Assembly: GCA_949293555.1 (NCBI GenBank)
Contig: CASFDV010000001.1
Location: 12,590-76,589, forward strand
Reading direction: 5' to 3'
Length of the DNA: 64,000 bases
Source: an uncultured Bacillota bacterium
GTDB lineage: Bacteria > Bacillota_I > Bacilli_A > RFN20 > CAG-826
Shown: positions 1-64,000 of the stretch, in pieces
How positions within the stretch are numbered: the stretch's first letter is position 1
How the letters are laid out: each line of letters starts with the position of its first letter
The notes under the pieces: model-generated
Told to the model about the DNA's origin: nothing
Databases searched by the model: none
Seen by the model: only the letters and a program-made list of their open reading frames with translations
Position numbers and translations under genes: made by a program

Positions 1-420
1 TCCGATGCGAAGGATCTCGTTGAGGGACCCGAACGTAGTCCCGGTATCCTGGGAATCCTTGTCCCCCAGGGGCGCCTTCTGCCACGCGTCGTTGGTCGAA
101 AGCTGGACGAACATGTATTCGAAGGACTCCGCCTCATGCTTCCTGAGCCTCGCAAGGTAGGAACGGTCATCCTTGTCGGCGAGCGTCGTCCCGTCCACCG
201 CCTCCTTCGTGAAGATCGCCCCGTCCATCCAATGGAAGCATTCCGGGAAGGCTTCCCCGAGGGACCCGTATCCCCTGGTGACAGAGCTCCCAAGGAAAAG
301 CATGCTCTCTCCCATAAGAGGGGAGGAAGGGTCTCCCTTGAGGGCAAGCGGGGAATACATCTTCCGGTTGCCGGGCAACAGGGACAGCGACATCTCGCGC
401 ATGACCATAGTGTCCCCCAT
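1..420 (-). CDS. SGNH/GDSL-type hydrolase (partial; the 3' end runs off the window start)
   Basis: Own minus-strand translation from ATG at 420-418: MGDTMVMREM...MLFLGSSVTRGYGS...VQLSTNDAW...GDKDSQDTGTTFGSLNEI. GDS(L)-like block I and GxND block III are present. RBS AAAGGAGAG lies upstream. It is not in the ORF track because no stop codon falls inside the window. Confidence 0.5.
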   Translation of the reverse strand, partial: MGDTMVMREMSLSLLPGNRKMYSPLALKGDPSSPLMGESMLFLGSSVTRGYGSLGEAFPECFHWMDGAIFTKEAVDGTTLADKDDRSYLARLRKHEAESFEYMFVQLSTNDAWQKAPLGDKDSQDTGTTFGSLNEILRIG

Positions 421-490
421 TCCCTCTCCTTTGGGAAGGATAAGGAAAGGGCTCCCCGCGAGGAGGAGCCCGACGATCCCTTCCTTAGGA

Positions 491-1036
491 TCAGTAGTTC
501 GTGGCGCGGAGCTCGAAGTAGCTCTGCGGATGGTTGCACACCGGGCAGATCTGAGGCGCGTACTTCCCGATGACGATGTGCCCGCAGTTGCGGCACTTCC
601 AGACGGCGTGGTCGCTGTCGCCGATGAAGACGACGCCGTTCTTCACGTTCTCGAGAAGCTTGAGGTAGCGCTCCTCGTGGTGCTTCTCGATGGCGCCGAC
701 CATCTCGAACTTGAGGGCGATCTCGTCGAAGCCCTCCTCGCGCGCGACCTTCGCGAAGGTGGCGTACATGTCGGTCCACTCGTAGTTCTCGCCCGCGGCG
801 GCCGCCTCGAGGTTCTCGATCGTGCCCTTGATGTCCCCGCCCTCGAGGTACTTGAACCAGAGCTTGGCGTGCTCCTTCTCGTTGTCGGCGGTCTCCTGGA
901 AGATCGCGGCGATCTGCTCGTAGCCTTCCTTCTTCGCCTTGCTCGCGAAGTAGGTGTACTTGTTGCGGGCCTGGCTCTCGCCGGCGAAGGCGGCCTGGAG
1001 GTTCTTCTCGGTCTGGGTTCCCTTGAGTGACTTCAT
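491..1036 (-). CDS. rbr: rubrerythrin
   Basis: [31 protein letters not shown]... diiron ferritin-like domain plus C-terminal rubredoxin-like CxxC...CxxC. AAGGAGACC RBS. ATG at 1036 overlaps the upstream stop (ATGA). Confidence 0.85.
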
Positions 1037-1902
1037 TTGCTTTCTGGTCTCCTTGTTGTTGTCTCGATTATAGGGTCCCCGGAACAAGAAGTGGAGGAAG
1101 ACGCTTCGGAAATCTTCTCCATAGGGACGTATTCGATGGACTCGTAGTTATCCAGGGAAGCGGCCTTCTCTTCCATGAAGGAACGGACCTCCTCCTCGAG
1201 GAGCCTCGTCCTTTCGGAGAGGGGCAGGCTCATGTCCGGAAGAAAGGGTCCCCCTAGATGGATGACGGGGGTGGGCGGAAGGAAACGGAGGACTTTCCTC
1301 CTCTTGTAAGTGGTGACGGCGGCGAGCACCGGGCGCCCCATCCTCGCGGGATAGACGAAGGCATGGGGGGCGAAGGGGCGGATGAAAGTGCAGCGGGGCC
1401 AGATGTGGGCCTCGGGGAAGACGAGGATGTCCTCGCCTTTCCCGACGTAGTGCTCGATCGCCTCCATGAAGTCCTTCCCCTGGCGGACGTCCTCCCCTGG
1501 AAGAGGGAGTCCCGCGAGGCAGCTCACGATCGAGCGGATCACGGGCTTGCTCACGGCTTCGCGGTTACAGATGATCCGCACCCTTTTCGGGAAGCCGATC
1601 GAGACGAGCGGGATCGTCACGTCCGCGAGGATCGCGGTGTGGTTCATATAAAGGAAGAGTCCACCTTTCTTCCGCACGGCGCGGAGCTTTTTCTTCCCCT
1701 TGACCCGGTAGAGCGTCCCGATCTTGAGGACAAGGAAGGCGAGGGGGATGGCGACGACGTAGTAAAGGAACCAGCTCCAGGCGCGATAGAAGGGGTTGGT
1801 CCGCACGTAGCGGTACCCATCCGGGAGGTCGACCCTCTTCCAGTCCTTGGTCGCGGCGAATTCCTGGGTCAGCGATTGGTAGTGGACGATCTTCTTAGGC
1901 AC
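1033..1902 (-). CDS. membrane lysophospholipid acyltransferase (PlsC/LPLAT family)
   Basis: N-terminal TM segment, NHTAILAD (HxnD-type) block, FPEAHIW (FPEG-like) block and RPVLAAV block. Translationally coupled to rbr. Confidence 0.55.
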
Positions 1903-3073
1903 ACTTCTTCCGCGCGGCGTTCCGGCAGCGCGGCTCCTTTTTCGTGCGGGCGACTTCCTCGACCATCGCGACCATCTTCTTCATGGATTCGTCGATGGAC
2001 ATCCCTTCGGAGAAGCGGATGTACTGCTCCCTCGTGGTCTTGAGCACCTCCGGATGCTCGATCCACCAGTCGATCTTCCTCGCGAGGTCCCTGGGGTTGT
2101 TCATCGCGAAGAGGTTCTCCGGGTGGAGCGCATAGCTGCGGTTCCCGTTGTACGGGGAGTCGTTCATCACCGGTACCGCCCCGCAGGTCATCGCCTCGAG
2201 GCAGGCGACGGACTCGATCTCGACCTCGCTGGAGAGCACATAGAGGTCCGCCATGTTGAGGAGGTCGCTCATCTCCTCCCTTCCGAAAAGACGGAATATG
2301 GGGTTGAGCCCGTGGCGCTCGCTATAGCGCCTTAGCTCCTTCTCCTTCCTTCCCTGGCCGGGGAAGACGGGAAGGATCTCGTCCCTGTGCTTGGAATGGG
2401 TGAGCGCCTTGAGGAGGAGGATCTGCTTCTTCTCCTTCGAGTAGCGGCCCGTGCAGACGATGAGGAACTTCCCCTTCCACTCCTCGGGCCTCTCGACCTC
2501 GCGAGGGAGGAAATCCTTGGGGGTGCCGTTGCTGATGACGTACCCGTTCGTCTTATGCCCGCAGCTTCTCTCGAACATGTCGCGGATGAACTGGATGGGA
2601 TAGTGGACGGCGTCCACGTGCGCGTAGAAGTGCTTCCAGAAATCCTTGAAGAGTAGGTCGTTCCAGAAACGGGAGTTGAAGGTCCCCGCGAAATGGGCGG
2701 TGACGTTCTTCGGCTGGACATGGAAGCCGGCGGTCACTGGTATCCCGAAGGAGTTAGCCATCTTCACCGCGACCCTCCCCATAGGGAACGGCGCCATGAC
2801 ATGCACGAGATCGCTGCCCTTGAGGGCCCGCCCGATCTCCATCGCGTCAGGCTTCGCCATCACGATGCCGTTCTCGTCGACGATATGCTGGAAAGGCCCA
2901 ACGTTGATGGCGGGCAGCACGTAGTAGCCTTCCTTGTTCTTCTTGTCCTTGTCCGCGCAGAGGACCCGGACGGTATGCCCGGCGTCGCTCAGGGCTTGGA
3001 TGAGGTTCAGCGCGCAGATGGTGATCCCATTGCTCTGCTCCCCAAGGACGTCTGCGACCACGGTGACGATCAT
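1895..3073 (-). CDS. GT4-family glycosyltransferase (possible diacylglycerol glycosyltransferase / glycolipid synthase)
   Basis: GT-B fold features of the GT4 family: MIVTVVADVLGEQSNGITICALNLIQAL..., EX7E-like C-terminal region. Start taken at internal ATG 3073, which has a GGAGGAACC RBS. Overlaps the acyltransferase start. Confidence 0.7.
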   Translation of the reverse strand: MIVTVVADVLGEQSNGITICALNLIQALSDAGHTVRVLCADKDKKNKEGYYVLPAINVGPFQHIVDENGIVMAKPDAMEIGRALKGSDLVHVMAPFPMGRVAVKMANSFGIPVTAGFHVQPKNVTAHFAGTFNSRFWNDLLFKDFWKHFYAHVDAVHYPIQFIRDMFERSCGHKTNGYVISNGTPKDFLPREVERPEEWKGKFLIVCTGRYSKEKKQILLLKALTHSKHRDEILPVFPGQGRKEKELRRYSERHGLNPIFRLFGREEMSDLLNMADLYVLSSEVEIESVACLEAMTCGAVPVMNDSPYNGNRSYALHPENLFAMNNPRDLARKIDWWIEHPEVLKTTREQYIRFSEGMSIDESMKKMVAMVEEVARTKKEPRCRNAARKKCA

Positions 3074-3405
3074 AAAGGTTCCTCCACGAAGGACATCGTA
3101 ATGTAACGGTGCCCTCAGTCCCATGAACGGCAGGATAGAAAGACAAGAGAAAACTCTACTTAGACAATCGTTTTTGTAGAGAGACAGGAAAACACCCCAG
3201 TGCCTCGCGGGAAAAACATATTCTCCAAACTGGAGAGTCTATGAGTTCCAACTCTAAGGAAATCGCTATGGGCCAGGCTTCCTCCTCGAGAAGCAACGCA
3301 GACCTGCGGCTATGGAAAATCCCGATTCACGCAATCCCTGCAGGGCCTTGTAAGCGGACAGGGCAATGCTCCCTTCGTCGTCTTGCTTGAAGAGGGAGGC
3401 TTCAT

Positions 3406-3434
3406 GCGAAACAAAAGCCCGGCCGGAGCCGGGC
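3406..3434 (-). terminator. intrinsic terminator downstream of tRNA-fMet
   Basis: Minus-strand RNA forms a GCCCGGCUCCGGCCGGGC hairpin followed by UUUUGUUU. Confidence 0.4.
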
Positions 3435-3444
3435 GTGTTCCCTT

Positions 3445-3521
3445 TGGTTGCGGGGGATGGATTTGAACCACCGGCCTTCAGGTTATGGGCCTGACGAGCT
3501 ACCAGGCTGCTCTACCCCGCG
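3445..3521 (-). tRNA. tRNA-Met (CAT), initiator type
   Basis: Reverse complement is CGCGGGGTAGAGCAGCCTGGTAGCTCGTCAGGCCCATAACCTGAAGGCCGGTGGTTCAAATCCATCCCCCGCAACCA. It has a C1:A72 mismatch at the top of the acceptor stem, a CAT anticodon, close similarity to E. coli tRNA-fMet, and an encoded CCA. Confidence 0.85.
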
Positions 3522-4385
3522 ACAACGCCTTCTTTCGAAAGCCCAGCGAGTTTATACCTCGCCCCTGGCCGACGCAACCCCCCAACTTGACGAAAGTGAG
3601 GCCGCCTTAAGCAGGGCGGCCAAGGGCAAAGGCCGCAAGGAAAGGGTTGGCAACCGGCCAAAGTGCCTCTTCCTTTGCTTCACGGGCGATTGTCGAGATT
3701 CCAAAGGATATCCCACCCTTCAGGCTTGGCGCTGGCACAGCAACGGGTCAAATAGGTATCGCAGCCCCTGAAGGCCAGCGGGCCGATACAAGAGAGACAA
3801 TGGAATCTTGATCTCGAGAAGTCTGGCGCTGCTCCCAAAAGTCGAAGAGAGGATTGACTTGAGCGAGGAGGAAGGCTTCTCGGACTCAAGGCGCACGCGC
3901 CTATCGCAAGGCGAAGGACTCGATGATGGTCAACGACCCGGGAATCGCAACGGTCTTCAAGCCGAGGTCATGCCAGAATGCTGCGTTGCGAACAGTGATC
4001 CCCGGAACTTTCGCCACCATAAGGGACCCATGACGGAATGTCCGGAGAAGATCACCTTTGAGGCCCTTCCTATAGTGCCTTGAGGTGTTCTGGATGTCCG
4101 CGGAAGGTTTCGAAGGCGTCGTCCTATTCCCCGCCAAGAAGCATCATTTCGGTATGCCAGCCGTTGCCCTGATGTCGTTATCTCCAAGGGAAAGCGCATG
4201 AGCGGCAGTTTCTCCTCGAAGCCCTCCGGCTCCGCGGAAAAGCCTCTTTTCTCGTCTTTGAAAATCAAGAATCCGAAGCCTTTGCACGGGATTGCGGAAA
4301 CCGCGTCCTTCGTTTCGTTCATAAGCGCCTCTAACAAGGCTGGACTTGGCAGACATTAGGAAACCCGAACAATGTCTCTAACAGG

Positions 4386-4718
4386 CTAGATCTTCTTCAG
4401 GCGGTCGTACTTGAGGGCCGATCCCCTGGCAAGCTCCGGAGGATACTTCTCCCGGTTCTTTTGCATCTTCTTTTGAAACGCCTCGACGGGGTCGATGCCC
4501 ATCTTGTCGAAGAGCTGGAGAAGATAGGCGAGGACGTCGGAGGCCTCCTCCGCGACACGTTCCTTGTCGGCCTCGCCCGACCACTGGAAGCATTCGAGCA
4601 GCTCCCCCGCCTCGATGGCGACGGACTTGGCAAGGTTCTCCGGGGAATGGAACTGGTCCCAGTCCCTTTCCGCGGTGAACTCCCGAAGATCCTGGATCAT
4701 GTCCTTGATATCGCTCAT
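4386..4718 (-). CDS. MazG-like nucleotide pyrophosphohydrolase (small all-alpha NTP-PPase)
   Basis: MSDIKDMIQDLREFTAERDWDQFHSPENLAKSVAIEAGELLECFQW...EEASDVLAYLLQL, with the ExxE/ExxD metal-binding motifs. Start taken at internal ATG 4718. Confidence 0.6.
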   Translation of the reverse strand: MSDIKDMIQDLREFTAERDWDQFHSPENLAKSVAIEAGELLECFQWSGEADKERVAEEASDVLAYLLQLFDKMGIDPVEAFQKKMQKNREKYPPELARGSALKYDRLKKI

Positions 4719-4780
4719 GGGGACACTATATAGCGAGATGACTGCGGAAGTGACATCGCCATCGATATAATGGCTCCAGC

Positions 4781-5551
4781 ATGAAATTCGCCACATTCAA
4801 CGTGAATGGCATCCGCGCGATCCTCGGGAAGGGGTTCGCGGATGCCTTCCGCGCGATCGACGCGGACCTCTTCGCCCTCAACGAGACCAAGTGGAGCGAC
4901 GACTCCCCTGGCTCATTCCCCTTCCAGCCGGAGGGGTACGAGACCTACTTCACGAACTCCAAGGCCAGGAAGGGCTACTCCGGGGTCGCCGTGTTCGCAA
5001 GAAATAGGCCGCTATCCGTCCATTACGGGCTCCTCGACGGGAAGTATGACGAAGAAGGGAGGGTGATCACCCTTGAGTATCCTGCCTTCTATTTCGTCGC
5101 CGCCTATGTCCCCAACGCTGGAGACGGGCTGAAGAGGCTTTCCTTCCGGATGCAGTACGAGCTTGATCTGCTTGATTACCTAAATGCGCTGAAATCGAAA
5201 AAAGAAGTCATCTATTGCGGGGATTTGAACGTCGCCCACGAACCGATTGACCTAAGGAACCCAAAGCAGAACGAAGGAAATCCCGGCTACACGAAGGAAG
5301 AAAGGGACTCCTTCTCGCGCCTCCTCCAGAACGGCTACCACGACGTCTGGAGGGAACGCAATCCCGACCGGGCCCAGTACAGCTGGTGGAGCTATCGCTT
5401 CCACGCCCGCGAGAAGAACATTGGCTGGAGGATCGACTACTTCGTCCTGACCGAAGGGCTCGTCCCCCTCGTCAGGGACATCCGGATACTGGACGAAGTG
5501 ATGGGCTCCGACCACTGCCCGGTCGTAATGGAGGCGGACATCGATGCTTGA
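4781..5551 (+). CDS. xth: exodeoxyribonuclease III
   Basis: MKFATFNVNGIRA...AYVPNAGDGL...YCGDLNVAHEPIDL...WWSYRFHAREKNIGWRIDYFV...SDHCPV. Classic EEP/ExoIII motifs. Confidence 0.85.
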   Translation: MKFATFNVNGIRAILGKGFADAFRAIDADLFALNETKWSDDSPGSFPFQPEGYETYFTNSKARKGYSGVAVFARNRPLSVHYGLLDGKYDEEGRVITLEYPAFYFVAAYVPNAGDGLKRLSFRMQYELDLLDYLNALKSKKEVIYCGDLNVAHEPIDLRNPKQNEGNPGYTKEERDSFSRLLQNGYHDVWRERNPDRAQYSWWSYRFHAREKNIGWRIDYFVLTEGLVPLVRDIRILDEVMGSDHCPVVMEADIDA

Positions 5552-6959
5552 GCGTATCTTCCATCTGAAGGAAAGGGGCTCTTCCCTCAAGGGAGAGCTT
5601 ATCGGAGGACTCGTCACCTTCGCCTCCATCGTCTACATCCTCCCGGTGAACGCCGCCCTCCTATCGAGCACCGGGATGGACTCCGGCGGCGTCTTCTTCG
5701 CGACCGCTCTCGTGAGCTTCCTCTGCTGCCTTCTCATGGGCTTCCTGGCGAACTACCCGCTCGCCCTGAGCGCCGGCATGGGGATGAACGCCTATCTCAG
5801 CTACACCATCTGCGGAACGATGGGCTTCGACTGGATCGAGGCGATGATGCTCCTCACCGTGAACGGAGCCCTCTTCATGGTCCTCACCCTCACCCCGCTC
5901 CGCGCTTGGATCGTGAACGCGATCCCCAAGGGACTTCGCTCGGCGATCTCGATCGGGCTAGGAGGATTCATCCTCTTCGTCGGACTCCAGGGCGCGGGGA
6001 TCATCGCCGACAGCAGCACACTCGTGACCCTCGGGGACTTCAGTTCCCCCGGGGTGCTCCTGGCCTCCTTCGGGATTCTCCTCGCCGCCGGGCTCATGGC
6101 GTTCAAGAAGATTCCCCTCCTCTCACAACTGGCAATTCCTATCTCGATCGTCGTGACCGCGCTCGTCGGGGTCATCGCCTCCTTGAGCCTCGGGGCCTCG
6201 GGGAGAGGCGAGTTCGCCGCCCTTTCGGGCCTTCCTCTCGCCCCTTGGGAAGACCCTTCCGCCTTCTGGGGCGTGAGCGGATTCGACAAGGTGCTCTTCT
6301 TCGGGGCGCTGGATCCCGCCAACGGAAGCGTCGACTACGGGGAGAAGATCGTCTCGCTCCTTGCCAATCCCCAGACCTACGTCGCCGTCTTCACCCTCAT
6401 CTTCGTCAACATGTTCGACACGACCGCGACGATGCTCACCGCCGGGAAGCACTGCGGGCTCATCGGGGAGGACGGGGAACTGAAGGGAGGGAGGAAGGCG
6501 ATGGTCGCCGATGCCTTCGGCGCCCTCGTCTGCGGTCCCCTGGGCACCTCCACGGTCACCTCATTCGCCGAGTCCACCATCGGCATCTCCCTCGGGGCCA
6601 AGACCGGGTTGAGCGCCGTCCTCGCCGGCTTCCTCTTCCTCGTCTCGGGGCTCGCCTTCCCCATCTTCTCCGTCTTCTCCTATAGCTCGGTGAACGCGGT
6701 CGCCCTCGCCGGCGTCGGCCTCCTCATCATGTCGGGCTCCCTTCCCGAGCTTGCCAAGGAAGACGCGACAACCCTTGTCTCGGGCATCCTCCTCTTCCTT
6801 TCGATGATCCTGACCTATTCCCTCTCGAACGGCCTCGCGATCGGGATCCTCTGCTACATCGTGATGCGCCTCTTCGAGGGAAAGGCGAAGGAAATCTCGA
6901 TCCCCGTCTACGTGATGGGGGCGATCTTCCTTGCGAGCTTCGTCATCTCCTCCCTATAG
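5544..6959 (+). CDS. NCS2 (AzgA/PbuG-type) purine permease (hypoxanthine/guanine/adenine)
   Basis: MLERIFHLKERGSSLKGELIGGLVTFASIVYILPVNAALLS..., typical PbuG/AzgA N-terminus with 12-14 TM segments. Overlaps the xth stop by 8 nt. Confidence 0.8.
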   Translation: MLERIFHLKERGSSLKGELIGGLVTFASIVYILPVNAALLSSTGMDSGGVFFATALVSFLCCLLMGFLANYPLALSAGMGMNAYLSYTICGTMGFDWIEAMMLLTVNGALFMVLTLTPLRAWIVNAIPKGLRSAISIGLGGFILFVGLQGAGIIADSSTLVTLGDFSSPGVLLASFGILLAAGLMAFKKIPLLSQLAIPISIVVTALVGVIASLSLGASGRGEFAALSGLPLAPWEDPSAFWGVSGFDKVLFFGALDPANGSVDYGEKIVSLLANPQTYVAVFTLIFVNMFDTTATMLTAGKHCGLIGEDGELKGGRKAMVADAFGALVCGPLGTSTVTSFAESTIGISLGAKTGLSAVLAGFLFLVSGLAFPIFSVFSYSSVNAVALAGVGLLIMSGSLPELAKEDATTLVSGILLFLSMILTYSLSNGLAIGILCYIVMRLFEGKAKEISIPVYVMGAIFLASFVISSL

Positions 6960-7014
6960 GAAGGCTTGGCAATGGAAAAGGCGGGGACAGCCTTCCCCGC
7001 CTTTCCTTTGCCCG

Positions 7015-8064
7015 TCAATCGTTGACCAGGGTGATGGTGGGCGACACCCCCGGGGTCTCGAGCAGGAGGAAACCGTCCAGGAGCTCGTTCCTCGCCCCTC
7101 CCACGTTCTGGCCGACCCAGTCGTTCACGTGGAGCCCGACCATCGTGGTCGCCCTGTCGGGATAGTAGGCGGCGCTCACGAGGTAGGTGTGTCCCACCGC
7201 ATAGTCGAAGGAGTAGGTCCCGTCCTGCAGCTCGTCGAGCCACACGGTGTGGATCTCCTTCGTGCTGGAGCCGTAGATGTAGTCCTGGTCGCTGATGTTC
7301 ACGAAGACGTCGGTGTCGTAGGAGGAGCGGTTCTCGAAGGTGACCTCGACCTCCATCGTCTCAATCTCGAGCTCCCCGTAGGGGACGACCTCGATCTTGC
7401 GGATGAGGGTCCCGAGGCTGCTGTTGTTGGGGTCGAGGTGCAAATAGACGAGGCACTCCCCTGCCTTCACCTGCTTGAGGTCGACCTCGAGGTAGCCGCC
7501 GACGATGGAGTTCCCCGTGGAAGCGGTCACCGGGACGAAGTCGATCGCGTCCAGGGGGATGACCTCGGGGTCGCTCACGTCGATGGTCGCCTCGACGGAA
7601 CTGACATAGGTCCCGGAGCTGATGTTATGGAAAGCAAGGGGGATGTCCGTGGCCACGTCCCAGCTCGCCCCCTTGTCCGCCTCGCTCGCCTCGGAGATCC
7701 TCCCGTCGAAGGAAGCGCCCCACGAGAGGTTGTCGTCGGGGTCGTCGTAGCTCTCGACGAGGCTCGTCTCCACGGTGATGAGGACGTCCTCGGAAGGCAT
7801 CGTGAAGCGGTAGCCAATCCCCGTGTCGAAGATCTCCTCCCCGTTCATGTAAACGGCGTCCACCGAATGGAAGACGCTGACGATGTCGAGGTCGAAGTAG
7901 ACGGGATCCCCCTCCATCGCGCTTTCGGGAAGGTTCGTGATGAGGTATCCCTCCCCCTCCTCCCAGTCGATGGCGTGGCGCGGGGCGCTGGAGATCTCCT
8001 CCCCGCCACAGGAAGCGAGGGCGAGGAGAGGGATGAGGCATGCTAGGACGGCGTTCTTGCGCAT
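7015..8064 (-). CDS. acidic lipoprotein of unknown function
   Basis: Signal peptide plus lipobox LALASCGG. Highly Asp/Glu-rich mature region. No recognisable catalytic motif. Confidence 0.55.
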   Translation of the reverse strand: MRKNAVLACLIPLLALASCGGEEISSAPRHAIDWEEGEGYLITNLPESAMEGDPVYFDLDIVSVFHSVDAVYMNGEEIFDTGIGYRFTMPSEDVLITVETSLVESYDDPDDNLSWGASFDGRISEASEADKGASWDVATDIPLAFHNISSGTYVSSVEATIDVSDPEVIPLDAIDFVPVTASTGNSIVGGYLEVDLKQVKAGECLVYLHLDPNNSSLGTLIRKIEVVPYGELEIETMEVEVTFENRSSYDTDVFVNISDQDYIYGSSTKEIHTVWLDELQDGTYSFDYAVGHTYLVSAAYYPDRATTMVGLHVNDWVGQNVGGARNELLDGFLLLETPGVSPTITLVND

Positions 8065-8130
8065 AAATGGTCCTCCAGTGCCCCCATTATATCTTCAGGG
8101 ACGAATTCTCCTTACCCTATAATCGGGCGC

Positions 8131-8922
8131 ATGGACAGCATCAAGGCAATCTTCCTCGACTTCGACTGGACGCTTTTCGACCACAAGACCAGGAGTTTCA
8201 ACGAAGCGGGCGTCAAGACGCTCAACGAGGCTCACGAGAAGGGAATCCTCCTCATCATCGACTCGGCGAGGACCTACCACTCTCTCCGGGGGCTCGGGAC
8301 GTTCGGAAAGATCCCCTTCGACGGGTTCGTCGTCTCCAACGGAGGGGCCGCCTTCACCAAGGAAGGAATCCTGTACGCGGACTACATGAAGGACGATGCG
8401 CGGGACGACATCCTCCGCTACCTGGACGGAAGGGGGATTGGCTATAACCTCATCTGCCTCGAGGACACGTTCATCAAGGAACGGGACCAAAAGGTCATCA
8501 AGGACTTCTACTCTGTCTGGTACGAGCCCTATCCCCTTCCGATCGTTGAATGGAAGGGAGAGAGGGCGCTTGCGATCCAGGCGCTCATGCGAGAGGAGGA
8601 AGACCCGGGGCTCCTCGCCCTCTGCCAGAAGCATGGGATCCGCTTCAGCCGCTTCGCCGAGAACGCCGTGGAGCTTACCGGGACGGAGTTCCTCAAGAGC
8701 AAGGGAGTCGAGACAATGTACCGCCACCTCGGGCTGAGGCCTGAGGAAGCCATGGCCTTCGGCGACGATTTGAACGACATCCCGATGTTCCGGATGGTGA
8801 AGTACGGGATCTGCCTCGGGAACGGCAAGGAGGAAGCCAAGAAGGCGGCCTACTACGTTACCGACGCGATCGAGAAAGACGGGCTTGCCAAGGCGCTCCG
8901 CCATTTCGGAGTCGTTTCCTAG
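8131..8922 (+). CDS. Cof-type HAD-IIB hydrolase (sugar-phosphatase-like)
   Basis: IFLDFDWTLFD (DxD motif I)...SNGG...GDDLNDIPMF (motif IV). Confidence 0.8.
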   Translation: MDSIKAIFLDFDWTLFDHKTRSFNEAGVKTLNEAHEKGILLIIDSARTYHSLRGLGTFGKIPFDGFVVSNGGAAFTKEGILYADYMKDDARDDILRYLDGRGIGYNLICLEDTFIKERDQKVIKDFYSVWYEPYPLPIVEWKGERALAIQALMREEEDPGLLALCQKHGIRFSRFAENAVELTGTEFLKSKGVETMYRHLGLRPEEAMAFGDDLNDIPMFRMVKYGICLGNGKEEAKKAAYYVTDAIEKDGLAKALRHFGVVS

Positions 8923-9213
8923 GAAGGGCAACCCTTCCTCTGGATAACTGTCATTCGCTCGGGAATGAGGCGCTTTAATCCTAGGAGTTACTTAAGGCCT
9001 CTAGGAATTCCATAAAAAGAACTGCTTTCTGCAGGTATTCTTGGAAATTACGCGAGGCCTGCTATCAAGGGAAACCCATCAGGCGACGTCGGGAAGGACG
9101 GGGAGCAAGGCATGTTTCCAAGCGCATGCCCCTGGAACCCGCTTCCCAATGCCAGGCATGCCCATTAATCCGAAGAACAGGGCCCGAGGCGCAAACGAAT
9201 GGTCAAGGTCCGC

Positions 9214-9237
9214 TTAACGAAAAACCCCTTGCGGGGC
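9214..9237 (-). terminator. intrinsic terminator downstream of tRNA-Ser
   Basis: Minus-strand RNA forms a CCCCGCAAGGGG hairpin followed by UUUUUCGUU. Confidence 0.4.
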
Positions 9238-9246
9238 AATTCGTCG

Positions 9247-9337
9247 TGGCGGAGGCAGGGAGATTCGAACTCCCGCCGGGCAAGGACCCGCTTCCGGTTT
9301 TCAAGACCGGCCCCTTCAGCCGCTTGGGTATGCCTCC
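9247..9337 (-). tRNA. tRNA-Ser (TGA)
   Basis: Reverse complement is GGAGGCATACCCAAGCGGCTGAAGGGGCCGGTCTTGAAAACCGGAAGCGGGTCCTTGCCCGGCGGGAGTTCGAATCTCCCTGCCTCCGCCA. Long variable arm, TGA anticodon, similar to E. coli serT. Confidence 0.85.
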
Positions 9338-9416
9338 GTCCCGGGGATTATAGCCAAGCCTTCCCATCCTGTCCCGGAGGAGAGGATAATGCCTCCCGTT
9401 TCAGGAGGGCGGCCGG

Positions 9417-18829: not shown

Positions 18830-18906
18830 TGGTGGCTGAGGAGGGACTTGAACCCCCGACCTGTCGGGTATGAACCGATCGCTCTGACCAGCTGGGCTAC
18901 TCAGCC
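18830..18906 (-). tRNA. tRNA-Met (CAT), elongator type
   Basis: Reverse complement is GGCTGAGTAGCCCAGCTGGTCAGAGCGATCGGTTCATACCCGACAGGTCGGGGGTTCAAGTCCCTCCTCAGCCACCA. Resembles E. coli metT. G1:C72 is paired, so it is not an initiator. Confidence 0.75.
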
Positions 18907-18923
18907 ATCCGCGGGCATCTTCC

Positions 18924-18998
18924 TGGTGGAGCATAGGGGTCTCGAACCCCCGACCCCCTGCTTGCAAAGCAGGTGCTCTACCGCTGAGCTAATGCCCC
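18924..18998 (-). tRNA. tRNA-Ala (TGC)
   Basis: Reverse complement is GGGGCATTAGCTCAGCGGTAGAGCACCTGCTTTGCAAGCAGGGGGTCGGGGGTTCGAGACCCCTATGCTCCACCA. G3:U70 identity pair, TGC anticodon. Confidence 0.85.
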
Positions 18999-19020
18999 GT
19001 GCCGCCTTGCGGCATCGCGG

Positions 19021-19049
19021 AATATAGCACTTACCCATAGGGGCATCAA
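19021..19049 (-). promoter_or_regulatory. candidate sigma70-type promoter for the tRNA Ala-Met-Ile cluster
   Basis: On the minus strand: TTGATG, 17 nt, TATATT, ending about 20 nt upstream of the tRNA-Ala 5' end. Confidence 0.3.
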
Positions 19050-19364
19050 GGGGAAAGGAAGGTATATGTAGTTATGAGCTGACTTGTTTCCAAGCAACCA
19101 TGACGTGATTTGTTTCTAGCCAAATCCCCCGGTAGAAGAACATTCCCCAGGGTGTCGGGGACATGAAGTGACCAGAAGATGAATACGACGCCTCGGCCAC
19201 CGGGAAAGCCCTGCGGAGAAGATTGCGACGGGGCAGACCGCGTGACGCTTTAAATGTCATGGCAGCACGCGAGCCGTCTGAAGGATGCCTGGCAGCAAGG
19301 GAGGGCTCCCCATCGCACCAAGGCGCGAAGAAATCCGCAATAACGGCAGTGGCAAGAGGCATGG

Positions 19365-19390
19365 AAAAAGGGGTCGCCGCAGCGACCCCT
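19365..19390 (-). terminator. intrinsic terminator after lipoprotein gene 19419..20309
   Basis: Minus-strand RNA forms a GGGGUCGCUGCGGCGACCCC hairpin followed by UUUUUCC. Confidence 0.4.
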
Positions 19391-19418
19391 CCCCTGTTGT
19401 CTCTCGCTTGCCTTCGGA

Positions 19419-20309
19419 CTAGCCGAGGGTGTAGAGGGCGGTGCACTTGAGCTGCACGGCGCCGTAGCCGAGGTTCTCAGGAACGGTCCCGGGAGTGACC
19501 TCGATGAGACCGGAGTAGTCGGCGTTCATGAAGGTGGACTTCTCCCAGTCGACCTCGAAGGTCACGCGGCAGCCGAAGTTACGGTTGCCGGCGCCGGTCT
19601 TGTCGTTGGAGGTCGGGTTGTACTCGTACATGATGATCATGCCCTTCCCGGTCTCGATGAGGTTGTGGAGCGTGGTCTTGTTGGTGATGGAGCCGGTGAA
19701 GTAGGCGGTGTCCCCTTCCATCTTGGCGCCCATGCCGTAGACGGCGGTGCTGATGACGCCCTCGGCATCGGTGGTGACGATGGTCTTGGTCGCGATGGCG
19801 TTGTTGTAGGAAGCGACATAGTAGCTCTCGCCATCGTTGGGGAAGACCTCGGTCATGTGCTCGGCGCCCTCGAGGGCGGCAGCGGCCTCAAGGGTCGCGG
19901 CGGAAGCGGGGGCCTCCTCGTTCGGATTGTACTGGCTGGGCTTCCAGTTCTCGATGTTCTCCCAGTAGTAGCCGTAGTACTTGGTGTTTGCGCGCTCGAC
20001 CATGTACTCGAAGGTGTAGTAGGAGCCGGTCCCCGCGGGGTAGTAGTCGGTCCCGGTGCCGGAAGCGCCGGCGATGCAGTCGATGTCCTCGTCGGCGGGC
20101 TTGGTCTCGGCCTCGTAGATGGCGGCGTTCGGGTCCTCGTAGGTGAAGTCGATCCCGGCGGCCTTGAGCTGCTCAGCGAAAGTGGTCGGCTGGGCGGTGG
20201 CGGTGCCCTCGCTCCCGGCGGGGCAGGAGCTGCAGGTGGATCCGTCGCCGCAGGAGGCGAGGAGGGTGGCGGCCGCGATCGCGGCGGTCAGGAGAATGGG
20301 TTTCTTCAT
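19419..20309 (-). CDS. lipoprotein of unknown function
   Basis: Start at ATG 20309: MKKPILLTAAIAAATLLASCG lipobox. No recognisable domain. Confidence 0.55.
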   Translation of the reverse strand: MKKPILLTAAIAAATLLASCGDGSTCSSCPAGSEGTATAQPTTFAEQLKAAGIDFTYEDPNAAIYEAETKPADEDIDCIAGASGTGTDYYPAGTGSYYTFEYMVERANTKYYGYYWENIENWKPSQYNPNEEAPASAATLEAAAALEGAEHMTEVFPNDGESYYVASYNNAIATKTIVTTDAEGVISTAVYGMGAKMEGDTAYFTGSITNKTTLHNLIETGKGMIIMYEYNPTSNDKTGAGNRNFGCRVTFEVDWEKSTFMNADYSGLIEVTPGTVPENLGYGAVQLKCTALYTLG

Positions 20310-20380
20310 TGTTTTTCTATCCCTTCTTTCGGGCACGTATTATTGAGATAAGTCAACCGAAATCAAGTGTCGGCAGGGGG

Positions 20381-20397
20381 ATTTACCGATTTACCGG
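20381..20397. promoter_or_regulatory. tandem ATTTACCG ATTTACCG motif (candidate operator) about 75-90 bp upstream of lipoprotein gene 19419..20309
   Basis: Exact direct repeat GATTTACCGATTTACCGG. The same 13-mer core TTACCGATTTACC recurs (as reverse complement) upstream of the LacI-family regulator gene at 34722-34737. Confidence 0.3.
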
Positions 20398-20400
20398 TTT

Positions 20401-21255
20401 CTAGTCGAGGAAGCGGAAGGCGAAGCCGATGACGTCGGGCCCTCCGTGGCAGGCGTCCGTCGCGTTCGTGGGGACGGCGAGGACTTCCTGGAAGCCCCGG
20501 GACTTCAGGTGGTTCACCGCCTCCTCCACCCCGTCCCTCGTGGCGCTCGTGTAGCCGAGGGCGGCGAGGCTAAAGTCAATCTTCCCTTCGTGGAGGCGGA
20601 GCCTTGAGTCGATGTACTTCCGGACGGCCTTCCCCATGTTCCCGAGGAGGAGGGTGGGGGCGAGGGAGAGCTTTCCTTCCTTCGTATAGACGCTGACCTT
20701 GAGGGGGAGGGGCGAGAGGAGCTTGGCGACGAGGGAGGGGCAACGCCCGCCCTTGGCCATGAACTTGAGGTCGCTGATCATGAGGGAGACGTCCTCCTTG
20801 TCCTTCACGGGGAGGGAGAGGCGCTTCAGCTCATGGATGTCGTCCTGCCCTTCCTTGAGGAGGCGCTCCGCCTCGAAGGCGAGCATCGCGATCCCGAGGG
20901 AGAACTGGCCGGAGTCGACGATCTCGATGGAGTCGTCCTCCCCCTTCGCCGCGAGGGCGTTCCGATAGCCCCCGGAAAGAAGGCTCGAGATCGAGAAGTG
21001 GACGATCCCCTCGTAGCCTTGCTCCTTGATCCTCTGGAAGTGGGATTGGTACTCGCTCACGTTCGGAGCGCTCGTCCTGGCAAGGTCGGGATGGGTGTTT
21101 CCGTACTCGAAGATGTCCTCGTTCGTCTTCTCTCCGTCAAGATACGTCTCCTCCCCCATCGTGAGATGGAAGGGAATGGAGAAGAAGCCGTGCTCGGAAA
21201 GGACTTCCTTGGGTAGGTCGGCGGTGCTTTCCACCGAAATAGCGATTTTCTTCAT
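20401..21255 (-). CDS. DegV family fatty-acid-binding protein
   Basis: MKKIAISVESTADLPKE..., EDD/DegV fold, typical ~280 aa length. Confidence 0.85.
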   Translation of the reverse strand: MKKIAISVESTADLPKEVLSEHGFFSIPFHLTMGEETYLDGEKTNEDIFEYGNTHPDLARTSAPNVSEYQSHFQRIKEQGYEGIVHFSISSLLSGGYRNALAAKGEDDSIEIVDSGQFSLGIAMLAFEAERLLKEGQDDIHELKRLSLPVKDKEDVSLMISDLKFMAKGGRCPSLVAKLLSPLPLKVSVYTKEGKLSLAPTLLLGNMGKAVRKYIDSRLRLHEGKIDFSLAALGYTSATRDGVEEAVNHLKSRGFQEVLAVPTNATDACHGGPDVIGFAFRFLD

Positions 21256-21346
21256 CTTGAATCGTCCTCGGATTGTCGCGGGTTGGCTCGTGAGCCCACT
21301 ATGGCAGGCAATCTAGTTTTGTCAACGAAATCATAGGGTATCGATA

Positions 21347-21915
21347 TCAGAAACGATGGGGAAGCAGGCCCGAGGGCTTCCTCTCTTCCGGATAAAGGAG
21401 CAGGAGGGGCAGGGAAAGGAGCGCCGCAAGAGGCGTCCAAAGAAGCTCCCAGGAGAGGATCCCTAGGTCCTTCGACGATTCGAGGACCCAGGAATCTGCG
21501 TAGAGGGAGAAGGGGACGCCCTCCGTGCCGACGTAGCGATACCACTCCCCCTGAAGGGATCCGAAGCCATGGAGGAGAAAAAGGGCGTCCTGGGAAGAGG
21601 GGACGGAGGACCCCTGCCTCATATGTTCCTCGAGGAAGGCGAGGGCAAGGGCGAGGGCGATGAGGGAAGGCGCCGCCTGTCCCCTCCAAAGGGCAAGGAA
21701 GGAGAGGAGGCCCTCCTCCAACCCCCGCCCCTCAGGGAGAGCCAGGCAAGGAACAGGGAAAGGAGAGAAGCGAGCCCAAGCGAAAGCAGGGAAACCCTCG
21801 CGTCATAGGAAGTCCCTCCCGCCAGGAGCTCCATGCCCCAGAGAAGGAGGACGGCGAAAGGGGAGGCAAGAAGGAAGGGGGCGCTCTTCGTCCTCTCTCC
21901 GGCCATGGGGATCAC
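21347..21915 (-). pseudogene. possible frameshifted membrane-protein gene (two overlapping frames, 21619..21915 and 21347..21721)
   Basis: The upstream frame encodes two hydrophobic helices, then degenerates into Pro/Ser/Arg junk. The overlapping downstream frame continues as a plausible multi-TM protein (LIALALALAFLEEHMRQG...FLLHGFG...). A C-homopolymer region lies at about 21720-21750. The frameshift could be genuine or an assembly error. Confidence 0.25.
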
Positions 21916-21954
21916 CTGAGGGGATTATAGAGGGTTCCTTCGCAAAAGCCTTGC

Positions 21955-22479
21955 CTACCTCTTGGTGATCCGGAGGAACTCGAACACCCTCGTCTTGATG
22001 ATCCTGTCCGCGAGGAAGCCCGTCGCGAGGCCGGTGAGAAGGCTCGTGAGCCCCATCAGGGGGAAGTACCAGAGGACCGCGGAGGTCCCAAGGAGCGGGA
22101 TCGCGACGAGGATCTGCCCGAGCGAATGGAAGAAGGCGCCGAGGAGGGAGGCCCCGTAGATGGTGAACACCTTGGAGAAGGCCCCCTTCACGAGAAGCAT
22201 CGCCAGGTAGGAAAGGACCCCTCCGGCAAGGGACATGTAGAAGGGGAAGCTCAGGATCCGGCCCGTCATGAGGGAGGCGAGGAAGATCCTCCCGAGGTCG
22301 ACGATGAGCGCCTCCTTCCACGAGAACTGGTATATGAGGAGGAGGATCACGATGTTCGCGAGCCCCGGCTTGAAGCCCGGGACCGCGGATATGGGGATGA
22401 AGCTCTCGGCGATCGAAAGGGCGAGGGCGAGGGCGAGCATCGCCGCGTCGGCCGCCATCCTCCTTACGCTCCCCTTCAT
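21955..22479 (-). CDS. Gx transporter family protein (PF07456; historically annotated 'heptaprenyl diphosphate synthase component I')
   Basis: Small polytopic membrane protein (about 5 TM helices; ...PGFKPGLANIVILLLIY...). Start overlaps the upstream gene's stop. Conserved neighbour of ApbE/NusG_II in Bacillota. Confidence 0.6.
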   Translation of the reverse strand: MKGSVRRMAADAAMLALALALSIAESFIPISAVPGFKPGLANIVILLLIYQFSWKEALIVDLGRIFLASLMTGRILSFPFYMSLAGGVLSYLAMLLVKGAFSKVFTIYGASLLGAFFHSLGQILVAIPLLGTSAVLWYFPLMGLTSLLTGLATGFLADRIIKTRVFEFLRITKR

Positions 22480-22949
22480 ATGATGATGTCAGGGCCGCTT
22501 TGGGAACCGAGGGCCCCATCCTCCTTGGCGAACTCCACGCGGACGTGGTTATAGGCGCAGACGATCGGACGCCTCACGTCCATCGTGTAGCCGAGGCCGA
22601 CGCAGTACTGGGAAGGGCATCCCGACTCGAGGACGGCGACCCCTTCCGCAGAAAGGGCGAGGGTCATCGGGGTCATCGCCCCCTGGATGCGGTACGCCTT
22701 AAGGGCCTCTTCCCCATAAGGGGACGGATCCACTTCTTGCACGTCTTTCGAAAGGACTTTGGATAAAGAAGGCTCCTCCAGATTCAAGGAAAGAAGCCTC
22801 TCTTCGTCCCGATAGACGATGGCTTCTTCGAAATCGCCCTCAGGAGCGAGGATCGCACCGATCGTTCCTCCGAGGAGGGCGAGGAAGAGCGCTAGGAAAA
22901 GGACGATGTCCCCTAGATGCTTCCTGAGGCCCTCCTTGAGGGCCATCAC
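22476..22949 (-). CDS. NusG domain II-containing protein (DUF1312-like), membrane-anchored
   Basis: N-terminal TM helix then a small beta domain with CPSQYCV...RPIVCAYNHVRVEF, matching the NusG_II family usually found between apbE and the Gx transporter. Confidence 0.5.
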   Translation of the reverse strand: MMALKEGLRKHLGDIVLFLALFLALLGGTIGAILAPEGDFEEAIVYRDEERLLSLNLEEPSLSKVLSKDVQEVDPSPYGEEALKAYRIQGAMTPMTLALSAEGVAVLESGCPSQYCVGLGYTMDVRRPIVCAYNHVRVEFAKEDGALGSQSGPDIII

Positions 22950-24034
22950 TTCACCTCTTCAAGAGGGAAGCCTTCGCTTTGATAGACGAAGGGATCCTCC
23001 CTTCTCTCGTCATAGAGGAACATTTCGTATCCCATCCCTTCGATTTCCGCAATCTTGGCCTCCTCCCCCCTCATGAGAAGGTAGGTGCTGAGGACATCGC
23101 ACCAGCCGGCATCATCCCCGATCACAACCGCGGTGGTCAAAGCGGGGACGGCGCTCCCGTCCATGGGATCGACGACATGGGAATACAAGGTCCCGGTCGT
23201 CTCGTCGACCTTGTGCTGGAGGGTGGTCGCGCTCGTCCCGACGGAACGGTCTCGGACCCGGAAGCCGTACCCTTCCACGTCGGCGAGTCCGATCAGGAAA
23301 GTCCCGTCCTCGGCAAGGGGGTTCGTCCCGAAAGAGAGGGAACTCCCGCCTGCGTTGAGGAGGAAGTAGCGGTTTCCTTCTTCAAGAAGACGTTCCCGCA
23401 CTCTCGCGAGAGCGTACCCCTTCCCCATCGCTCCGAAGTCAAGAAGGGCGTCCCCTGCCTTCGTCACATATGCGGCCCCCTCACCTACGGAAAGGGCAAG
23501 GCTGCTTCCGTGGATTCTGTCGACTTCCGCGGATATCTCTTCCTTCGTCGGAAGCCGGGCGTCCTCCCCCTCGTTATTTACCCAGAGGTCCTTCCAAAGG
23601 TTCGCGAGCCCCCCGGAAAGGATGTCGATCGCGCCCTCGGTGAAGTCCTTGGCCTCTTCGGCGAATTCCAGAAGGCCTTGGAAGAAGCCATCGAGAGGAA
23701 ACGTTCCTTCTTCCTCGCTCAAGAGGAGCGCGGTCGTCTTCCCCTGCATGTCGCCCCAGCGAAGGTCTGTCTCCATGTAATGCGACATGTGCGCGAAAGA
23801 ATCGGAAATTTCCTCGTAAAGGCCATCTTCCGCCTTTCCTTTCTCATGGAAGAAGCGGAATTCTGAGAAGGCGCCGAAGGAAAGGTAATCGAAGACAGAC
23901 GAAGCGGTCCACTCCTTCCCGACCCAGTCGTTCCCGCTGCCCGTGGACTGTTGGGAGGTGGAGGAAGAGCTGCCTCCCGGAATCTCGCAAGCGAGGAGAA
24001 GCGGCACGAAAAGAAGGGCAAGGGACTTTTTCAT
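22946..24034 (-). CDS. apbE: FAD:protein FMN transferase (flavin transferase ApbE), lipoprotein
   Basis: Start at internal ATG 24034: MKKSLALLFVPLLLAC lipobox. ApbE fold motifs (...GAMGKGYALARV..., ...VIGDDAGWCDVLST...). Confidence 0.8.
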   Translation of the reverse strand: MKKSLALLFVPLLLACEIPGGSSSSTSQQSTGSGNDWVGKEWTASSVFDYLSFGAFSEFRFFHEKGKAEDGLYEEISDSFAHMSHYMETDLRWGDMQGKTTALLLSEEEGTFPLDGFFQGLLEFAEEAKDFTEGAIDILSGGLANLWKDLWVNNEGEDARLPTKEEISAEVDRIHGSSLALSVGEGAAYVTKAGDALLDFGAMGKGYALARVRERLLEEGNRYFLLNAGGSSLSFGTNPLAEDGTFLIGLADVEGYGFRVRDRSVGTSATTLQHKVDETTGTLYSHVVDPMDGSAVPALTTAVVIGDDAGWCDVLSTYLLMRGEEAKIAEIEGMGYEMFLYDERREDPFVYQSEGFPLEEVK

Positions 24035-24094
24035 ACGGCGGATTCTAGATTGTCCTGGCTTGTTTCTCAACGGAGGGCGGGAATGGGGAGGAAA

Positions 24095-24130
24095 AGGCAA
24101 AGAAAAAGGCCTCCCTTCCGGAAGGCCTCC
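24095..24130 (-). terminator. intrinsic terminator between rnfB and apbE
   Basis: Minus-strand RNA forms a GGAGGCCUUCCGGAAGGGAGGCC hairpin followed by UUUUUCUUUGCCUUUU. Confidence 0.45.
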
Positions 24131-24133
24131 TGC

Positions 24134-24481
24134 TCATTCCTCTTCCTCGTAGACGGGCTCGGGATGCTCTTTGAGGTAGAGGAGGATGGGGTCGAAGTTC
24201 TTCTCCTTCTTCCCCGGGCGGCAGAGGGCGGGGTCCTTGACCTCGCCGGAGACGAGCTTTTCCGCCATCTCCTGGCAGCCGGCGTTCCCGCAGGCGCCGC
24301 AGTCGATCCCGGGGAGGAGCTTCTTCACCTCCCCCACCCTCTTGTCCTCCTTCACCTTGAAGACGACGCTGAAGAGGCAGAGGAGGAAGGCGAAGATCGC
24401 CCCGAGGGCGAGAAGCACCAGGAAGCTATAGAGGATCGCCATCCCGTTGTCGAAGGCCATGTCCAGCAGGCTCATGTCCAT
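24134..24481 (-). CDS. rnfB: RnfB-like subunit reduced to the N-terminal membrane-anchored Fe-S domain (no ferredoxin domains)
   Basis: TM helix, then LPGIDCGACGNAGCQEMAEK...ALCRPG. Compare E. coli RsxB [20 protein letters not shown]...CAPGG. The protein ends at 115 aa with no CxxCxxCxxxCP ferredoxin motifs. Confidence 0.6.
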   Translation of the reverse strand: MDMSLLDMAFDNGMAILYSFLVLLALGAIFAFLLCLFSVVFKVKEDKRVGEVKKLLPGIDCGACGNAGCQEMAEKLVSGEVKDPALCRPGKKEKNFDPILLYLKEHPEPVYEEEE

Positions 24482-24484
24482 TTC

Positions 24485-24706
24485 TCACTCCTTCTTCCCT
24501 TCTTCAGGGGGATTCTCATTTTCCTTTGGCCGGTAGAGCCGGCAGCCGGCGTTCTTGCAGCCGATGCAGTCCGTCTCGTCCTTCCGCACCCTCTCGCATC
24601 CCTTGGGAGGCTTCGTCCTCATGTACCAGACGAAGCTTCCGAGGAAGAGGAGGGCGAGGAGGACGACGATGGCGATCGCCAGGCCCCTGGCCGTGGCCTC
24701 GTCCAT
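24485..24706 (-). CDS. small membrane-anchored Cys-rich protein (second RnfB-N-domain-like mini-subunit)
   Basis: 73 aa. TM helix then CERVRKDETDCIGCKNAGCRLY (C-x8-C-x2-C-x4-C), resembling the CGACGNAGC cluster motif of the adjacent rnfB. Translationally coupled: TAG-ATG after rnfA, 3-nt gap before rnfB. Confidence 0.45.
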   Translation of the reverse strand: MDEATARGLAIAIVVLLALLFLGSFVWYMRTKPPKGCERVRKDETDCIGCKNAGCRLYRPKENENPPEEGKKE

Positions 24707-25291
24707 CTAGGCGATGCCCTGGAGCCCCATGAAGGCGAGCGCCATGAGGGCGGCGGTCACCATCGCGATGGGGATGCCCTTGAGGGCGCGGGGGGTCTCG
24801 GCGCTCTCCAGCCTCTCGCGGATGAGGGCGAAGAGGACGATCACGAGGAGGTAGCCGAGCGAAGTCCCGATCGCGTTCCCCATCGAGCTCAGGAAGTCGA
24901 GCCCCTGGTCGGTGTTCCCCTGGGCGACCCCGAGGACCGCGCAGTTGGTGGTGATGAGGGGGAGGTAGATCCCCAGTCCCTTGTAGAGCGCGGGCGAGGT
25001 CTTCTTGACGAAGATCCCCACGAGCTGCACGAGGGAGGCAATGACGAGGATGTAGACGATGGTGTCGAGGAACTCCATCTTCGCCGGGACGAGGACGTAG
25101 TTATATAGAGGCCAGCAGACGAGGCTCGCCAGCACGATGACGAAGGTCACCGCGAGGCCCATCGAGAAGGCCGGCTTGACCTTGCTCCCGGTCCCGAGGA
25201 AGCTGCAGATCCCGTAGAAACGGGCGAGGACGACGTTGTCGATGAGAGAGCTCGTCAGTACGGCGAGGAGGAAGGCGACGATGTATTCCAT
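24707..25291 (-). CDS. rnfA: Rnf electron transport complex subunit A
   Basis: ...KTSPALYKGLGIYLPLITTNCAVLGVAQ...LIRERL...AFMGLQG, canonical RnfA/NqrE. Confidence 0.85.
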   Translation of the reverse strand: MEYIVAFLLAVLTSSLIDNVVLARFYGICSFLGTGSKVKPAFSMGLAVTFVIVLASLVCWPLYNYVLVPAKMEFLDTIVYILVIASLVQLVGIFVKKTSPALYKGLGIYLPLITTNCAVLGVAQGNTDQGLDFLSSMGNAIGTSLGYLLVIVLFALIRERLESAETPRALKGIPIAMVTAALMALAFMGLQGIA

Positions 25292-25294
25292 GGG

Positions 25295-26020
25295 CTAGTT
25301 CGCTCCTTCCTGGGCCGCGGCCCTCTTCTTGGCGAGGAGGGCGTCCACCCTCGCCTTGTCCCTCTTATGGATGTCGATCGCGGCGATGATAGCAAGGGCG
25401 ATCCCCAGCACGAGGAAGCCCCCGATCGAACGCTGGAAGAACTCGATCGAGAGGTCGTAGACCCCGTCGACCTTCAGGAGCGGGAGCGAGTACTCCGGGA
25501 TGAAGGTGAACACCTTCCCGAAGGTGAGCTGCCCCGTCCCGAGGATCTCCCTCACCAGGGCGATGAGGCAGATGGCCCAGCCGAAGCCGATGCCGTTCCC
25601 GAGGGCGTCGAGGGCGCTGTTGAGCACCGTGTTCTTCGAGGCGTAGGCCTCGCTCCTCCCCAGCACGATGCAGTTCACGACGAGGAGGGAGAGGAAGACG
25701 CCGAGCGAGGTGTATAGCTCCGGGAGGAAGGCCTCGCAGAGCATCTTCACCACCGTGACGAAGGTGGCGATGATGACGATGTAGCAGGGCGTCGTGATCT
25801 CTTCCGGGATGAGCTTCCGGAGGAGCGAGACGCAGACGTTCGACCCCAGGAGCACCAGGGTGAAGAGTATCGCCATCCCGAAGGCGCTCTCGAAGGAGGT
25901 CGTGACGGCGAGGGCCGGGCAGAAGCCCAGGAGGGAGACGAAGAGGGGGTTGGCCTTCCAGATTCCGGAGACGAAGGCCTCCTTCCTCTCTCCCCGCATG
26001 TCGATAGCCTTGTCCGCCAT
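25295..26020 (-). CDS. rnfE: Rnf electron transport complex subunit E
   Basis: ...ANPLFVSLLGFCPALAVTTS...LLVVNCIVLGRSEAYA..., canonical RnfE/NqrD. Confidence 0.85.
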   Translation of the reverse strand: MADKAIDMRGERKEAFVSGIWKANPLFVSLLGFCPALAVTTSFESAFGMAILFTLVLLGSNVCVSLLRKLIPEEITTPCYIVIIATFVTVVKMLCEAFLPELYTSLGVFLSLLVVNCIVLGRSEAYASKNTVLNSALDALGNGIGFGWAICLIALVREILGTGQLTFGKVFTFIPEYSLPLLKVDGVYDLSIEFFQRSIGGFLVLGIALAIIAAIDIHKRDKARVDALLAKKRAAAQEGAN

Positions 26021-26023
26021 ATC

Positions 26024-29000
26024 CTAGAGCGCGAGGAGCGCCTCCACCTCGGCGGGGACGTCGCCAAGGTAGTCGGCCTGGGCGTCCTCGATCCCGGACT
26101 CGATCCATCCGAGCTCGGAGGCGATGGGGCTCTCCGAAGGAATCTCCGGGATGGCCTTGCTGGAGTTCAGTTGCTCCACCCATGTGGTGAGGGCAGTCAG
26201 GTTCTCGCCCTCGAGCGTCGTGTTCACGACCTCGAGCCCGATGATCTCGGCGTCCTCGCCGAGGGCGACGTAATAGAGGTTGTCATCGCCCGTGCTCCCG
26301 GCCTTGAACTCGTAGACGCGGCCGATCTCGGCCTCGCTTTCGTCAAGGGCGCTCCAGTAGCCGGTCGCCTGCCAGACGGCGGAAAGCTCGACGAAGGCGT
26401 TCCAGGAGTGGGCCTCGGGGATGAGCGCCTTGACGCTCTCGGGGATGTTCGTCGGAACGACGGGTTCCGAAGGATCGACGACCTGGTCGGGATTCGCCTC
26501 GTAGTGGGCCAATGCCTCGGCGATCGCGTCATGCGCGATCACGATGCCGACGGTCCCGCTCGAGGGCTCGTAGCCATCGGTGTCCTCGTAGGAGCCGCCT
26601 CCGTTCACCGACTCGATGTATCCGTCCGTCCCGTCCGGACGGCTCTGCTCGTTGACGAGGGCGACGACCTTGCCGATGGTGCCGTCGGCGTTCACGCCGA
26701 TGAGGAGCTGGAGGTCGCCCCACTTTCCGCCGACGTTCGTCGTGTTCGTGAGGTAGCCCCTTCCGAGCACCTCGCCGGACTCGTTCTTCACCTCGCGGTA
26801 GGAGTGGAGGTAGGTCCCGCCTTCGACTTTCTGGGAGGAGCTGACGGAATAGGAGCCATCCCAGAGGGCGAGGTAGGGAGACTCGACGGTCTCCTTCTCA
26901 TAGGCGAGGGCCGCGTCGATGTCCGCGGCGATCTGATAGGCGGCTTGCTCGACGCCGGAAGTGGCGATGTCCTCGCGGTAGTCGGCGGTCCCGTCGTTGA
27001 TCTTGGCGATCCAGCTCTCGACGCCCGCAAGATAGGCGCTGTCCCAGTCCCCGCTCACGAGGCTGAGGGCGAAGCTCCCGTCCTGCTCCACGAGGATGAC
27101 GAGATCGTAGTCCCCGTCGCTCGCGGCGCCCGAGAGATAGTAGGAGGCGCCCTCTTCGACGCCATCCGCGTCGAGGACGCCCATGCGGGCGATGATGTTC
27201 CCTTCGTTGATGATCGCGGGCTCGCCCCAGCCTTCGGCCTCGGGGAGAGCGTCCGCCATGGCCTTCGTGATCTCGGCGGGGAGGTTCGCGACGCCGGTGT
27301 AGTCCCCGATGGCCTCGGCGATCGCGTCATGGGCGATCTCGATGCCGACGGTCCCGCTCGAGGACTCGTAGCCGAAGATGTCCTCGTAGGAGCCGCCGCC
27401 GTTGACGGACTCGATGTAGCTGTTGGTCCCGTCCGGGCGGCTCTGCTCGTTGACGAGCGCGACGATCGAGGAAATCTCGCCGTCCGGCTCGATGCCGATG
27501 AGGAGCTGGAGGTCGCCCCAGCGGCCTCCGACGTTCGTGGTGTTCGTGAGGTAGCCCCTTCCGAGCACCTCGCCGGACTCGTTCTTCACCTCGCGGTAGG
27601 AGACGATGTACTCATAATCGCCGCTGAGGGCGACTTCCTCGCCGACCGTAGCGGCGTTCCGGAATAGGCTCAGGTATTTCTCAGTCAGGTCGACGACCGT
27701 GCCGGTCGCGTAGCCCTTGGCCTCGGAGACGATGTTCCGGATGAGGGTCGCGGAGACGGTCGCCCCGGTGGTCGTGCCGCCGTCGATCGTCGCGCTCCCG
27801 CCGTTGATGGAGTCGATCCAGGCGGAGATGACCTCCTCGGTCCCGATGGGGTTCCCGCCGGAGTAGTCCTCGAGCGAGAGCCCCGTCACCTCGCCCTCGG
27901 GAGTGAGCCCGACGAGGATCGCCACATGGACGCCGTGCTGGTTCGTGCCCTCGCCGTAGTAGGCGGTCCCGAGGAGGGCGCCCCCGGCGTCCTTCACCTC
28001 GCGGGAGGCCTTGACGTACTCGCCCTCCAGGGCGGCCTCGGCACCGACCGAGGAGGCCCCCTCGAAGAGGGACTTCGCCTCGTCCTCGCCGATGACGGAC
28101 TCGACCGGGGCGGGGCCGGTGTAGTCGGCGACGGCCTCGTCGATGATGGCCTTCATGGTGATGTAGGAGGCCGTGGCGGTCGGGCCGGACTCGATGGAGC
28201 CGGTGCCGTCGTTGACGGAGTCGATCCAGGCCTGGACCCCCGTGAGGGTGCCGCCGGGGCCCATCGCGTCGCCGCTCGTCGCGGAGTAGTCCTCGAGGAA
28301 GAGCCCGGATACTTCCCCGTCGGTAGTGACGCCGACGAGGAGGGCGATGTTGACCTCGAAGGTGTTGTGGCCGGATCCGCGATAGGCGCGGCCGAGCACG
28401 TTCCCGGAGGCGTCCTTCACCTCTCGGTAGGAGCTCAGGTAGGTCTTGCCTTCGAGCGCGACCTCCTCCCCGACGGAGGAGGCGCCTTCAAAGAGGTCGA
28501 GGTACTTCTGGTCGGGGTCGACCGGCCCGGGCGGGACGTCCCCGTTCTCGTAGAGGTCGAGCGCCTCGGCGACCATCTCGCGGACGACGGAGGCGGTGTT
28601 GGTGGCGCCGGTGGTGGTGCCGCCGTCGATCGTCGCGGAGCCGTCGTTGATGGACTCGATCCACGCCTCGACGGTCGCGTTGTTGCCTCCGGTGTTGTCC
28701 GGCCCGTAGGCGACGATCTCGATGTGGGCGAGGCCGTCCGCGTCGACGCCGATGAGGAGGTCGACGGTCGCGCCGAACCCCGTGGCTCCCACCGCGTGGT
28801 ACACCTTGCCGATCTCGTTCCCGGAGCCGTCGAGGGCGCTCTTGTACGTCTCGATGTAAGTGCCGCTGGAGACCTCGGTCTCATCGCCGAAGGAGGCGGC
28901 GTCGGGGAAGCAGGCGTAATAGGCCTCGTTCTCCTTCCGATCGTTGTTCTCTCCGATGATGTCCGCGGTGAAGTAGTTCACCGTCCCGATGAGGGCGCCC

Positions 29001-29071
29001 GCCCCGCCGCCGATGAGGGCAAGGACGGCGACGACCGAGAGAACGTGCTTTGCGTCGAGCTTGATCTTCAT
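26024..29071 (-). CDS. rnfG: Rnf subunit G expanded to ~1015 aa with multiple tandem FMN-binding domains
   Basis: N-terminal signal-anchor TM plus a canonical RnfG/NqrC FMN_bind domain (..DGGTTTGATNTASVV..). Then at least five further FMN_bind-like repeats, each with a flavinylation-type [ST]G[AV][TS] motif (SGPTATAS, GGTTTGATVSAT, SSSGTVGIEIAHDAI, IATSGVEQAAY, PSSGTVGIVIAHDAI). Sits between rnfD and rnfE with ATGA start/stop overlaps. Confidence 0.8.
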   Translation of the reverse strand: MKIKLDAKHVLSVVAVLALIGGGAGALIGTVNYFTADIIGENNDRKENEAYYACFPDAASFGDETEVSSGTYIETYKSALDGSGNEIGKVYHAVGATGFGATVDLLIGVDADGLAHIEIVAYGPDNTGGNNATVEAWIESINDGSATIDGGTTTGATNTASVVREMVAEALDLYENGDVPPGPVDPDQKYLDLFEGASSVGEEVALEGKTYLSSYREVKDASGNVLGRAYRGSGHNTFEVNIALLVGVTTDGEVSGLFLEDYSATSGDAMGPGGTLTGVQAWIDSVNDGTGSIESGPTATASYITMKAIIDEAVADYTGPAPVESVIGEDEAKSLFEGASSVGAEAALEGEYVKASREVKDAGGALLGTAYYGEGTNQHGVHVAILVGLTPEGEVTGLSLEDYSGGNPIGTEEVISAWIDSINGGSATIDGGTTTGATVSATLIRNIVSEAKGYATGTVVDLTEKYLSLFRNAATVGEEVALSGDYEYIVSYREVKNESGEVLGRGYLTNTTNVGGRWGDLQLLIGIEPDGEISSIVALVNEQSRPDGTNSYIESVNGGGSYEDIFGYESSSGTVGIEIAHDAIAEAIGDYTGVANLPAEITKAMADALPEAEGWGEPAIINEGNIIARMGVLDADGVEEGASYYLSGAASDGDYDLVILVEQDGSFALSLVSGDWDSAYLAGVESWIAKINDGTADYREDIATSGVEQAAYQIAADIDAALAYEKETVESPYLALWDGSYSVSSSQKVEGGTYLHSYREVKNESGEVLGRGYLTNTTNVGGKWGDLQLLIGVNADGTIGKVVALVNEQSRPDGTDGYIESVNGGGSYEDTDGYEPSSGTVGIVIAHDAIAEALAHYEANPDQVVDPSEPVVPTNIPESVKALIPEAHSWNAFVELSAVWQATGYWSALDESEAEIGRVYEFKAGSTGDDNLYYVALGEDAEIIGLEVVNTTLEGENLTALTTWVEQLNSSKAIPEIPSESPIASELGWIESGIEDAQADYLGDVPAEVEALLAL
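26514..27602. repeat. intragenic tandem duplication in rnfG: 291-nt segments 26514..26804 and 27312..27602 (period 798 nt, roughly 85-90% identical)
   Basis: Nearly identical runs, e.g. GAGGTAGCCCCTTCCGAGCACCTCGCCGGACTCGTTCTTCACCTCGCGGTAGGAG in both copies. Corresponds to repeated protein blocks YREVKNESGEVLGRGYLTNTTNVGG[RK]WGDLQLLIG...SSGTVGI.IAHDAIAEA. Confidence 0.6.
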
Positions 29072-30210
29072 TTGACTTTACCTCCGAAGATGATTCCGAT
29101 GACGATGAAGAGGATGTCGGCGAGGAGGATGAGGCCGATGGTCAGCCACTTCTTCCACGTCCACCGGGACGAGGCCACCTTGTGGTGGTCGAGGACCGGG
29201 GTGATGAGGTTGGCGAGGAGGATCGAGTAGCCGACCCCCTCGGGCGCCGAGGCGAAGAGACGGATGAGGACGGTGAGGGAGGCGGCGGAGAGGGCGTAGA
29301 TGTAGCGCCCCGGCTTCGTCGCCGGCATCGTGACCGGGTCGGTCAGCATGAAGGTCGCCCCGAAGAGCATGCCTCCCGCGAGGAACTCGACCCCGATGAA
29401 GTGCCAGATGTCGAAGTCCTTGACGATGCCGCCCCCGGCGATCGCGATCCCCGCGATGGCGATGAGGGCGGTGAAGGCGCCGACGTAGGTGAAGGTCACG
29501 CGCCAGTCGATGGCCTGGCGGAGCAGGAGGTAGAGGAGGCCGACGAGGATGAGCACCTTGCACACCTCGCCCATCGCCCCCTGGGTCCTGCCGAGGAAGA
29601 GGTCGAGGAGGGAGACGTCCATGAGGGAGGAGTAGCCGCCCTGGATCGTGCCGGAGAGGACAGTGCCCCCGGTGACGACGTCGACCATCGTCCCCTCGCC
29701 CCAGGGGATGGCGGGGTAGCTCATCGTGTTCGAGAAGCTGAGGCGCGTGAGGATCATGCCCACGGCGGCGGGGTTGAAGATGTTCTGCCCGAGGCCCCCG
29801 AAGAGGAGCTTGCCGAAGATGATGCCGGCGAGCGCCCCGACGAGGACGCCCCACCAGCTCGTGGTGGGCGGGAGGCACATCCCGAAGATGAGGGCGGAGA
29901 CGGCGGGCGCCACGGCGTTCACCGGGCGGTACAGCTTCAGCGCGTGGAGGAACTTCTCCTTGAAGGGATGCTTCTCCCCGTCGTAGGGCATCCGCCCCTT
30001 GATCATGACGAAGACCCATTCGGCGATCATCATCGCCGGGACCGCGATCCCGAACACCTTGAGGGCGTCGAGGCGATAGACGATGAAGGAGAAGATGAGG
30101 AGGGGCAGGAGGGCGAGGAGGACGTCGAGCATCATCCTCGTGGCGCTGTCCTTCCTCCGGACGTGCGGGCTTGGCTCCTGGAGGAGCCGCATGGTGTTCT
30201 CTTCGCTCAT
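29068..30210 (-). CDS. rnfD: Rnf electron transport complex subunit D
   Basis: ...GGLGQNIFNPAAVGMI...FMLTDPVTMPAT... (NqrB/RnfD family with the conserved TDP flavinylation region). Confidence 0.85.
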   Translation of the reverse strand: MSEENTMRLLQEPSPHVRRKDSATRMMLDVLLALLPLLIFSFIVYRLDALKVFGIAVPAMMIAEWVFVMIKGRMPYDGEKHPFKEKFLHALKLYRPVNAVAPAVSALIFGMCLPPTTSWWGVLVGALAGIIFGKLLFGGLGQNIFNPAAVGMILTRLSFSNTMSYPAIPWGEGTMVDVVTGGTVLSGTIQGGYSSLMDVSLLDLFLGRTQGAMGEVCKVLILVGLLYLLLRQAIDWRVTFTYVGAFTALIAIAGIAIAGGGIVKDFDIWHFIGVEFLAGGMLFGATFMLTDPVTMPATKPGRYIYALSAASLTVLIRLFASAPEGVGYSILLANLITPVLDHHKVASSRWTWKKWLTIGLILLADILFIVIGIIFGGKVK

Positions 30211-31511
30211 GAAAGACGCGCGATGCGCTTTGCCCTCCTTACGTACTCGGTGACGTTGATGCGGCTCGTGCAGCTATAGGCGCAGAGCCCGCATTCGACG
30301 CAGCGCTCGGGGTGGAGCGCCTTGACCCTCTCCTTGTCCCCGCTCTTCACCGCCTGGGCGATGAGGACGGGCATGAGGTGGGTCGGGCAGCTGTAGACGC
30401 AGGAGCCGCAGCGGACGCAGCTATCGGCGGTCCACACCTCCTCGTCCATCACGAGGATGGAGGTGACGGTGGGGGTGAGGATGATGTCGTCATCTGCCAC
30501 GGTGTTCCCCATCATGGGGCCGCCCATGATGAGGCGCTTCTTCTTCCCGGAATCGGTATACCCCCCGGCAAGCGGGAGAAGGTCCCGGAGGGGGGTCCCG
30601 ATCCGCGCCTTGAGGAACTTCTGCTCGTTCACCCCGTCCCCGTGGATCTGCACGTAGCGCGAGAGGAGGGGCATCCTCTTCTTCGCGGCGAGATAAAGGG
30701 AGTAGATGGTGGCGACGTTGTACTCGAGGATCCCGAACTCCGCGGGGAGATGGCCGCTCGGGATGTCGACGCCCGTTGCGGTCTTGATGCAGGCGACCTC
30801 CCATCCCTGGGGATAGAAGTTCCAGACCGGGGCGAAGGAGATGCCGGAGCCCTCCTCGCCGGCGAGGGCGCTCGACCAGCATTCCGCGAGGTCCTTGTAG
30901 ATCCACTTCGCGCAGATCTTCCCTTCCTTGGCGCCGGTGGCCCTCATGAGGAGGCGGAGCCCCTCGATGATCTCGCGGGGGTGCTCCAGCATGAGGCGGT
31001 GGTCGCTTGCCAGCGAGGGCTCGCACTCGACCCCGTTGATGACGATGGTGTGGATCTGATGGTCCCCCTGGAGCTTCACGTAGCTCGGGAAGGAAGAGCC
31101 GCCGAGGCCGACGAGGGCCATGTCCCGCATGATGGCGAGGACATCCTCCTTCGTCAGGGCCTTGAGCTCCTCCTCGCTCCTCTCCTTGAGGGAAGGATCC
31201 GGCTCGTCCTTGAAGTCGTTCTCGATCTTCAGGAACTCGCACTCCTTCCCCGTGTGGTGGAGGTGCTTCTCGATCCCGAGGTAGGTGCCGGAGCAGGTGG
31301 ATACGATCGGCTGCTCGAAGAAGGGTCCCTTCCGGAGGCCGAGGCGCTCCCCGACCCTCACATGGTCCCCCTCCTTCACGGAAAGCTCGTAGGAGGCGCA
31401 GCGGCCGTTCGTGCCTGCGACGTAGCAGTACTTGGGCAAAGGCGCCTCTTCCAGTTCCTGATGGGCGAGGAGGACGTTGGGCAGCTCGATGTGACGTGCT
31501 TTCGCAATCAT
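30207..31511 (-). CDS. rnfC: Rnf electron transport complex subunit C (NADH-binding, 2x[4Fe-4S])
   Basis: ...GLGGSSFPSYVKL... and CVRCGSCVYSCP / CVECGLCAYSC ferredoxin motifs. RBS AAGGAAACGGG. Confidence 0.85.
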   Translation of the reverse strand: MIAKARHIELPNVLLAHQELEEAPLPKYCYVAGTNGRCASYELSVKEGDHVRVGERLGLRKGPFFEQPIVSTCSGTYLGIEKHLHHTGKECEFLKIENDFKDEPDPSLKERSEEELKALTKEDVLAIMRDMALVGLGGSSFPSYVKLQGDHQIHTIVINGVECEPSLASDHRLMLEHPREIIEGLRLLMRATGAKEGKICAKWIYKDLAECWSSALAGEEGSGISFAPVWNFYPQGWEVACIKTATGVDIPSGHLPAEFGILEYNVATIYSLYLAAKKRMPLLSRYVQIHGDGVNEQKFLKARIGTPLRDLLPLAGGYTDSGKKKRLIMGGPMMGNTVADDDIILTPTVTSILVMDEEVWTADSCVRCGSCVYSCPTHLMPVLIAQAVKSGDKERVKALHPERCVECGLCAYSCTSRINVTEYVRRAKRIARLS

Positions 31512-31606
31512 TCTGTCTTGTCCCGTTTCCTTTGGGGGAATTCTATGCCGTCCCCGCCCCTTGTTGTAGTAGGGAAAGCGAAAGAGGGCGGCGTAAATGA
31601 AAGCGC

Positions 31607-31969
31607 TTAACCTGCCCCGAGGGAAAGAAGGAGCCCCGCGAGGCAGGAAAGGGAGTTCGCGGAAAGGACGAGGAAGGGGAAGGAAGCGCCTTGTCCCCTT
31701 TTATAAGATGAGAGGAAGGCCCACTCGAATAGGAAGACGAGGATTTCGCCCAGGAGGAGGAGCAGGTAGATCCAAGGGAAGGGAAGGAGCCTTTCCAAGG
31801 GCAGGAGAAGGAGATTGAGAGTCAGGTTCGAGAGGACGTTCGCGAGGAAGGCGCGCCCAAGAAAGCCTCGCTCCCGGAGGGACGGGAAGAGGGAATAGAA
31901 AGGAATTTCCACCAAAAGGGTCAGGAACAACGCGGATATCAGGCGGAAAAGGTTCGAAAGCGGGCTCAT
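31607..31969 (-). CDS. hypothetical small multi-TM membrane protein
   Basis: Start at internal ATG 31969 (MSPLSNLFRLISALFLTLLV...), three or four hydrophobic helices. The upstream extension in the ORF track is Arg/Pro-rich junk. Confidence 0.4.
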   Translation of the reverse strand: MSPLSNLFRLISALFLTLLVEIPFYSLFPSLRERGFLGRAFLANVLSNLTLNLLLLPLERLLPFPWIYLLLLLGEILVFLFEWAFLSSYKRGQGASFPFLVLSANSLSCLAGLLLSLGAG

Positions 31970-32157
31970 TCCTTGCGGGAGACGTCCTCCTTGGGAGGCT
32001 CCGTCTCGACGAGCCTGCCCTTCCTTTTCTTCCGGAAGGCCAGGACGAGGGCAAGAAGAAGGGCGAGGAGCGCGAGGACGATGAGCACCAGGACCGCCGC
32101 GAGGAGCATCATGTTCGGCGGGACGACGATCGCGACGTCGAGAAGCCCGGGACTCAT
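31966..32157 (-). CDS. mini membrane protein (single TM plus RKKRKGR tail)
   Basis: MSPGLLDVAIVVPPNMMLLAAVLVLIVLALLALLLALVLAFRKKRKGR... ATGA-coupled to both neighbours. Confidence 0.35.
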   Translation of the reverse strand: MSPGLLDVAIVVPPNMMLLAAVLVLIVLALLALLLALVLAFRKKRKGRLVETEPPKEDVSRKE

Positions 32158-32327
32158 CCCTTCTTCCCCTCGTCCTTGTCCCAGGGCCCGACCTCATCCT
32201 TCCTTTTCTTCCGCCTCACGGCGATGATGATGGCCGCGATGATCGCGCCTACGGCAACGAAGAGAAGAAGGAAGAGGAGCCCCGGGAAAAGGAGCATCGG
32301 CCAGGACGGCACGTCGAGCAAATTCAT
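32154..32327 (-). CDS. mini membrane protein, paralogue of 31966..32157 (57 aa, below the ORF-track cutoff)
   Basis: Own translation: MNLLDVPSWPMLLFPGLLFLLLFVAVGAIIAAIIIAVRRKKRKDEVGPWDKDEGKKG. Same architecture and N-terminal M(x)LLDV motif. ATGA-coupled to the MFS gene stop and to the next mini-ORF. Confidence 0.3.
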   Translation of the reverse strand: MNLLDVPSWPMLLFPGLLFLLLFVAVGAIIAAIIIAVRRKKRKDEVGPWDKDEGKKG

Positions 32328-33523
32328 AGGAGATCCTCCTTGCTATCGTATCTCTTGTGTGAATATCTTCCTCGGAACGATGGGAATAGTTCCCGCCTCA
32401 TGTTCCCCTTCCCGATGAGGAGGAGGGACAGGAGAAGGAAGACGAGATTCAACATCATGAGCCCTTGGGAGATGCGGGAATCCGTCCCGAGCGGGGCGAG
32501 ATAGGCGCCCAGCCCCGCCCCGAAGCCCAGGAGCGTGGAAAGGAAGCCGAAGGCAAGCCCTTCCTTCCCTTTCCCGAACGCCCGTCCCGATAGGGAAAGG
32601 GTGAGCCCCATGGGCAAGTTCGTCCCGAAGGCGAGGAAGAAGGCAGGGACCATCCCTCCGCGGGAAGGAAGAAGGATGCCGAGGACATAGGTCGCCCCCG
32701 AGAGGATGACGAGGGAAAGACTCCCGAGACACTTCGCCATGTATCCCCCGAGAAGCTTTCCGAGGAACATCCCGAGCATGGCCAGAAGATAGACGATCCC
32801 TTCCGAGGATTCCTTGTAGCCGCCAAGGAACCCGCGAAGGAAGACGGAAAGCCCGATGAAGAGGGCAAGATACGCGAACTCCATGAGATTTCCTGAAAAC
32901 GAAGGGGTTTCCAAAGAGGATATTCGTTTTTCGGAAGGCTTGGGGTCCGCAAGGAAGAGCCAGACTGAGAGCGAGATTGCGACGATTCCGAATAGGAGAT
33001 AAAGGATAGGCAGGAGAAATTCGACGATCCTCGTGAGAAGGGCGAAGGGGATGGAGGTGAGGCAGACGGCGATCGTCCCGAAGGAAATGAAGGCGCCTAG
33101 TTCGGAGGGCCCGGCCCCGAGGGTGAGGAGGTGGCGTCCCGCCCCGACGTGGAAGAGGGCGTTCCCCGCCCCGAGGACCATCGTCCCGAGGAGATGGATG
33201 GCAAGCTTCAGCCCAGCCTCTCCGCCCCAAGGAGGCAGAAGCACGGACAAGGAAGGAAGCGAGACGAGGAGCCCTCCTAGGAGAAGGAGGGGAACCGCGA
33301 GCCAGGCCGCCTTCCTCCCGTCCCCCTTCCCCCGGCGGTCCATGATGGCCCCCAGGGGCGCCTGGAAGAGGAAGGCGAAGGAAAGGTAGAGGAAATAGAT
33401 CACGGCGATCTCGACGCTGTCGATCCCGTACTCGCTCCCGACGATGAGCAGGGTCAAGGGGGCAAGCGAAAGGAAGTCCACTGAGAGATGGAAGAGCCCG
33501 AGAAGGTAGCTTCTCTTCGCCAT
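32324..33523 (-). CDS. MFS transporter
   Basis: Twelve TM helices. MFS signature-like loop GAIMDRRGKGDGRK between TM2 and TM3. Start taken at ATG 33523. Confidence 0.7.
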   Translation of the reverse strand: MAKRSYLLGLFHLSVDFLSLAPLTLLIVGSEYGIDSVEIAVIYFLYLSFAFLFQAPLGAIMDRRGKGDGRKAAWLAVPLLLLGGLLVSLPSLSVLLPPWGGEAGLKLAIHLLGTMVLGAGNALFHVGAGRHLLTLGAGPSELGAFISFGTIAVCLTSIPFALLTRIVEFLLPILYLLFGIVAISLSVWLFLADPKPSEKRISSLETPSFSGNLMEFAYLALFIGLSVFLRGFLGGYKESSEGIVYLLAMLGMFLGKLLGGYMAKCLGSLSLVILSGATYVLGILLPSRGGMVPAFFLAFGTNLPMGLTLSLSGRAFGKGKEGLAFGFLSTLLGFGAGLGAYLAPLGTDSRISQGLMMLNLVFLLLSLLLIGKGNMRRELFPSFRGRYSHKRYDSKEDLL

Positions 33524-33597
33524 ATAGAGACTATTGCACAAAAAAGGAAAACGAAAAAGGGAGCCCCCCGGCGGGGACTCCCTGGCCCTGACGGTCG

Positions 33598-34596
33598 CTA
33601 GCGTCTCGTCGAGGAGCGGAGCTGGAGCCTCGCGTCGAAGCGGTAGCTCTTCTCGAAGAGCGTCCCGTCGATGAGGTCGATCAGCATGTACATCGCCCTC
33701 CGCCCGACCTCCGCCATGTCGATCTCGAGGCTCGTGAGGGTGGGACGGACGATGTTCGCGTACTTGGTGCCGACGAGGGAGAGGACCTCGACGTTCTCGG
33801 GGACGGAAAGCCCCTGGTCGGTGGCGGCGTTCTCCACCGCGGCGGCGATGGAGTCGCGGTAGGCGATGTAGTAGCCCTCCTTCTCCTCGCGGAAGCGCTG
33901 GGCGAAGTCGTAGTAGGTCCGCTTGTAGCTGTCGTCGACGTTCACGATCTGGTAGGGGCGGCCGAGGTTCCGGTGCGCCTCGCAGAACACCTTCTCGCAG
34001 TGGGAAAGGAGACGGCCGCCGTCATGGACGTGGAGGAAGGTCATCCTCCTGTCGCTCCGCTGGTAGTGCTCCTCGATGATCTTGGTGAGGAGGCTTCCGT
34101 AGGAGAGGAGCACCGACCCGGTCCTGTCCCCCTGGATGTTCTTGTTGATGACGATCGTCGGGACGCTATAGGAATTGAGGTTCATGACATCCTCTTCCGA
34201 AAGCTCGTCGTCGAAGACGATCGCCCCGTCCACGTGGGTGACGATGACCTTCTCCAGCGTCTGGAGCGCCTCCTCGCGGCTATGGGAGGTGGTGAAGACA
34301 GTGAGGGTGAAGCCCTTCTCCTTCGTCACCTCGGTGATGCCGTTGAGGAGGTTCGCGATGTAGACGTAGTTGGCGCTCGGGATGATGAGCGCGATGTTCG
34401 TGGTCTTGTTGGTGGCAAGCGCCTGGGCGAGCCCGCTCGGCTTGTAGCCCAGCTCCTTGATCGCCGCCTCCACGCGGAGGCGTGTTCCCTCCGTCACGTT
34501 CCCCTTCTTGTTGATGACGCGGCTCACCGTCGCGAGCGAAACCTGCGCCTTCTTCGCGACCTGGTAGATCGTCACTCTTTCCTTCGTATTCCTCAT
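33598..34596 (-). CDS. LacI-family transcriptional regulator
   Basis: Start at ATG 34596: MRNTKERVTIYQVAKKAQVSLATVSRVINKKGNVTEGTRLRVEAAIKELGYKPS (HTH_LacI), followed by a periplasmic-binding-protein-like sugar-binding domain. Confidence 0.8.
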   Translation of the reverse strand: MRNTKERVTIYQVAKKAQVSLATVSRVINKKGNVTEGTRLRVEAAIKELGYKPSGLAQALATNKTTNIALIIPSANYVYIANLLNGITEVTKEKGFTLTVFTTSHSREEALQTLEKVIVTHVDGAIVFDDELSEEDVMNLNSYSVPTIVINKNIQGDRTGSVLLSYGSLLTKIIEEHYQRSDRRMTFLHVHDGGRLLSHCEKVFCEAHRNLGRPYQIVNVDDSYKRTYYDFAQRFREEKEGYYIAYRDSIAAAVENAATDQGLSVPENVEVLSLVGTKYANIVRPTLTSLEIDMAEVGRRAMYMLIDLIDGTLFEKSYRFDARLQLRSSTRR

Positions 34597-34721
34597 GGCC
34601 CTTTGGAACCCCCTTTTCTGGTTTCCATTATCCCAACTGGGAGAGGCATTTGATAGCAAAATCGAATGAAAATTACACATTGGAGAAGGAAAGTTTCATG
34701 AAATCATATGTAACTCGTTTA

Positions 34722-34737
34722 CTGGTAAATCGGTAAT
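34722..34737. promoter_or_regulatory. ATTACCG-ATTTACCAG motif (candidate operator) about 125-140 bp upstream of the LacI-family regulator gene
   Basis: The reverse complement of CTGGTAAATCGGTAAT shares the 13-mer TTACCGATTTACC with the site at 20381-20397. Lies in an AT-rich intergenic region. Confidence 0.3.
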
Positions 34738-34824
34738 TCGTGCATGCGCCGGAAGAAAGCGGTTTCCGTAAGATGAAAAACGTCCCCTTACCAGAAGAGG
34801 ACGTTCGTTCATGTCCTTACCTTT

Positions 34825-35928
34825 TCAGCGTGGGAGGAGCCGCACCGGGCGGAGGCGGTCGCTCGGGACGTCGGCCCTTCCTTCCTTGGCCTCGGGCCTG
34901 CCGTCCAGCTTGACGAGGTCCCCGGTGAAGCCGACCGTGTCGTTCCGGATGAGGGAGGAGCCGACCCCGTACATGTCGACGGGGACCCCGATTCTCGTCC
35001 ACTCCTCGATCTTCTCCGCGGTGAAGCCGCTCGACACGGTGATGCGGACGTTCGGGAAGCCCGCCTTGTCGAGTTCCTTCCGGAGGGCGTAGATGAGTTC
35101 CTTGCAAACCCCGTGGGGGTCGAAGCCCGAGGTGTCCTTGCCGTCGAACCAGTGATCCACGAGGGACTTGGAGGTGTCCACCCTCACTCCTCCGAGGATG
35201 TCCCCGAGCTCCCGCGCGGCCCTGAGGGAGTCGCGGACGACGTCGTTATGGTAGTCGATGAGGCAGGTGACCTTTTCCTCCGGGAAGCAGTCGTGGTACA
35301 TCCTCGCGGCCTTGACGACGTCCCCGCCGGCGATCTCGATGAGCGCGTGGGGCATCGTGCCCATCCCCTTGACCCCGACCCAGGATCCCTGGGCGTCGGT
35401 GGAGAACTTCCGGATCCCGGCGACATAGGTCGCGTAGCCGTCCCCCGCCTGGGTGAGGTAGTCGTCCTGGCGGTCCGCCATCGAGAAGCAAGGGGTGCCC
35501 CGGAGGGCCCTCGCGACCTCAAGGACGTTCGTCGCGACGCTCGAGCGCCGGGCGAGGATCCCGTCGATCATCGACTCGAGGAAGCCGAAGTCCTCGTAGC
35601 GCCCCTCGATCTTGAGCACCGGCTCCCCCGCGCCGACGATGTCCCCGTCGTCGAGGGCGAGGATCCTGAGTTCCTCGGGATGGTCCGCGAACTCCTGGAG
35701 GAGGGCGATCGCCTCGTCGATCCCGCAGGCCATCGCCTCCTCGCGCCGCTGGAAAAACTGCTCCTCGACAATATGGCCGGGAGCCGTTTTCCGAACGATA
35801 GCGCGGCTTTTAAGGAAATAATTGGCGCTATAGAAGCCTTCTCCGATGCGTTTGTCGAACTGGAAGGTCCTGTTCGTGAGGCGTTTGATCTCGCCCCGTT
35901 CCTTCCTATGGATCTCAAGCTCTTCCAT
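34825..35928 (-). CDS. nicotinate phosphoribosyltransferase family protein (short NAPRTase-like)
   Basis: Start at internal ATG 35928 (MEELEIH...). ...GTMPHALIE..., ...GGVRVDTSKS... (RxDSGD-like), ...GVGSSL... The upstream part of the track ORF is Arg/Gly junk. Confidence 0.55.
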   Translation of the reverse strand: MEELEIHRKERGEIKRLTNRTFQFDKRIGEGFYSANYFLKSRAIVRKTAPGHIVEEQFFQRREEAMACGIDEAIALLQEFADHPEELRILALDDGDIVGAGEPVLKIEGRYEDFGFLESMIDGILARRSSVATNVLEVARALRGTPCFSMADRQDDYLTQAGDGYATYVAGIRKFSTDAQGSWVGVKGMGTMPHALIEIAGGDVVKAARMYHDCFPEEKVTCLIDYHNDVVRDSLRAARELGDILGGVRVDTSKSLVDHWFDGKDTSGFDPHGVCKELIYALRKELDKAGFPNVRITVSSGFTAEKIEEWTRIGVPVDMYGVGSSLIRNDTVGFTGDLVKLDGRPEAKEGRADVPSDRLRPVRLLPR

Positions 35929-36536
35929 CACTTGCCCTCCTTGGGGAGATAGAAATCCTCCCCGTCCTCGTATCCTTCCGGACGGAAGGGGATCCCTTCC
36001 TCCTCCCCGAGCGCGAGGTCGCGCGGGGAAAGCGGCTTCGCCTCCACGGGGATCCCGTGGTCCTTGCAAGAGTCGAAGAGCGTGCCGTCCCGGAGGATGG
36101 TCCCGGGGAGGGCGCAGACGACCTTGTCCCCCTCGCGGAAGGGAGCAAGCCCGCTCACCGTGGGAATCTCCTTCGTTCCGTCGGAAAGGGTCAGGATGAA
36201 GAGGCGCTCGTCGAGGGGATGCTCCTCCACCTTCTTGACGGAAAGGACGTGGAAGCCCGTGTCCGTGGTGGGGGGGAGAGGGGCGATCCCGTTCTCCTCC
36301 AGAAGCGCGTTCACCACGTGGAGGAGCTCCTCCCCCGGGGTGGCGATCATCCCGTGCGCCCTGAGGCGGATGGCCCGGGATACGTTGAGGAAGTTCACTC
36401 CCACGAGGACATCCCCCCGGTAGAGGAGGGCGGCCTCCCTTCCTTCCTCGACCCTGTCCGGGACGAGCCTTGGCTCATAGGCGAGCATCAGGATGTCCCC
36501 GATGGTCCTGTGCTCATAGAAAAGGCGGTATCTCAT
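35928..36536 (-). CDS. YtpR-like tRNA-binding protein (EMAP/CsaA-type OB fold, DUF4479)
   Basis: MRYRLFYEHRTIGDILMLAYEP... characteristic YtpR N-terminus, then an OB-fold tRNA-binding domain. Confidence 0.6.
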   Translation of the reverse strand: MRYRLFYEHRTIGDILMLAYEPRLVPDRVEEGREAALLYRGDVLVGVNFLNVSRAIRLRAHGMIATPGEELLHVVNALLEENGIAPLPPTTDTGFHVLSVKKVEEHPLDERLFILTLSDGTKEIPTVSGLAPFREGDKVVCALPGTILRDGTLFDSCKDHGIPVEAKPLSPRDLALGEEEGIPFRPEGYEDGEDFYLPKEGK

Positions 36537-36537
36537 C

Positions 36538-37155
36538 CTAGTTCCTCCCAATGATGATCCGATGGATCCTCTTCCCTTCCTTGCGGAAGCTCTCCTCGTA
36601 CTCGCTCATCGCGTCTTCCGTTTCGTCCAGGGCATAGTCCTCCTTCGCGGAGATGACCTTGAGCCCGGCCTTCCCGCATTCCCCGAGGGTGAACTCATAG
36701 AGGGGAAGCTGGTCGCTCTTGAAGCGGATCTCCCCGCCCGGGGCAAGGAGGGAGGCGATCCTTAGGAGGCGCGGATGGAAGGTGAGCCTCCTCTTCTCGT
36801 GCCTCTTCTTGGGCCATGGGTCGCTGAAGTTCAGGTAGATGCGCGGGAAGAGATGTCCCTCGAGGATGTCCCCCGCCTCGTCGAAGTCCTTCCGCAGGAG
36901 GCGGACGGGGAGGGATTCCCCTTCCTCCTCCAAGGCGAGGAGCCTCTTGAGGAAGGTCCCCGCGGAGGAGACGTCCCGCTCCAGGGAAAGGATTTTCCTT
37001 CCCTTCCTGGCCATCCTTATCGCGAACATCCCCTTGCCCCCGCCGATCTCAAGGTCGGGGCCGAGGGAGAAGAAGGGATCCTCCTTCCCGGAGACGCCCT
37101 TCTCCGGATGCGCCTCCAGGAGGGAGGGCGCCCAGCTTTTGAAACGTCCCCTCAC
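36538..37155 (-). CDS. trmB: tRNA (guanine46-N7)-methyltransferase
   Basis: GTG start at 37155 (VRGRFKSWAPS..., compare B. subtilis MRMRHKPWA). ...LEIGGGKGMF... SAM motif, ...LNFSDPWPKKRHEKRRL... It must start here because the upstream dipeptidase gene ends at 37152 (GTGA overlap). Confidence 0.8.
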   Translation of the reverse strand: MRGRFKSWAPSLLEAHPEKGVSGKEDPFFSLGPDLEIGGGKGMFAIRMARKGRKILSLERDVSSAGTFLKRLLALEEEGESLPVRLLRKDFDEAGDILEGHLFPRIYLNFSDPWPKKRHEKRRLTFHPRLLRIASLLAPGGEIRFKSDQLPLYEFTLGECGKAGLKVISAKEDYALDETEDAMSEYEESFRKEGKRIHRIIIGRN

Positions 37156-38507
37156 CGGGCCCTCTTCCCCAGGGCGAGGATGGCGCGCATGTAGATGGCG
37201 ATGTCCAGGAGCAGGTCCTTCTCGAGGATATATTCCTCGGCCCCGTGCATGTTCCCGTCCCGCCCCTTGAAGCACGCGCCGAAGGCAACGGTGTTCGGGG
37301 CTTCCTTCGCGTACGTCCCTCCTCCGATGGCAAGGGGCTTGGCGAAGTAGTCGCGCGCCTCCATCCGGTAGGCGGAAAGGAGGGTCTTCACCAAGGGGCT
37401 CTTCTTGTCGAAGAGGAGATGGTGGTGCTCCGAGAGGAGCCTCGCCTCCATCCCGGACTTCCTCCGGAGGGTCCCGACGAGGGCGTCCGGATCCGCCTCT
37501 TCCCCGAAGCGGAAGTCGAGCGAGACGGAAAGCGCCTTCCCGTCGTAGCGGACCAACCCGTAGTTGTAGGTGGCCTTCCCGAGCTCCTTGGAGGAGTGGG
37601 CGCCTCCCCAGGAAGCGCCGTCCGGGGAAAGGATGATTTCCCCGAGATTTCTGAGTTCCTTCTTCCCGAGGGCCTCGCCGAGGAAGCGGAAGGCGGTCCC
37701 GGCGGCGTTCTCCCCGAGCTCCGGCGTGGAGCCATGGGCGCCCTTGCCCTTGAAGCGGATCATCGTGAGGACCTCGTTCCCGAGGTCGTCGTAGGAGATG
37801 ATGGAGGAAGCGAGCTTCCTCTCGAGGGCGGGGTTCTTCGCCATGGTCACGAGGAGCGAGTCGCAGACGGCGTTGGCGACGCTTCCCCCTTCCATCGCGA
37901 CGATCGGGGAAAGGTCGAGGGGAAGCGTGAGCTCGTAGCCCCTCATCCCCTTCTCGCCGTAGATGAGGGGCCAGTCGCTATCGGGGGTGAAGCCGAAGGC
38001 AGGGGCCTCGCCCTTGTGCTCCTTGAAGTAGTGCTTGAGGCAGCTGCTCCCCCTCTCCTCGTCGCCCCCGCAGACGATCTTCACGCGGAAGCCGTCGATA
38101 AGGCCGAGGTCCTTGAGGGCCTTCGCCGCGTAGAAGGCGGCGACCATCGGCCCCTTGTCGTCGGTCGCGCCGCGGCCATAGACGACGCCGTCCTCATAAG
38201 TCCCCGCGTAAGGCTTGTGCTTCCAGCCGTCCCCGGCGGGGACGACGTCCCCGTGGCCGTAGATCCCGATGAGAGGGCCCTTGTCCCCGAAGGAAAGCTC
38301 AGTGCAGTAGCCATCGCACCAGTCGACCGCGAAGCCGTTCTTCCTTCCGAGCTCCCCGAAGTAGCGGAGCGACTTCCTCACGCCTTCCCCGTAGGGGGCG
38401 TCCTTCTTGACGGTGGCCTCGTCGTAGGGCGAGGCGCACTGGATCCACTTCTGGAGGGCGAGGAGCGCCTCCTTCCGGTACTTCGACGCGATCTTGCGGT
38501 AGTTCAT
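37152..38507 (-). CDS. Sapep/PepV-like M20 family dipeptidase
   Basis: Start at ATG 38507 (MNYRKIASKYRKEALL...). ...GHGDVVPAG..., ...GRGATDDKGP..., ...GGDEERGS... M20 metal-binding motifs. Confidence 0.8.
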   Translation of the reverse strand: MNYRKIASKYRKEALLALQKWIQCASPYDEATVKKDAPYGEGVRKSLRYFGELGRKNGFAVDWCDGYCTELSFGDKGPLIGIYGHGDVVPAGDGWKHKPYAGTYEDGVVYGRGATDDKGPMVAAFYAAKALKDLGLIDGFRVKIVCGGDEERGSSCLKHYFKEHKGEAPAFGFTPDSDWPLIYGEKGMRGYELTLPLDLSPIVAMEGGSVANAVCDSLLVTMAKNPALERKLASSIISYDDLGNEVLTMIRFKGKGAHGSTPELGENAAGTAFRFLGEALGKKELRNLGEIILSPDGASWGGAHSSKELGKATYNYGLVRYDGKALSVSLDFRFGEEADPDALVGTLRRKSGMEARLLSEHHHLLFDKKSPLVKTLLSAYRMEARDYFAKPLAIGGGTYAKEAPNTVAFGACFKGRDGNMHGAEEYILEKDLLLDIAIYMRAILALGKRAR

Positions 38508-39202
38508 CTTCTTTCCCTTTCTCTCCCATGGAGGATTCCCTCGGCCCCCTTCCCTACGGCAGGCACGATGAGCGCGGCGAGCGTCGCTTCCCCGAGCGCC
38601 CCCAGGAGAAGCGCGCCAAGGAAGGCGAAGCCCACGCCCTGGGCGACGGGCTCCCCGCTCCTCAGGAGGGCGAGCGTCTCCTCCGGGAAGAAGACCAGGA
38701 GGTCGCCGAACACCAGGGCCGTATGAAGCGCCGTCATGAGGAAGGCGACGAGGCCCTCCAGGAACGCGCTCCGCCATATCTTAGGATTCCTGCGCGCGGG
38801 TGCAAAGCAAAGACCGGCGGCAAGGCCGAAGAGGACGCGGGGAGGGATGCTCACCCAGGGGTAGACGAAGAGGACGTTGAGCCCCGTGCCGTTGATCGCC
38901 CCCTGGATGAGGGAAGTGATGCCGAAGAGGAGGCCGTAGAGCGCCCCCCTCTTCCAGCCGAAGAGGGCGGCCCCTATGAGCACGGGGATATGGCTCAATG
39001 TCAGCGAGATCCCTGGGAAAAGCTGGATGTAGCCAAGCTGGGGCACGAGCCCGAGGAGAAGGATGATTGCGGAGAAGATGCCGTCCGTGGCGATGTTCCT
39101 TGCGCTTGCCCCCTCATGCGTCCTTCCTCTCGAGTAGAGGAAGAGGAAAAGGGCGAGGAGCAGGACCCCGAGCGCCCAGAAGAGGATCGTCGCCCAGTTC
39201 AT
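38504..39202 (-). CDS. ECF transporter S component (probably pantothenate-specific, given the adjacent coaX)
   Basis: About 6 TM helices, ~230 aa, typical S-component profile. ATGA-coupled to the dipeptidase and adjacent to coaX. Confidence 0.55.
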   Translation of the reverse strand: MNWATILFWALGVLLLALFLFLYSRGRTHEGASARNIATDGIFSAIILLLGLVPQLGYIQLFPGISLTLSHIPVLIGAALFGWKRGALYGLLFGITSLIQGAINGTGLNVLFVYPWVSIPPRVLFGLAAGLCFAPARRNPKIWRSAFLEGLVAFLMTALHTALVFGDLLVFFPEETLALLRSGEPVAQGVGFAFLGALLLGALGEATLAALIVPAVGKGAEGILHGRERERR

Positions 39203-39945
39203 AGGGAAAAGCCCTCCCCGATGAGAAGAAGCCCCTTAAGGACAAGGTTCTCCTCATGCTCGAAGCCCGGGAGGAGGGGAAGGATGTGGCGGGCGTTCCC
39301 TCCCGTGAGGATGGGGCGGAGGGCGACCCCCGCCTCCTTGGAGAAGGACTCGAGGAACCCGAGGCATTCGTACGCCCTCCCGTAGAGGATCCCCGACTGC
39401 ATGCAGGAGACCGTGTTCCTCCCGACTGGGGAAGGAGGGATCTCCAGGGGCACCTCCGGAAGCGCGGAAGCGTCCTTGGAAAGCGCCTTCGCGGAGATTT
39501 CGAGGCCGGGGGCGATCGAAAGCCCCGCAAAACGCCCCTCTTGGTCTAGATAAATGTATTTCGTCGCCGTGCCGAAGTCCGCGATGAAGAGGTTCTTCCC
39601 GAAAAGGGACTTCGCCGCGTAGGCGCCCGCGACGAGGTCGGATCCCACTTCCTTGGGGTTCTCCACGTGAAGGACGAGCCCCGTCCTGAGCCCGGGCCCG
39701 AGGACGATGAGCCTCCCCGCGATCCCTGCCAGGGCCGCGCGATATTCCCCGAGGAGCGAGGGCACGACCGAGGAAAGGATCGCCTTCCGGGGCCTTTCCC
39801 CCGCGAGGAAGGCGAGGATGCGGGAACGGATCTCGTCCCTTCTCCTCGAGGGCTCGGTCTGGAACTCGTAGGAGAGGGCGATCTCTCCCCCTTCCCCGAG
39901 CCCGAACTTCGTCAGGGTATTCCCGACGTCGATGGCAATGTCCAT
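39199..39945 (-). CDS. coaX: type III pantothenate kinase
   Basis: Start at ATG 39945: MDIAIDVGNTLTKFGL... (ASKHA fold DxGNT motif), ...ADFGTATKY..., ...TGGNA... Confidence 0.8.
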   Translation of the reverse strand: MDIAIDVGNTLTKFGLGEGGEIALSYEFQTEPSRRRDEIRSRILAFLAGERPRKAILSSVVPSLLGEYRAALAGIAGRLIVLGPGLRTGLVLHVENPKEVGSDLVAGAYAAKSLFGKNLFIADFGTATKYIYLDQEGRFAGLSIAPGLEISAKALSKDASALPEVPLEIPPSPVGRNTVSCMQSGILYGRAYECLGFLESFSKEAGVALRPILTGGNARHILPLLPGFEHEENLVLKGLLLIGEGFSL

Positions 39946-40060
39946 GTAAGGCTTCTCCTTAGCTGGGGCCCTTTTCTCCAAAGGTGTCCCGCAAGGGTGA
40001 TTATGGAACGAAAAAGAGCCCTCCTCCACTGGAAGAGGGCCCTCGGAGGCGAATGAAGGG

Positions 40061-42463
40061 CTAGGAGACGACGACGTTCACGATCTTCCCCGGGACGTAG
40101 ACGAACTTCCGGAGGATCTTCCCTTCGAGGAAGGGCTTCGCCTTCTCGCTCCGGAAGGCGGCCTCCCTAGCCTCCTCCTCGGAAGCGTCCTTCCTGAGGA
40201 GAAGGACGTCCCGGAGCTTCCCGTTCACCTGGAGGGCGACCTTGACCTCCTCGACGGCGAGGGCCTTCTCGTCGTAGGAAGGCCACTTCTCGTAGGCGAT
40301 CGTCCCATCGTGCCCGAGCCTCTCCCACATCTCCTCCCCCGCGAAGGGGCAGACGCAGGAGAAGATCTTCGCGAAGCCCTCGAGGTAAGGGCGGTAGAGG
40401 CTCCTGGCCTTGTAGCACTCGTTCACGAACACCATCATCGAGGAAATGCCGGTGTTGAAGTCGAGGGACTCGAAGTCCTCCGTGCACTTCTTCACCATCT
40501 GGTGGTAGGCCTTGCTGAGCTCCCCGGAGTCCTCCTCGCTCCAGCGGGCCCGTTCCTCTTCCCCGTCGACGAGGCGGAAGGCGCGCTCGATGAAGCGGCG
40601 CGCTCCCCGGAGGCCTTCCGTGGACCACGGCTTGCTGTCGGAAAGGGGGCCGGCGAACATCTCGAAGAGCCGGAGGGAGTCCGCGCCCGTGGTCTCGACG
40701 ATCTCGTCGGGGTTCACGACGTTCCCCCGGGACTTGCTCATCTTCTCGCCGTTCGCCCCGAGGATCATCCCCTGGTGGAAGAGGCGCTGGAAAGGCTCCT
40801 CAGAGGAAAGGATGCCGATGTCATGGAGGAACTTGTGCCAGAAGCGGGCGTAGAGGAGGTGGAGGACGGCGTGCTCCTGGCCTCCGATGTAAAGGTCGAC
40901 CGGGAGCCAGTGGTCGAGGAGCTCCTTCTCCCCGATGGCGTTCTCGTTATGGGGGTCGATGTAGCGGATGTAGTACCAGCAGGAGCCCGCCCACTGGGGC
41001 ATGGTGTTCGTCTCCCTCTCCCCTTTCTTCCCGCCGATCTCGACGTGGAGCCAGGAGTCCGGGGCCTTGGAAAGGGGCGGCTTCCCGTCCTTCCGGGGCG
41101 TGTAGTCGCCGAGCTCGGGGAGGACCAGGGGTAGCTCCTCGTCCGGGAGGATCCTCTCCTCCCCGTCCTCGGTCCGGACGACGGGGATCGGCTCGCCCCA
41201 GTAGCGCTGCCTGGAGAAGAGCCAGTCGCGGAGCTTGTAGTTCACCTTCTCCTCGCCGGCGCCTAGCTCGATGAGCTTCCGCGCGATGACCTTCTTCGCC
41301 TCGGCGATGAGAAGCCCGTCGGCCTCTTCCGAATGGATGTGGGGGGCGTCCTCCTCCATCGCATGCTCGGAGACGTCGCCTTCGAGGACCTGGACGATGG
41401 GGAGCCCGTGGGCTTTCGCGAACTCGTAGTCCCTCTGGTCGTGGGCGGGGACCGCCATGACGGCGCCCGTGCCGTAGGAGCCGAGGACATAGTCGGCGAC
41501 GTAGACCGGGACTTCCTTCCCGTTGATGGGGTTGATCGCGGAAATCCCCAGCAGAACCCCCGTCTTTTCCTTGGAAAGCGCGGTTCTTGCGAGGTCGCTC
41601 TTCTTGGCGCTCTCCTTGACGTAGCGCTCCACCTCCTCGCGGCATTCCGGGGCGGCGAGGCGTTCCACGAGGGGGTGCTCCGGGGCGAGGCAGCAGTAGG
41701 TGCAGCCGTAGAGGGTGTCGACCCTGGTGGTGTAGACGCGGAAGCTCTCCTCGCTCCCCTTGATCTTGAAAAGGATCTCGACGCCCGTGGAGCGCCCGAT
41801 CCAGTTCTTCTGCATCTCGATCGTGCTCCGCGGCCAGTCGAGTCCCTCGAGGTCTTTCTCGAGCCGGTCGGCGTAGCGCGTGATCCTGAGCATCCACTGG
41901 CGCATCGGGATCCTCACGACGGGGTAGCCGCCGCGCTCGCTCTTCCCGTCGATCACCTCCTCGTTGGCGAGGACGGTCCCGAGCTCGGGGCAGAAGTTCA
42001 CGGGGACGTCGGCGAGGTAGGCGAGGTCATGCTCGAAAAGGCGGCAGAAGATCCACTGCGTCCACTTGTAGTAGGAAGGGTCGATAGTCGAGATCTCGCG
42101 GTCCCAGTCGATCGACATCCCGAGCGACTTGATCTGCTCGCGGAAATGGTCGATGTTCCTTCTCGTCGAGATCTCGGGGTGCTCGTTATGCTCGATGGCG
42201 TACTGCTCGGCGGGGAGCCCGAAGGCGTCCCAGCCCATCGGATGGAGGACGTTATAGCCCTGCATCCTCTTCATGCGCGCGACGATGTCGCTCGCGGTGT
42301 AGCCCTCCGGGTGCCCGACGTGGAGCCCTTGCCCGGAAGGAAAGGGAAACATGTCGAGCGCGTAGAACTTCGGCTTCGAGAAGTCATGCGTGTCGCAGCG
42401 GAAGGTCTTCTCCTCCTCCCAGCGCTTCCTCCACTTCCTCTCGATCGCCTTGTGGTCGTACAT
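40061..42463 (-). CDS. leuS: leucyl-tRNA synthetase
   Basis: ...[17 protein letters not shown]... HIGH motif, ...KMSKSRGN... KMSKS motif, 800 aa. Confidence 0.9.
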
Positions 42464-42490
42464 AAAGGGTCCTCCTTGGAGGCCCCGGGG

Positions 42491-43927
42491 CTACTTCCTC
42501 GCGAGAAGCTTCTTGTACTCGGCGAGATATCCGCGGGCGGAGGTCCGCCAGCTGTGGTCCCGTCCCATCGCGGCGCGGGCCACCTTGTAGTAGCCCTCCT
42601 GGTTCCGGTATAGCTCCTCCGCGCGATAGACGGCGTAGTCGAGGCCTTCGACATTATAGTCGCGGAAGGCGAGGCCGTCCTCGTTCCCGGTGATCATGCC
42701 GTCGTAGGGATGGACGGTGTCGGCGAGTCCCCCGGTCATGCGCACGATCGGGAGCGTCCCGTAGCGCTGGCTGATCATCTGGCTGAGCCCGCATGGCTCG
42801 AAGAGGGAGGGCATCATGAAGAAGTCGGAGCCGGCGTAGATCTTGTGGGCGAGCGCGTCGTTATAGCCGATGTAGATGCCGCAGGTGTCCGGGTACTGGC
42901 TCCGGAGCTCCTCGAAGCGCTGCTCGAGCTCGTACTCCCCGGAGCCAAGGAGGACGAAGTTCCCGCCCTTGGAGAGGATGGAGCGGGCCTCCGGGAGGAG
43001 GATGTCGATCCCCTTCTGCCACGTGAGGCGGCTCACGATCCCGTAGACGGGGCCGCCGTACCAGTGGAGTCCGTACGCCTTCAGGAGGTCGCTCTGGTTG
43101 AGGTGCTTCCCCTCCTCGAGGGTCTCCTTCCCGTACGTCTTCGCGATGCGGGTGTCCTTCTCGGGGTTCCACTCGCCGTAGTCGATCCCGTTGAGGATCC
43201 CGACGAAGTCGTCCCTCCGGTACTCGAGGACGCCGTCGAGGCCCTGCCCCCCGTCCCTGGTGAGGAGCTCCTCCCGGTGGGTGGGCGAGACGGTGGTGAT
43301 GAGGTCGCTATAGACGATGCCGCTCTTGAGGGTGGAGAACATCCCCTCGAAGCGCACCTTCCCGATGTCGAAGAGGTGGTCGGGGAGGTTGAAGAAGTCG
43401 GTGAGGAAGTAGCGGTCCAGCATCCCCTTGAAGGCGGGGTTATGGATGGTGAGGACGAAGCGGATCCCCTTGTAGGCGTCGTCGTTGTAGTAGTTCTCGC
43501 TCACGAGGGTCGGGACGATCGCCGACTGCCAGTCGTGGACGTGGACGACGTCGGGCTTCGATTCGAGGTGGCGGAGGGCCTCGCTTGCGGCCAAAGCGAA
43601 GAAGGCGAAGCGCTCCCCGTCGTCCATGTAGCCGTACATCCGCTCGCGCCGGAAGTAGTAGTCGTTGGCGACGAGGTAGTAGAGGATCCCGTCCGCCTCG
43701 GCCTTGTAGAGGGTGGTCCTCTGGTCGCGCCAGGACATGCGGACGTCGAACTCCGCGACCTTCTCGGCGTCGATCCCCTTGGCGAGGCTCGCCTGGTAGA
43801 AGGGGACGATGATCGCCACGTTCTGGCGGAGGCCCTTGAGGGCCTTGGAGAGGGAGTAGACGACGTCGGCGAGGCCCCCGCTCTTGGAGAAGGGAAGGGC
43901 TTCGCTAGAGATCATCGCGATGTTCAT
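42491..43927 (-). CDS. glgA: glycogen synthase (ADP-glucose type)
   Basis: MNIAMISSEALPFSKSGGLADVVYSLSKAL... KxGGL motif. Confidence 0.9.
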   Translation of the reverse strand: MNIAMISSEALPFSKSGGLADVVYSLSKALKGLRQNVAIIVPFYQASLAKGIDAEKVAEFDVRMSWRDQRTTLYKAEADGILYYLVANDYYFRRERMYGYMDDGERFAFFALAASEALRHLESKPDVVHVHDWQSAIVPTLVSENYYNDDAYKGIRFVLTIHNPAFKGMLDRYFLTDFFNLPDHLFDIGKVRFEGMFSTLKSGIVYSDLITTVSPTHREELLTRDGGQGLDGVLEYRRDDFVGILNGIDYGEWNPEKDTRIAKTYGKETLEEGKHLNQSDLLKAYGLHWYGGPVYGIVSRLTWQKGIDILLPEARSILSKGGNFVLLGSGEYELEQRFEELRSQYPDTCGIYIGYNDALAHKIYAGSDFFMMPSLFEPCGLSQMISQRYGTLPIVRMTGGLADTVHPYDGMITGNEDGLAFRDYNVEGLDYAVYRAEELYRNQEGYYKVARAAMGRDHSWRTSARGYLAEYKKLLARK

Positions 43928-45042
43928 AGGATGGCTCCTTGCTGCAGGTAGATGAGGTTGTCGGGGTCGCCCTTCACCTCGTGGCGGGCGGTGACGACGG
44001 CGTACTTGTCGACGACGACGTCCTGGAGGTTGGCCCGATCCCCGACGGCGACGTTCGAGAGCACGATCGAGCGGCGGACCCGCGCCTTCTTCCCGATGCG
44101 GACGTTCCGGCAGATGATCGAGTCCTGGACCTCGCCCTCGATGAGGCAGCCGTTGGAGACGAAGGAGTTCCGCACGACGGAATCCTCGCCATAGATGGCG
44201 GGGGGCGTGTCGTGGGTGAGGGTGTAGATGGGGCGGTCGGGAAGGAAGAGGGTGTCGGCGAGCCTCCTGTCGAGGAGCTCGAAGCTATAGTCGACGTAGT
44301 GCTTGAGGGAGTCGAAGCAGCGGGCGTAGCCCTCGTAGCGCCTGGCGTGGATCTTGAAGAGCCCGTTCTGGAGGGAGTAGGGGAGCATCTCCCTCATCCC
44401 CCAGGAGGCGTCGACCATCTGGTGGCGTCGCGTGAGCTCGGCCATCGTCGTGCGGTTGATGACGATGATCTCAAGGGAGACGGGGGCCTTGGCCTTCGTC
44501 CCGTCGTTCCGATGGATGCTCTCGACGTAGCCGTCCTCGTCGAGCGAAAGGACGTCCTCGTCCAGGAAGGACTTGTCGGCGTCCTCGATCTCCTTGTAGA
44601 CGAGGGTGCACTCCTCCCGCCGGGCGATATGCTCCTCGAGGATCGGCTGGAGGTCGATGTTGAGGAGGATGTGGGGCGAGCAGAAGACGACGTAGTTCGC
44701 CTCGCTGTCGTAGAGCACCCAGTCGTTCACCCGTAGGTTGGCGATGTCGCTGTTGTAGGCGGGGTTCAGGATCCCCCTCTCGTTATAGAAGATATGGACG
44801 CGCCCGGTCTTCGTGTTGTTCACCCAGGAGAGCATGTTCCCCATGTGCTTGAGGAGCGAGCGCTGGTGGTCGCGGCAGAGGACCCCGACGACGGGGATGC
44901 CGGAGTTGCAGAAGTTGGAGAGCGCGAAGTCGATGAACGCGTAGCGGCCGAGGAAGCTGGTGGAGGCGAGCGTGCGGTGCGCGGTCAGCTCCCCCAGCTG
45001 CGGCGAGGTGTGGCAGTCGACGAGCCCGATGACGTCCTTCAT
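43924..45042 (-). CDS. glgD: glucose-1-phosphate adenylyltransferase regulatory subunit GlgD
   Basis: GlgC-like fold lacking the GGxGxRL motif. C-terminal left-handed beta-helix region. Sits between glgC and glgA as in Bacillota. Confidence 0.8.
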   Translation of the reverse strand: MKDVIGLVDCHTSPQLGELTAHRTLASTSFLGRYAFIDFALSNFCNSGIPVVGVLCRDHQRSLLKHMGNMLSWVNNTKTGRVHIFYNERGILNPAYNSDIANLRVNDWVLYDSEANYVVFCSPHILLNIDLQPILEEHIARREECTLVYKEIEDADKSFLDEDVLSLDEDGYVESIHRNDGTKAKAPVSLEIIVINRTTMAELTRRHQMVDASWGMREMLPYSLQNGLFKIHARRYEGYARCFDSLKHYVDYSFELLDRRLADTLFLPDRPIYTLTHDTPPAIYGEDSVVRNSFVSNGCLIEGEVQDSIICRNVRIGKKARVRRSIVLSNVAVGDRANLQDVVVDKYAVVTARHEVKGDPDNLIYLQQGAIL

Positions 45043-46181
45043 CAGTCCTTCCTCCCCTTGCTGTTGCTCAGGAGGTCGATCTTCTCGCCTCCGACGTTGA
45101 AGTTCTCCCCTTCCTCCGTCCCGGAGCGGGGGGCGACGATGCAGTTCTCGACGTGGGAGCCCCGGCGGATCCAGGCGTCGTTCATGATGACGCAGTTCCG
45201 GCAGATGGCGCCTTCCTCGATGATGGCCCCGCCGCTGACGACGCAGTGGTCGATCATCCCCTCGACGATCGCCCCCTGGTTCACGAGGCTGTCGCGGACG
45301 GTGGCCTTCTTCCCGATGTACTGGGGCACGCTGAAGGGGTCCTCGCTATAGATGCGGTTCGGCCCCTGGACGGTATATAGGTTCGTGCTGTCCCCGCCCG
45401 ACATCAGGAGGTCCATGTTCGCCTGGTGGAGGGAGGCGACGGTCCCCACGTCCCGCCAGTAGCCGCTATAGCGGTGGACGGCCATCCTCCGGCCTTCGCG
45501 GAGCATCTTCGGGATGATGTTCTTCCCGAAGTCATGCTCGCTTTCCGGATCCTTGGCGTCCTGGATGAGCTCGGCGCGGAGCACCTTGTAGGTAAAGATG
45601 TAGATGCCCATCGAGGCGAGGTTCGAGGTCGGGCGGCGGGGCTTCTCGACGAACTCGACGATGTTCCCCTCCTCGTCGGGGACGAGGATCCCGAAGCGCG
45701 AGGCTTCCTCGATCGCGACCGGGTAGGCGCTGATCGTGCAGTCCGCCTTCTTCTCAAGGTGCGTCCTCAGCATCGCCTCGTAGCTGCAGGAGTAGATGTG
45801 GTCCCCGGAAAGGATGAGCACGTACTCGGGGTCGACCCGGTCCAGCCAGTCGATGTTCTGATAGATGGCATCGGCCGTCCCAAGGTACCAGGCGCTTCCT
45901 TCCTCCGTCTGCTTCGGCGTGAGGACGCTCGTGAGGGAGCGCACGCCGTTCAGCCCCCATTTCTCGCCGTTCCCGACGTAGGTGTTGAGCTCGCTCGACT
46001 CGTACTGGGTGAGGACGCCGACCGAGGTGATCCCCGTGTTGGCGCAATTGCTGAGCGGGAAGTCGATGATCCGGTACTTGCCGCCGTAGCTGACGGCGGG
46101 CTTGGCGACCTTGCGGGTCAGCGCCTGGAGGCGCGTCCCCTTGCCGCCGGCGAGGATCATCGCCGCAAGCCTTGTGGACAT
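45042..46181 (-). CDS. glgC: glucose-1-phosphate adenylyltransferase
   Basis: Start at ATG 46181 (MSTRLAAMILAGGKGTRLQALT...). AAAGGAGA RBS. The longer track ORF begins with GTG further upstream. Confidence 0.85.
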   Translation of the reverse strand: MSTRLAAMILAGGKGTRLQALTRKVAKPAVSYGGKYRIIDFPLSNCANTGITSVGVLTQYESSELNTYVGNGEKWGLNGVRSLTSVLTPKQTEEGSAWYLGTADAIYQNIDWLDRVDPEYVLILSGDHIYSCSYEAMLRTHLEKKADCTISAYPVAIEEASRFGILVPDEEGNIVEFVEKPRRPTSNLASMGIYIFTYKVLRAELIQDAKDPESEHDFGKNIIPKMLREGRRMAVHRYSGYWRDVGTVASLHQANMDLLMSGGDSTNLYTVQGPNRIYSEDPFSVPQYIGKKATVRDSLVNQGAIVEGMIDHCVVSGGAIIEEGAICRNCVIMNDAWIRRGSHVENCIVAPRSGTEEGENFNVGGEKIDLLSNSKGRKD

Positions 46182-46332
46182 GCCCGTTTCTCCTTTCTCT
46201 GGCCTCTTCGAGGAGATTATATCCCGTAAGCGCTTCCAAAGTGGAGACACCGCCCCTCTTTTCCGAAAGAAAGAGAAGTTTCGGGCGCGCTCGATATAAT
46301 GCGCATCGCTCAGGAGGCCTTATCAGCACCTT

Positions 46333-46767
46333 ATGGCAGCAAACCACGCAAGGACGAACGTGCTCATCCTCGGATGCGGGAGGCTCGGCGCGTCCATCGC
46401 CAACCGCTATAGCGAAAGCGGCATCAACGTCATCGCCGTCGACAAGGACGAGGAGGCCTTCGACCGCCTCGACCAGCTTTTCGCGGGCGACCGCCAGAGA
46501 GGGGAGGCGACCGACGTCTCCTTCCTCCGGAGGAGCTGCGCGATCGAGACGGCGAGCCGCCTCTTCATCGTGACGGGGGACGACAACGCGAACCTCTTCC
46601 TCGCCGAGCTCGCCTCGAAGACGTTCCATATCCCCTGCATCTACGTCCGCTTCGACGACCCGGACCGCGCCCTCCTCGTGAAGGGGCTCCCGGGCGTGAA
46701 GGCGATCTCGCCCTTCCAGCTGACCCTGGAGAGGCTCGGGGAGCTCGAGAAGGAGGACGAGGAATGA
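46333..46767 (+). CDS. TrkA-N (RCK_N, NAD-binding) domain protein
   Basis: NVLILGCGRLGASIANRY... Rossmann GxGxxG. Confidence 0.7.
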   Translation: MAANHARTNVLILGCGRLGASIANRYSESGINVIAVDKDEEAFDRLDQLFAGDRQRGEATDVSFLRRSCAIETASRLFIVTGDDNANLFLAELASKTFHIPCIYVRFDDPDRALLVKGLPGVKAISPFQLTLERLGELEKEDEE

Positions 46768-47447
46768 AGATCGTCGTCGCCGAGGGCAGCAACCAGGCCG
46801 CCTACATCATCGACATGTTCCGGAGCGAGGGCCACGAGCTCGTGGTCATCAACTCCTCGCACGAGGTCGCCGAGACGCTCGCCGTCGCCCACCAGGTGAA
46901 CGTCTACTTCGGGAAGCCCTGGCGCCGCTTCGCCCTCGAGGAGGCGGGCGCGGAAGGGGCGGACCTCTTCATCGCCCTCTCCCCCTCCGACATGGACAAC
47001 TACGCCTCCTGCCGGATGGCGAAGTCCCTCTTCGGGGTGAAGAAGACGATCTGCCTCGTCGACAACCCCGCCAACGTCGAGCTCTTCAAGGGGCTCGGGA
47101 TCGACGCGGTCATCTGCTCGACCTACCTGCTCGCCAACTCCGTCAAGAGCGAGAGCAGCCTCCGCAAGATGATCAAGTCGCTGGCGATGGAGGACGAGAG
47201 CTTCCTCATGGTGGAATCGACCGTCAGCGAGGAGGACCGCATCGCCGGGATGAGGATCATGGACATGGGCTTCCCGCCCTACGCCTCGATCGCCGCGATC
47301 GTGCGCCTCGACCGCATGATCGTCCCGAACGGCTCGGTCGACCTCCTGCCCGGGGACAAGCTATACACCGTGACCGCCAAGGAGAACGAGGAGGCCCTCA
47401 TGGGCTTCCTCAAGGAAGGCAAGGATGGAACAGGCCAGGCCAGTTAG
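46764..47447 (+). CDS. KtrA/TrkA-like K+ uptake regulatory subunit (RCK_N plus RCK_C)
   Basis: MKIVVAEGSNQAAYII... and C-terminal TrkA-C-like fold (ESTVSEEDRIAGMRIMDM...). Overlaps the neighbours by 4 and 23 nt. Confidence 0.7.
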   Translation: MKIVVAEGSNQAAYIIDMFRSEGHELVVINSSHEVAETLAVAHQVNVYFGKPWRRFALEEAGAEGADLFIALSPSDMDNYASCRMAKSLFGVKKTICLVDNPANVELFKGLGIDAVICSTYLLANSVKSESSLRKMIKSLAMEDESFLMVESTVSEEDRIAGMRIMDMGFPPYASIAAIVRLDRMIVPNGSVDLLPGDKLYTVTAKENEEALMGFLKEGKDGTGQAS

Positions 47448-49074
47448 CGGGTGGCGGCTCATCCTCGGCTACCTCGGGGTCTTCCTCGTCTTCGAGGGGA
47501 TCGTGACGCTCCTGCCCCTTTCGATGCTCGCCTTCTACTGGGACGAGTGGCGGGCCTTCCCCGCCTTCCTCATCCCGGGGCTATGCGCGATCGCCATCGG
47601 GCTCGCCCTCTACTTCCCCTTCGTCCACGGGAAGCCGCGCTCGCGCTTCAAGAAGAGGGAGGACGCGCTCCTCCTGACCCTCGTCTGGCTGACCGCGGTT
47701 ACCGTCGGGGCCTTCCCCTTCTTCATCGGGGGCTTCCTCGGGCAGGCGCCGATGAGCTTCACGGAAAGCTTCTTCGAGTCGATGTCGGGCTACTCGGCGA
47801 CGGGCTTCACCGTCTTCCCGAACGAGGGCTTCCTCGACGGGGCGAAGGCGCTCGACTACTGCGCGCACCTCTACCTCTTCCACCGGGCAACGACCCACTT
47901 CTTCGGGGGCATCGGGCTCGTCCTCATCATCACGAGCGCCATCAGCGACCGCTACAACCTCCAGCTCTACTTCGCCGAGGGGCATAACGACCGCCTCCTC
48001 CCGAACATGCGGAGGTCGGCCAAGCTGACGTTCGCCATCTACTTCGCCTACATCATCCTCGGCACCCTCGCCTTCTTCCTCGCCGGGATGGATCCCTTCG
48101 AAGGCTTCTGCCAGTCGATCGCGGGGCTTGCGACGGGCGGCTTCTCGACGAGGAGCACCGGCTTCTACTGGTACGCGGAGCAGGCGGCCCTGGGGACATA
48201 CCAGGGCTTCGGGGTCCTTCCCTACGTGAGCCCGATCGCCTTCGAGGTCATCGCGATGGTCCTCATGGTGCTGGGCGCGACGAACTTCATCCTCCACACC
48301 TTCCTCTTCCGGAGGCGCTTCAAGGACTTCTTCAAGGACGTGGAGTTCCAGCTGACCGCGGTCCTCATCCTCCTCTTCACCATCCTCATGACGTGCTCGA
48401 TGACGTATCTATACACGGACTCCTCCCTCGAGACGATGGTGGGCCTCGACTGGGGCACGAGCTTCCGCTACTCGATCTTCACGGTCATCAGCTCGATGGC
48501 GACGACCGGCTTCAGCAACTGCGCGAACCTGATGCAGCTCGGCGAGGTCGCCTACTTCCTCATGATCATCCTGATGGTGATCGGGGGAGGCGTGGGTTCC
48601 ACCGCCGGGGCGATCAAGCAGTACAGGGTCGCCATCCTCGCCAAGGAGCTCTACTGGTGGATCCGCGATGCCAGGAGGCCCTCCCGCCTCATCCACCCGC
48701 ATTCCGTCTACCGCCTCGGGGAGACGAGGGAAATCGGGAAGAAGGAGGCGAGGGAGGCCGCCAACTTCTCGCTCCTCTACCTTTCCGTCCTCCTCGTCAT
48801 CGCCCTCATGATGATGTTCCTTCCCGGGATCCGGGTGCAGGAAGGGCTCTACACGACCGCCTCCGCCCTCTCGGGCACGGGGCTCACCATCGTCAACTTC
48901 TTCGCCTACGAGGAAAGCTTCGGGGTCGTCAACTACGACCTCCTCCTCTGGTTCACCTCCCTGGCGATGCTCCTGGGAAGGCTCGAGATCCTTCCCGTCG
49001 GAAGCGCCCTCGTGAAGACGGCGGAGGCGCCCGTGGAGATGTGGAGGGAAAGGCGCGGAGTAATCCGCGGTTGA
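47425..49074 (+). CDS. TrkH/KtrB family K+ transporter membrane subunit
   Basis: Four MPM repeats with selectivity-filter-like glycines (...SGYSATGF..., ...GLATGGFST..., ...MATTGFSN..., ...SGTGLT...). Confidence 0.8.
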   Translation: MEQARPVSGWRLILGYLGVFLVFEGIVTLLPLSMLAFYWDEWRAFPAFLIPGLCAIAIGLALYFPFVHGKPRSRFKKREDALLLTLVWLTAVTVGAFPFFIGGFLGQAPMSFTESFFESMSGYSATGFTVFPNEGFLDGAKALDYCAHLYLFHRATTHFFGGIGLVLIITSAISDRYNLQLYFAEGHNDRLLPNMRRSAKLTFAIYFAYIILGTLAFFLAGMDPFEGFCQSIAGLATGGFSTRSTGFYWYAEQAALGTYQGFGVLPYVSPIAFEVIAMVLMVLGATNFILHTFLFRRRFKDFFKDVEFQLTAVLILLFTILMTCSMTYLYTDSSLETMVGLDWGTSFRYSIFTVISSMATTGFSNCANLMQLGEVAYFLMIILMVIGGGVGSTAGAIKQYRVAILAKELYWWIRDARRPSRLIHPHSVYRLGETREIGKKEAREAANFSLLYLSVLLVIALMMMFLPGIRVQEGLYTTASALSGTGLTIVNFFAYEESFGVVNYDLLLWFTSLAMLLGRLEILPVGSALVKTAEAPVEMWRERRGVIRG

Positions 49075-49100
49075 ATCTCCTCCGCGCCTGGATGTAGAAT
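49071..49100 (+). promoter_or_regulatory. candidate sigma70-type promoter for rpmB
   Basis: TTGAAT (49071-49076), 18 nt, TAGAAT (49095-49100), about 45 nt upstream of the rpmB ATG. RBS AAGGGAGAAAAG. Confidence 0.4.
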
Positions 49101-49144
49101 CGCACACGCGCCGTCCGAGACGGTGTCGAGCAAGGGAGAAAAGT

Positions 49145-49336
49145 ATGGCAAGGAAATGCTTCTACACGGGCAAGGGCCCCATGAGCGGCAACAACCGCTC
49201 GCACTCCGTCCGCGCCACGCGCCGCGTCTGGAACGTCAACCTCCAGAAGCACAAGGTCGTGATCGACGGGCAGGTGGTCGAGCTGAGGATGTCCGCCCGC
49301 GCGTTCCGCTCTCTCAAGAAGAGCGCCAAGGCCTAG
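49145..49336 (+). CDS. rpmB: 50S ribosomal protein L28
   Basis: MARKCFYTGKGPMSGNNRSHSVRATRRVWNVNLQKHKV... canonical L28. Confidence 0.9.
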   Translation: MARKCFYTGKGPMSGNNRSHSVRATRRVWNVNLQKHKVVIDGQVVELRMSARAFRSLKKSAKA

Positions 49337-49349
49337 GCCCAGGACGAGA

Positions 49350-49382
49350 AAGGCGCCTCCTCAAGGGGGCGCCTTTTCTCAT
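49350..49382. terminator. intrinsic terminator (rpmB; possibly bidirectional, as genes converge here)
   Basis: GGCGCCUCCUCAAGGGGGCGCC hairpin followed by UUUUCUC. Confidence 0.5.
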
Positions 49383-49401
49383 GCGTCCGGGCTTTCCCTC
49401 G

Positions 49402-50061
49402 CTATAGCAAGGCCAGGAGGAGGATGAAGAGGAGCTCCGAGAGAAGGTGGAGGAAGGGAAGGATCCTCTCCAGGAGGGCGAGGAGGATGACCTTCGGCCT
49501 CACGAAGGCGTGGCTTCCGTCGGGGGCGGCCTCCGCCTCGAGCTTGCTCCAGGCGCGGAGGCGCGGATCGAGGAGGGGAAGGAGGGGAAGGAGGGCGAAT
49601 AGGAAGAGGAAGGAGGCCCCGGCGATAGAGCCCTCGAAGGAAGAGGAGAAGTCCCTCCCCGCCAGGACGTAGAGCCCCTGGGCAAGGGGCAGGAGGGAGC
49701 CGCTGATCGAAAGGATCCCGAGCGAGGCGAAATGCAGGCGGTTTTCCGAGGGGTGGTAGACGGATATCCCGAGGAACCCTGAGGAATAAAGCGCCTCCAG
49801 GAAGACGAAAAGAAGGAGGAAGGAGCGGGTCCCGCCCTCGCTTGTCTCCGAAAGAAGGAGGGAAGGGACGAGGAGGAAGAGAAGGAGCCCGAGCGTCGAG
49901 ACGACCAGGAAGGCGGCGCGCGCCCTCCTGGGCTCCTCCCTCAAGGTTTCCGAAGGGAAATGGTTGAGGAGCGAAAGACCCTCCTTTCCCTTCAGGAAAA
50001 GGGGGGCGACAAGCCCGACGAGGGCGAGAGAGAAAGGCAAAAGCCCCCAGAGCGCGCTCAT
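49402..50061 (-). CDS. hypothetical polytopic membrane protein
   Basis: About 6 hydrophobic helices, no recognisable motif. It occupies the position of thiN in the B. subtilis ylo locus. Confidence 0.45.
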   Translation of the reverse strand: MSALWGLLPFSLALVGLVAPLFLKGKEGLSLLNHFPSETLREEPRRARAAFLVVSTLGLLLFLLVPSLLLSETSEGGTRSFLLLFVFLEALYSSGFLGISVYHPSENRLHFASLGILSISGSLLPLAQGLYVLAGRDFSSSFEGSIAGASFLFLFALLPLLPLLDPRLRAWSKLEAEAAPDGSHAFVRPKVILLALLERILPFLHLLSELLFILLLALL

Positions 50062-50741
50062 CTTCCCAGAAGCGAGGCCAGCCTTTCCCTGGGATCGCCG
50101 TTGAAATAGTAGGAACCGGTCACGAGGATGTCCGCGCCTTCCTCGACGAGGCGCCTCCCGTTCTCCCCGTTGACGGACCCGTCGAAGGAAATCAGGAAGC
50201 CTTTCTTGCCTTTTCGGATGAAATCATCGCGAATCGCGGAGATTTCAAGAAGATGCTCCTCCCCCCTGGGATCGAAGGACTTCCCGCAGGCCCCGGGGAC
50301 GACGCCCATGACGAGAACAAGCTCGACCTCATCGAGGAAAGGGAAGATCGTAGACAAGGGAACGTGCGGGCTGATCGAGATGCCCGCGGCCTTGTGGAGG
50401 GAATGCGCAATCGCGAAAAGCCCGTGGATCTCATCTTCTTTTCCAGAATCCCCGTGGACGGTGACCGCGTCGGCCCCATTCTCAAGGAAGAACTTCCCGT
50501 CCTCGAGGGGGGTCCCGCTCATCACATGGACGTCCTCGAAGAGGCAGGTCCTCCCGTGGATCAGCGAAAAGTCCTCGAAGGAGAGCCCCTCGCCATCCAC
50601 GTAGGGCGGGCGCATGAAGTCGAAATGAAGGACCTCGATCCCCTGGCCTTTCAAGGAAAGCGCGGCCGGAAGGAGTCCCTCCCCCTTCCTCGCCAGGATG
50701 GACGGGGCGACAAGTGGCGTCCTAAGCTCCTCGATCCTCAT
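50058..50741 (-). CDS. rpe: ribulose-phosphate 3-epimerase family protein (divergent)
   Basis: TIM-barrel Rpe architecture (VAPSILA..., ...DVHVM..., ...ISFDGSVN..., ...ADILVTGS...). The canonical HxDxMDGHFVPN block is replaced by HFDFMRPPYVDG. Confidence 0.6.
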   Translation of the reverse strand: MRIEELRTPLVAPSILARKGEGLLPAALSLKGQGIEVLHFDFMRPPYVDGEGLSFEDFSLIHGRTCLFEDVHVMSGTPLEDGKFFLENGADAVTVHGDSGKEDEIHGLFAIAHSLHKAAGISISPHVPLSTIFPFLDEVELVLVMGVVPGACGKSFDPRGEEHLLEISAIRDDFIRKGKKGFLISFDGSVNGENGRRLVEEGADILVTGSYYFNGDPRERLASLLGR

Positions 50742-50742
50742 G

Positions 50743-51621
50743 TCACTTGAACCCGAAGAGGCGCGAGAGGAAGCCTCTCCTTTCCTGGAAGTCGTTGCCG
50801 CTCTTGAGCGCTTCCTCGATCGCCTGGCGCATCTCCTCGGATGTGCGGTAGCGGTCCTGGGGCCTTTTCCTCGTCGCCTTGAGGACGATGCGGTCCAAGG
50901 AGCGCGGGACGCTCGGGGCGAAGGCGCTGGGCTCGGGCATCCTCTTGTTGATGTGGGCGAGGGCGACCTCTTCCGTCCTTCCGGCGTCGAAGGGAACCCT
51001 CCCCGTCAGGAGCTCGAAGAAGACGATCCCCATCGAGTAGATGTCGCTCTGGACGATCGCGGTGCCGGAAAGGAGCGTCTCCGGCGCGGTGTAGAAGATG
51101 GTGCCCGGGACCCTGTCCCCCTCGGCCCTCTCCCCGAGCCTCGTCGCGATCCCGAAGTCGCTGATCTTGATGGACCCGTCGGCGAGATAGAAGATGTTGT
51201 CCGGCTTGAGGTCGCGGTGGACGAGCCCGTGGGAGTGGATGTAGCTCACCCCGCTCGTCAGCTGGAGCATGATCTCGCAGGACTCGAGCGCCGAAAGGGA
51301 ATGCCCGGCGGTCATGTTGAGCTTGTCGCGGACGGTCCTGCCGTCGACGTACTCGTTCGCCATGTAGGGGCGCCCGTCGATCTCGCCGGAACCGTACACC
51401 TTGACGATATAGGGGTTGTTGAGGCTCGCCGCGGCGATGCACTCCCTCCGGAAGCGCTCGAGGTTCTCCTTCTTCCCCATCATGTCGCTCCGCATGAGCT
51501 TGAGGGCGACGGGGAGGCGGAGGACGACGTCGTAGGCCTCGTATATGTCGGCCATCCCCCCGTGGGCGATCCGCCCCGTGATGCGGTAGCGCCCGTCGAC
51601 CTTGCTTCCGATCTCAATCAT
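50743..51621 (-). CDS. Hanks-type Ser/Thr protein kinase, kinase domain only (no TM or PASTA domains)
   Basis: ...ALKLMR... (VAIK-like), HRDLKPDNIF, DFGIA, ...APE... Ends at 292 aa. Confidence 0.85.
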   Translation of the reverse strand: MIEIGSKVDGRYRITGRIAHGGMADIYEAYDVVLRLPVALKLMRSDMMGKKENLERFRRECIAAASLNNPYIVKVYGSGEIDGRPYMANEYVDGRTVRDKLNMTAGHSLSALESCEIMLQLTSGVSYIHSHGLVHRDLKPDNIFYLADGSIKISDFGIATRLGERAEGDRVPGTIFYTAPETLLSGTAIVQSDIYSMGIVFFELLTGRVPFDAGRTEEVALAHINKRMPEPSAFAPSVPRSLDRIVLKATRKRPQDRYRTSEEMRQAIEEALKSGNDFQERRGFLSRLFGFK

Positions 51622-52372
51622 GGGGGAAGGCCTCCCAGTAGCTGATGGCGACGTTGTCCGAGCCGCCGTTCATGTTCGCCTGGAGGATGAGGGACATCGC
51701 CTTCTGCTCGGGCCGCTGGTCCGTGAGGAGCACCTGCGCGATGTCCTCCTCCCTCACCTGGGTGTAGAGCCCGTCCGAGCAAAGGAGGATCGGCTCGCCC
51801 CGGTACTTCCTCCGGGAAAGGGTGAAGGAGACGCTCGGGTACACGCCGAGGGCGTTCAGGATGATGTGGCGCTTGGGATGGGTCGCGGCCTCCTTCTCGC
51901 TGATCTTCCCGGCGCGGACGAGCGCCTGGACGTAGCTCTCGTCCTCGGTGAGGGGCACGAGCCTTCCCTCCTGGAGGAGGTAGGCGCGGCTATCCCCGAT
52001 CGAGGCGACCCAGAGGCGCGAGCCGCTGATGAGGGCGCACACCAGGGTCGTCGACATGTTCCCGCAGTTGTCCTCGTTCCCGCGGGCGGTCTCGAAGATG
52101 AGGGAGTTCGCCTCCTTGATCGCCCGGCGGAAGAACAGGCGGTCGAGGAAGGGAAGGCGATGCCTTCTCTTCGCCCGGAAGCTCTCGAGGAGGGAGTCGA
52201 CCGCCATCTTGGAGGCGAGCTCGCCCCTCTTGAAGCCCCCGACCCCGTCGGCGACGATGAGGAAGACCTCGTCGTCGGCGTTCACCGAGGCCGAGGCCTG
52301 GTCCTCGTTCCCGTTCCTCACCCGGCCCCTGTCGGTCCGGGCCGCGTAGACGCCGCGATACACCTTTCCCAT
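51614..52372 (-). CDS. PP2C-family Ser/Thr phosphatase (Stp/PrpC-like)
   Basis: RTDRGRVRNGNEDQ..., ...VADGVGG..., ...SDGL... PP2C motifs. Overlaps the kinase gene. Confidence 0.85.
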   Translation of the reverse strand: MGKVYRGVYAARTDRGRVRNGNEDQASASVNADDEVFLIVADGVGGFKRGELASKMAVDSLLESFRAKRRHRLPFLDRLFFRRAIKEANSLIFETARGNEDNCGNMSTTLVCALISGSRLWVASIGDSRAYLLQEGRLVPLTEDESYVQALVRAGKISEKEAATHPKRHIILNALGVYPSVSFTLSRRKYRGEPILLCSDGLYTQVREEDIAQVLLTDQRPEQKAMSLILQANMNGGSDNVAISYWEAFPHD

Positions 52373-52373
52373 C

Positions 52374-53426
52374 TCAGGAGCGCCTCCTCTCGTACTTCGC
52401 GCGGAGCTGCCCGCATGCCCCGTCGATGTCCGTGCCGAACTCCTTGCGGATCGTGCACTTCACCCCGCGGGCGTTCAGGTAGTCGCGGAACTTCTCGACG
52501 TTCTTCCGGGGCGAGCGCTCGAAGGGCTTCTCCTCGACGGGGTTCAAAGGTATGAGGTTCACGTAGCCAAGCGTCCCGCGGATCTTCTCCGCGAGCTCAT
52601 GGGCGCAGTCGAGCGAGTCGTTGAGCCCCTTGATCATGATGTACTCGAAGGTGACCCTCCGCCCGGATTCCCCGACATACTCCCGGACGGCCTCAAGGAG
52701 CTGGTCCATCGGGTATTTCCGGGCGATCGGCATGATTTTTGCGCGGATTTCGTCGTTCGGGGCGTGGAGTGATATCGCCAGGTTCAGCTGGAGGCCCTCC
52801 CTCCCGTACCTCTTGATGCCCTCGATGAGGCCGCAGGTGCTCACGGTGAGGTGCCTCGCGCCGATCGCAAGGCCCTTCTGCTCATTGGCGATCCTAAGGA
52901 AGCGCATGACCTCGTCGTAGTTGTCGAAAGGCTCGCCCGTCCCCATCACGACGACGTGGCTCACCCTCTCCCCTTCCTCCTTGAGAAGGGAATCCATCAC
53001 GAGGAGCTGGCCCACCATCTCCGCGGAGCTTAGCCCCCTCTCCTTCCGGAGGAGCCCCGAGGCACAGAAGGCGCAGCCCATCGAGCAGCCGACTTCGCTC
53101 GATACGCAGAGGGCGTTCCCGTAGTCGTAGCGCATCAGGACGGTTTCGACCTTCGCCCCGTCCTCCATCTCGAGGAGGAGCTTGATCGTCCCGTCCTTCG
53201 CCCGTTCCTCGCGGAAGATCCGGGGAAGGGAGAGGGAATAAGCGGAAAGAAGGCGCTCGCGGAGCGCCTTCGAAAGATTGCTCATCGCCTCGAAGGAGTC
53301 GACGCGCTTGAGGTAGAGCCAGTCGAACACCTGCTCCGCCCGGTAGGGCTTCTCGCCCATGGCCTCGAAGGCCTCGCGTAGCTCGGGAAGCGTCAATCCT
53401 AGGATGTTGGGGAGAGCCCCCGCCAT
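52374..53426 (-). CDS. rlmN: 23S rRNA/tRNA m2A methyltransferase (radical SAM)
   Basis: ...CVSSEVGCSMGCAFCASG... radical-SAM CxxxCxxC. Confidence 0.9.
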   Translation of the reverse strand: MAGALPNILGLTLPELREAFEAMGEKPYRAEQVFDWLYLKRVDSFEAMSNLSKALRERLLSAYSLSLPRIFREERAKDGTIKLLLEMEDGAKVETVLMRYDYGNALCVSSEVGCSMGCAFCASGLLRKERGLSSAEMVGQLLVMDSLLKEEGERVSHVVVMGTGEPFDNYDEVMRFLRIANEQKGLAIGARHLTVSTCGLIEGIKRYGREGLQLNLAISLHAPNDEIRAKIMPIARKYPMDQLLEAVREYVGESGRRVTFEYIMIKGLNDSLDCAHELAEKIRGTLGYVNLIPLNPVEEKPFERSPRKNVEKFRDYLNARGVKCTIRKEFGTDIDGACGQLRAKYERRRS

Positions 53427-53428
53427 CC

Positions 53429-64000: not shown

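Follow-up and report, generated by a model that had tools for sequence, protein, structure and literature searches.

Immediately downstream of the Rnf genes of an uncultured bacterium lie three genes, apbE, eetA and eetB, that in our preferred reading form one operon with its own promoter and supply covalent flavin to the outward parts of the adjoining Rnf complex. We place the probability of this reading at about 0.7. The stretch of DNA that was analysed, 64 kb in length, is referred to below as ‘the window’.

The three proteins would act in concert. EetB would bind FAD in the cytosol and carry it across the membrane to the outside, with the help of an ECF-T subunit and EcfA/A' ATPases whose genes would lie in another part of the genome. 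ApbE, a lipoprotein of the outer leaflet, would transfer FMN from the exported FAD onto threonine: T183 in the TGGT motif of RnfD, the TGAT motifs in modules 1 and 3 of RnfG, and possibly the variant modules 2, 4 and 6 of the latter. EetA would cross the membrane once, expose its NusG_II beta domain to the outside and accompany EetB, perhaps aiding hand-over from EetB to ApbE or docking the two together. These steps are drawn by homology; the analysis itself gives identities, folds, operon anatomy and synteny, and the biochemistry comes from Listeria only.

Organization of the locus

The genes concerned all occupy the minus strand (Table 1), with apbE, eetA and eetB 3' of rnfCDGEA-orf73-rnfB, the position that an earlier note on this DNA had assigned to them. 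Their stop and start codons overlap, through TGATG and, at the eetA/eetB junction, ATGA; judged from the sequence, this is translational coupling. The plus strand has two long ORFs of its own here, 22979-23866 and 23951-25108, which overlap the trio; these were dismissed as artefacts of high GC because their GC3 is 0.60-0.63 and every family match falls in the overlapping minus-strand frames. An Rfam scan returned five tRNAs only; neither an FMN riboswitch nor any other RNA element was detected close to the operon.

Table 1. Features of the rnf–apbE–eetAB locus (window coordinates)
Feature	Position	Strand	Description
Fourth-gene remnant	21350..21906	-	Internal deletion of ~440 nt plus a frameshift; no Pfam match
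eetB	21955..22479	-	PF07456 ‘Gx transporter’, ECF-S-like membrane protein, 174 aa; presumed FAD-binding/exporting S component
eetA	22476..22946	-	NusG_II/DUF1312, 156 aa from ATG; N-terminal membrane helix, then beta domain, probably outward
apbE	22946..24034	-	FAD:protein FMN transferase, lipoprotein, 362 aa
Promoter-like site	24042..24070	-	TTGAGA-17-TAGAAT; 10/12 consensus matches; putative function
Putative intrinsic terminator of rnf operon	24104..24131	-	12-bp stem, GGAA loop, TTTTTCTTT tail
Mini-rnfB	24134..24481	-	115 aa; membrane helix and one PF04060 Fe-S domain
orf73	24485..24706	-	Small 73-aa membrane protein, C-x9-C-x2-C-x4-C; no Pfam match
rnfA	24707-25291	-	PF02508 (rnfA and rnfE score 189 and 192 bits)
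rnfE	25295-26020	-	PF02508 (see rnfA)
Giant rnfG	26024..29071	-	1015 aa; membrane anchor and seven self-aligning FMN_bind-like modules
rnfD	29068-30210	-	PF03116, 255.8 bits; presumed flavinylation site TGGT, residues 180-183
rnfC	30207-31511	-	Complex1_51K, RnfC_N, SLBB and Fer4 domains

An exact-sequence look-up of the window EetA found no match; a 96% relative, P0001, supplied contigs for comparison. The order rnfCDGEA-orf73-rnfB-apbE-eetA-eetB is kept in L001, L003, L004, L005, L010 and L011-L015, and the synteny of rnf and the trio spans lineages of 38% to 62% GC. eetB adjoins eetA and apbE in at least ten related loci, and orf73 is retained between rnfA and rnfB in L001, L003, L004, L005 and L010. 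In the distant relative L010 the ATG of apbE overlaps the stop codon of rnfB, so that the trio is part of the rnf operon there, and its functional tie to Rnf, which the note had proposed, is real. So too is the recurrent clustering of these genes in Bacillota that it described. In a published count over 31,910 genomes, eetB adjoins eetA in 3,328, apbE in 2,169, and Rnf in 572 Clostridia (Rivera-Lugo et al. 2023, PMC9973259). The fourth gene, a remnant in the window, encodes in relatives a 333-aa multi-pass membrane protein of no Pfam family. Residues 1-68 and 210-333 of the L011 protein match the window by tblastn, in two different frames, and blastn shows the middle part to be missing.

Identity of ApbE, EetB and EetA

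ApbE matches PF02424 at 105.8 bits (cut-off 25.6) and, by phmmer, 13 solved ApbE/Ftp chains, with E-values down to 4e-11. Against the NCBIfam equivalog for E. coli-type ApbE it scores 37.5 vs 498, far below threshold, and so does not belong to that narrow subfamily. Its conserved blocks are GAxD..G.L..LW, DxGAxGKGYA, NAGGS, GTS, YSHxxDP..GSA and D..ST. Alignment with 1VRM, 4XGW and orthologs shows the FAD/Mg-site blocks to be kept (GAxD, DxGxxxKGYA, NxGG, YSHxxDPxxG and D..ST), with GTSA in place of the usual ATSG. The N-terminal region, which holds the residue that separates transferases from pyrophosphatases, gave no alignment to solved structures. A TTG start at 24100 was rejected; translation from the real start, the ATG at 24034, begins with MKKSLALLFVPLLLAC, which reads as a signal peptide with a lipobox, LLLAC. 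The Cys-containing lipobox is kept in orthologs, an extracytosolic location signal that upholds the description of ApbE as a lipoprotein.

EetB matches PF07456 (Hpre_diP_synt_I) at 127.9 bits (cut-off 30), over profile positions 1-146 of 147. Neither EetB nor EetA has an NCBIfam match, and phmmer found no match for either among PDB sequences, so comparison of folds was needed. EetB is predicted to fold as an ECF S component and comes nearest to RibU, the S component for riboflavin (5KBW, 3P5N; identity 13-17%). By analogy with Listeria, EetB is presumed to bind and export FAD. There EetB is an ECF-S-like subunit for export of FAD to ApbE/FmnB, as established by genetics and FAD pull-down, and its deletion leaves PplA unflavinylated, a defect that external FAD partly rescues (PMC9973259). 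Genes for ECF-T and ECF-A/A' were absent from 37 distinct ORFs of the 64-kb window that were scanned against Pfam. To judge from these ORFs, the transporter is incomplete within the window, its partners are assumed, and the ‘complete’ flavoprotein module of the earlier note is not complete here.

EetA is the least clear-cut of the three by score: 28.3 bits against PF07009 (E 2e-6), 1.3 bits under the cut-off of 29.6. The assignment is backed by its homologs, which carry PF07009 in 8/8 cases (precomputed; marked weak at the encoding loci), and by its predicted fold, that of NusG domain II, so that all three family assignments stand. The model places a helix at residues 2-33, the N-terminal membrane anchor, and the protein lacks the NGN and KOW domains of NusG. 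It is likened to the DUF1312 structures 3LD7 (Lin0431), 4OBI (EF3258) and 4ESN (RUMGNA_02503), at 16-25% identity; these carry no assigned function, and to them the window EetA adds a hypervariable stretch at residues 36-85, which homolog P0008 lacks in part. A cluster of the form C-x4-C...C-x3-H is invariant. In the published survey NusG_II corresponds to EetA (Data Set S1), and deletion of eetA in Listeria is without phenotype (PMC9973259). Thus, where the roles of both accessory proteins had been called open questions, that now holds for EetA alone; the PF07456 protein is EetB, for which FAD export is published.

The Rnf operon and its presumed flavinylation sites

rnfC, D, G, E, A and B are all present, and RnfG and RnfD are the only proteins of the window with recognised flavinylation motifs. 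In RnfD, the TGGT motif aligns with TTAT of Clostridium tetanomorphum RnfD (7ZC6_D). RnfG is presumed to be the main substrate of ApbE. Although the Pfam FMN_bind match of the whole protein is weak (25.6 bits), its module 1 matches the solved RnfG chains 7ZC6_G (E 3e-7) and 9ERI_G. Only two TGAT motifs occur, one in module 1 (residues 154-157) and one in module 3 (435-438). The corresponding position reads ATAS in module 2 and SSGT in modules 4 and 6; modules 5 and 7 offer no Ser or Thr there. The canonical motif, [S/T]GA[S/T], is therefore found in two of the seven modules—more than one, as in a multi-flavinylated type of RnfG—and in one or two places in orthologs; ‘six or more flavinylation sites’ was an overcount.

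RnfB is present only in a reduced form. Its only Pfam match is the FeS domain (40.7 bits), ferredoxin-type domains are absent, and NCBIfam RnfB models align to it over their first ~80 positions only. Its homologs, in 17 clusters, are 99-126 aa long and contain PF04060 alone. The product of orf73 is 35% identical to the RnfB N-terminus over 65 aa (E 4e-6), and is a paralog. A literature search for short or truncated RnfB, or for Rnf in Erysipelotrichales-like lineages, yielded nothing useful. This mini-RnfB, with its adjoining 73-aa paralog, is more unusual than the flavinylation cassette, and the same goes for the probably leaderless apbE promoter and the deep allele classes described below.

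Signals between rnfB and apbE

A strong hairpin and U-run had been reported after rnfB, and the site is genuine: the 12 pairs have a fold energy of -23.1 kcal/mol (z -2.3), and a scan of 13 kb turned up no stronger site of this type. A hairpin and T-run lie directly 3' of the rnfB stop in five related loci, L011, L015, L001, L003 and L004, the stems differing in L003 and L004. A hairpin in L010 was dropped as a conserved terminator because it lies inside the region encoding the apbE signal peptide, the apbE ATG there overlapping the rnfB stop. Beyond the terminator, the -10 hexamer of the promoter-like site, TAGAAT, ends 7 nt before the apbE ATG. The same hexamer can be read 7-8 nt upstream of that codon in the same five loci, as part of TTGAAG-17-TAGAAT in L003 and L004. 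No Shine-Dalgarno sequence is visible upstream of the apbE ATG; from the position of the -10 hexamer, the apbE transcript is probably leaderless. With a terminator and a separate promoter between rnfB and apbE, the trio may be expressed independently and serve other substrates.

Allele divergence

ApbE, EetA and RnfG fall into deep allele classes inside one species-level clade. The allele histories of apbE and eetA differ from those of rnf, as does their GC3 (0.72-0.73 vs 0.90-0.96). Positive selection was rejected as an explanation for the divergence of ApbE and EetA, since no segment reaches a dN/dS of 1 and dS itself is elevated; recombination or old alleles fit better.

Alternative readings

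The same genes might be assembled into flavin salvage, with EetB a RibU-like importer and the ApbE homolog an Ftp-like FAD pyrophosphatase feeding FMN uptake. Ftp of Treponema pallidum is reportedly such an enzyme, converting external FAD to FMN and AMP. Sequence does not reveal which way a transporter moves its substrate, the closest folds to EetB are importers, and salvage would suit a reduced, host-associated bacterium. We nevertheless consider it unlikely: RibU imports flavin, whereas EetB is a reported FAD exporter, and in Listeria EetB is no substitute for RibU in flavin uptake and is required for export (PMC9973259). The position of the trio directly after rnf, together with the motifs in RnfG and RnfD, also points to a transferase. 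Older annotation would make the PF07456 protein component I of heptaprenyl diphosphate synthase, acting on the menaquinone side chain, and the NusG_II protein a fragment of a transcription factor. The Pfam family name says so, and JGI names some homologs likewise. This is effectively refuted by a predicted fold that is an ECF S component rather than a prenyl synthase partner, by the absence of component II or menaquinone genes among the ORFs scanned, by the membrane anchor of a NusG_II protein devoid of NGN/KOW domains, and by the published genetics of FAD export (PMC9973259).

Alternatively, the trio could be a general flavinylation service for extracytosolic flavoproteins encoded elsewhere, its adjacency to rnf being historical, rather than functional, in this lineage. 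In favour are the strong, positionally conserved terminator and conserved promoter that split it from rnfB, and the loci L006-L009, where eetA-eetB occurs but no Rnf gene lies inside 10 kb; the differing GC3 and allele histories of apbE and eetA lean the same way. Against this stand the rnf synteny, kept from 38% to 62% GC, the co-operonic arrangement in L010, and RnfG and RnfD as the sole motif-bearing proteins recognised in the window. As a replacement for Rnf supply we think it improbable, but the two are not mutually exclusive.

Relation to known systems

Likeness to the EetB/EetA/FmnB proteins of Listeria monocytogenes (PMC9973259) is at the level of family and fold: PF07456, PF07009 and PF02424 are common to both, as are an ECF-S-like EetB closest to RibU, a lipoprotein ApbE, and adjacent eetA and eetB. 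The neighbourhoods differ. The Listeria trio adjoins Ndh2, DmkA, DmkB and PplA, whereas that of the window, in the order apbE-eetA-eetB and as one coupled unit, adjoins the Rnf operon, with no FmnA-like ECF-T gene nearby. Ndh2, DmkA/DmkB, PplA and FmnA are all missing from the window neighbours, which comprise Rnf subunits, DegV, proteins without a Pfam family, an ABC ATPase and a Na/H exchanger; this is not a Listeria-type locus for flavin-based EET.

Also comparable are the Rnf clusters of Clostridia that have eetB alongside (PMC9973259) and those in which Méheust et al. 2021 (PMC8238504) described a multi-flavinylated RnfG. Here too rnfCDGEAB is followed by apbE and eetAB, and FMN_bind modules number two or more in RnfG, which those authors proposed as a second outward electron path. 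The window differs in that its host is not one of the Clostridia but an uncultured, high-GC Bacilli lineage (relatives: Bacilli, Erysipelotrichaceae MAGs), the canonical motif is missing from five of its seven RnfG modules, and RnfB is the 115-aa form accompanied by a 73-aa paralog. A literature search on ApbE, NusG and flavinylation gave no match; the link was made through PF07456, in PMC9973259 and its supplement. The cassette is of a kind already described, and the observation is correct but ordinary. It adds little by itself: earlier papers report both what EetB does and that eetA, eetB and apbE occur together with Rnf in genomes.

Significance

The value of the locus is as a clean, well-delimited example—coupled genes, their own promoter, a terminator after rnfB—in an uncultured, high-GC member of the Bacilli. 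It also offers some specific leads. EetA is widespread (3,328 genomes), and its invariant Cys/His cluster is a concrete place to start. Whether the degenerate FMN_bind modules of RnfG are spacers or non-canonical flavinylation sites is testable, as is the question of why outward-facing components, and only those, are highly divergent within one species. An RnfB free of ferredoxin domains bears on the electron donor of Rnf.

One further possibility, speculative and on balance rather doubtful, is that the Rnf of this clade, once a ferredoxin:NAD+ ion pump, has become a conduit that leads electrons outward. Three features point that way: an RnfB without any ferredoxin-type domain, paired with its 73-aa paralog; a seven-module RnfG stalk in which only some modules are able to take flavin; and the circulation of the surface-exposed parts (ApbE, the EetA loop and the outer RnfG modules) as deep alleles, exchanged by recombination within one species, as one would expect if a host-associated cell used them as surface antigens or phage receptors. 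Were this so, apbE-eetA-eetB would be the dedicated maturation unit of the conduit, transcribed separately and possibly without a leader.

Gene order and family assignments

Read on the minus strand, the gene order agrees with the earlier note: the three genes of the flavinylation cassette, apbE (PF02424), eetA (NusG_II) and eetB (PF07456), lie directly downstream of the Rnf operon, beyond a terminator. This observation is confirmed; the interpretation placed upon it is supported in part. The stop codon of apbE overlaps the start of eetA (TGATG), and the stop codon of eetA the start of eetB (ATGA), and the three are therefore translationally coupled.

Features of the rnf–apbE region and its downstream neighbours
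Feature	Position in window	Strand
rnfC	30207-31511	minus
rnfD	29068-30210	minus
rnfG (1015 aa)	26024-29071	minus
rnfE	25295-26020	minus
rnfA	24707-25291	minus
orf73 (73 aa)	24485-24706	minus
rnfB (115 aa)	24134-24481	minus
hairpin and U-run	24131-24104	minus
promoter-like site	24070-24042	minus
apbE	24034-22946	minus
eetA (NusG_II gene)	22946-22476	minus
eetB (PF07456 gene)	22479-21955	minus
damaged gene	21906-21350	minus
degV	21255-20401	minus
genes for 751-, 541- and 305-aa proteins	14744-20336	minus
three tRNA genes	18662-18998	

Failure of the family assignments in HMM searches, which the earlier note had named as refuting, did not occur, although NusG_II scores 28.3 bits, slightly below its Pfam cut-off of 29.6. 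ApbE matches the Pfam profile PF02424 at 105.8 bits (cut-off 25.6), and in phmmer searches it matches 13 solved FAD:protein FMN transferases; alignments with these and with orthologs show that the family's conserved blocks are retained. The longest open reading frame begins at a TTG (24100), which was rejected as the start. The product of the ATG at 24034 begins MKKSLALLFVPLLLAC, a lipoprotein signal, and the same start is called in relatives; this ATG is the true start of apbE.

The order rnfCDGEA–orf73–rnfB–apbE–eetA–eetB is kept in metagenome-assembled genomes (MAGs) labelled uncultured Firmicutes, Bacilli and Erysipelotrichaceae, and in metagenome contigs L011–L015 (L numbers denote the related loci compared with the window). 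Of the lineages sharing this order, L003 and L004 are the closest sisters. They have a GC content of 38–40% (GC3 about 0.3), and the window's clade 62% (GC3 about 0.93): base composition has shifted very far between these related uncultured Bacilli. Four loci (L006–L009) have eetA–eetB with no Rnf nearby. In the Erysipelotrichaceae MAG L005, a gene for a HipA-like kinase (PF07804) and a 264-aa gene, whose HTH match is weak and sub-threshold, are inserted between rnfB and apbE (7274–8931); the insertion looks like one of toxin–antitoxin type. In the more distant L010, the rnfB stop is overlapped by the apbE ATG, and there the trio is therefore part of the rnf operon.

Terminator and probable promoter

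The strong hairpin and U-run reported after rnfB was borne out. With 12 pairs, it ranks first among the terminator-like sites in the 13 kb scanned; its fold energy, −23.1 kcal/mol, was equalled by only 7 of 200 shuffles. A hairpin and T-run directly past the rnfB stop recur in five relatives (L011, L015, L001, L003 and L004), with different stem sequences in L003 and L004. In the window and these same five, whose GC contents span 38–62%, the −10 hexamer TAGAAT stands 7–8 nt upstream of the apbE ATG. Seventeen nucleotides ahead of TAGAAT is TTGAGA in the window, and TTGAAG in L003 and L004. Inspection of the sequence upstream of the ATG revealed no Shine–Dalgarno sequence. The apbE–eetA–eetB genes are probably carried on a separate transcript of their own, predicted to be leaderless. 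For apbE of L003 and L004, the −35 element sits within the loop of the rnfB terminator.

Predicted flavinylation sites

RnfG consists of an anchor and seven FMN_bind-like modules that align with one another, the first of which matches solved RnfG chains. The flavinylation column reads TGAT in modules 1 and 3 only, ATAS in module 2, SSGT in modules 4 and 6, which are near-duplicates, and has no Ser/Thr in modules 5 and 7. These module sequences support two sure predicted sites and at most five possible ones, rather than the 'six or more' claimed earlier. Orthologs each have one or two canonical motifs, differing in number and position; the normal-size RnfG of L005 and L010 has CGAT at the site. 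In RnfD, TGGT aligns with TTAT of the Clostridium tetanomorphum protein.

Proposed roles of the cassette proteins

In Listeria monocytogenes, a strain deleted for eetB has unflavinylated PplA and no extracellular electron transfer, a defect partly rescued by external FAD; EetB binds FAD and resembles RibU, and with the ECF-T protein FmnA and EcfA/A' is proposed to form an FAD exporter feeding the ApbE homolog FmnB (Rivera-Lugo et al. 2023, PMC9973259). The same study found eetB in 4,214 of 31,910 genomes, adjoining eetA in 3,328, apbE in 2,169 and Rnf in 572 Clostridia; its Data Set S1 equates NusG_II (PF07009) with EetA, deletion of which gave no phenotype. Méheust et al. (2021, PMC8238504) described multi-flavinylated proteins, among them those of Rnf clusters whose RnfG is multi-flavinylated, and proposed that they open a second electron path leading outward. 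Both the trio and its association with Rnf thus belong to a kind already published. Of the two accessory proteins whose roles the earlier note had regarded as open, EetB has a published role, in FAD export (PMC9973259).

In the window's organism, EetB, working with ECF-T and ECF-A partners presumed to lie elsewhere in the genome (none was found among the window ORFs scanned), would carry FAD to the outer side of the membrane, and the lipoprotein ApbE would transfer FMN onto RnfD and the competent RnfG modules. EetA, in which C110, C115, C130 and H134 are invariant and loop 36–85 is variable, would accompany EetB. We infer the direction of transport by EetB and the enzyme activity of ApbE by homology only.

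Downstream neighbours

The gene 3' of eetB encodes, in L001 and L011–L017, a 333-aa multi-pass membrane protein of no Pfam family. In the window it shows an internal deletion of ~440 nt, with a short sequence common to both alignment blocks at the junction, and a frameshift, the result of pseudogene formation or else of misassembly. Downstream of degV, next to three clustered tRNA genes, lie genes for three large predicted proteins that belong to no Pfam family; of these, the 751-aa and 305-aa proteins at least have an N-terminus like that of a lipoprotein.

A mini-RnfB and allele classes

RnfB is a 'mini-RnfB' of one membrane helix and one PF04060 Fe–S domain; profile searches found no ferredoxin-type [4Fe-4S] domains in it, and 17 clusters of RnfB homologs measure 99–126 aa. 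Just upstream (24134–24706 with rnfB), orf73 encodes a membrane protein with the motif C-x9-C-x2-C-x4-C, paralogous to the N-terminal part of RnfB (35% identity, E 4e-6). The pair is kept in L001, L003, L004, L005 and L010, and we found no literature on a ferredoxin-domain-free mini-RnfB with a 73-aa paralog.

Across the species-level clade (L001 and L011–L017), RnfC, D, E, A and DegV share no less than 97% identity with their counterparts in the window. Identity falls into classes for ApbE (95, 78 or 55%), EetA (95, 82 or 64%) and RnfG (94, 84 or 72%), the surface-exposed proteins to which divergent alleles are confined. The differences in EetA lie in residues 36–85; in RnfG, module 1 is conserved and the outer modules vary. 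Synonymous divergence (dS) of the divergent alleles is also raised, with dN/dS below 1, and GC3 is 0.72–0.77 in apbE and eetA versus 0.9 or more in neighbouring genes. This pattern suggests that old alleles of surface-exposed components have been exchanged by recombination. The remodelling of Rnf and the allele mosaic merit separate study.

Follow-up and report, generated by a model that had tools for sequence, protein, structure and literature searches.

A conserved small cysteine-rich membrane protein encoded between rnfA and a minimal rnfB in the Rnf operon of an uncultured Mollicutes-related Bacillota

Among the central enzymes of anaerobes is the Rnf complex, which conserves energy and balances redox; its subunit list (RnfABCDEG, with RnfH in addition in proteobacteria) and its cofactor chain have just been settled by cryogenic-electron microscopy. 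An rnf operon within a 64-kb stretch of bacterial DNA (hereafter the window) raises two questions: how electrons enter a complex the RnfB of which is reduced to 115 amino acids, and what is encoded by the 73-codon open reading frame (ORF) lodged between rnfA and rnfB. Here, we report that a complete Rnf complex, with the gene order rnfCDGEA-X-B, is encoded at this locus of an uncultured Mollicutes-related Bacillota. The short RnfB is a natural ‘FdI-only’ form, consisting of a membrane anchor and a small mobile [4Fe-4S] domain; by itself it is not new, the Thermotoga-type minimal RnfB being widespread. The 73-codon ORF, which we denote miniX, is a genuine seventh gene of the operon that is specific to this clade. 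The new part of the finding is this conserved and so far unannotated family, a seventh gene inside the rnf operon that is kept over several bacterial families and has gone unremarked.

The operon occupies the minus strand in the order rnfC, rnfD, rnfG (1015 amino acids), rnfE, rnfA, miniX and rnfB, followed by apbE. Its features are as follows.

30207..31511, minus strand: rnfC, 434 amino acids, with an NADH/FMN module and a C-terminal 2x[4Fe-4S] domain.
29068..30210, minus strand: rnfD, 380 amino acids (PF03116, E = 7.4e-76).
26024..29071, minus strand: giant rnfG, 1015 amino acids, with an N-terminal transmembrane (TM) helix and about seven FMN_bind-like modules.
25295..26020, minus strand: rnfE, 241 amino acids (PF02508, E = 1.1e-56), with both cluster-ligand cysteines seen (GFCPALAV and VVNCIVLG).
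24707..25291, minus strand: rnfA, 194 amino acids (PF02508, E = 7.8e-56), with both cluster-ligand cysteines seen (GICSFLG and TTNCAVLG).
24485..24706, minus strand: miniX, 73 amino acids, a single TM helix and a predicted cytoplasm-facing C-x9-C-x2-C-x4-C motif.
24617..24685, minus strand: TM helix of miniX, about residues 8–30 (AF2 helix 3–30, pLDDT 89–98).
24542..24598, minus strand: four-cysteine motif of miniX, C37, C47, C50 and C55 (alignments of 29 and 58 sequences).
24488..24493, minus strand: AAGGAG Shine–Dalgarno sequence of rnfB within the 3′ end of miniX, read from ...GAAGGAGTGAGAAATG.
24134..24481, minus strand: short rnfB, 115 amino acids, a TM helix and an FdI [4Fe-4S] domain only (PF04060, E = 1.9e-10).
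24224..24304, minus strand: FdI cluster motif of RnfB, C60-x2-C63-x4-C68-x17-C86, the columns of which are invariant in the homologue alignment.
22946..24100, minus strand: apbE, a flavin transferase lipoprotein (PF02424, E = 3.6e-30).
22476..22949, minus strand: membrane protein with a NusG_II domain (PF07009, E = 2e-6, just under the gathering score).
21955..22479, minus strand: PF07456 (Hpre_diP_synt_I/ECF-S-like) membrane protein (E = 4.2e-37).

RnfC, RnfD, RnfE and RnfA are intact, with their cluster cysteines present. The NADH and 2x[4Fe-4S] features that had been read into RnfC from the sequence are borne out by a full rnfC signature (TIGR01945, E = 4e-92, 309 bits against a cut-off of 246) and two CxxCxxCxxxC motifs, which no other ORF has in any of the six frames of the 64-kb window. 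A related operon, at loci L022–L024, lacks the NADH module of RnfC. The apbE gene, the true start of which is likely the MKKSLALLFVPLLLAC signal near 24034, also lies 3′ of rnfB in L001–L004, L006–L010 and further loci, and the succession of the NusG_II gene after apbE and the PF07456 gene after that is kept in related loci. The contig CASEPN010000001.1 comes from the same species as the window genome.

The original prediction described the rnfB product as 115 amino acids with a TM helix and a cysteine cluster and without ferredoxin-type domains, and the ORF at 24134–24481 agrees with this in each respect. The protein matches PF04060 ‘FeS’ only (40.7 bits, cut-off 23), and in every NCBIfam RnfB/RsxB model it aligns to the N-terminal 80 or so positions only (roughly 3–80); with TIGR01944 it scores 48.5 bits, under the cut-off of 68.7, across only positions 7–80 of 190. 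The family profile likewise matches residues 4–79 of the solved RnfB chains 9eri_B, 7zc6_B and 8ahx_B, the TM anchor aligning to their residues 4–30. An AF2 model (pLDDT 77) contains a helix at residues 3–39 and finds its best Foldseek matches in Acetobacterium woodii RnfB (9eri_B) and the N-terminal 4Fe-4S domain of CFeSP. C60, C63, C68 and C86 are invariant in the family alignment. Thus defined, the protein has the TM anchor, the FdI motif and the operon place after rnfA that mark an RnfB, and lacks the two to seven C-terminal ferredoxin-type clusters: there is no CxxCxxCxxxC motif in the protein, and no ferredoxin-type CxxCxxCxxxCP module near rnfB in any frame, nor a remnant of one downstream. 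Its stop codon (TGA) falls at the same position as in homologues, and all 17 homologue clusters encode proteins of 99–126 amino acids. Among 84 rnf loci that we classified, 43 carry a short RnfB and 41 a long one.

A complex with such an RnfB has been purified from Thermotoga maritima (Kuhns et al. 2020, PMC7414866). Its RnfB, of 10.56 kDa, consists of a TM helix and FdI only, with one predicted 4Fe-4S cluster (PMC7414866, PMC9588780), and the complex shows Fd (Clostridium pasteurianum):NAD+ oxidoreductase activity and Na+ transport (PMC7414866; Vitt et al. 2022, PMC9588780). It follows that a complex need not have changed its electron donor on losing the ferredoxin modules, and the original prediction, which took the loss to mean either a ferredoxin module supplied in trans or an altered use of electrons, does not hold on this point. 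The two RnfB proteins share a TM helix and a single CxxCxxxxC...C [4Fe-4S] domain, both lack ferredoxin-type modules, and both are encoded by the final gene of rnfCDGEAB; the 95-residue RnfB of the Thermotogota locus L049 has the same FdI-only architecture. In contrast to the window, however, where miniX intervenes, the L049 operon has nothing but a 9-nt gap between rnfA and rnfB, and the window RnfB, unlike that of Thermotogota, ends in a clade-specific tail (CRPGKKEKNFDPIxxYLxxHP). Oxidation of ferredoxin and reduction of NAD+ with ion translocation by a complex that has an FdI-only RnfB have been demonstrated for T. maritima only. A stand-alone polyferredoxin, which had been proposed as the partner in trans, was found neither in the 64-kb window nor as a conserved gene within about 9 kb of the 43 short-RnfB operons; the window also contains neither a ferredoxin nor a PFOR gene.

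The 73-codon ORF between rnfA and rnfB was confirmed at 24485–24706, with one TM helix followed by four cysteines. Its ATG directly follows the TAG of rnfA, and its end is joined to rnfB as TGA-GAA-ATG, the last codon being the rnfB start; in relatives, too, the gene meets or overlaps its neighbours at its start and its stop codon. Its GC content by codon position (0.57/0.43/0.85, GC3 0.85) is like that of the adjoining genes, and it differs from the L007 sequence by four synonymous and one non-synonymous change, which together indicate a coding gene. The cysteine spacing, earlier given with C-x8-C at its start, is correctly C-x9-C-x2-C-x4-C, and C-x6-9-C-x2-C-x4-7-C across the family. The core said to be shared with RnfB, C-x2-C-x4-C ending in ‘NAGC’, is real (CIGCKNAGC in miniX, CGACGNAGC in RnfB). 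In an alignment of 29 sequences, C47, C50 and C55 do not vary and C37 hardly varies; in a larger one of 58, C47 and C50 are again invariant, the C55 column being split by misalignment. The first cysteine is missing in three members (L006, L009 and L026). Lysine and arginine residues after the TM helix are conserved (NKKTPxPKGCE), so that by the positive-inside rule the C terminus is predicted to be cytoplasmic. In the AF2 model only the TM helix is confident, the cysteine-rich part having a pLDDT of 31–60.

An exhaustive search found 396 miniX clusters at 50% identity, the 150 matches listed being 49–95 amino acids long. In a word-indexed search that returned 104 clusters, members have no Pfam domain of their own and are ‘hypothetical’ wherever they are named; only P0083 departs from this, a doubtful fusion that owes its PF04060 match to an RnfB part. 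We discounted this fusion as Rosetta-stone evidence, its scaffold (L087) having an N-gap and a frameshifted rnfE. Across the 84 fetched loci, the family hidden Markov model (HMM) detected miniX in 36 of 43 with a short RnfB and in none of 41 with a long one. In the sequence fetched, each locus that carries miniX has one match, without exception between rnfA and rnfB and on the same strand, and all 41 occurrences found with the family HMM have this place. The pairing of the two small genes, for which conservation in relatives had been the suggested check, is thus kept in most short-RnfB operons. The family persists in genomes of 28–62% GC, its hosts including Acholeplasmataceae, Anaeroplasmataceae, Erysipelotrichaceae (among them the human-associated Solobacterium and Bulleidia), Izemoplasma-like metagenome-assembled genomes and RF39-like gut bacteria. 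The association of miniX with short RnfB is confounded by phylogeny, all carriers coming from a single broad lineage. MiniX is missing from seven short-RnfB operons, that of Thermotogota among them, and a working FdI-only RnfB therefore does not require it in general.

No Pfam or NCBIfam model matches miniX. Profile–profile alignment with short RnfB (hhalign, Prob 87.9%, E = 3.2e-6) superimposes the TM helix and the C-x2-C-x4-C segment, with a score inflated by the TM helix and the low-complexity cysteine content; miniX may have descended from a duplicated RnfB N terminus. A similar build is seen in PF12669, a membrane-anchored cysteine-rich peptide of about 50–70 amino acids that is common in Firmicutes and the gene of which neighbours that of an iron-handling membrane complex. 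This model gives 13.9 bits (E = 0.068) with the window miniX, below its gathering score of 27, and weak sub-threshold matches in 28 of 58 family members (best E = 4.4e-4). The PF12669 peptide, which has been linked to iron handling, has the motif Cx3-5Cx2-3Cx6-8C (PMC8749426) and is encoded after or fused to feoB, whereas miniX, with its own spacing, stands in an rnf context. The proteobacterial RnfH offers a precedent for a lineage-specific, small, operon-encoded extra component of Rnf; it has no cofactor and no homologous subunit in other complexes (PMC12174285, Table 1). To judge by description only, the difference between this cofactor-less protein and a four-cysteine membrane peptide suggests that the two are unrelated.

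Two further candidates were set aside. The RseC motif, C-x5-C-x2-C-x5-C, resembles that of Acholeplasma-type miniX. RseC/MucC kinship was rejected, however, as only two of 58 members match PF04246, at a noise-level E of 3.2; RseC has a cysteine-rich N terminus followed by two TM helices, whereas miniX has one TM helix before its cysteine motif, and a regular-expression search of the fetched loci found no RseC-like ORF upstream of rnfC. A PDB search with the miniX profile gave nothing above chance level: the best hits were to a designed peptide, at E = 0.35, and to phthalate dioxygenase reductase in its plant-type [2Fe-2S] loop, at E = 0.8.

The intramembrane [2Fe-2S] cluster of RnfA/RnfE receives its electrons from the FdI domain in all Rnf complexes. 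We lean towards the reading that the locus encodes a complete Rnf with an FdI-only RnfB that is fed by ferredoxin and is joined by miniX as a clade-specific accessory subunit. By analogy with T. maritima, the single FdI domain would take electrons directly from soluble ferredoxin, and the complex would still couple electron transfer from ferredoxin to NAD+ with ion pumping, or work in the opposite direction. As a single-pass protein, miniX would hold its four cysteines a few residues from the cytoplasmic surface of the membrane. As far as its sequence can tell, its most probable role is that of a small accessory subunit, present in stoichiometric amount, with a metal or Fe–S centre bound beside RnfA/E/B, on the electron-input side; the earlier description of the product as an extra cysteine-rich component is, to this extent, plausible. 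A bolder and rather doubtful proposal is that miniX is a redox-active seventh subunit with an Fe–S cluster of its own at the cytoplasmic face of the membrane, a ferredoxin docking or relay site, or a gate between the FdI domain of RnfB and the RnfA/E [2Fe-2S] cluster, that replaces the lost FdII/III modules. If miniX is a subunit, the model of electron input changes for a large clade and, should it bear a cofactor, a complex the inventory of which was thought closed would gain a new cofactor-bearing subunit.

A serious possibility, to which we give less credence than to a subunit, is that miniX is instead a maturation factor that delivers Fe or Fe–S to the intramembrane [2Fe-2S] cluster of RnfA/RnfE, much as NqrM (DUF539, PF04400) is proposed to do for Na+-NQR. 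NqrM is reportedly a single TM helix with four conserved cysteines and, like miniX, is small and single-pass. It is the proposed iron supplier for the cluster between NqrE and NqrD, the homologues of RnfA and RnfE, although the comparison with miniX is by architecture only. Both genes share an operon with apbE and the complex, the two complexes being homologous, and miniX directly follows rnfA, which encodes one of the two cluster-holding subunits. The losses in some lineages and the cysteine missing from three members would be easier to accommodate in a helper than in a redox subunit, and the sub-threshold PF12669 similarity also fits this reading. Against it, no PF04400 match appears at E ≤ 10, either in the full list for the window protein or among the 25 most-matched families when 29 and 58 members were scanned. 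The gene place also differs: nqrM lies outside the structural genes, after nqrABCDEF-apbE, whereas miniX is wedged between two structural genes of an rnf rather than an NQR operon, its start and stop codons coupled to or overlapping theirs. We therefore do not assign miniX to the NqrM family, the fit of its architecture notwithstanding. The Rnf of other bacteria, moreover, assembles without such a factor. Should miniX prove to act in assembly, Rnf would have its first counterpart of NqrM, and heterologous production of the complex would benefit.

The original prediction was right that RnfG is giant, at 1015 amino acids, and built on it a different account, in which the complex makes no use of ferredoxin and passes NADH electrons from RnfC to extracytosolic flavins or acceptors, the mini-proteins having some other role or a ferredoxin module acting in trans. 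By eye, we counted about seven modules in RnfG. As a whole the protein matches FMN_bind (PF04205) at E = 2e-5, with no single stretch passing alone; TIGR01947 (rnfG) covers residues 16–138; and a self-BLAST gave no internal high-scoring pairs. There are only two canonical TGAT flavinylation motifs, at residues 154 and 435, and the other modules are degenerate. Multi-domain, multi-flavinylated RnfGs in RNF clusters are a published variation (Méheust et al. 2021, PMC8238504), with which the window protein is comparable as a probable multi-module FMN_bind protein, although with only two canonical motifs. That account is consistent with the presence of canonical flavinylation motifs in at least two modules, with the proposal that multi-flavinylated RnfGs form a second path to extracytosolic acceptors (PMC8238504), with the apbE gene and possible flavin-export pair after the operon, and with the loss of the RnfC NADH module in L022–L024, through which the clade is seen to remodel its electron entry points. 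We nevertheless consider it improbable. The T. maritima complex oxidizes ferredoxin with nothing more than an FdI-only RnfB; the surroundings of short-RnfB operons hold no conserved polyferredoxin gene; and the ferredoxin-side RnfA, RnfE and RnfB, which a pure NADH-to-outside route would not need, are kept and conserved. The link that had been drawn between the mini-proteins and the giant RnfG also gives way, as the pair of miniX and short RnfB occurs beside ordinary RnfGs of 175–187 amino acids in L003 and L004, and further loci carry RnfG ORFs of ordinary size. Short RnfB and miniX are therefore not tied to the giant RnfG, and the features are independent.

The idea that the two small ORFs are debris of a decayed or frameshifted full-length rnfB, or that the 73-codon ORF is a chance one, can appeal to their sharing one frame in the window with TGA-GAA alone between them, but is refuted by the comparative data, in keeping with the earlier judgement that they are not fragments: in relatives the genes are conserved as a pair and overlap in different frames, the RnfB stop keeps its position, a fusion of the two, with one TM helix from each ORF, would be topologically impossible, both families persist across a wide range of GC content and sequence divergence, no ferredoxin motif follows in any frame, and the codon-position GC is of the coding type. 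The Peloplasma genome paper, in listing the Rnf proteins, skips the accession between RnfA and RnfB.

The rnf genes of the window lie on its minus strand in a compact operon together with apbE and genes for a NusG_II-domain protein and a PF07456 protein.

Genes of the rnf operon (window positions, strand, product)
30207–31511, minus strand, rnfC: 434 aa; TIGR01945, 309 bits; two CxxCxxCxxxC motifs
29068–30210, minus strand, rnfD: 380 aa; PF03116
26024–29071, minus strand, rnfG: 1015 aa; FMN_bind, N terminus matching the rnfG model
25295–26020, minus strand, rnfE: 241 aa; PF02508
24707–25291, minus strand, rnfA: 194 aa; PF02508
24485–24706, minus strand, miniX: 73 aa; no above-threshold family
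24134–24481, minus strand, rnfB: 115 aa; PF04060 only
22946–24100, minus strand, apbE: 384 aa; PF02424
22476–22949, minus strand, NusG_II-domain protein: 157 aa; PF07009, slightly under threshold
21955–22479, minus strand, PF07456 membrane protein: 174 aa; PF07456

The Rnf gene set is complete, and RnfC and the cluster ligands of RnfA and RnfE are intact. The 73-aa ORF between rnfA and rnfB, which we denote miniX, encodes a transmembrane (TM) helix and four cysteines; its ATG directly follows the TAG stop of rnfA, and TGA-GAA-ATG joins it to rnfB, with an AAGGAG ribosome-binding site within the miniX 3′ end. The original prediction had described both small ORFs accurately in coordinates, sizes and tight junctions; in the miniX cysteine motif the C-x2-C-x4-C part stands, but the first spacing is C-x9, not C-x8. 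The apbE, NusG_II and PF07456 trio (21955–24100) lies 3′ of rnfB in the window and in most miniX-bearing loci. It resembles a flavinylation module joined to the operon, perhaps with flavin export; its PF07456 protein is ECF-S-like (‘heptaprenyl diphosphate synthase component I’).

The 115-aa RnfB is a membrane anchor with a small mobile FdI [4Fe–4S] domain. As predicted, it has no ferredoxin-type domains: PF04060 is its only Pfam match (E = 1.9e-10), a search of the protein for ferredoxin-type motifs found none, and in six frames of the 64-kb window RnfC is the sole ORF with them. Against every NCBIfam RnfB/RsxB model it covers the first ~80 positions only and thus falls under the full-length cut-offs, and its family profile aligns with residues 4–79 of the solved RnfB proteins of A. 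woodii (9eri_B), C. tetanomorphum (7zc6_B) and A. vinelandii (8ahx_B). The AlphaFold model (pLDDT 77) shows a small helical domain along with a long helix at the N terminus; its best structural matches are A. woodii RnfB and the N-terminal [4Fe–4S] domain of the corrinoid iron-sulfur protein, and the cluster cysteines (C60, C63, C68 and C86) are invariant in the family alignment. FdI is the element that passes electrons on to the RnfA/E [2Fe–2S] cluster (PMC12174285).

miniX is a real gene, as indicated by its GC content by codon position (0.57/0.43/0.85, the same as in adjacent genes), by homologues across genomes of 28–62% GC, and by its differences (four synonymous and one non-synonymous, plus a two-codon indel in the tail) from the 96%-identical locus L007 (CASEPN010000001.1, a 728-kb contig of an ‘uncultured Firmicutes bacterium’), which belongs to the same species. 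Searched exhaustively with an HMM, 1.84 billion representatives yielded 396 family members (E ≤ 1e-3); all 150 among the matches listed are 49–95 aa long, so miniX is a stand-alone small protein. The 104 clusters from a word-indexed profile search have no Pfam domain of their own, except for one dubious fusion (P0083), and are called ‘hypothetical’ if a source names them at all; no NCBIfam model matched miniX. The consensus comprises the TM helix, N-(K/R)-K-T-P-x-P-(K/E)-G-C-E, x6-9 and C-x2-C-x4(5,7)-C, with three cysteines invariant and the fourth nearly so. miniX is the part that appears new, a clade-specific gene added to the Rnf operon that is conserved yet undescribed.

Short RnfB is widespread, occurring in 43 of the 84 rnf loci that could be classified; all 17 homologue clusters of the window RnfB are 99–126 aa. 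The hosts are mainly Acholeplasmataceae, Anaeroplasmataceae and Erysipelotrichaceae (Bulleidia, Solobacterium), with ‘Tenericutes bacterium MO-XQ’, Izemoplasma-like and RF39-like Bacilli MAGs and a single member of the Thermotogota. The miniX HMM was run against all ORFs of 35 aa or more in sequence from 90 sources; 41 of these sources gave one match each, always in the gap between rnfA and rnfB and in their orientation. The two-mini-protein arrangement of the original prediction recurs in relatives: miniX is present in 36 of 43 short-RnfB loci versus none of 41 long-RnfB loci. It is a conserved membrane mini-protein with a Cys4 motif, and its gene is confined to the slot between rnfA and rnfB. 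Seven short-RnfB operons lack it (L032, L038, L042, L043, L049 (Thermotogota), L052 and L056); there, rnfB lies directly 3′ of rnfA. Published work has apparently overlooked miniX; in the Peloplasma aerotolerans paper, for example, the operon is given as rnfCDGEAB and the Rnf proteins as MDI6452236-38, 240-41 and 243, and the accession that falls between those of RnfA and RnfB is omitted.

By the positive-inside rule, the basic residues that immediately follow the TM helix predict a cytoplasmic C terminus for miniX, and hence a cytoplasmic cysteine motif; only about seven residues would separate the first cysteine from the membrane surface. Profile–profile comparison with the short-RnfB family aligns the TM helices and C-x2-C-x4-C (probability 87.9%, E = 3.2e-6, a score inflated by TM and cysteine composition), a result consistent with an origin of miniX by duplication of the RnfB N terminus. 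AF2 was confident for the TM helix only, and PDB sequence searches with miniX gave nothing significant. We marginally favour miniX as a putative accessory subunit on the input side, where it would bind a metal or Fe–S centre beside RnfA/E/B at the cytoplasmic membrane face. A tentative alternative is an assembly factor like NqrM (DUF539), a maturation factor co-transcribed with apbE and thought to bring iron to the NqrD/E cluster; miniX shares its architecture of a single TM helix and four cysteines, but has no sequence match to PF04400. The PF12669 cysteine-rich membrane peptides differ from miniX in cysteine spacing and gene context (PMC8749426), and a suspected likeness to RseC did not hold up when tested. 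A 135-aa ORF (P0083; L087 5177–5584) fuses the miniX TM helix and cysteine motif in frame to an RnfB without its own TM helix; if real, the fusion would place miniX and RnfB physically close, but its scaffold contains a stretch of N and an rnfE with a frameshift, and we set the fusion aside as a possible assembly artefact.

The short RnfB itself is a known, functional variant rather than a new kind of RnfB. That of T. maritima (10.56 kDa) likewise has one predicted, FdI-type 4Fe–4S centre, and Kuhns et al. asked whether so small a protein would still take clostridial ferredoxin; their purified complex showed both Fd:NAD+ oxidoreductase activity and Na+ transport (PMC7414866). The window complex probably runs as that of T. 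maritima does: soluble ferredoxin would reduce the single FdI cluster, which would pass electrons to the RnfA/E cluster and on through the RnfG and RnfD flavins and RnfC to NAD+, reversibly and coupled to ion translocation. From the missing modules the original prediction had instead proposed that a ferredoxin module acts in trans or that electrons are rerouted, with the giant RnfG, from NADH to an extracytosolic flavin. The extra cysteine-rich mini-protein survives from that interpretation, whereas the trans module and rerouting do not follow, because the T. maritima complex works with ferredoxin; nor did ~9 kb around 43 short-RnfB operons hold a conserved polyferredoxin gene. The link to RnfG also fails, because the miniX/short-RnfB pair is independent of RnfG size: the gene order is kept beside large RnfG (L001, 993 aa; L002, 1543 aa; L007, 1114 aa) and ordinary RnfG alike (for example, L003, 175 aa; L004, 187 aa), and multi-domain RnfG is a separate variation published earlier (PMC8238504). 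We therefore consider rerouting improbable, although an additional outward branch via RnfG is possible in this organism. That the two small ORFs are pseudogene debris is scarcely credible.

The window RnfG has about seven FMN_bind-like modules, only two of which keep the canonical TGAT flavinylation motif (residues 154 and 435). Its L007 counterpart (4117–7461) is 1114 rather than 1015 aa, which suggests that module number varies within the species.

Two short-RnfB operons without miniX have, ~6.5 kb away, a gene for a 55–60 aa 2x[4Fe–4S] clostridial-type ferredoxin that could be a candidate soluble redox partner:

L032, 15498–15665, minus strand, ferredoxin gene
L043, 15798–15980, minus strand, ferredoxin gene

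In three related loci (L022–L024) the gene in the rnfC position, of only 82–88 aa, encodes the C-terminal 2x[4Fe–4S] domain alone and precedes rnfD, rnfG (481–490 aa), rnfE, rnfA, miniX and short rnfB:

L024, 4441–4707, reduced rnfC-position gene, with purA and purB directly upstream
L022, 4490–4738, reduced rnfC-position gene

The RnfC NADH/FMN module therefore seems absent; if so, these loci would encode an Rnf-like complex without an NADH site.

The window (62% GC; GC3 0.9–0.97 in most genes) and L001 (38% GC) share the local order LacI ... rnf ... apbE-NusG_II-PF07456-DegV, and their RnfB proteins are 72% identical; for relatives, this is a very large difference in base composition. ARAGORN placed a tRNA-Ile with anticodon UAU at 18659–18734, adjoining tRNA-Met and tRNA-Ala genes; such an anticodon is not common among bacteria, where AUA is usually read by a lysidine-modified CAU. 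At 14744–20336, several large acidic, Ser/Glu-rich predicted lipoproteins with signal peptides ending ...LLASC or ...LALSSC flank the tRNA cluster; proteins of this kind typify wall-less or Mollicutes-like surface proteomes.

Follow-up and report, generated by a model that had tools for sequence, protein, structure and literature searches.

The window analyzed here, a 64,000-nt stretch of DNA from an uncultured gut-type Bacilli lineage, carries on its minus strand an operon for the membrane redox pump Rnf, whose rnfG gene (26024..29071) encodes 1015 aa, i.e., a transmembrane (TM) anchor followed by seven tandem RnfG-type modules (ORF and translation). The plus-strand reading of the same interval contains a stop, which places the gene on the minus strand, a point left unstated by the first-pass annotation of this DNA. 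That annotation had correctly described an intact 1015-aa ORF between rnfD (29068..30210) and rnfE (25295..26020), while the ATGA overlaps it gave for both sides hold only for the upstream rnfD (4 nt), the junction with the downstream rnfE reading TAG-gat-ATG. The rnfG frame is uninterrupted, its GC3 (0.93) matches that of the neighboring genes, and dN/dS is below 1 in all modules. The other integral parts of the complex, likewise on the minus strand, are all present and intact: RnfC (30207..31511; Complex1_51K, RnfC_N and Fer4 domains; TIGR01945 at 309 bits, above the cut-off), RnfD (PF03116; 179 bits, just under the TIGR01946 cut-off of 207, with an end-to-end alignment to 7zc6_D), RnfE (PF02508; NF009070 at 228 bits) and RnfA (24707..25291; PF02508; TIGR01943 at 234 bits). 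The gene order rnfC-D-G-E-A recurs in L001 and L002, which derive from other samples, and in L004–L007, four different metagenome-assembled genomes (MAGs).

The operon had been called an otherwise canonical rnfCDGEAB, which it is not because its RnfB is truncated. The rnfB gene (24134..24481, minus strand) encodes a 115-aa stub made of a TM helix and one Cys cluster (PF04060 FeS, E 1.9e-10), with none of the ferredoxin-type 4Fe-4S domains; it matches only residues 4–70 of the RnfBs 7zc6_B and 9eri_B (274 and 333 aa) and scores 48.5 bits against TIGR01944, below the cut-off of 68.7. Nothing specific on a “short RnfB” or on Rnf in Mollicutes-like Bacilli came out of the literature searched. The truncation might hint at an Rnf moved away from Fd:NAD+ coupling, but the same truncated form lies beside a normal 176-aa single-module RnfG in L011. 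A further departure from the canonical order is a 73-aa protein encoded between rnfA and rnfB (24485..24706, minus strand), recognized by conservation, with a TM segment and four cysteines (…KGC-x10-C-x2-C-x4-C) that are all retained in L001, L005–L007, L009, L011 and L013. Pfam and NCBIfam scans assigned it to no family, and it is a candidate extra Rnf subunit. 

Four genes downstream of rnfG and in the same operon lies a lipoprotein ApbE flavin transferase (22946..24100, minus strand; PF02424, E 3.6e-30; MKKSLALLFVPLLLAC), whose true start is likely an internal Met. It is followed on the same strand by a NusG_II-domain membrane protein (22476..22949; PF07009), the position of which is kept in L001, L011 and L013, and by a membrane protein of the Hpre_diP_synt_I/Gx-transporter type (21955..22479; PF07456, E 4e-37). 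The neighboring genes scanned also included a LacI regulator, an MFS-like protein, an ABC ATPase, a Na+/H+ exchanger, DegV and unannotated lipoproteins, none of them informative, and offered no candidate for a terminal reductase or acceptor.

We assign the 1015-aa protein as RnfG of an Rnf-type complex from its gene context, its homology to PDB entries and its fold, given a very divergent sequence (22.4 bits against the NCBIfam RnfG model TIGR01947, below the cut-off of 102). A phmmer search against the PDB retrieved RnfG 7zc6_G (E 1.4e-6, aa 15–134) and 9eri_G (E 7e-3), and the top Foldseek matches of the full AF2 model were RnfG chains (7zc6_G, 9eri_G, 8rb8_G and 8ahx_G, all at probability 1.00). 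Canonical RnfG (7zc6_G of C. tetanomorphum, 9eri_G of A. woodii, 8ahx_G of A. vinelandii) and NqrC share with it the N-terminal TM helix and FMN domain, and its aa 1–182 align to canonical RnfG. Those proteins possess a single FMN domain with a Thr-linked FMN, and canonical RnfG spans 187–207 aa, whereas the window RnfG adds ~830 aa in six extra modules. By analogy with RnfG in the solved complexes, and with a single N-terminal helix, the modules are predicted to face the extracytosolic side.

Pfam FMN_bind (PF04205) passes its cut-off of 22 bits on the whole protein (25.6 bits), and no single one of the seven modules passes when scanned alone (18 bits for module 1, partial or no match for the remainder). 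The domain count by PF04205 scan put forward in the first-pass annotation therefore finds at most one stretch, whereas internal homology, AF2 models and a fold search on module 5 indicate seven RnfG-type domains. A Cache sensor domain (PF17202, sCache_3_3) was considered and rejected, as only profile positions 62–101 of 107 match; module 2 alone reaches 18 bits (cut-off 28.8), no single stretch passes by itself, and the whole-protein score of 32.8 bits is taken to be the sum of weak partial matches.

Each module is ~140 aa long. Self-BLAST of the whole protein returned the identity match alone, and the modules were found by fragment-wise BLAST, with E-values between modules down to 1e-46 and, for those most divergent from module 1, of 2e-6 (module 5) and 7e-6 to 2e-5 (module 7). 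These repeats are far beyond chance. AF2 models display the same strand/helix pattern in all six further modules, with a direct fold search made on module 5; the pTM of the full-length model, which concerns inter-module geometry, is 0.28. The “at least five further” FMN_bind-like modules proposed earlier are thus real as repeats, and their number is six (seven in total).

The hydrophobic N-terminal helix (aa 1–43, 28943..29071), annotated as a membrane anchor at first pass too, aligns to the N-terminal helix of 7zc6_G and 9eri_G and is almost invariant across all homologues. Module 1 (aa 44–182, 28526..28942) is a bona fide RnfG FMN domain, also in agreement with the earlier annotation: DGGTTTGATNTAS is present, with T157 as acceptor, Pfam FMN_bind covers aa 98–172, and T154-G-A-T157, at the start of the last helix, lines up with the SGAT of CbFMN4 domain 1 (8p2b), a domain that carries FMN on Thr67 (PMC10339131); T157 falls on the threonine of that SGAT. 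Its motif T[TG]G[AG][TS] is retained in all homologues (dN/dS 0.16–0.20).

The following two modules are hypervariable. Module 2 (aa 183–324, 28100..28525), recognized by self-BLAST (E 7e-14 to module 1, 6e-26 to module 3), has a non-canonical SGPT-A-T (T298/T300) and shares 52% amino-acid identity with its counterpart in L005 (dN/dS 0.69). Its GP[ST]A is conserved and its acceptor register ambiguous: hmmalign places a variable column there (T/M/V/G/A/S), the ungapped register a conserved GP[ST], so that flavinylation of this module is uncertain on sequence grounds. Module 3 (aa 325–458, 27698..28099; DGGTTTGATVSAT) has a canonical TGAT (T438); in the window protein, P0001, P0002 and P0006 this motif is identical to that of module 1. 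A GPS-type module occupies this position in L004, L005, P0003–P0005, P0007 and P0008, and nucleotide identity of module 3 to L005 is 55–63%. The canonical site is missing in L005 despite an RnfD 99% identical, and is, judging from such comparisons, dispensable in close relatives.

Modules 4 (aa 459–597, 27281..27697) and 6 (aa 728–866, 26474..26890) both read S-S-G-T, with candidate acceptors T574 and T840 from motif alignment, the register of the “SGTV” given earlier being off by one residue. All modules of this type share an invariant acceptor Thr, and a canonical DVDTGAS stands at the module 4 position in P0007/L006 (module 4 dN/dS 0.37–0.42). The cores of the two modules are 86.6% identical over 299 nt, and module 6 is nearer to module 4 of L005 (81%) than to module 6 of L005 (53–74%); by these identities, the core of module 6 is converted from module 4. 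Between them, module 5 (aa 598–727, 26891..27280) retains the RnfG fold (AF2 pLDDT 89.9, pTM 0.83; best PDB matches 7zc6_G at probability 0.99, CbFMN4 8p2b at 0.97 and NqrC 4xhf at 0.90) with Glu708 in place of the acceptor (TSGVE), a column that is E or N in homologues (dN/dS 0.26). Module 7 (aa 867–1015, 26027..26473), identified by self-BLAST to module 1, is a conserved terminal module with Ala at the acceptor position (pLDDT 83–93, dN/dS 0.21). A further C-terminal domain of ~110 aa, for which a Pfam search returned no match, is present in P0003, P0004, P0007 and P0008 and deleted in the window protein.

Canonical TGAT motifs are thus confined to modules 1 and 3, and a [ST]G[AV][TS] in each module, as first claimed, reduces to canonical motifs in two of seven with no acceptor residue in two others. 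The window RnfG nonetheless has more than one predicted ApbE site (two TGAT, two SGT and the doubtful SGPT). The RnfD of the same operon has its flavinylation site at DVVTGGT, where TGGT is placed on the TTAT of “DTVTTATPL” in the alignment to 9eri_D, and the Gly at −1 in the SGT of modules 4 and 6 has its counterpart in this RnfD site. ApbE still acts on sites altered at −2 and −1, with ~50% yield (review PMC12052999). Altogether, two to five of the seven modules look able to carry a flavin.

The same gene, with five to seven modules, recurs in four related genomes and in eight proteins, all from metagenomes, among them P0001 (full length, 96% identical, 14 member sequences) and P0002 (84% identical). 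Near-identical strains have flanking rnf genes that are 93–100% identical, whereas their modules 2, 3 and 6 share only 53–66% of the nucleotides (dN/dS 0.5–0.9); purifying selection acts on modules 1, 5 and 7 (dN/dS 0.16–0.26) and on module 4 (0.37–0.42). On these comparisons, the distal modules are evolutionarily plastic: copy number ranges from five to seven, sites come and go, and the sequence of modules 2, 3 and 6 is a mosaic between near-identical strains. Such a pattern is expected of a surface-exposed structure under diversifying pressure.

A multi-FMN protein as the G subunit of Rnf, an arrangement not recognized at first pass, has a precedent: multi-flavinylated RnfGs in RNF clusters were already reported by Méheust, Huang, Rivera-Lugo, Banfield and Light (2021, eLife 10:e66878; PMC8238504), who propose a second, outward electron path for them. 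The window RnfG shares with these proteins its position in an rnf cluster, a predicted extracytosolic series of FMN-binding-type domains and the association with ApbE. The window modules differ in being whole ~140-aa RnfG ectodomains, with two of seven motifs canonical and two of seven modules acceptor-less, and strain-level mosaicism is absent from that paper's description of its RNF clusters. Its clusters are defined by KEGG K03616 RnfB, whereas the window RnfB is a stub under the TIGR01944 cut-off, and a Pfam domain count would probably miss the window protein because its modules are so divergent. The window RnfG is accordingly a new, divergent case of a known multi-module RnfG, and Pfam-based censuses of multi-flavinylated proteins overlook very divergent members.

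Tandem ApbE-target domains are also found in SaFMN3, CbFMN4 and Listeria PplA, with covalent FMN established by MS for SaFMN3 and in the crystal structure for CbFMN4 domain 1 (PMC10339131), and with flexible beads-on-a-string models for such multi-FMN proteins (PMC11334425). In contrast to the window protein, these are secreted or lipoprotein multi-FMN_bind proteins rather than Rnf subunits, and their ~85-aa domains are >80% mutually identical with DxxxGAT in all. A functional analogy is offered by MmcA on the Methanosarcina Rnf, a multi-cofactor extracytosolic outward branch (cited in PMC8238504) which is archaeal, carries haem rather than flavin and is a separate polypeptide. The subject of PMC13134045 is NosR rather than RnfG.

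With modest confidence, we favor an RnfG whose tandem-duplicated ectodomain forms an acidic appendage that carries two to five covalent FMNs and may route electrons outward. RnfG would have been lengthened through tandem duplication of its entire ectodomain, with module 1 keeping the normal RnfG task of relaying electrons between the RnfA/E center and RnfD at the outer membrane face. The co-encoded ApbE would also flavinylate module 3 at T438, and probably modules 4 and 6 at T574 and T840, given that the Gly at −1 of their SGT matches the lineage's own RnfD site; modules 5 and 7 would not be flavinylatable at the homologous site, and module 2 is doubtful. The outcome would be a very acidic (ectodomain pI 4.05) beads-on-a-string appendage rather than a rigid, fully populated flavin wire. 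This appendage could divert electrons from the flavin of RnfG toward extracytosolic acceptors or soluble flavins, in line with what Méheust et al. (PMC8238504) propose for multi-flavinylated RnfGs. Points that weigh against this reading are the Pfam FMN_bind scores of the single modules and the TIGR01947 score, all below their cut-offs, the acceptor-less module 5 between modules 4 and 6 and the acceptor-less module 7 at the end of the chain (both awkward for a wire), the loss of the module 3 site in close relatives, and the absence of a candidate terminal reductase or acceptor among the neighboring genes scanned. It is tempting to go further, if only tentatively, and to see in this strain-variable, partly flavinylated appendage an outward or inward extracytosolic electron conduit of an undescribed Rnf subtype with a one-cluster RnfB and a conserved ~75-aa four-Cys membrane subunit. 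The modules that lack an acceptor would then serve as spacers or bind flavin or other ligands non-covalently, and module swapping and gene conversion would diversify the exposed part.

Several of these observations could also describe a protein in which module 1 alone is redox-active and modules 2–7, cofactor-poor derivatives of the RnfG domain, form a variable surface stalk, shield, adhesin or ligand-binding array, varied under phage or host pressure and without electron transfer. The lost acceptors of modules 5 and 7, the non-canonical module 2, the absence of the module 3 site from L004/L005 (RnfD 95–99% identical), the divergence of modules 2, 3 and 6 within a conserved operon, the differing module number, the C-terminal domain present or absent, and the low pI all speak for it. 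Against it, the acceptor Thr of the module 4/6 type is invariant and becomes a perfect DVDTGAS in low-GC relatives, module 3 of the window protein and of three homologues keeps the motif of module 1, and three of the four modules of a shorter relative, P0018, have canonical SGAT/TGAT; we regard such a stalk as a serious but rather unlikely alternative. 

At the other extreme, the chain first envisaged, with every site occupied and at least six covalent flavins conducting electrons tens of angstroms away from an Rnf that is canonical in other respects, can point to tandem RnfG-type modules with short linkers, to ApbE in the operon and to the general proposal of PMC8238504. The sequence does not, however, support an uninterrupted wire of six or seven flavins, because canonical motifs are few (two) and modules 5 and 7 lack an acceptor; with module 5 placed between modules 4 and 6, no such unbroken series is encoded. 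With sites that are not conserved between strains and a non-canonical operon with truncated RnfB also counting against it, we find this chain improbable. Lastly, internal repetition and the module 4/6 identity could suggest that assembly joined or collapsed several rnfG paralogues into the 3-kb ORF, or that the ORF is a pseudogene in decay. Nucleotide identity in all other module pairs does not exceed 70%, save stretches of at most 83% over 42–76 nt, and the uninterrupted frame, GC3 and per-module dN/dS again argue against such an origin. The gene is not an assembly chimera, since four metagenome genomes and eight metagenome proteins share it, the same gene and position coming from independent assemblies (P0001, P0002, L004–L007, L001/L002), and we give an artifact or pseudogene hardly any credence.

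If the distal modules of this appendage do carry flavins, the complex would link cytoplasmic NADH/ferredoxin pools directly to outside redox chemistry without quinones or cytochromes, which would be relevant to electron disposal by fermentative Bacilli of gut and rumen. A minimal RnfB together with an additional four-Cys subunit also prompts one to ask which electron partner this Rnf subtype uses in the cytoplasm. Among the best 150 cluster representatives, 80 have the length of one RnfG module, 28 of two, 28 of three and 5 of four, and 4 are longer. Shorter multi-module relatives (P0028, 311 aa; P0014/P0024/P0030, 437–486 aa; P0018, 625 aa) share the N-terminal anchor and tandem RnfG modules with the window protein, differ in having two to four modules, and are ~25–33% identical to it; this low identity and a differing amino-acid composition, the only indications, suggest other lineages as their source. 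Together, these proteins provide a natural series of one, two, three, four and five to seven modules, with and without acceptors, for testing flavin-chain conduction. The four-module P0018 lies in the context rnfC-D-G-E-A-(79 aa)-(103-aa FeS RnfB).

The long gene occupies 26024-29071 on the minus strand as a single intact ORF (ATG start, 1015 codons by translation check) with a GC3 of 0.93, comparable to that of its neighbors; a plus-strand reading of the same interval was rejected because it contains a stop within the frame. On this strand, the gene is preceded by rnfC (30207-31511; Complex1_51K, RnfC_N and Fer4 domains) and rnfD (29068-30210; PF03116), and followed by rnfE (25295-26020; PF02508), rnfA (24707-25291; PF02508), a 73-aa ORF (24485-24706), a 115-aa RnfB (24134-24481; PF04060), an ApbE lipoprotein (22946-24100; PF02424), a NusG_II protein (22476-22949; PF07009), a Hpre_diP_synt_I membrane protein (21955-22479; PF07456) and DegV (20401-21255; assigned via homologous loci). 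ORF, operon context and self-BLAST thus all agree with the first-pass annotation of a repeat-containing protein of ~1015 aa encoded between rnfD and rnfE. ATGA overlaps had been described on both sides of the gene: the one with rnfD is indeed present, while the junction with rnfE is a gap (TAG-gat-ATG). No terminal reductase was found among the neighboring genes scanned around the operon.

The operon, first described as otherwise canonical, is not so, since its RnfB is truncated. This protein consists of a transmembrane helix and one C-x2-C-x4-C-x17-C cluster (PF04060). Its alignment to RnfBs from solved complexes (274 and 333 aa) is confined to their residues 4-70, so that all ferredoxin-type domains are missing. 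The 73-aa ORF ahead of rnfB combines a transmembrane helix with four conserved cysteines, includes a stretch (D-C-x2-C-x-N-A-G-C) resembling the RnfB cluster motif, and is kept in seven related loci (L001, L005-7, L009, L011 and L013). Across the subtype, RnfB ranges from 103 to 121 aa (one transmembrane helix, one PF04060 cluster, no ferredoxin domains) and is preceded by a transmembrane protein of 71-79 aa with four invariant cysteines (KGC-x8-10-C-x2-C-x3-GC), which matched no family in Pfam or NCBIfam. The pair is found for example at 13946-14538 in L001, 10951-11494 in L009 and 8890-9431 in L011, and accompanies one-module and multi-module RnfGs alike.

Fragment-wise self-BLAST resolves the long protein into a 43-aa N-terminal helix and seven mutually homologous modules of ~135-145 aa each, rather than the one RnfG domain and at least five further modules initially counted. 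Similarities were scored between modules 4 and 6 (E-value 3e-46), 2 and 3 (6e-26), 1 and 3 (1.7e-22), 1 and 5 (2e-6) and 1 and 7 (7e-6 to 2e-5). By sequence, the N-terminal helix together with module 1 is RnfG, matching the RnfG chains of Clostridium tetanomorphum (7zc6_G, E-value 1.4e-6) and A. woodii (9eri_G) in a phmmer search of PDB sequences. A full-length AlphaFold2 model (mean pLDDT 74.5, pTM 0.28) predicts in every module four or five strands and then two helices, with disorder limited to short linkers and a few loops, and its best fold matches in the PDB are RnfG chains of solved Rnf complexes (7zc6_G, 9eri_G, 8rb8_G and 8ahx_G, each with probability 1.00). Searched individually, module 1 scored 18 bits against Pfam FMN_bind, modules 4 and 6 gave partial matches, and modules 3, 5 and 7 gave none. 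Because most modules go unrecognized by Pfam, we modeled module 5 separately, from an alignment of 25 modules (pLDDT 89.9, pTM 0.83); its best PDB matches were RnfG 7zc6_G (probability 0.99), CbFMN4 domain 1 (0.97) and NqrC 4xhf (0.90), with weak E-values (0.07-0.4). Homology, models and fold search (the latter run on module 5 and on the N-terminus plus module 1) hence bear out the FMN_bind-like nature of the repeats, even though a plain Pfam scan looks negative: these are domains of the RnfG/NqrC-type FMN-binding fold. A Cache domain match (sCache_3_3) was rejected, as it covers only 40 of 107 profile positions. The ectodomain is extremely acidic (pI 4.05, net charge ~-123) and contains a single cysteine.

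To read the state of each flavinylation site, we used a module-HMM alignment of all modules from the window protein and its relatives. Modules 1 and 3 carry a canonical TGAT (acceptors T157 and T438), that of module 1 aligning to the SGAT of CbFMN4 domain 1 (8p2b), whose crystal structure shows FMN bonded covalently to the threonine (PMC10339131). Modules 4 and 6 read S-S-G-T (candidate acceptors T574 and T840), module 2 has a non-canonical SGPT-A-T with an ambiguous acceptor register (T298 or T300), and the acceptor is replaced by Glu708 in module 5 (TSGVE) and by alanine in module 7. The SGT-type sites are plausible for two reasons. Where A. woodii RnfD has DTVTTAT, that of this lineage has DVVTGGT, so the resident ApbE presumably takes a glycine at -1; and the threonine is invariant across all modules of the SGT type, the same module showing a perfect motif, DVDTGAS, in the low-GC relatives P0007 and L006. 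In ApbE mutagenesis, changes at -2 and -1 were tolerated at roughly half yield, and the Asp was non-essential (reviewed in PMC12052999). From these motifs, flavinylation would be near-certain at two sites, probable at two, doubtful at one and impossible at two. The first-pass annotation had placed a [ST]G[AV][TS]-type motif in each further module, which does not hold, and envisaged a chain conducting electrons tens of angstroms away from the membrane. Because module 5, lying between modules 4 and 6, lacks an acceptor, the protein does not encode a covalent-flavin chain free of gaps.

When 5.8 billion proteins were searched by word index, only eight relatives came up, all metagenomic and 96% to 41% identical. 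Scanning GTDB species genomes with RnfD added four MAGs labeled “uncultured Bacilli/Firmicutes bacterium” (RnfD identity of 99% for L005, 95% for L004, and 73% for both L006 and L007), which have the same operon throughout and RnfGs of 976-1118 aa. Base composition differs strongly between genomes that share this operon at 73% RnfD identity: L006/L007 have a locus GC of 38-40% and an rnfG GC3 of 0.28-0.30, the window, L004 and L005 a locus GC of 62-64% and a GC3 of 0.87-0.93. The homologues have five, six or seven modules. Several (P0003, P0004, P0007, P0008 and the L005 RnfG) carry a further C-terminal domain of ~110 aa (…GGTPTYPG…) that Pfam does not match, which the window protein (26024-26060) and P0001/P0002 have lost while keeping the last residues (…EALLAL).

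Between the window and L005, rnfC, rnfD, rnfE and rnfA share 93-100% of their nucleotides (150-nt windows), whereas rnfG includes a hypervariable hotspot (window 26474-28525, minus strand; L005 11686-13740) with 53-66% nucleotide identity in modules 2, 3 and 6. Along the gene, identity falls to 55-66% over modules 2-3 and 53-74% within module 6, and the 3' end differs by an indel of 321 nt. The corresponding dN/dS is lowest in module 1 (0.16) and reaches 0.69, 0.87, 0.37, 0.26, 0.52 and 0.21 in modules 2 to 7. The variable parts have an elevated dS as well, suggesting that alleles were replaced and not only altered by point mutation. The module 6 core of the window is nearer to module 4 of L005 (81%) than to its module 6, indicating intragenic gene conversion of module 4 into module 6, and P0006 is a mosaic of an L005-type module 2 and a window-type module 3, such that only some strains have the canonical site of module 3. 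This is how an exposed surface structure diversifying around a conserved functional core (module 1) looks. The longest internal similarity in the gene (299 nt at 86.6%) likewise joins the cores of modules 4 and 6, with no other long stretch. Such repeats might suggest a chimeric assembly of rnfG paralogs; independent recovery, an intact frame and a dN/dS below 1 in every module exclude, for practical purposes, both an assembly chimera and a pseudogene.

Searched exhaustively with HMMER, 1.84 billion cluster representatives yielded 221 matches. Among the best 150, for which a multi-module query is biased toward multi-module matches, 80 had the length of one module (160-260 aa), 28 of two (260-380 aa), 28 of three (380-560 aa) and five of four (560-700 aa), while four were longer (>700 aa) and five were probable fragments (<160 aa). 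The RnfG P0018 (625 aa) has four modules with three canonical sites and is encoded in an operon rnfC-D-G-E-A-(79 aa)-(103-aa FeS RnfB); P0016 is an ordinary 176-aa RnfG from the same operon type, with the small ORF, short RnfB and ApbE-NusG_II-Hpre_diP_synt_I all kept. RnfG has thus expanded to varying degrees within one Rnf subtype, of which the truncated RnfB is a trait rather than a correlate of RnfG expansion. In L013 (7001-12549), the genes behind a three-module RnfG of 486 aa are rnfE, rnfA, one for a 108-aa protein with four cysteines, and ApbE-NusG_II-Hpre_diP_synt_I; rnfC, rnfD and a short rnfB are not adjacent. In another lineage (L009, 11717-15484), an iron-siderophore-type transporter (FecCD/FecCD/ABC/Peripla_BP_2) directly follows a four-module RnfG operon, a possible hint of iron being reduced or assimilated, unless the neighborhood is coincidental.

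A multi-FMN protein as the G subunit of Rnf, initially taken for an unrecognized arrangement, is already published: multi-flavinylated RnfGs are a bioinformatic class with no characterized member, for which a second electron path to extracytosolic acceptors was proposed, and a Christensenellales subset carries a multihaem domain by fusion (Méheust et al., 2021; PMC8238504). Compared to these, the window modules are very divergent and almost invisible to Pfam, the protein mixes predicted flavinylatable and acceptor-less modules, the gene is mosaic between strains, and it sits in the minimal-RnfB subtype. The ectodomain would face outward, as RnfG does in solved complexes; module 1 would work as RnfG, and modules 3, 4 and 6 would be flavinylated. 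Electrons leaving the flavin of RnfG could then pass along the appendage to soluble flavins or acceptors outside the cell, as Méheust et al. (2021) proposed. We lean slightly toward giving the distal modules such a redox role. The chief alternative, a variable appendage without redox function, would be favored by the acceptor loss in modules 5 and 7 and by the variation between strains. We consider this rival rather unlikely, and retain electron transfer by the distal modules as the preferred reading.

Elsewhere in the window, four predicted lipoproteins (7015-8064, 14744-16999, 19419-20336 and 60605-61453; signal ends …LASC/…SSC) fall in no Pfam family; two are large acidic ORFs close to the operon. 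A tRNA-Ile with anticodon UAU, probably an uncommon isoleucine decoder among bacteria, is predicted by ARAGORN at 18659-18734 (minus strand), beside tRNA-Met(CAU) and tRNA-Ala(UGC). Finally, a membrane protein of 334 aa, complete in L005 (18595-19599), survives only in pieces at 21347-21915 (minus strand) of the window; residues 1-70 and 212-334 are kept in two different frames, and the gene was therefore disrupted by an internal deletion and a frameshift.

Follow-up and report, generated by a model that had tools for sequence, protein, structure and literature searches.

The rnfG gene of the window (the whole stretch of 64,000 nucleotides analysed here) probably carries a tract of about 290 nt produced by ectopic gene conversion within the gene, in which the core of the fourth of its seven domains (D4) would have been copied over the core of the sixth (D6), leaving the number of domains unchanged. 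We put the probability of this reading at roughly 80%. The first-pass annotation had taken the same two similar stretches for a recent tandem duplication of about 800 bp and for a sign of ongoing domain-number expansion of a multi-FMN RnfG by unequal recombination. Throughout, W denotes the window's own rnfG allele, P000x denotes related RnfG alleles and L00x denotes related loci, assemblies or contigs. Alleles and loci correspond as follows: P0002 to L003 and L004 (the latter a Logan contig), P0003 to L001, P0004 to L002, P0006 to L006 and P0008 to L007. The unconverted, non-D4-like D6 core carried by P0002 and P0003/L001 is referred to as x-type.

The gene is encoded on the reverse strand (positions 26,024 to 29,071) and was delimited from its open reading frame and translation (1015 aa). 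It lies between rnfD (29,068 to 30,210; Pfam NQR2_RnfD_RnfE, E=7e-76) and rnfE (25,295 to 26,020; Pfam Rnf-Nqr, E=1e-56), in the gene order rnfC-D-G-E-A with apbE downstream, all on the same strand. The remaining members are rnfC (30,207 to 31,511; Pfam Complex1_51K, RnfC_N, SLBB and Fer4), rnfA (24,707 to 25,291; Pfam Rnf-Nqr, E=8e-56) and the flavin transferase gene apbE (22,946 to 24,100; Pfam ApbE, E=4e-30), whose product is a lipoprotein with a lipoprotein signal peptide and whose true start is likely the ATG at position 24,034. The order rnfCDGEA(B) is also found in six related loci.

The identity of the product was assessed at the level of the whole protein, the repeat and the single domain. 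Against Pfam FMN_bind (PF04205), the whole protein scores 25.6 bits (cut-off 22) with its best stretch in D1, and the other six domains, scanned singly, remain under the threshold; stray weak per-domain matches to sCache_3_3, CEL_III_C and DUF6802 were taken as noise. A profile of the repeats searched against PDB sequences matches the RnfG subunit 7zc6_G (E=6e-5). The top two matches in that search were designed TPR-like repeat proteins, which were fragmentary at 7 bits and were set aside for the RnfG match. The AlphaFold model of D6, the sole domain modelled, has a pLDDT of 86.5, and its best PDB matches in Foldseek are the RnfG chains 9eri_G and 7zc6_G (probability 0.99, TMq 0.59-0.63). Reading the translation directly, we found a hydrophobic stretch, VLSVVAVLALIGGGAGALIG (aa 10-29), that would form the N-terminal membrane anchor. 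The sequence thus predicts an RnfG that is anchored in the membrane, lies outside the cytoplasm and has seven RnfG/FMN_bind-like domains in tandem. The earlier naming of the gene as rnfG is supported by its position between rnfD and rnfE, by the profile match to 7zc6_G and by the matches of the D6 model to 9eri_G and 7zc6_G, and the multi-domain character of the protein is borne out by a domain HMM that gives seven envelopes. W's exact RnfG protein has no match in the public gene index.

From the N-terminus, and again on the reverse strand, the domains are D1 (28,514 to 28,933; aa 47-186), D2 (28,085 to 28,513; aa 187-329), D3 (27,686 to 28,084; aa 330-462), D4 (27,272 to 27,685; aa 463-600), D5 (26,882 to 27,271; aa 601-730), D6 (26,438 to 26,881; aa 731-878) and D7 (26,027 to 26,437; aa 879-1015). 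The two similar stretches are the D4 core (27,312 to 27,601; aa 491-587), which is the donor-type copy, and the D6 core (26,514 to 26,803; aa 757-853), the candidate recipient tract, in which D4-type sequence sits within D6-type flanks. D5 lies between the two cores and is not duplicated.

The two cores are 87.2% identical over 290 nt (blastn) and are spaced 798 nt apart in frame, at nt 1471-1760 (D4 copy) and nt 2269-2558 (D6 copy) of the gene. A repeat search returned the pair as 26,501 to 26,800 versus 27,299 to 27,598 (300 nt, 86% identical, spacing 798). The first-pass annotation, which had described two 291-nt stretches 798 nt apart and 85-90% identical, was accurate in coordinates, length, spacing and identity, and in-frame self-comparison confirms that this is by far the most similar pair of stretches within the gene; the duplication of about 800 bp shrinks to a similar segment of 290 of the 798 nt. 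The best 90-nt window of the repeat has 84 of 90 positions identical, against 32.5 +/- 4.7 for in-frame 90-nt self-comparisons over the whole gene (GC3 92%), and the similarity is therefore far beyond chance. It extends to synonymous sites, beyond what protein conservation would give.

Both edges of the similar segment are abrupt. Counted per 30 nt in register, identity runs 9 | 30, 30, 24, 24, 20, 27, 25, 25, 28, 24 | 13, such that the blocks just inside and just outside the segment score 30/30 and 9/30 at its 5' end, and 24/30 and 13/30 at its 3' end. Outside the 290 nt, identity is at background at once, and the in-register nucleotide identity of D5 is at background as well. The tract starts at its 5' end in the conserved microhomology TCCTACCGCGAGGTG (SYREV) and stops at its 3' end in GC(C/G)GAGGC, which encodes an (A/G)EA motif conserved among the repeats; both junctions fall in microhomology common to D4, D6 and x-type cores. 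Tandem Repeats Finder run over the region reported no long-period array, consistent with a dispersed rather than a tandem repeat. Within the tract, two loop regions account for most of the differences between the D4 and D6 cores. At the 5' end of the D6 tract, a stretch of 62 nt (26,742 to 26,803, reverse strand) is 100% identical to 27,540 to 27,601 in D4; in this stretch 7-10 of 60 positions differ between D4 orthologues and none between the D4 and D6 of W. These identical first 62 nt may reflect a later, younger round of homogenisation.

Close relatives, in which rnfC, rnfD, rnfE and rnfA are 93-99% identical, supply the unconverted state of the same site. D6 is present in W, P0001, P0002, P0003 and L006. 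P0002 and P0003 share all seven domains with W, and their D6 carries the same flanks (SPYLALW...GGTYLH and EALAHYE(A/Q)NPDQVVDP) around a different core, NTQSIPGSTDEYAGFVNGGGNY..SGGTIGV; the unconverted version thus stands at the orthologous site in P0002 (L003, L004) and in P0003/L001. Compared with P0002, the W rnfG is 85-97% identical throughout, except in the D6 core, where identity is 47-73%. Set against the orthologous D6 cores of P0002 and L001, the W core is likewise 47-73% identical, with flanks at 82-93%. The D6 cores of P0002 and L001 are 61-63% identical to D4 cores at the nucleotide level. Each core type recurs in independent assemblies from other samples: the D4-like D6 in L005 and L006 (core 99-100% identical, same flanks) and the x-type D6 in L003 and the Logan contig L004. 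An x-type core is also present at the D1 position in L006/P0006, where 139 nt of it match the P0002 D6 core at 81% identity. JGI metagenome contigs scanned for two exact patterns, one spanning the D6 5' junction and one covering the conserved rnfG start, gave no match. One point against the proposed conversion is that P0002 belongs to the donor D4 lineage yet has an unconverted D6 core, a combination that needs either added recombination between lineages or persistence of both alleles.

Phylogenies of the core and of its flanks disagree on where the W D6 belongs. In the core tree, the D6 cores of W and P0001 group with all D4 cores at 100% bootstrap, and a clade of all D6 cores receives 0%; in the flank tree, all D6 domains form one clade at 100%. 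This conflict of 100% versus 100% bootstrap is what marks the roughly 290 nt as a probable ectopic conversion tract. Synonymous sites show an excess of similarity in the tract, where pS is 0.24 compared with 0.51-0.59 for the flanks in register (p=6e-4 by Fisher's exact test). Within the core tree, one group (93.6% bootstrap) unites the D6 cores of W and P0001 with the D4 cores of W, P0001 and P0002 and leaves out the D4 cores of L001, L002 and P0004, and the support for the grouping of the W D6 core rises to 98.4% when nt 101-145 are removed. On these neighbour-joining (NJ) trees of 290 nt and eight sequences, the favoured polarity is from D4 to D6, and the exchange would date to the interval after the D4 of W/P0001/P0002 split from that of L001/L002/P0004 and before the W-P0002 D4 split. 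It also appears to have been intragenic rather than an exchange with the allele of another strain. In nt 101-144, the W D6 core keeps ancestral states where the D4 cores of W and P0002 are derived, which implies a history of more than one event. Judged by synonymous divergence, the conversion tract is not very recent and predates the split of the lineages compared, because its pS of 0.24 exceeds the 0.10-0.15 of the operon backbone between them; the word "recent" in the earlier description does not fit these values.

We propose that, in an ancestor of the W allele, homologous recombination copied the D4 core over the D6 core, in an exchange that would have had both its ends in short motifs conserved from repeat to repeat. 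The N- and C-terminal flanks of D6 and the intervening D5 would have been left untouched and the seven domains kept. The converted D6 copy would afterwards have diverged, chiefly in the two loop regions, with at least one later round of homogenisation affecting the first 62 nt.

The direction of the transfer could in principle be the opposite, with the D4-like core original to D6 and the x-type core of P0002/L001 imported later, for example from an x-type D1 cassette such as that of L006; the W repeat would then be the remnant of an older event that created D6. We regard this as unlikely, although several observations are in keeping with it: x-type cores are mobile, as the one at D1 of L006/P0006 attests, the W D6 core still shows the ancestral D4 states at nt 101-144, and a tract with a pS of 0.24 is not young. 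The distances point the other way, since D6 and D4 flanks (about 30% amino acid identity) and x-type and D4 cores (about 42-45%) are comparably distant, which fits the x-type as the native D6 core. Furthermore, the W D6 core nests in the D4 group of W, P0001 and P0002 (at the 93.6% given above), and L001, an outsider to that group, already has an x-type D6. Even with the polarity reversed, a patch must have been transferred, as flanks and core differ in history, and a 798-nt tandem duplication is still excluded.

That duplication, a recent unequal recombination copying a two-domain unit of about 798 nt from D4-D5 to D6-D7, is very improbable. Its attractions are that the 798-nt spacing is in frame and equals two domains, and that repeat number does vary in the family (RnfG has 5 to 7 domains among close relatives and 1 to 11 family-wide). 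Nonetheless, only 290 of the 798 nt are similar, with the remainder at background, and D5 and D7, which should then be copies of each other, share 19.8% amino acid identity, no closer than any other domain pair. In the more distant alleles P0004/L002, P0007 and P0008, D6 is absent and D5 directly adjoins D7, and D7 is therefore older than D6. P0002 and P0003 have seven domains with a D6 core that is not D4-like, and the flank tree unites all D6 domains at 100%. The mechanism put forward in the first-pass annotation consequently fails on the non-adjacent position of the two cores, on the roughly 20% identity of D5 and D7 and on the conflict of the trees. Its ongoing domain-number expansion gives way to an event that altered sequence while the copy number stays at seven, and the comparison of repeat number among relatives that it had suggested finds seven domains in P0002 and P0003 too, without a D4-like D6 core. 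The repeat is no evidence of RnfG domain gain and is unfit as a copy-number marker.

The earlier caution that short-read assemblers may stumble at this locus is well founded. L006 has frame-breaking errors exactly at both cores, where D4 has a 10-nt duplication and D6 has lost 29 nt directly after a 27-nt stretch common to both cores, and its D4 carries a D6-type 5' segment; the 1758-nt contig L009 ends inside the D4 core. They speak for the possibility that the W patch is itself a chimera, a short-read assembler having misthreaded D4 reads, from the same or a co-occurring strain, into D6. We consider this highly unlikely: the W open reading frame is intact; the D6 core differs by 13% from its own D4 and is 82-87% identical to the sampled D4s without being identical to any; the assemblies of two other samples, L005 and L006, place this D6 core (99-100% identical) within the same flanks; and at the 5' junction an x-type D6 has only about 16 nt in common with D4, not enough for a k-mer to jump. 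Least probable of all is that no transfer took place and that purifying selection and codon bias kept old paralogous cores alike, for although a GC3 of 0.92 makes background synonymous identity high and the D4/D6 differences cluster in loops, the P0002 and L001 D6 cores, subject to the same codon bias, are only 61-63% identical to D4 cores, the pS of the tract is under half that of the flanks, and core and flank trees conflict. In practice, a homogenised patch of this kind can mislead assemblers, orthology calls and domain phylogenies.

The D4/D6 conversion is one event among many in a mosaic rnfG. Between lineages whose rnfG is a cassette-like mosaic, rnfC, rnfD, rnfE and rnfA are 93-99% identical. 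The second hypervariable island of the operon is apbE, which is 56-75% identical to related loci at the nucleotide level over most of the gene, its neighbours rnfA and rnfE being 95-100% identical, and whose protein is 55-80% identical to related alleles. Judged by these comparisons, rnfG and apbE are mosaic hypervariable islands within an otherwise conserved operon. That the membrane subunits are conserved and rnfG and apbE diverged suggests that selection acts on the exposed parts. A search for silent cassettes (tblastn of all domain types over the 64-kb window) returned no match outside rnfG. A DGR appears unlikely too, as the D4/D6 mismatches, judged by eye, did not look confined to one base. 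It is conceivable, if rather doubtful, that RnfG and ApbE, as the components of the Rnf machinery outside the cytoplasm, are under diversifying selection in this uncultured Bacilli/Firmicutes lineage, with cores moved as cassettes both inside the gene, from D4 to D6 and from D1 to D3, and from lineage to lineage. If so, their diversification would resemble that of a surface antigen or phage receptor and would have left the D4/D6 patch as one of its visible traces; a subunit of a respiratory complex would then be surface-exposed and open to attack by phages, host immunity or competitors.

The tract includes the site that aligns with the flavinylated threonine. The motif of ApbE is D-x-x-[S/T]-G-A-[S/T] (PMC12052999). 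The canonical [S/T]GA[S/T] is found in two of the seven W domains, as TGAT in D1 (aa 154-157) and in D3 (aa 435-438), and in these TGAT motifs the Asp lies farther upstream, by two residues, than the strict seven-residue motif would place it. D2 has PTAT at the motif position, D4 and D6 have SSGT at the aligned position and x-type cores have SGGT, so that the motif itself is absent from D4 and D6; D5 and D7 are without a candidate threonine. The description of the protein as multi-FMN is consequently borne out only in part, the canonical motif being confined to D1 and D3. In D6, the conversion would have put SSGT in place of SGGT where the flavinylated threonine would lie; the motif of D3, for its part, has gone from a GPSAT type to the canonical TGAT. 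Multi-domain RnfG would thus evolve by the swapping of cores, including the segment aligned with the flavinylated threonine, and if the motifs set which domains bear FMN, a single conversion step could be enough to rewire a putative chain of electron transfer outside the cytoplasm.

Multi-flavinylated RnfGs have been described in RNF clusters, as have proteins carrying as many as 13 sites (Meheust et al., 2021, eLife, PMC8238504), and multi-FMN-binding-domain extracytosolic proteins have also been reported (Tong et al., 2023, PMC10339131). The W protein resembles the multi-flavinylated RnfGs in its position in an RNF cluster, the nearby apbE, the membrane anchor, the predicted extracytoplasmic location and the tandem RnfG/FMN_bind-like domains, but differs in having the canonical motif in only two of its seven domains. 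Strain-level mosaicism and conversion between domains are not described in these papers on multi-flavinylated RnfG (PMC8238504, PMC10339131). With the single-domain RnfG of Acetobacterium woodii (9eri_G) and Clostridium tetanomorphum (7zc6_G), W shares the fold, the operon position and the N-terminal anchor, and its D1 TGAT aligns to the GAT of 7zc6_G; unlike them, it has 1015 aa and seven domains rather than about 190-210 aa and one. A true tandem duplication is available for comparison in the same family and operon, namely D2-D3 of P0008/L007 (about 85% DNA identity), where the copies are adjacent, the 399-nt period equals the repeat length and the whole domain is similar. In W, by contrast, similarity covers 290 nt, the copies are spaced 798 nt apart and their flanks bear no relation to each other. 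Among the tandem domain repeats of bacterial surface and extracytoplasmic proteins, ectopic gene conversion and concerted evolution are a general phenomenon. The W tract has the features of such conversion, being a non-reciprocal copy of a few hundred nt between diverged repeats that is bounded by microhomology and accompanied by conflict between tract and flank trees, whereas its partners are non-adjacent domains of a respiratory-complex subunit and not of a classical adhesin or antigen.

The rnfG open reading frame (26024-29071, - strand; 1015 aa) adjoins rnfD (29068-30210, -) and rnfE (25295-26020, -), with rnfC upstream of rnfD-rnfG-rnfE and rnfA, a gene for a small FeS protein and apbE downstream, all on the - strand. 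Its product has a hydrophobic anchor at the N-terminus followed by seven homologous domains, D1-D7, each of about 130-148 aa. Pfam FMN_bind scores above threshold solely via D1, and a profile built from 33 domain sequences matches RnfG 7zc6_G (E=6e-5), GAT site included. The best PDB matches of an AlphaFold model of D6 (pLDDT 86.5) are the RnfG chains 9eri_G and 7zc6_G (probability 0.99, TMq 0.59-0.63). The motif for ApbE is D-x-x-[S/T]-G-A-[S/T] (PMC12052999); [S/T]GA[S/T] is present only in D1 and D3 of the window protein, and the aligned position in D4 and D6 reads SSGT. Multi-flavinylated RnfGs in RNF clusters have already been described (PMC8238504), and the window gene is a seven-domain member of this known multi-domain class, with flavinylation predicted. 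Family-wide, an exhaustive profile search found the RnfG-like repeat in 399 representative proteins (E<=1e-3) of 149-1988 aa; with 1 to 11 copies per protein, repeat number varies widely in the family. Pfam sCache_3_3 (PF17202), matched at aa 200-239 (28355-28474, -) and in other repeats, also reaches 32.8 bits over the whole protein, above its threshold of 28.8 bits; the score accumulates from weak hits on the N-terminal beta-hairpin portion of several repeats and probably reflects a false positive due to repeat summing, or else a remote similarity of fold.

Within this gene, a repeat search paired 26501-26800 with 27299-27598 (300 nt, 86% identical, spacing 798), and blastn gave 87.2% identity over 290 nt between the two copies. 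The in-register identity profile places one copy in the D4 core (gene nt 1471-1760, window 27312-27601, aa 491-587) and the other in the D6 core (gene nt 2269-2558, window 26514-26803, aa 757-853). In this gene of GC3 0.92, the top 90-nt window has 84/90 identical positions, compared with a mean of 32.5 +/- 4.7 over every in-frame 90-nt self-comparison of rnfG; the repeat is far beyond chance. The coordinates, length, spacing and identity that the first-pass annotation gave for the pair were all accurate.

We found eight homologous proteins (P0001-P0008) and retrieved DNA for seven. The window allele, P0001, P0002 and P0003 have seven RnfG-like domains, P0004 (locus L002) and P0007 have six, with D6 missing, and P0008 has five. 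Lengthwise, the window gene is 85-97% identical to that of P0002, the exception being the D6 core (47-73%). Both P0002 and P0003 (locus L001) share the D6 flanks of the window and differ in the core; this x-type core is 61-63% identical in nucleotides to any D4 core, and the x-type cores of the two relatives are 91% identical to one another. In bootstrapped neighbor-joining trees, the core partition (300 nt) joins the D6 cores of the window and P0001 to all D4 cores at 100% and an all-D6 clade at 0%, whereas the flank partition (150 nt) yields 0% and 100%, respectively. Between the window copies, pS rises from 0.24 in the tract to 0.51-0.59 in the flanks compared in register (Fisher p=6e-4), and the tract junctions fall within microhomology common to all compared cores (5' TCCTACCGCGAGGTG, 3' GC(C/G)GAGGC). 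Unconverted relatives, conflict between core and flank trees, low pS and microhomology junctions are standard signatures of gene conversion, and from these sequence comparisons we infer that ectopic gene conversion produced the D4/D6 feature, with a tract of about 290 nt.

In trees that also include the D4 of P0004 (locus L008), the D6 cores of the window and P0001 group with the D4 cores of the window, P0001 and P0002, as against those of L001, L002 and P0004, at 93.6%, and at 98.4% once nt 101-145 are left out; the window/P0001/P0002 D4 cores remain monophyletic. At sites derived in the window D4 relative to the P0002 D4, the D6 copy is ancestral at 4/5. Together with the tree grouping, this suggests that the donor predates the divergence of the two D4s: most likely it was an ancestral D4 of the window/P0001/P0002 allele group, and conversion most likely ran from D4 to D6. 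The D6 versus D4 flank distance is about equal to the x-type versus D4 core distance, which fits x-type as the native D6 core. The event had been called recent, but tract pS (0.24) exceeds the 0.10-0.15 of rnfC, rnfD, rnfE and rnfA between the window and P0002, arguing that it is not recent in absolute terms. Since P0002, a donor-group member, retains an x-type D6, both D6 alleles would have persisted or been exchanged between lineages. The initial 62 nt of the copies are 100% identical, whereas D4 orthologues differ at 7-10 positions per 60 nt over this stretch, which suggests that a shorter segment was homogenized again later.

A simple assembly chimera is unlikely to have produced the window D6 core, because this core and the D4 core of the same gene are 13% different, and none of the sampled D4 cores matches it. 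The window rnfG frame is intact; assemblies of two other samples (L005, L006) have the same D4-like D6 core, 99-100% identical, between the same flanks, and the x-type allele is seen in one ENA assembly and, independently, in a Logan assembly. The caution about assembly at this repeat was nevertheless justified. In L006 (6001-9005; ERZ16268171 scaffold_5461) rnfG is split into three ORFs, the gene being frame-shifted because the D4 core carries a 10-nt duplication (ACCTCCAGCT) and the D6 core has lost 29 nt; each change directly follows a 27-nt stretch common to the two cores. The L006 D4 has a D6-type 5' segment. The most likely cause of the break is that short-read assembly went wrong at the repeat; a pseudogene is less likely. 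Contig L009 terminates within the D4 core.

Across the operon, nucleotide identity between the window and five related loci is 95-99% for rnfC, 93-99% for rnfD, 97-99% for rnfE and 96-98.5% for rnfA, versus 75-97% for rnfG and 66-80% for apbE. Judged from the alignments, divergence between rnfG alleles is cassette-like: L001 is 93-98% identical to the window in D1 and D7 and 50-70% in D2-D3, and L006 is ~100% identical in D3-D7 and 42-78% in D1-D2, with an x-type D1 core. At synonymous sites the rnfG domains are two to three times as diverged (0.19-0.36) as the neighboring genes, and pN/pS is also higher. In L006 (6145-6546; P0006 aa 49-182) the x-type domain that replaces D1, the domain expected to be the functional RnfG FMN domain, has TGGT instead of TGAT; it is 81% identical over 139 nt to the P0002 D6 core, placing x-type cassettes at two gene positions. 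A second, shorter patch links D1 to D3 (28592-28666 and 27749-27823, -; 62/75 nt identical) and spans AWIxSINxGSATIDGGTTTGAT, the canonical flavinylation motif. As D3 of class-B alleles (P0003, P0004, P0005) reads GPSATYS at the TGAT position, a D1-to-D3 conversion is possible and may have installed the predicted canonical FMN site in D3. A C-terminal domain of ~100 aa (…EEKVASFVTESFGENAKF…YLVCSEEGTRDTEAIDAVVEALLAL) occurs in P0003, P0004, P0007 and P0008, is a remnant in P0001 and is absent from P0002 and the window allele (26024-26080, -), suggesting nested deletions ending in a common VEALLAL tail. No extra rnfG cassettes were found elsewhere in the 64-kb window.

A second divergence island is apbE (22946-24100, -), most of which shares 56-75% nucleotide identity with related loci, versus 95-100% for the adjacent rnfA/rnfE. 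Its protein is 55-80% identical to related alleles and its GC3 is 0.71, versus at least 0.9 in its neighbors. Given the lipoprotein signal MKKSLALLFVPLLLAC, apbE translation probably begins at the ATG at 24034, and one breakpoint seems to fall within the 3' quarter of apbE. The segment between an MFS gene and rnfC (31607-32197, -) shares 78-89% identity with L001, L003 and L005 and 98-100% with L006, compared with at least 95% for rnfC; in related loci it holds three small ORFs (57, 63 and 119 aa) without family assignment. Five tRNA genes, of which three form a cluster, lie at 18662-18998, 9250-9337 and 3448-3521 (-). The housekeeping neighbors leuS (40061-42463), glgA (42491-43927) and priA (55531-57720) indicate a chromosomal locus, not a mobile element. 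What modest interest the tract holds comes from the wider pattern around it: domain cores are shuffled in rnfG, and in an Rnf operon that is otherwise conserved only the extracytoplasmic components, rnfG and apbE, are hypervariable.

The first-pass annotation had instead read the pair as an ~800-bp tandem duplication and an ongoing expansion of domain number. Neither reading is supported: D4 and D6 are non-adjacent, the in-register profile shows background identity over the other ~500 nt of the 798-nt spacing, and P0002 and P0003 also have seven domains yet carry an x-type D6 core. Scored per 30 nt, in-register identity is 9 just outside the 5' edge and 30 just inside it; at the 3' edge it is 24 inside and 13 beyond. 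A 798-nt duplication would have copied D5 to D7, and the D5/D7 identity of 19.8%, no nearer than any other domain pair, counts against it; moreover, in its N-terminal 28 residues D4 is similar to D2 and D3 and not to D6. The D2/D3 pair of L007 (5550-6350; P0008, ERZ16268088), at least 85% identical in nucleotides and 87% in amino acids across the whole unit, with the C-terminal two-thirds 93-100% identical, is an adjacent tandem duplication or a whole-domain homogenization. As expected of a true tandem duplication, its copies are adjacent, with a period of 399 nt and similarity across the whole unit, whereas in the window D4/D6 pair the copies are non-adjacent and only 290 of 798 nt are similar.
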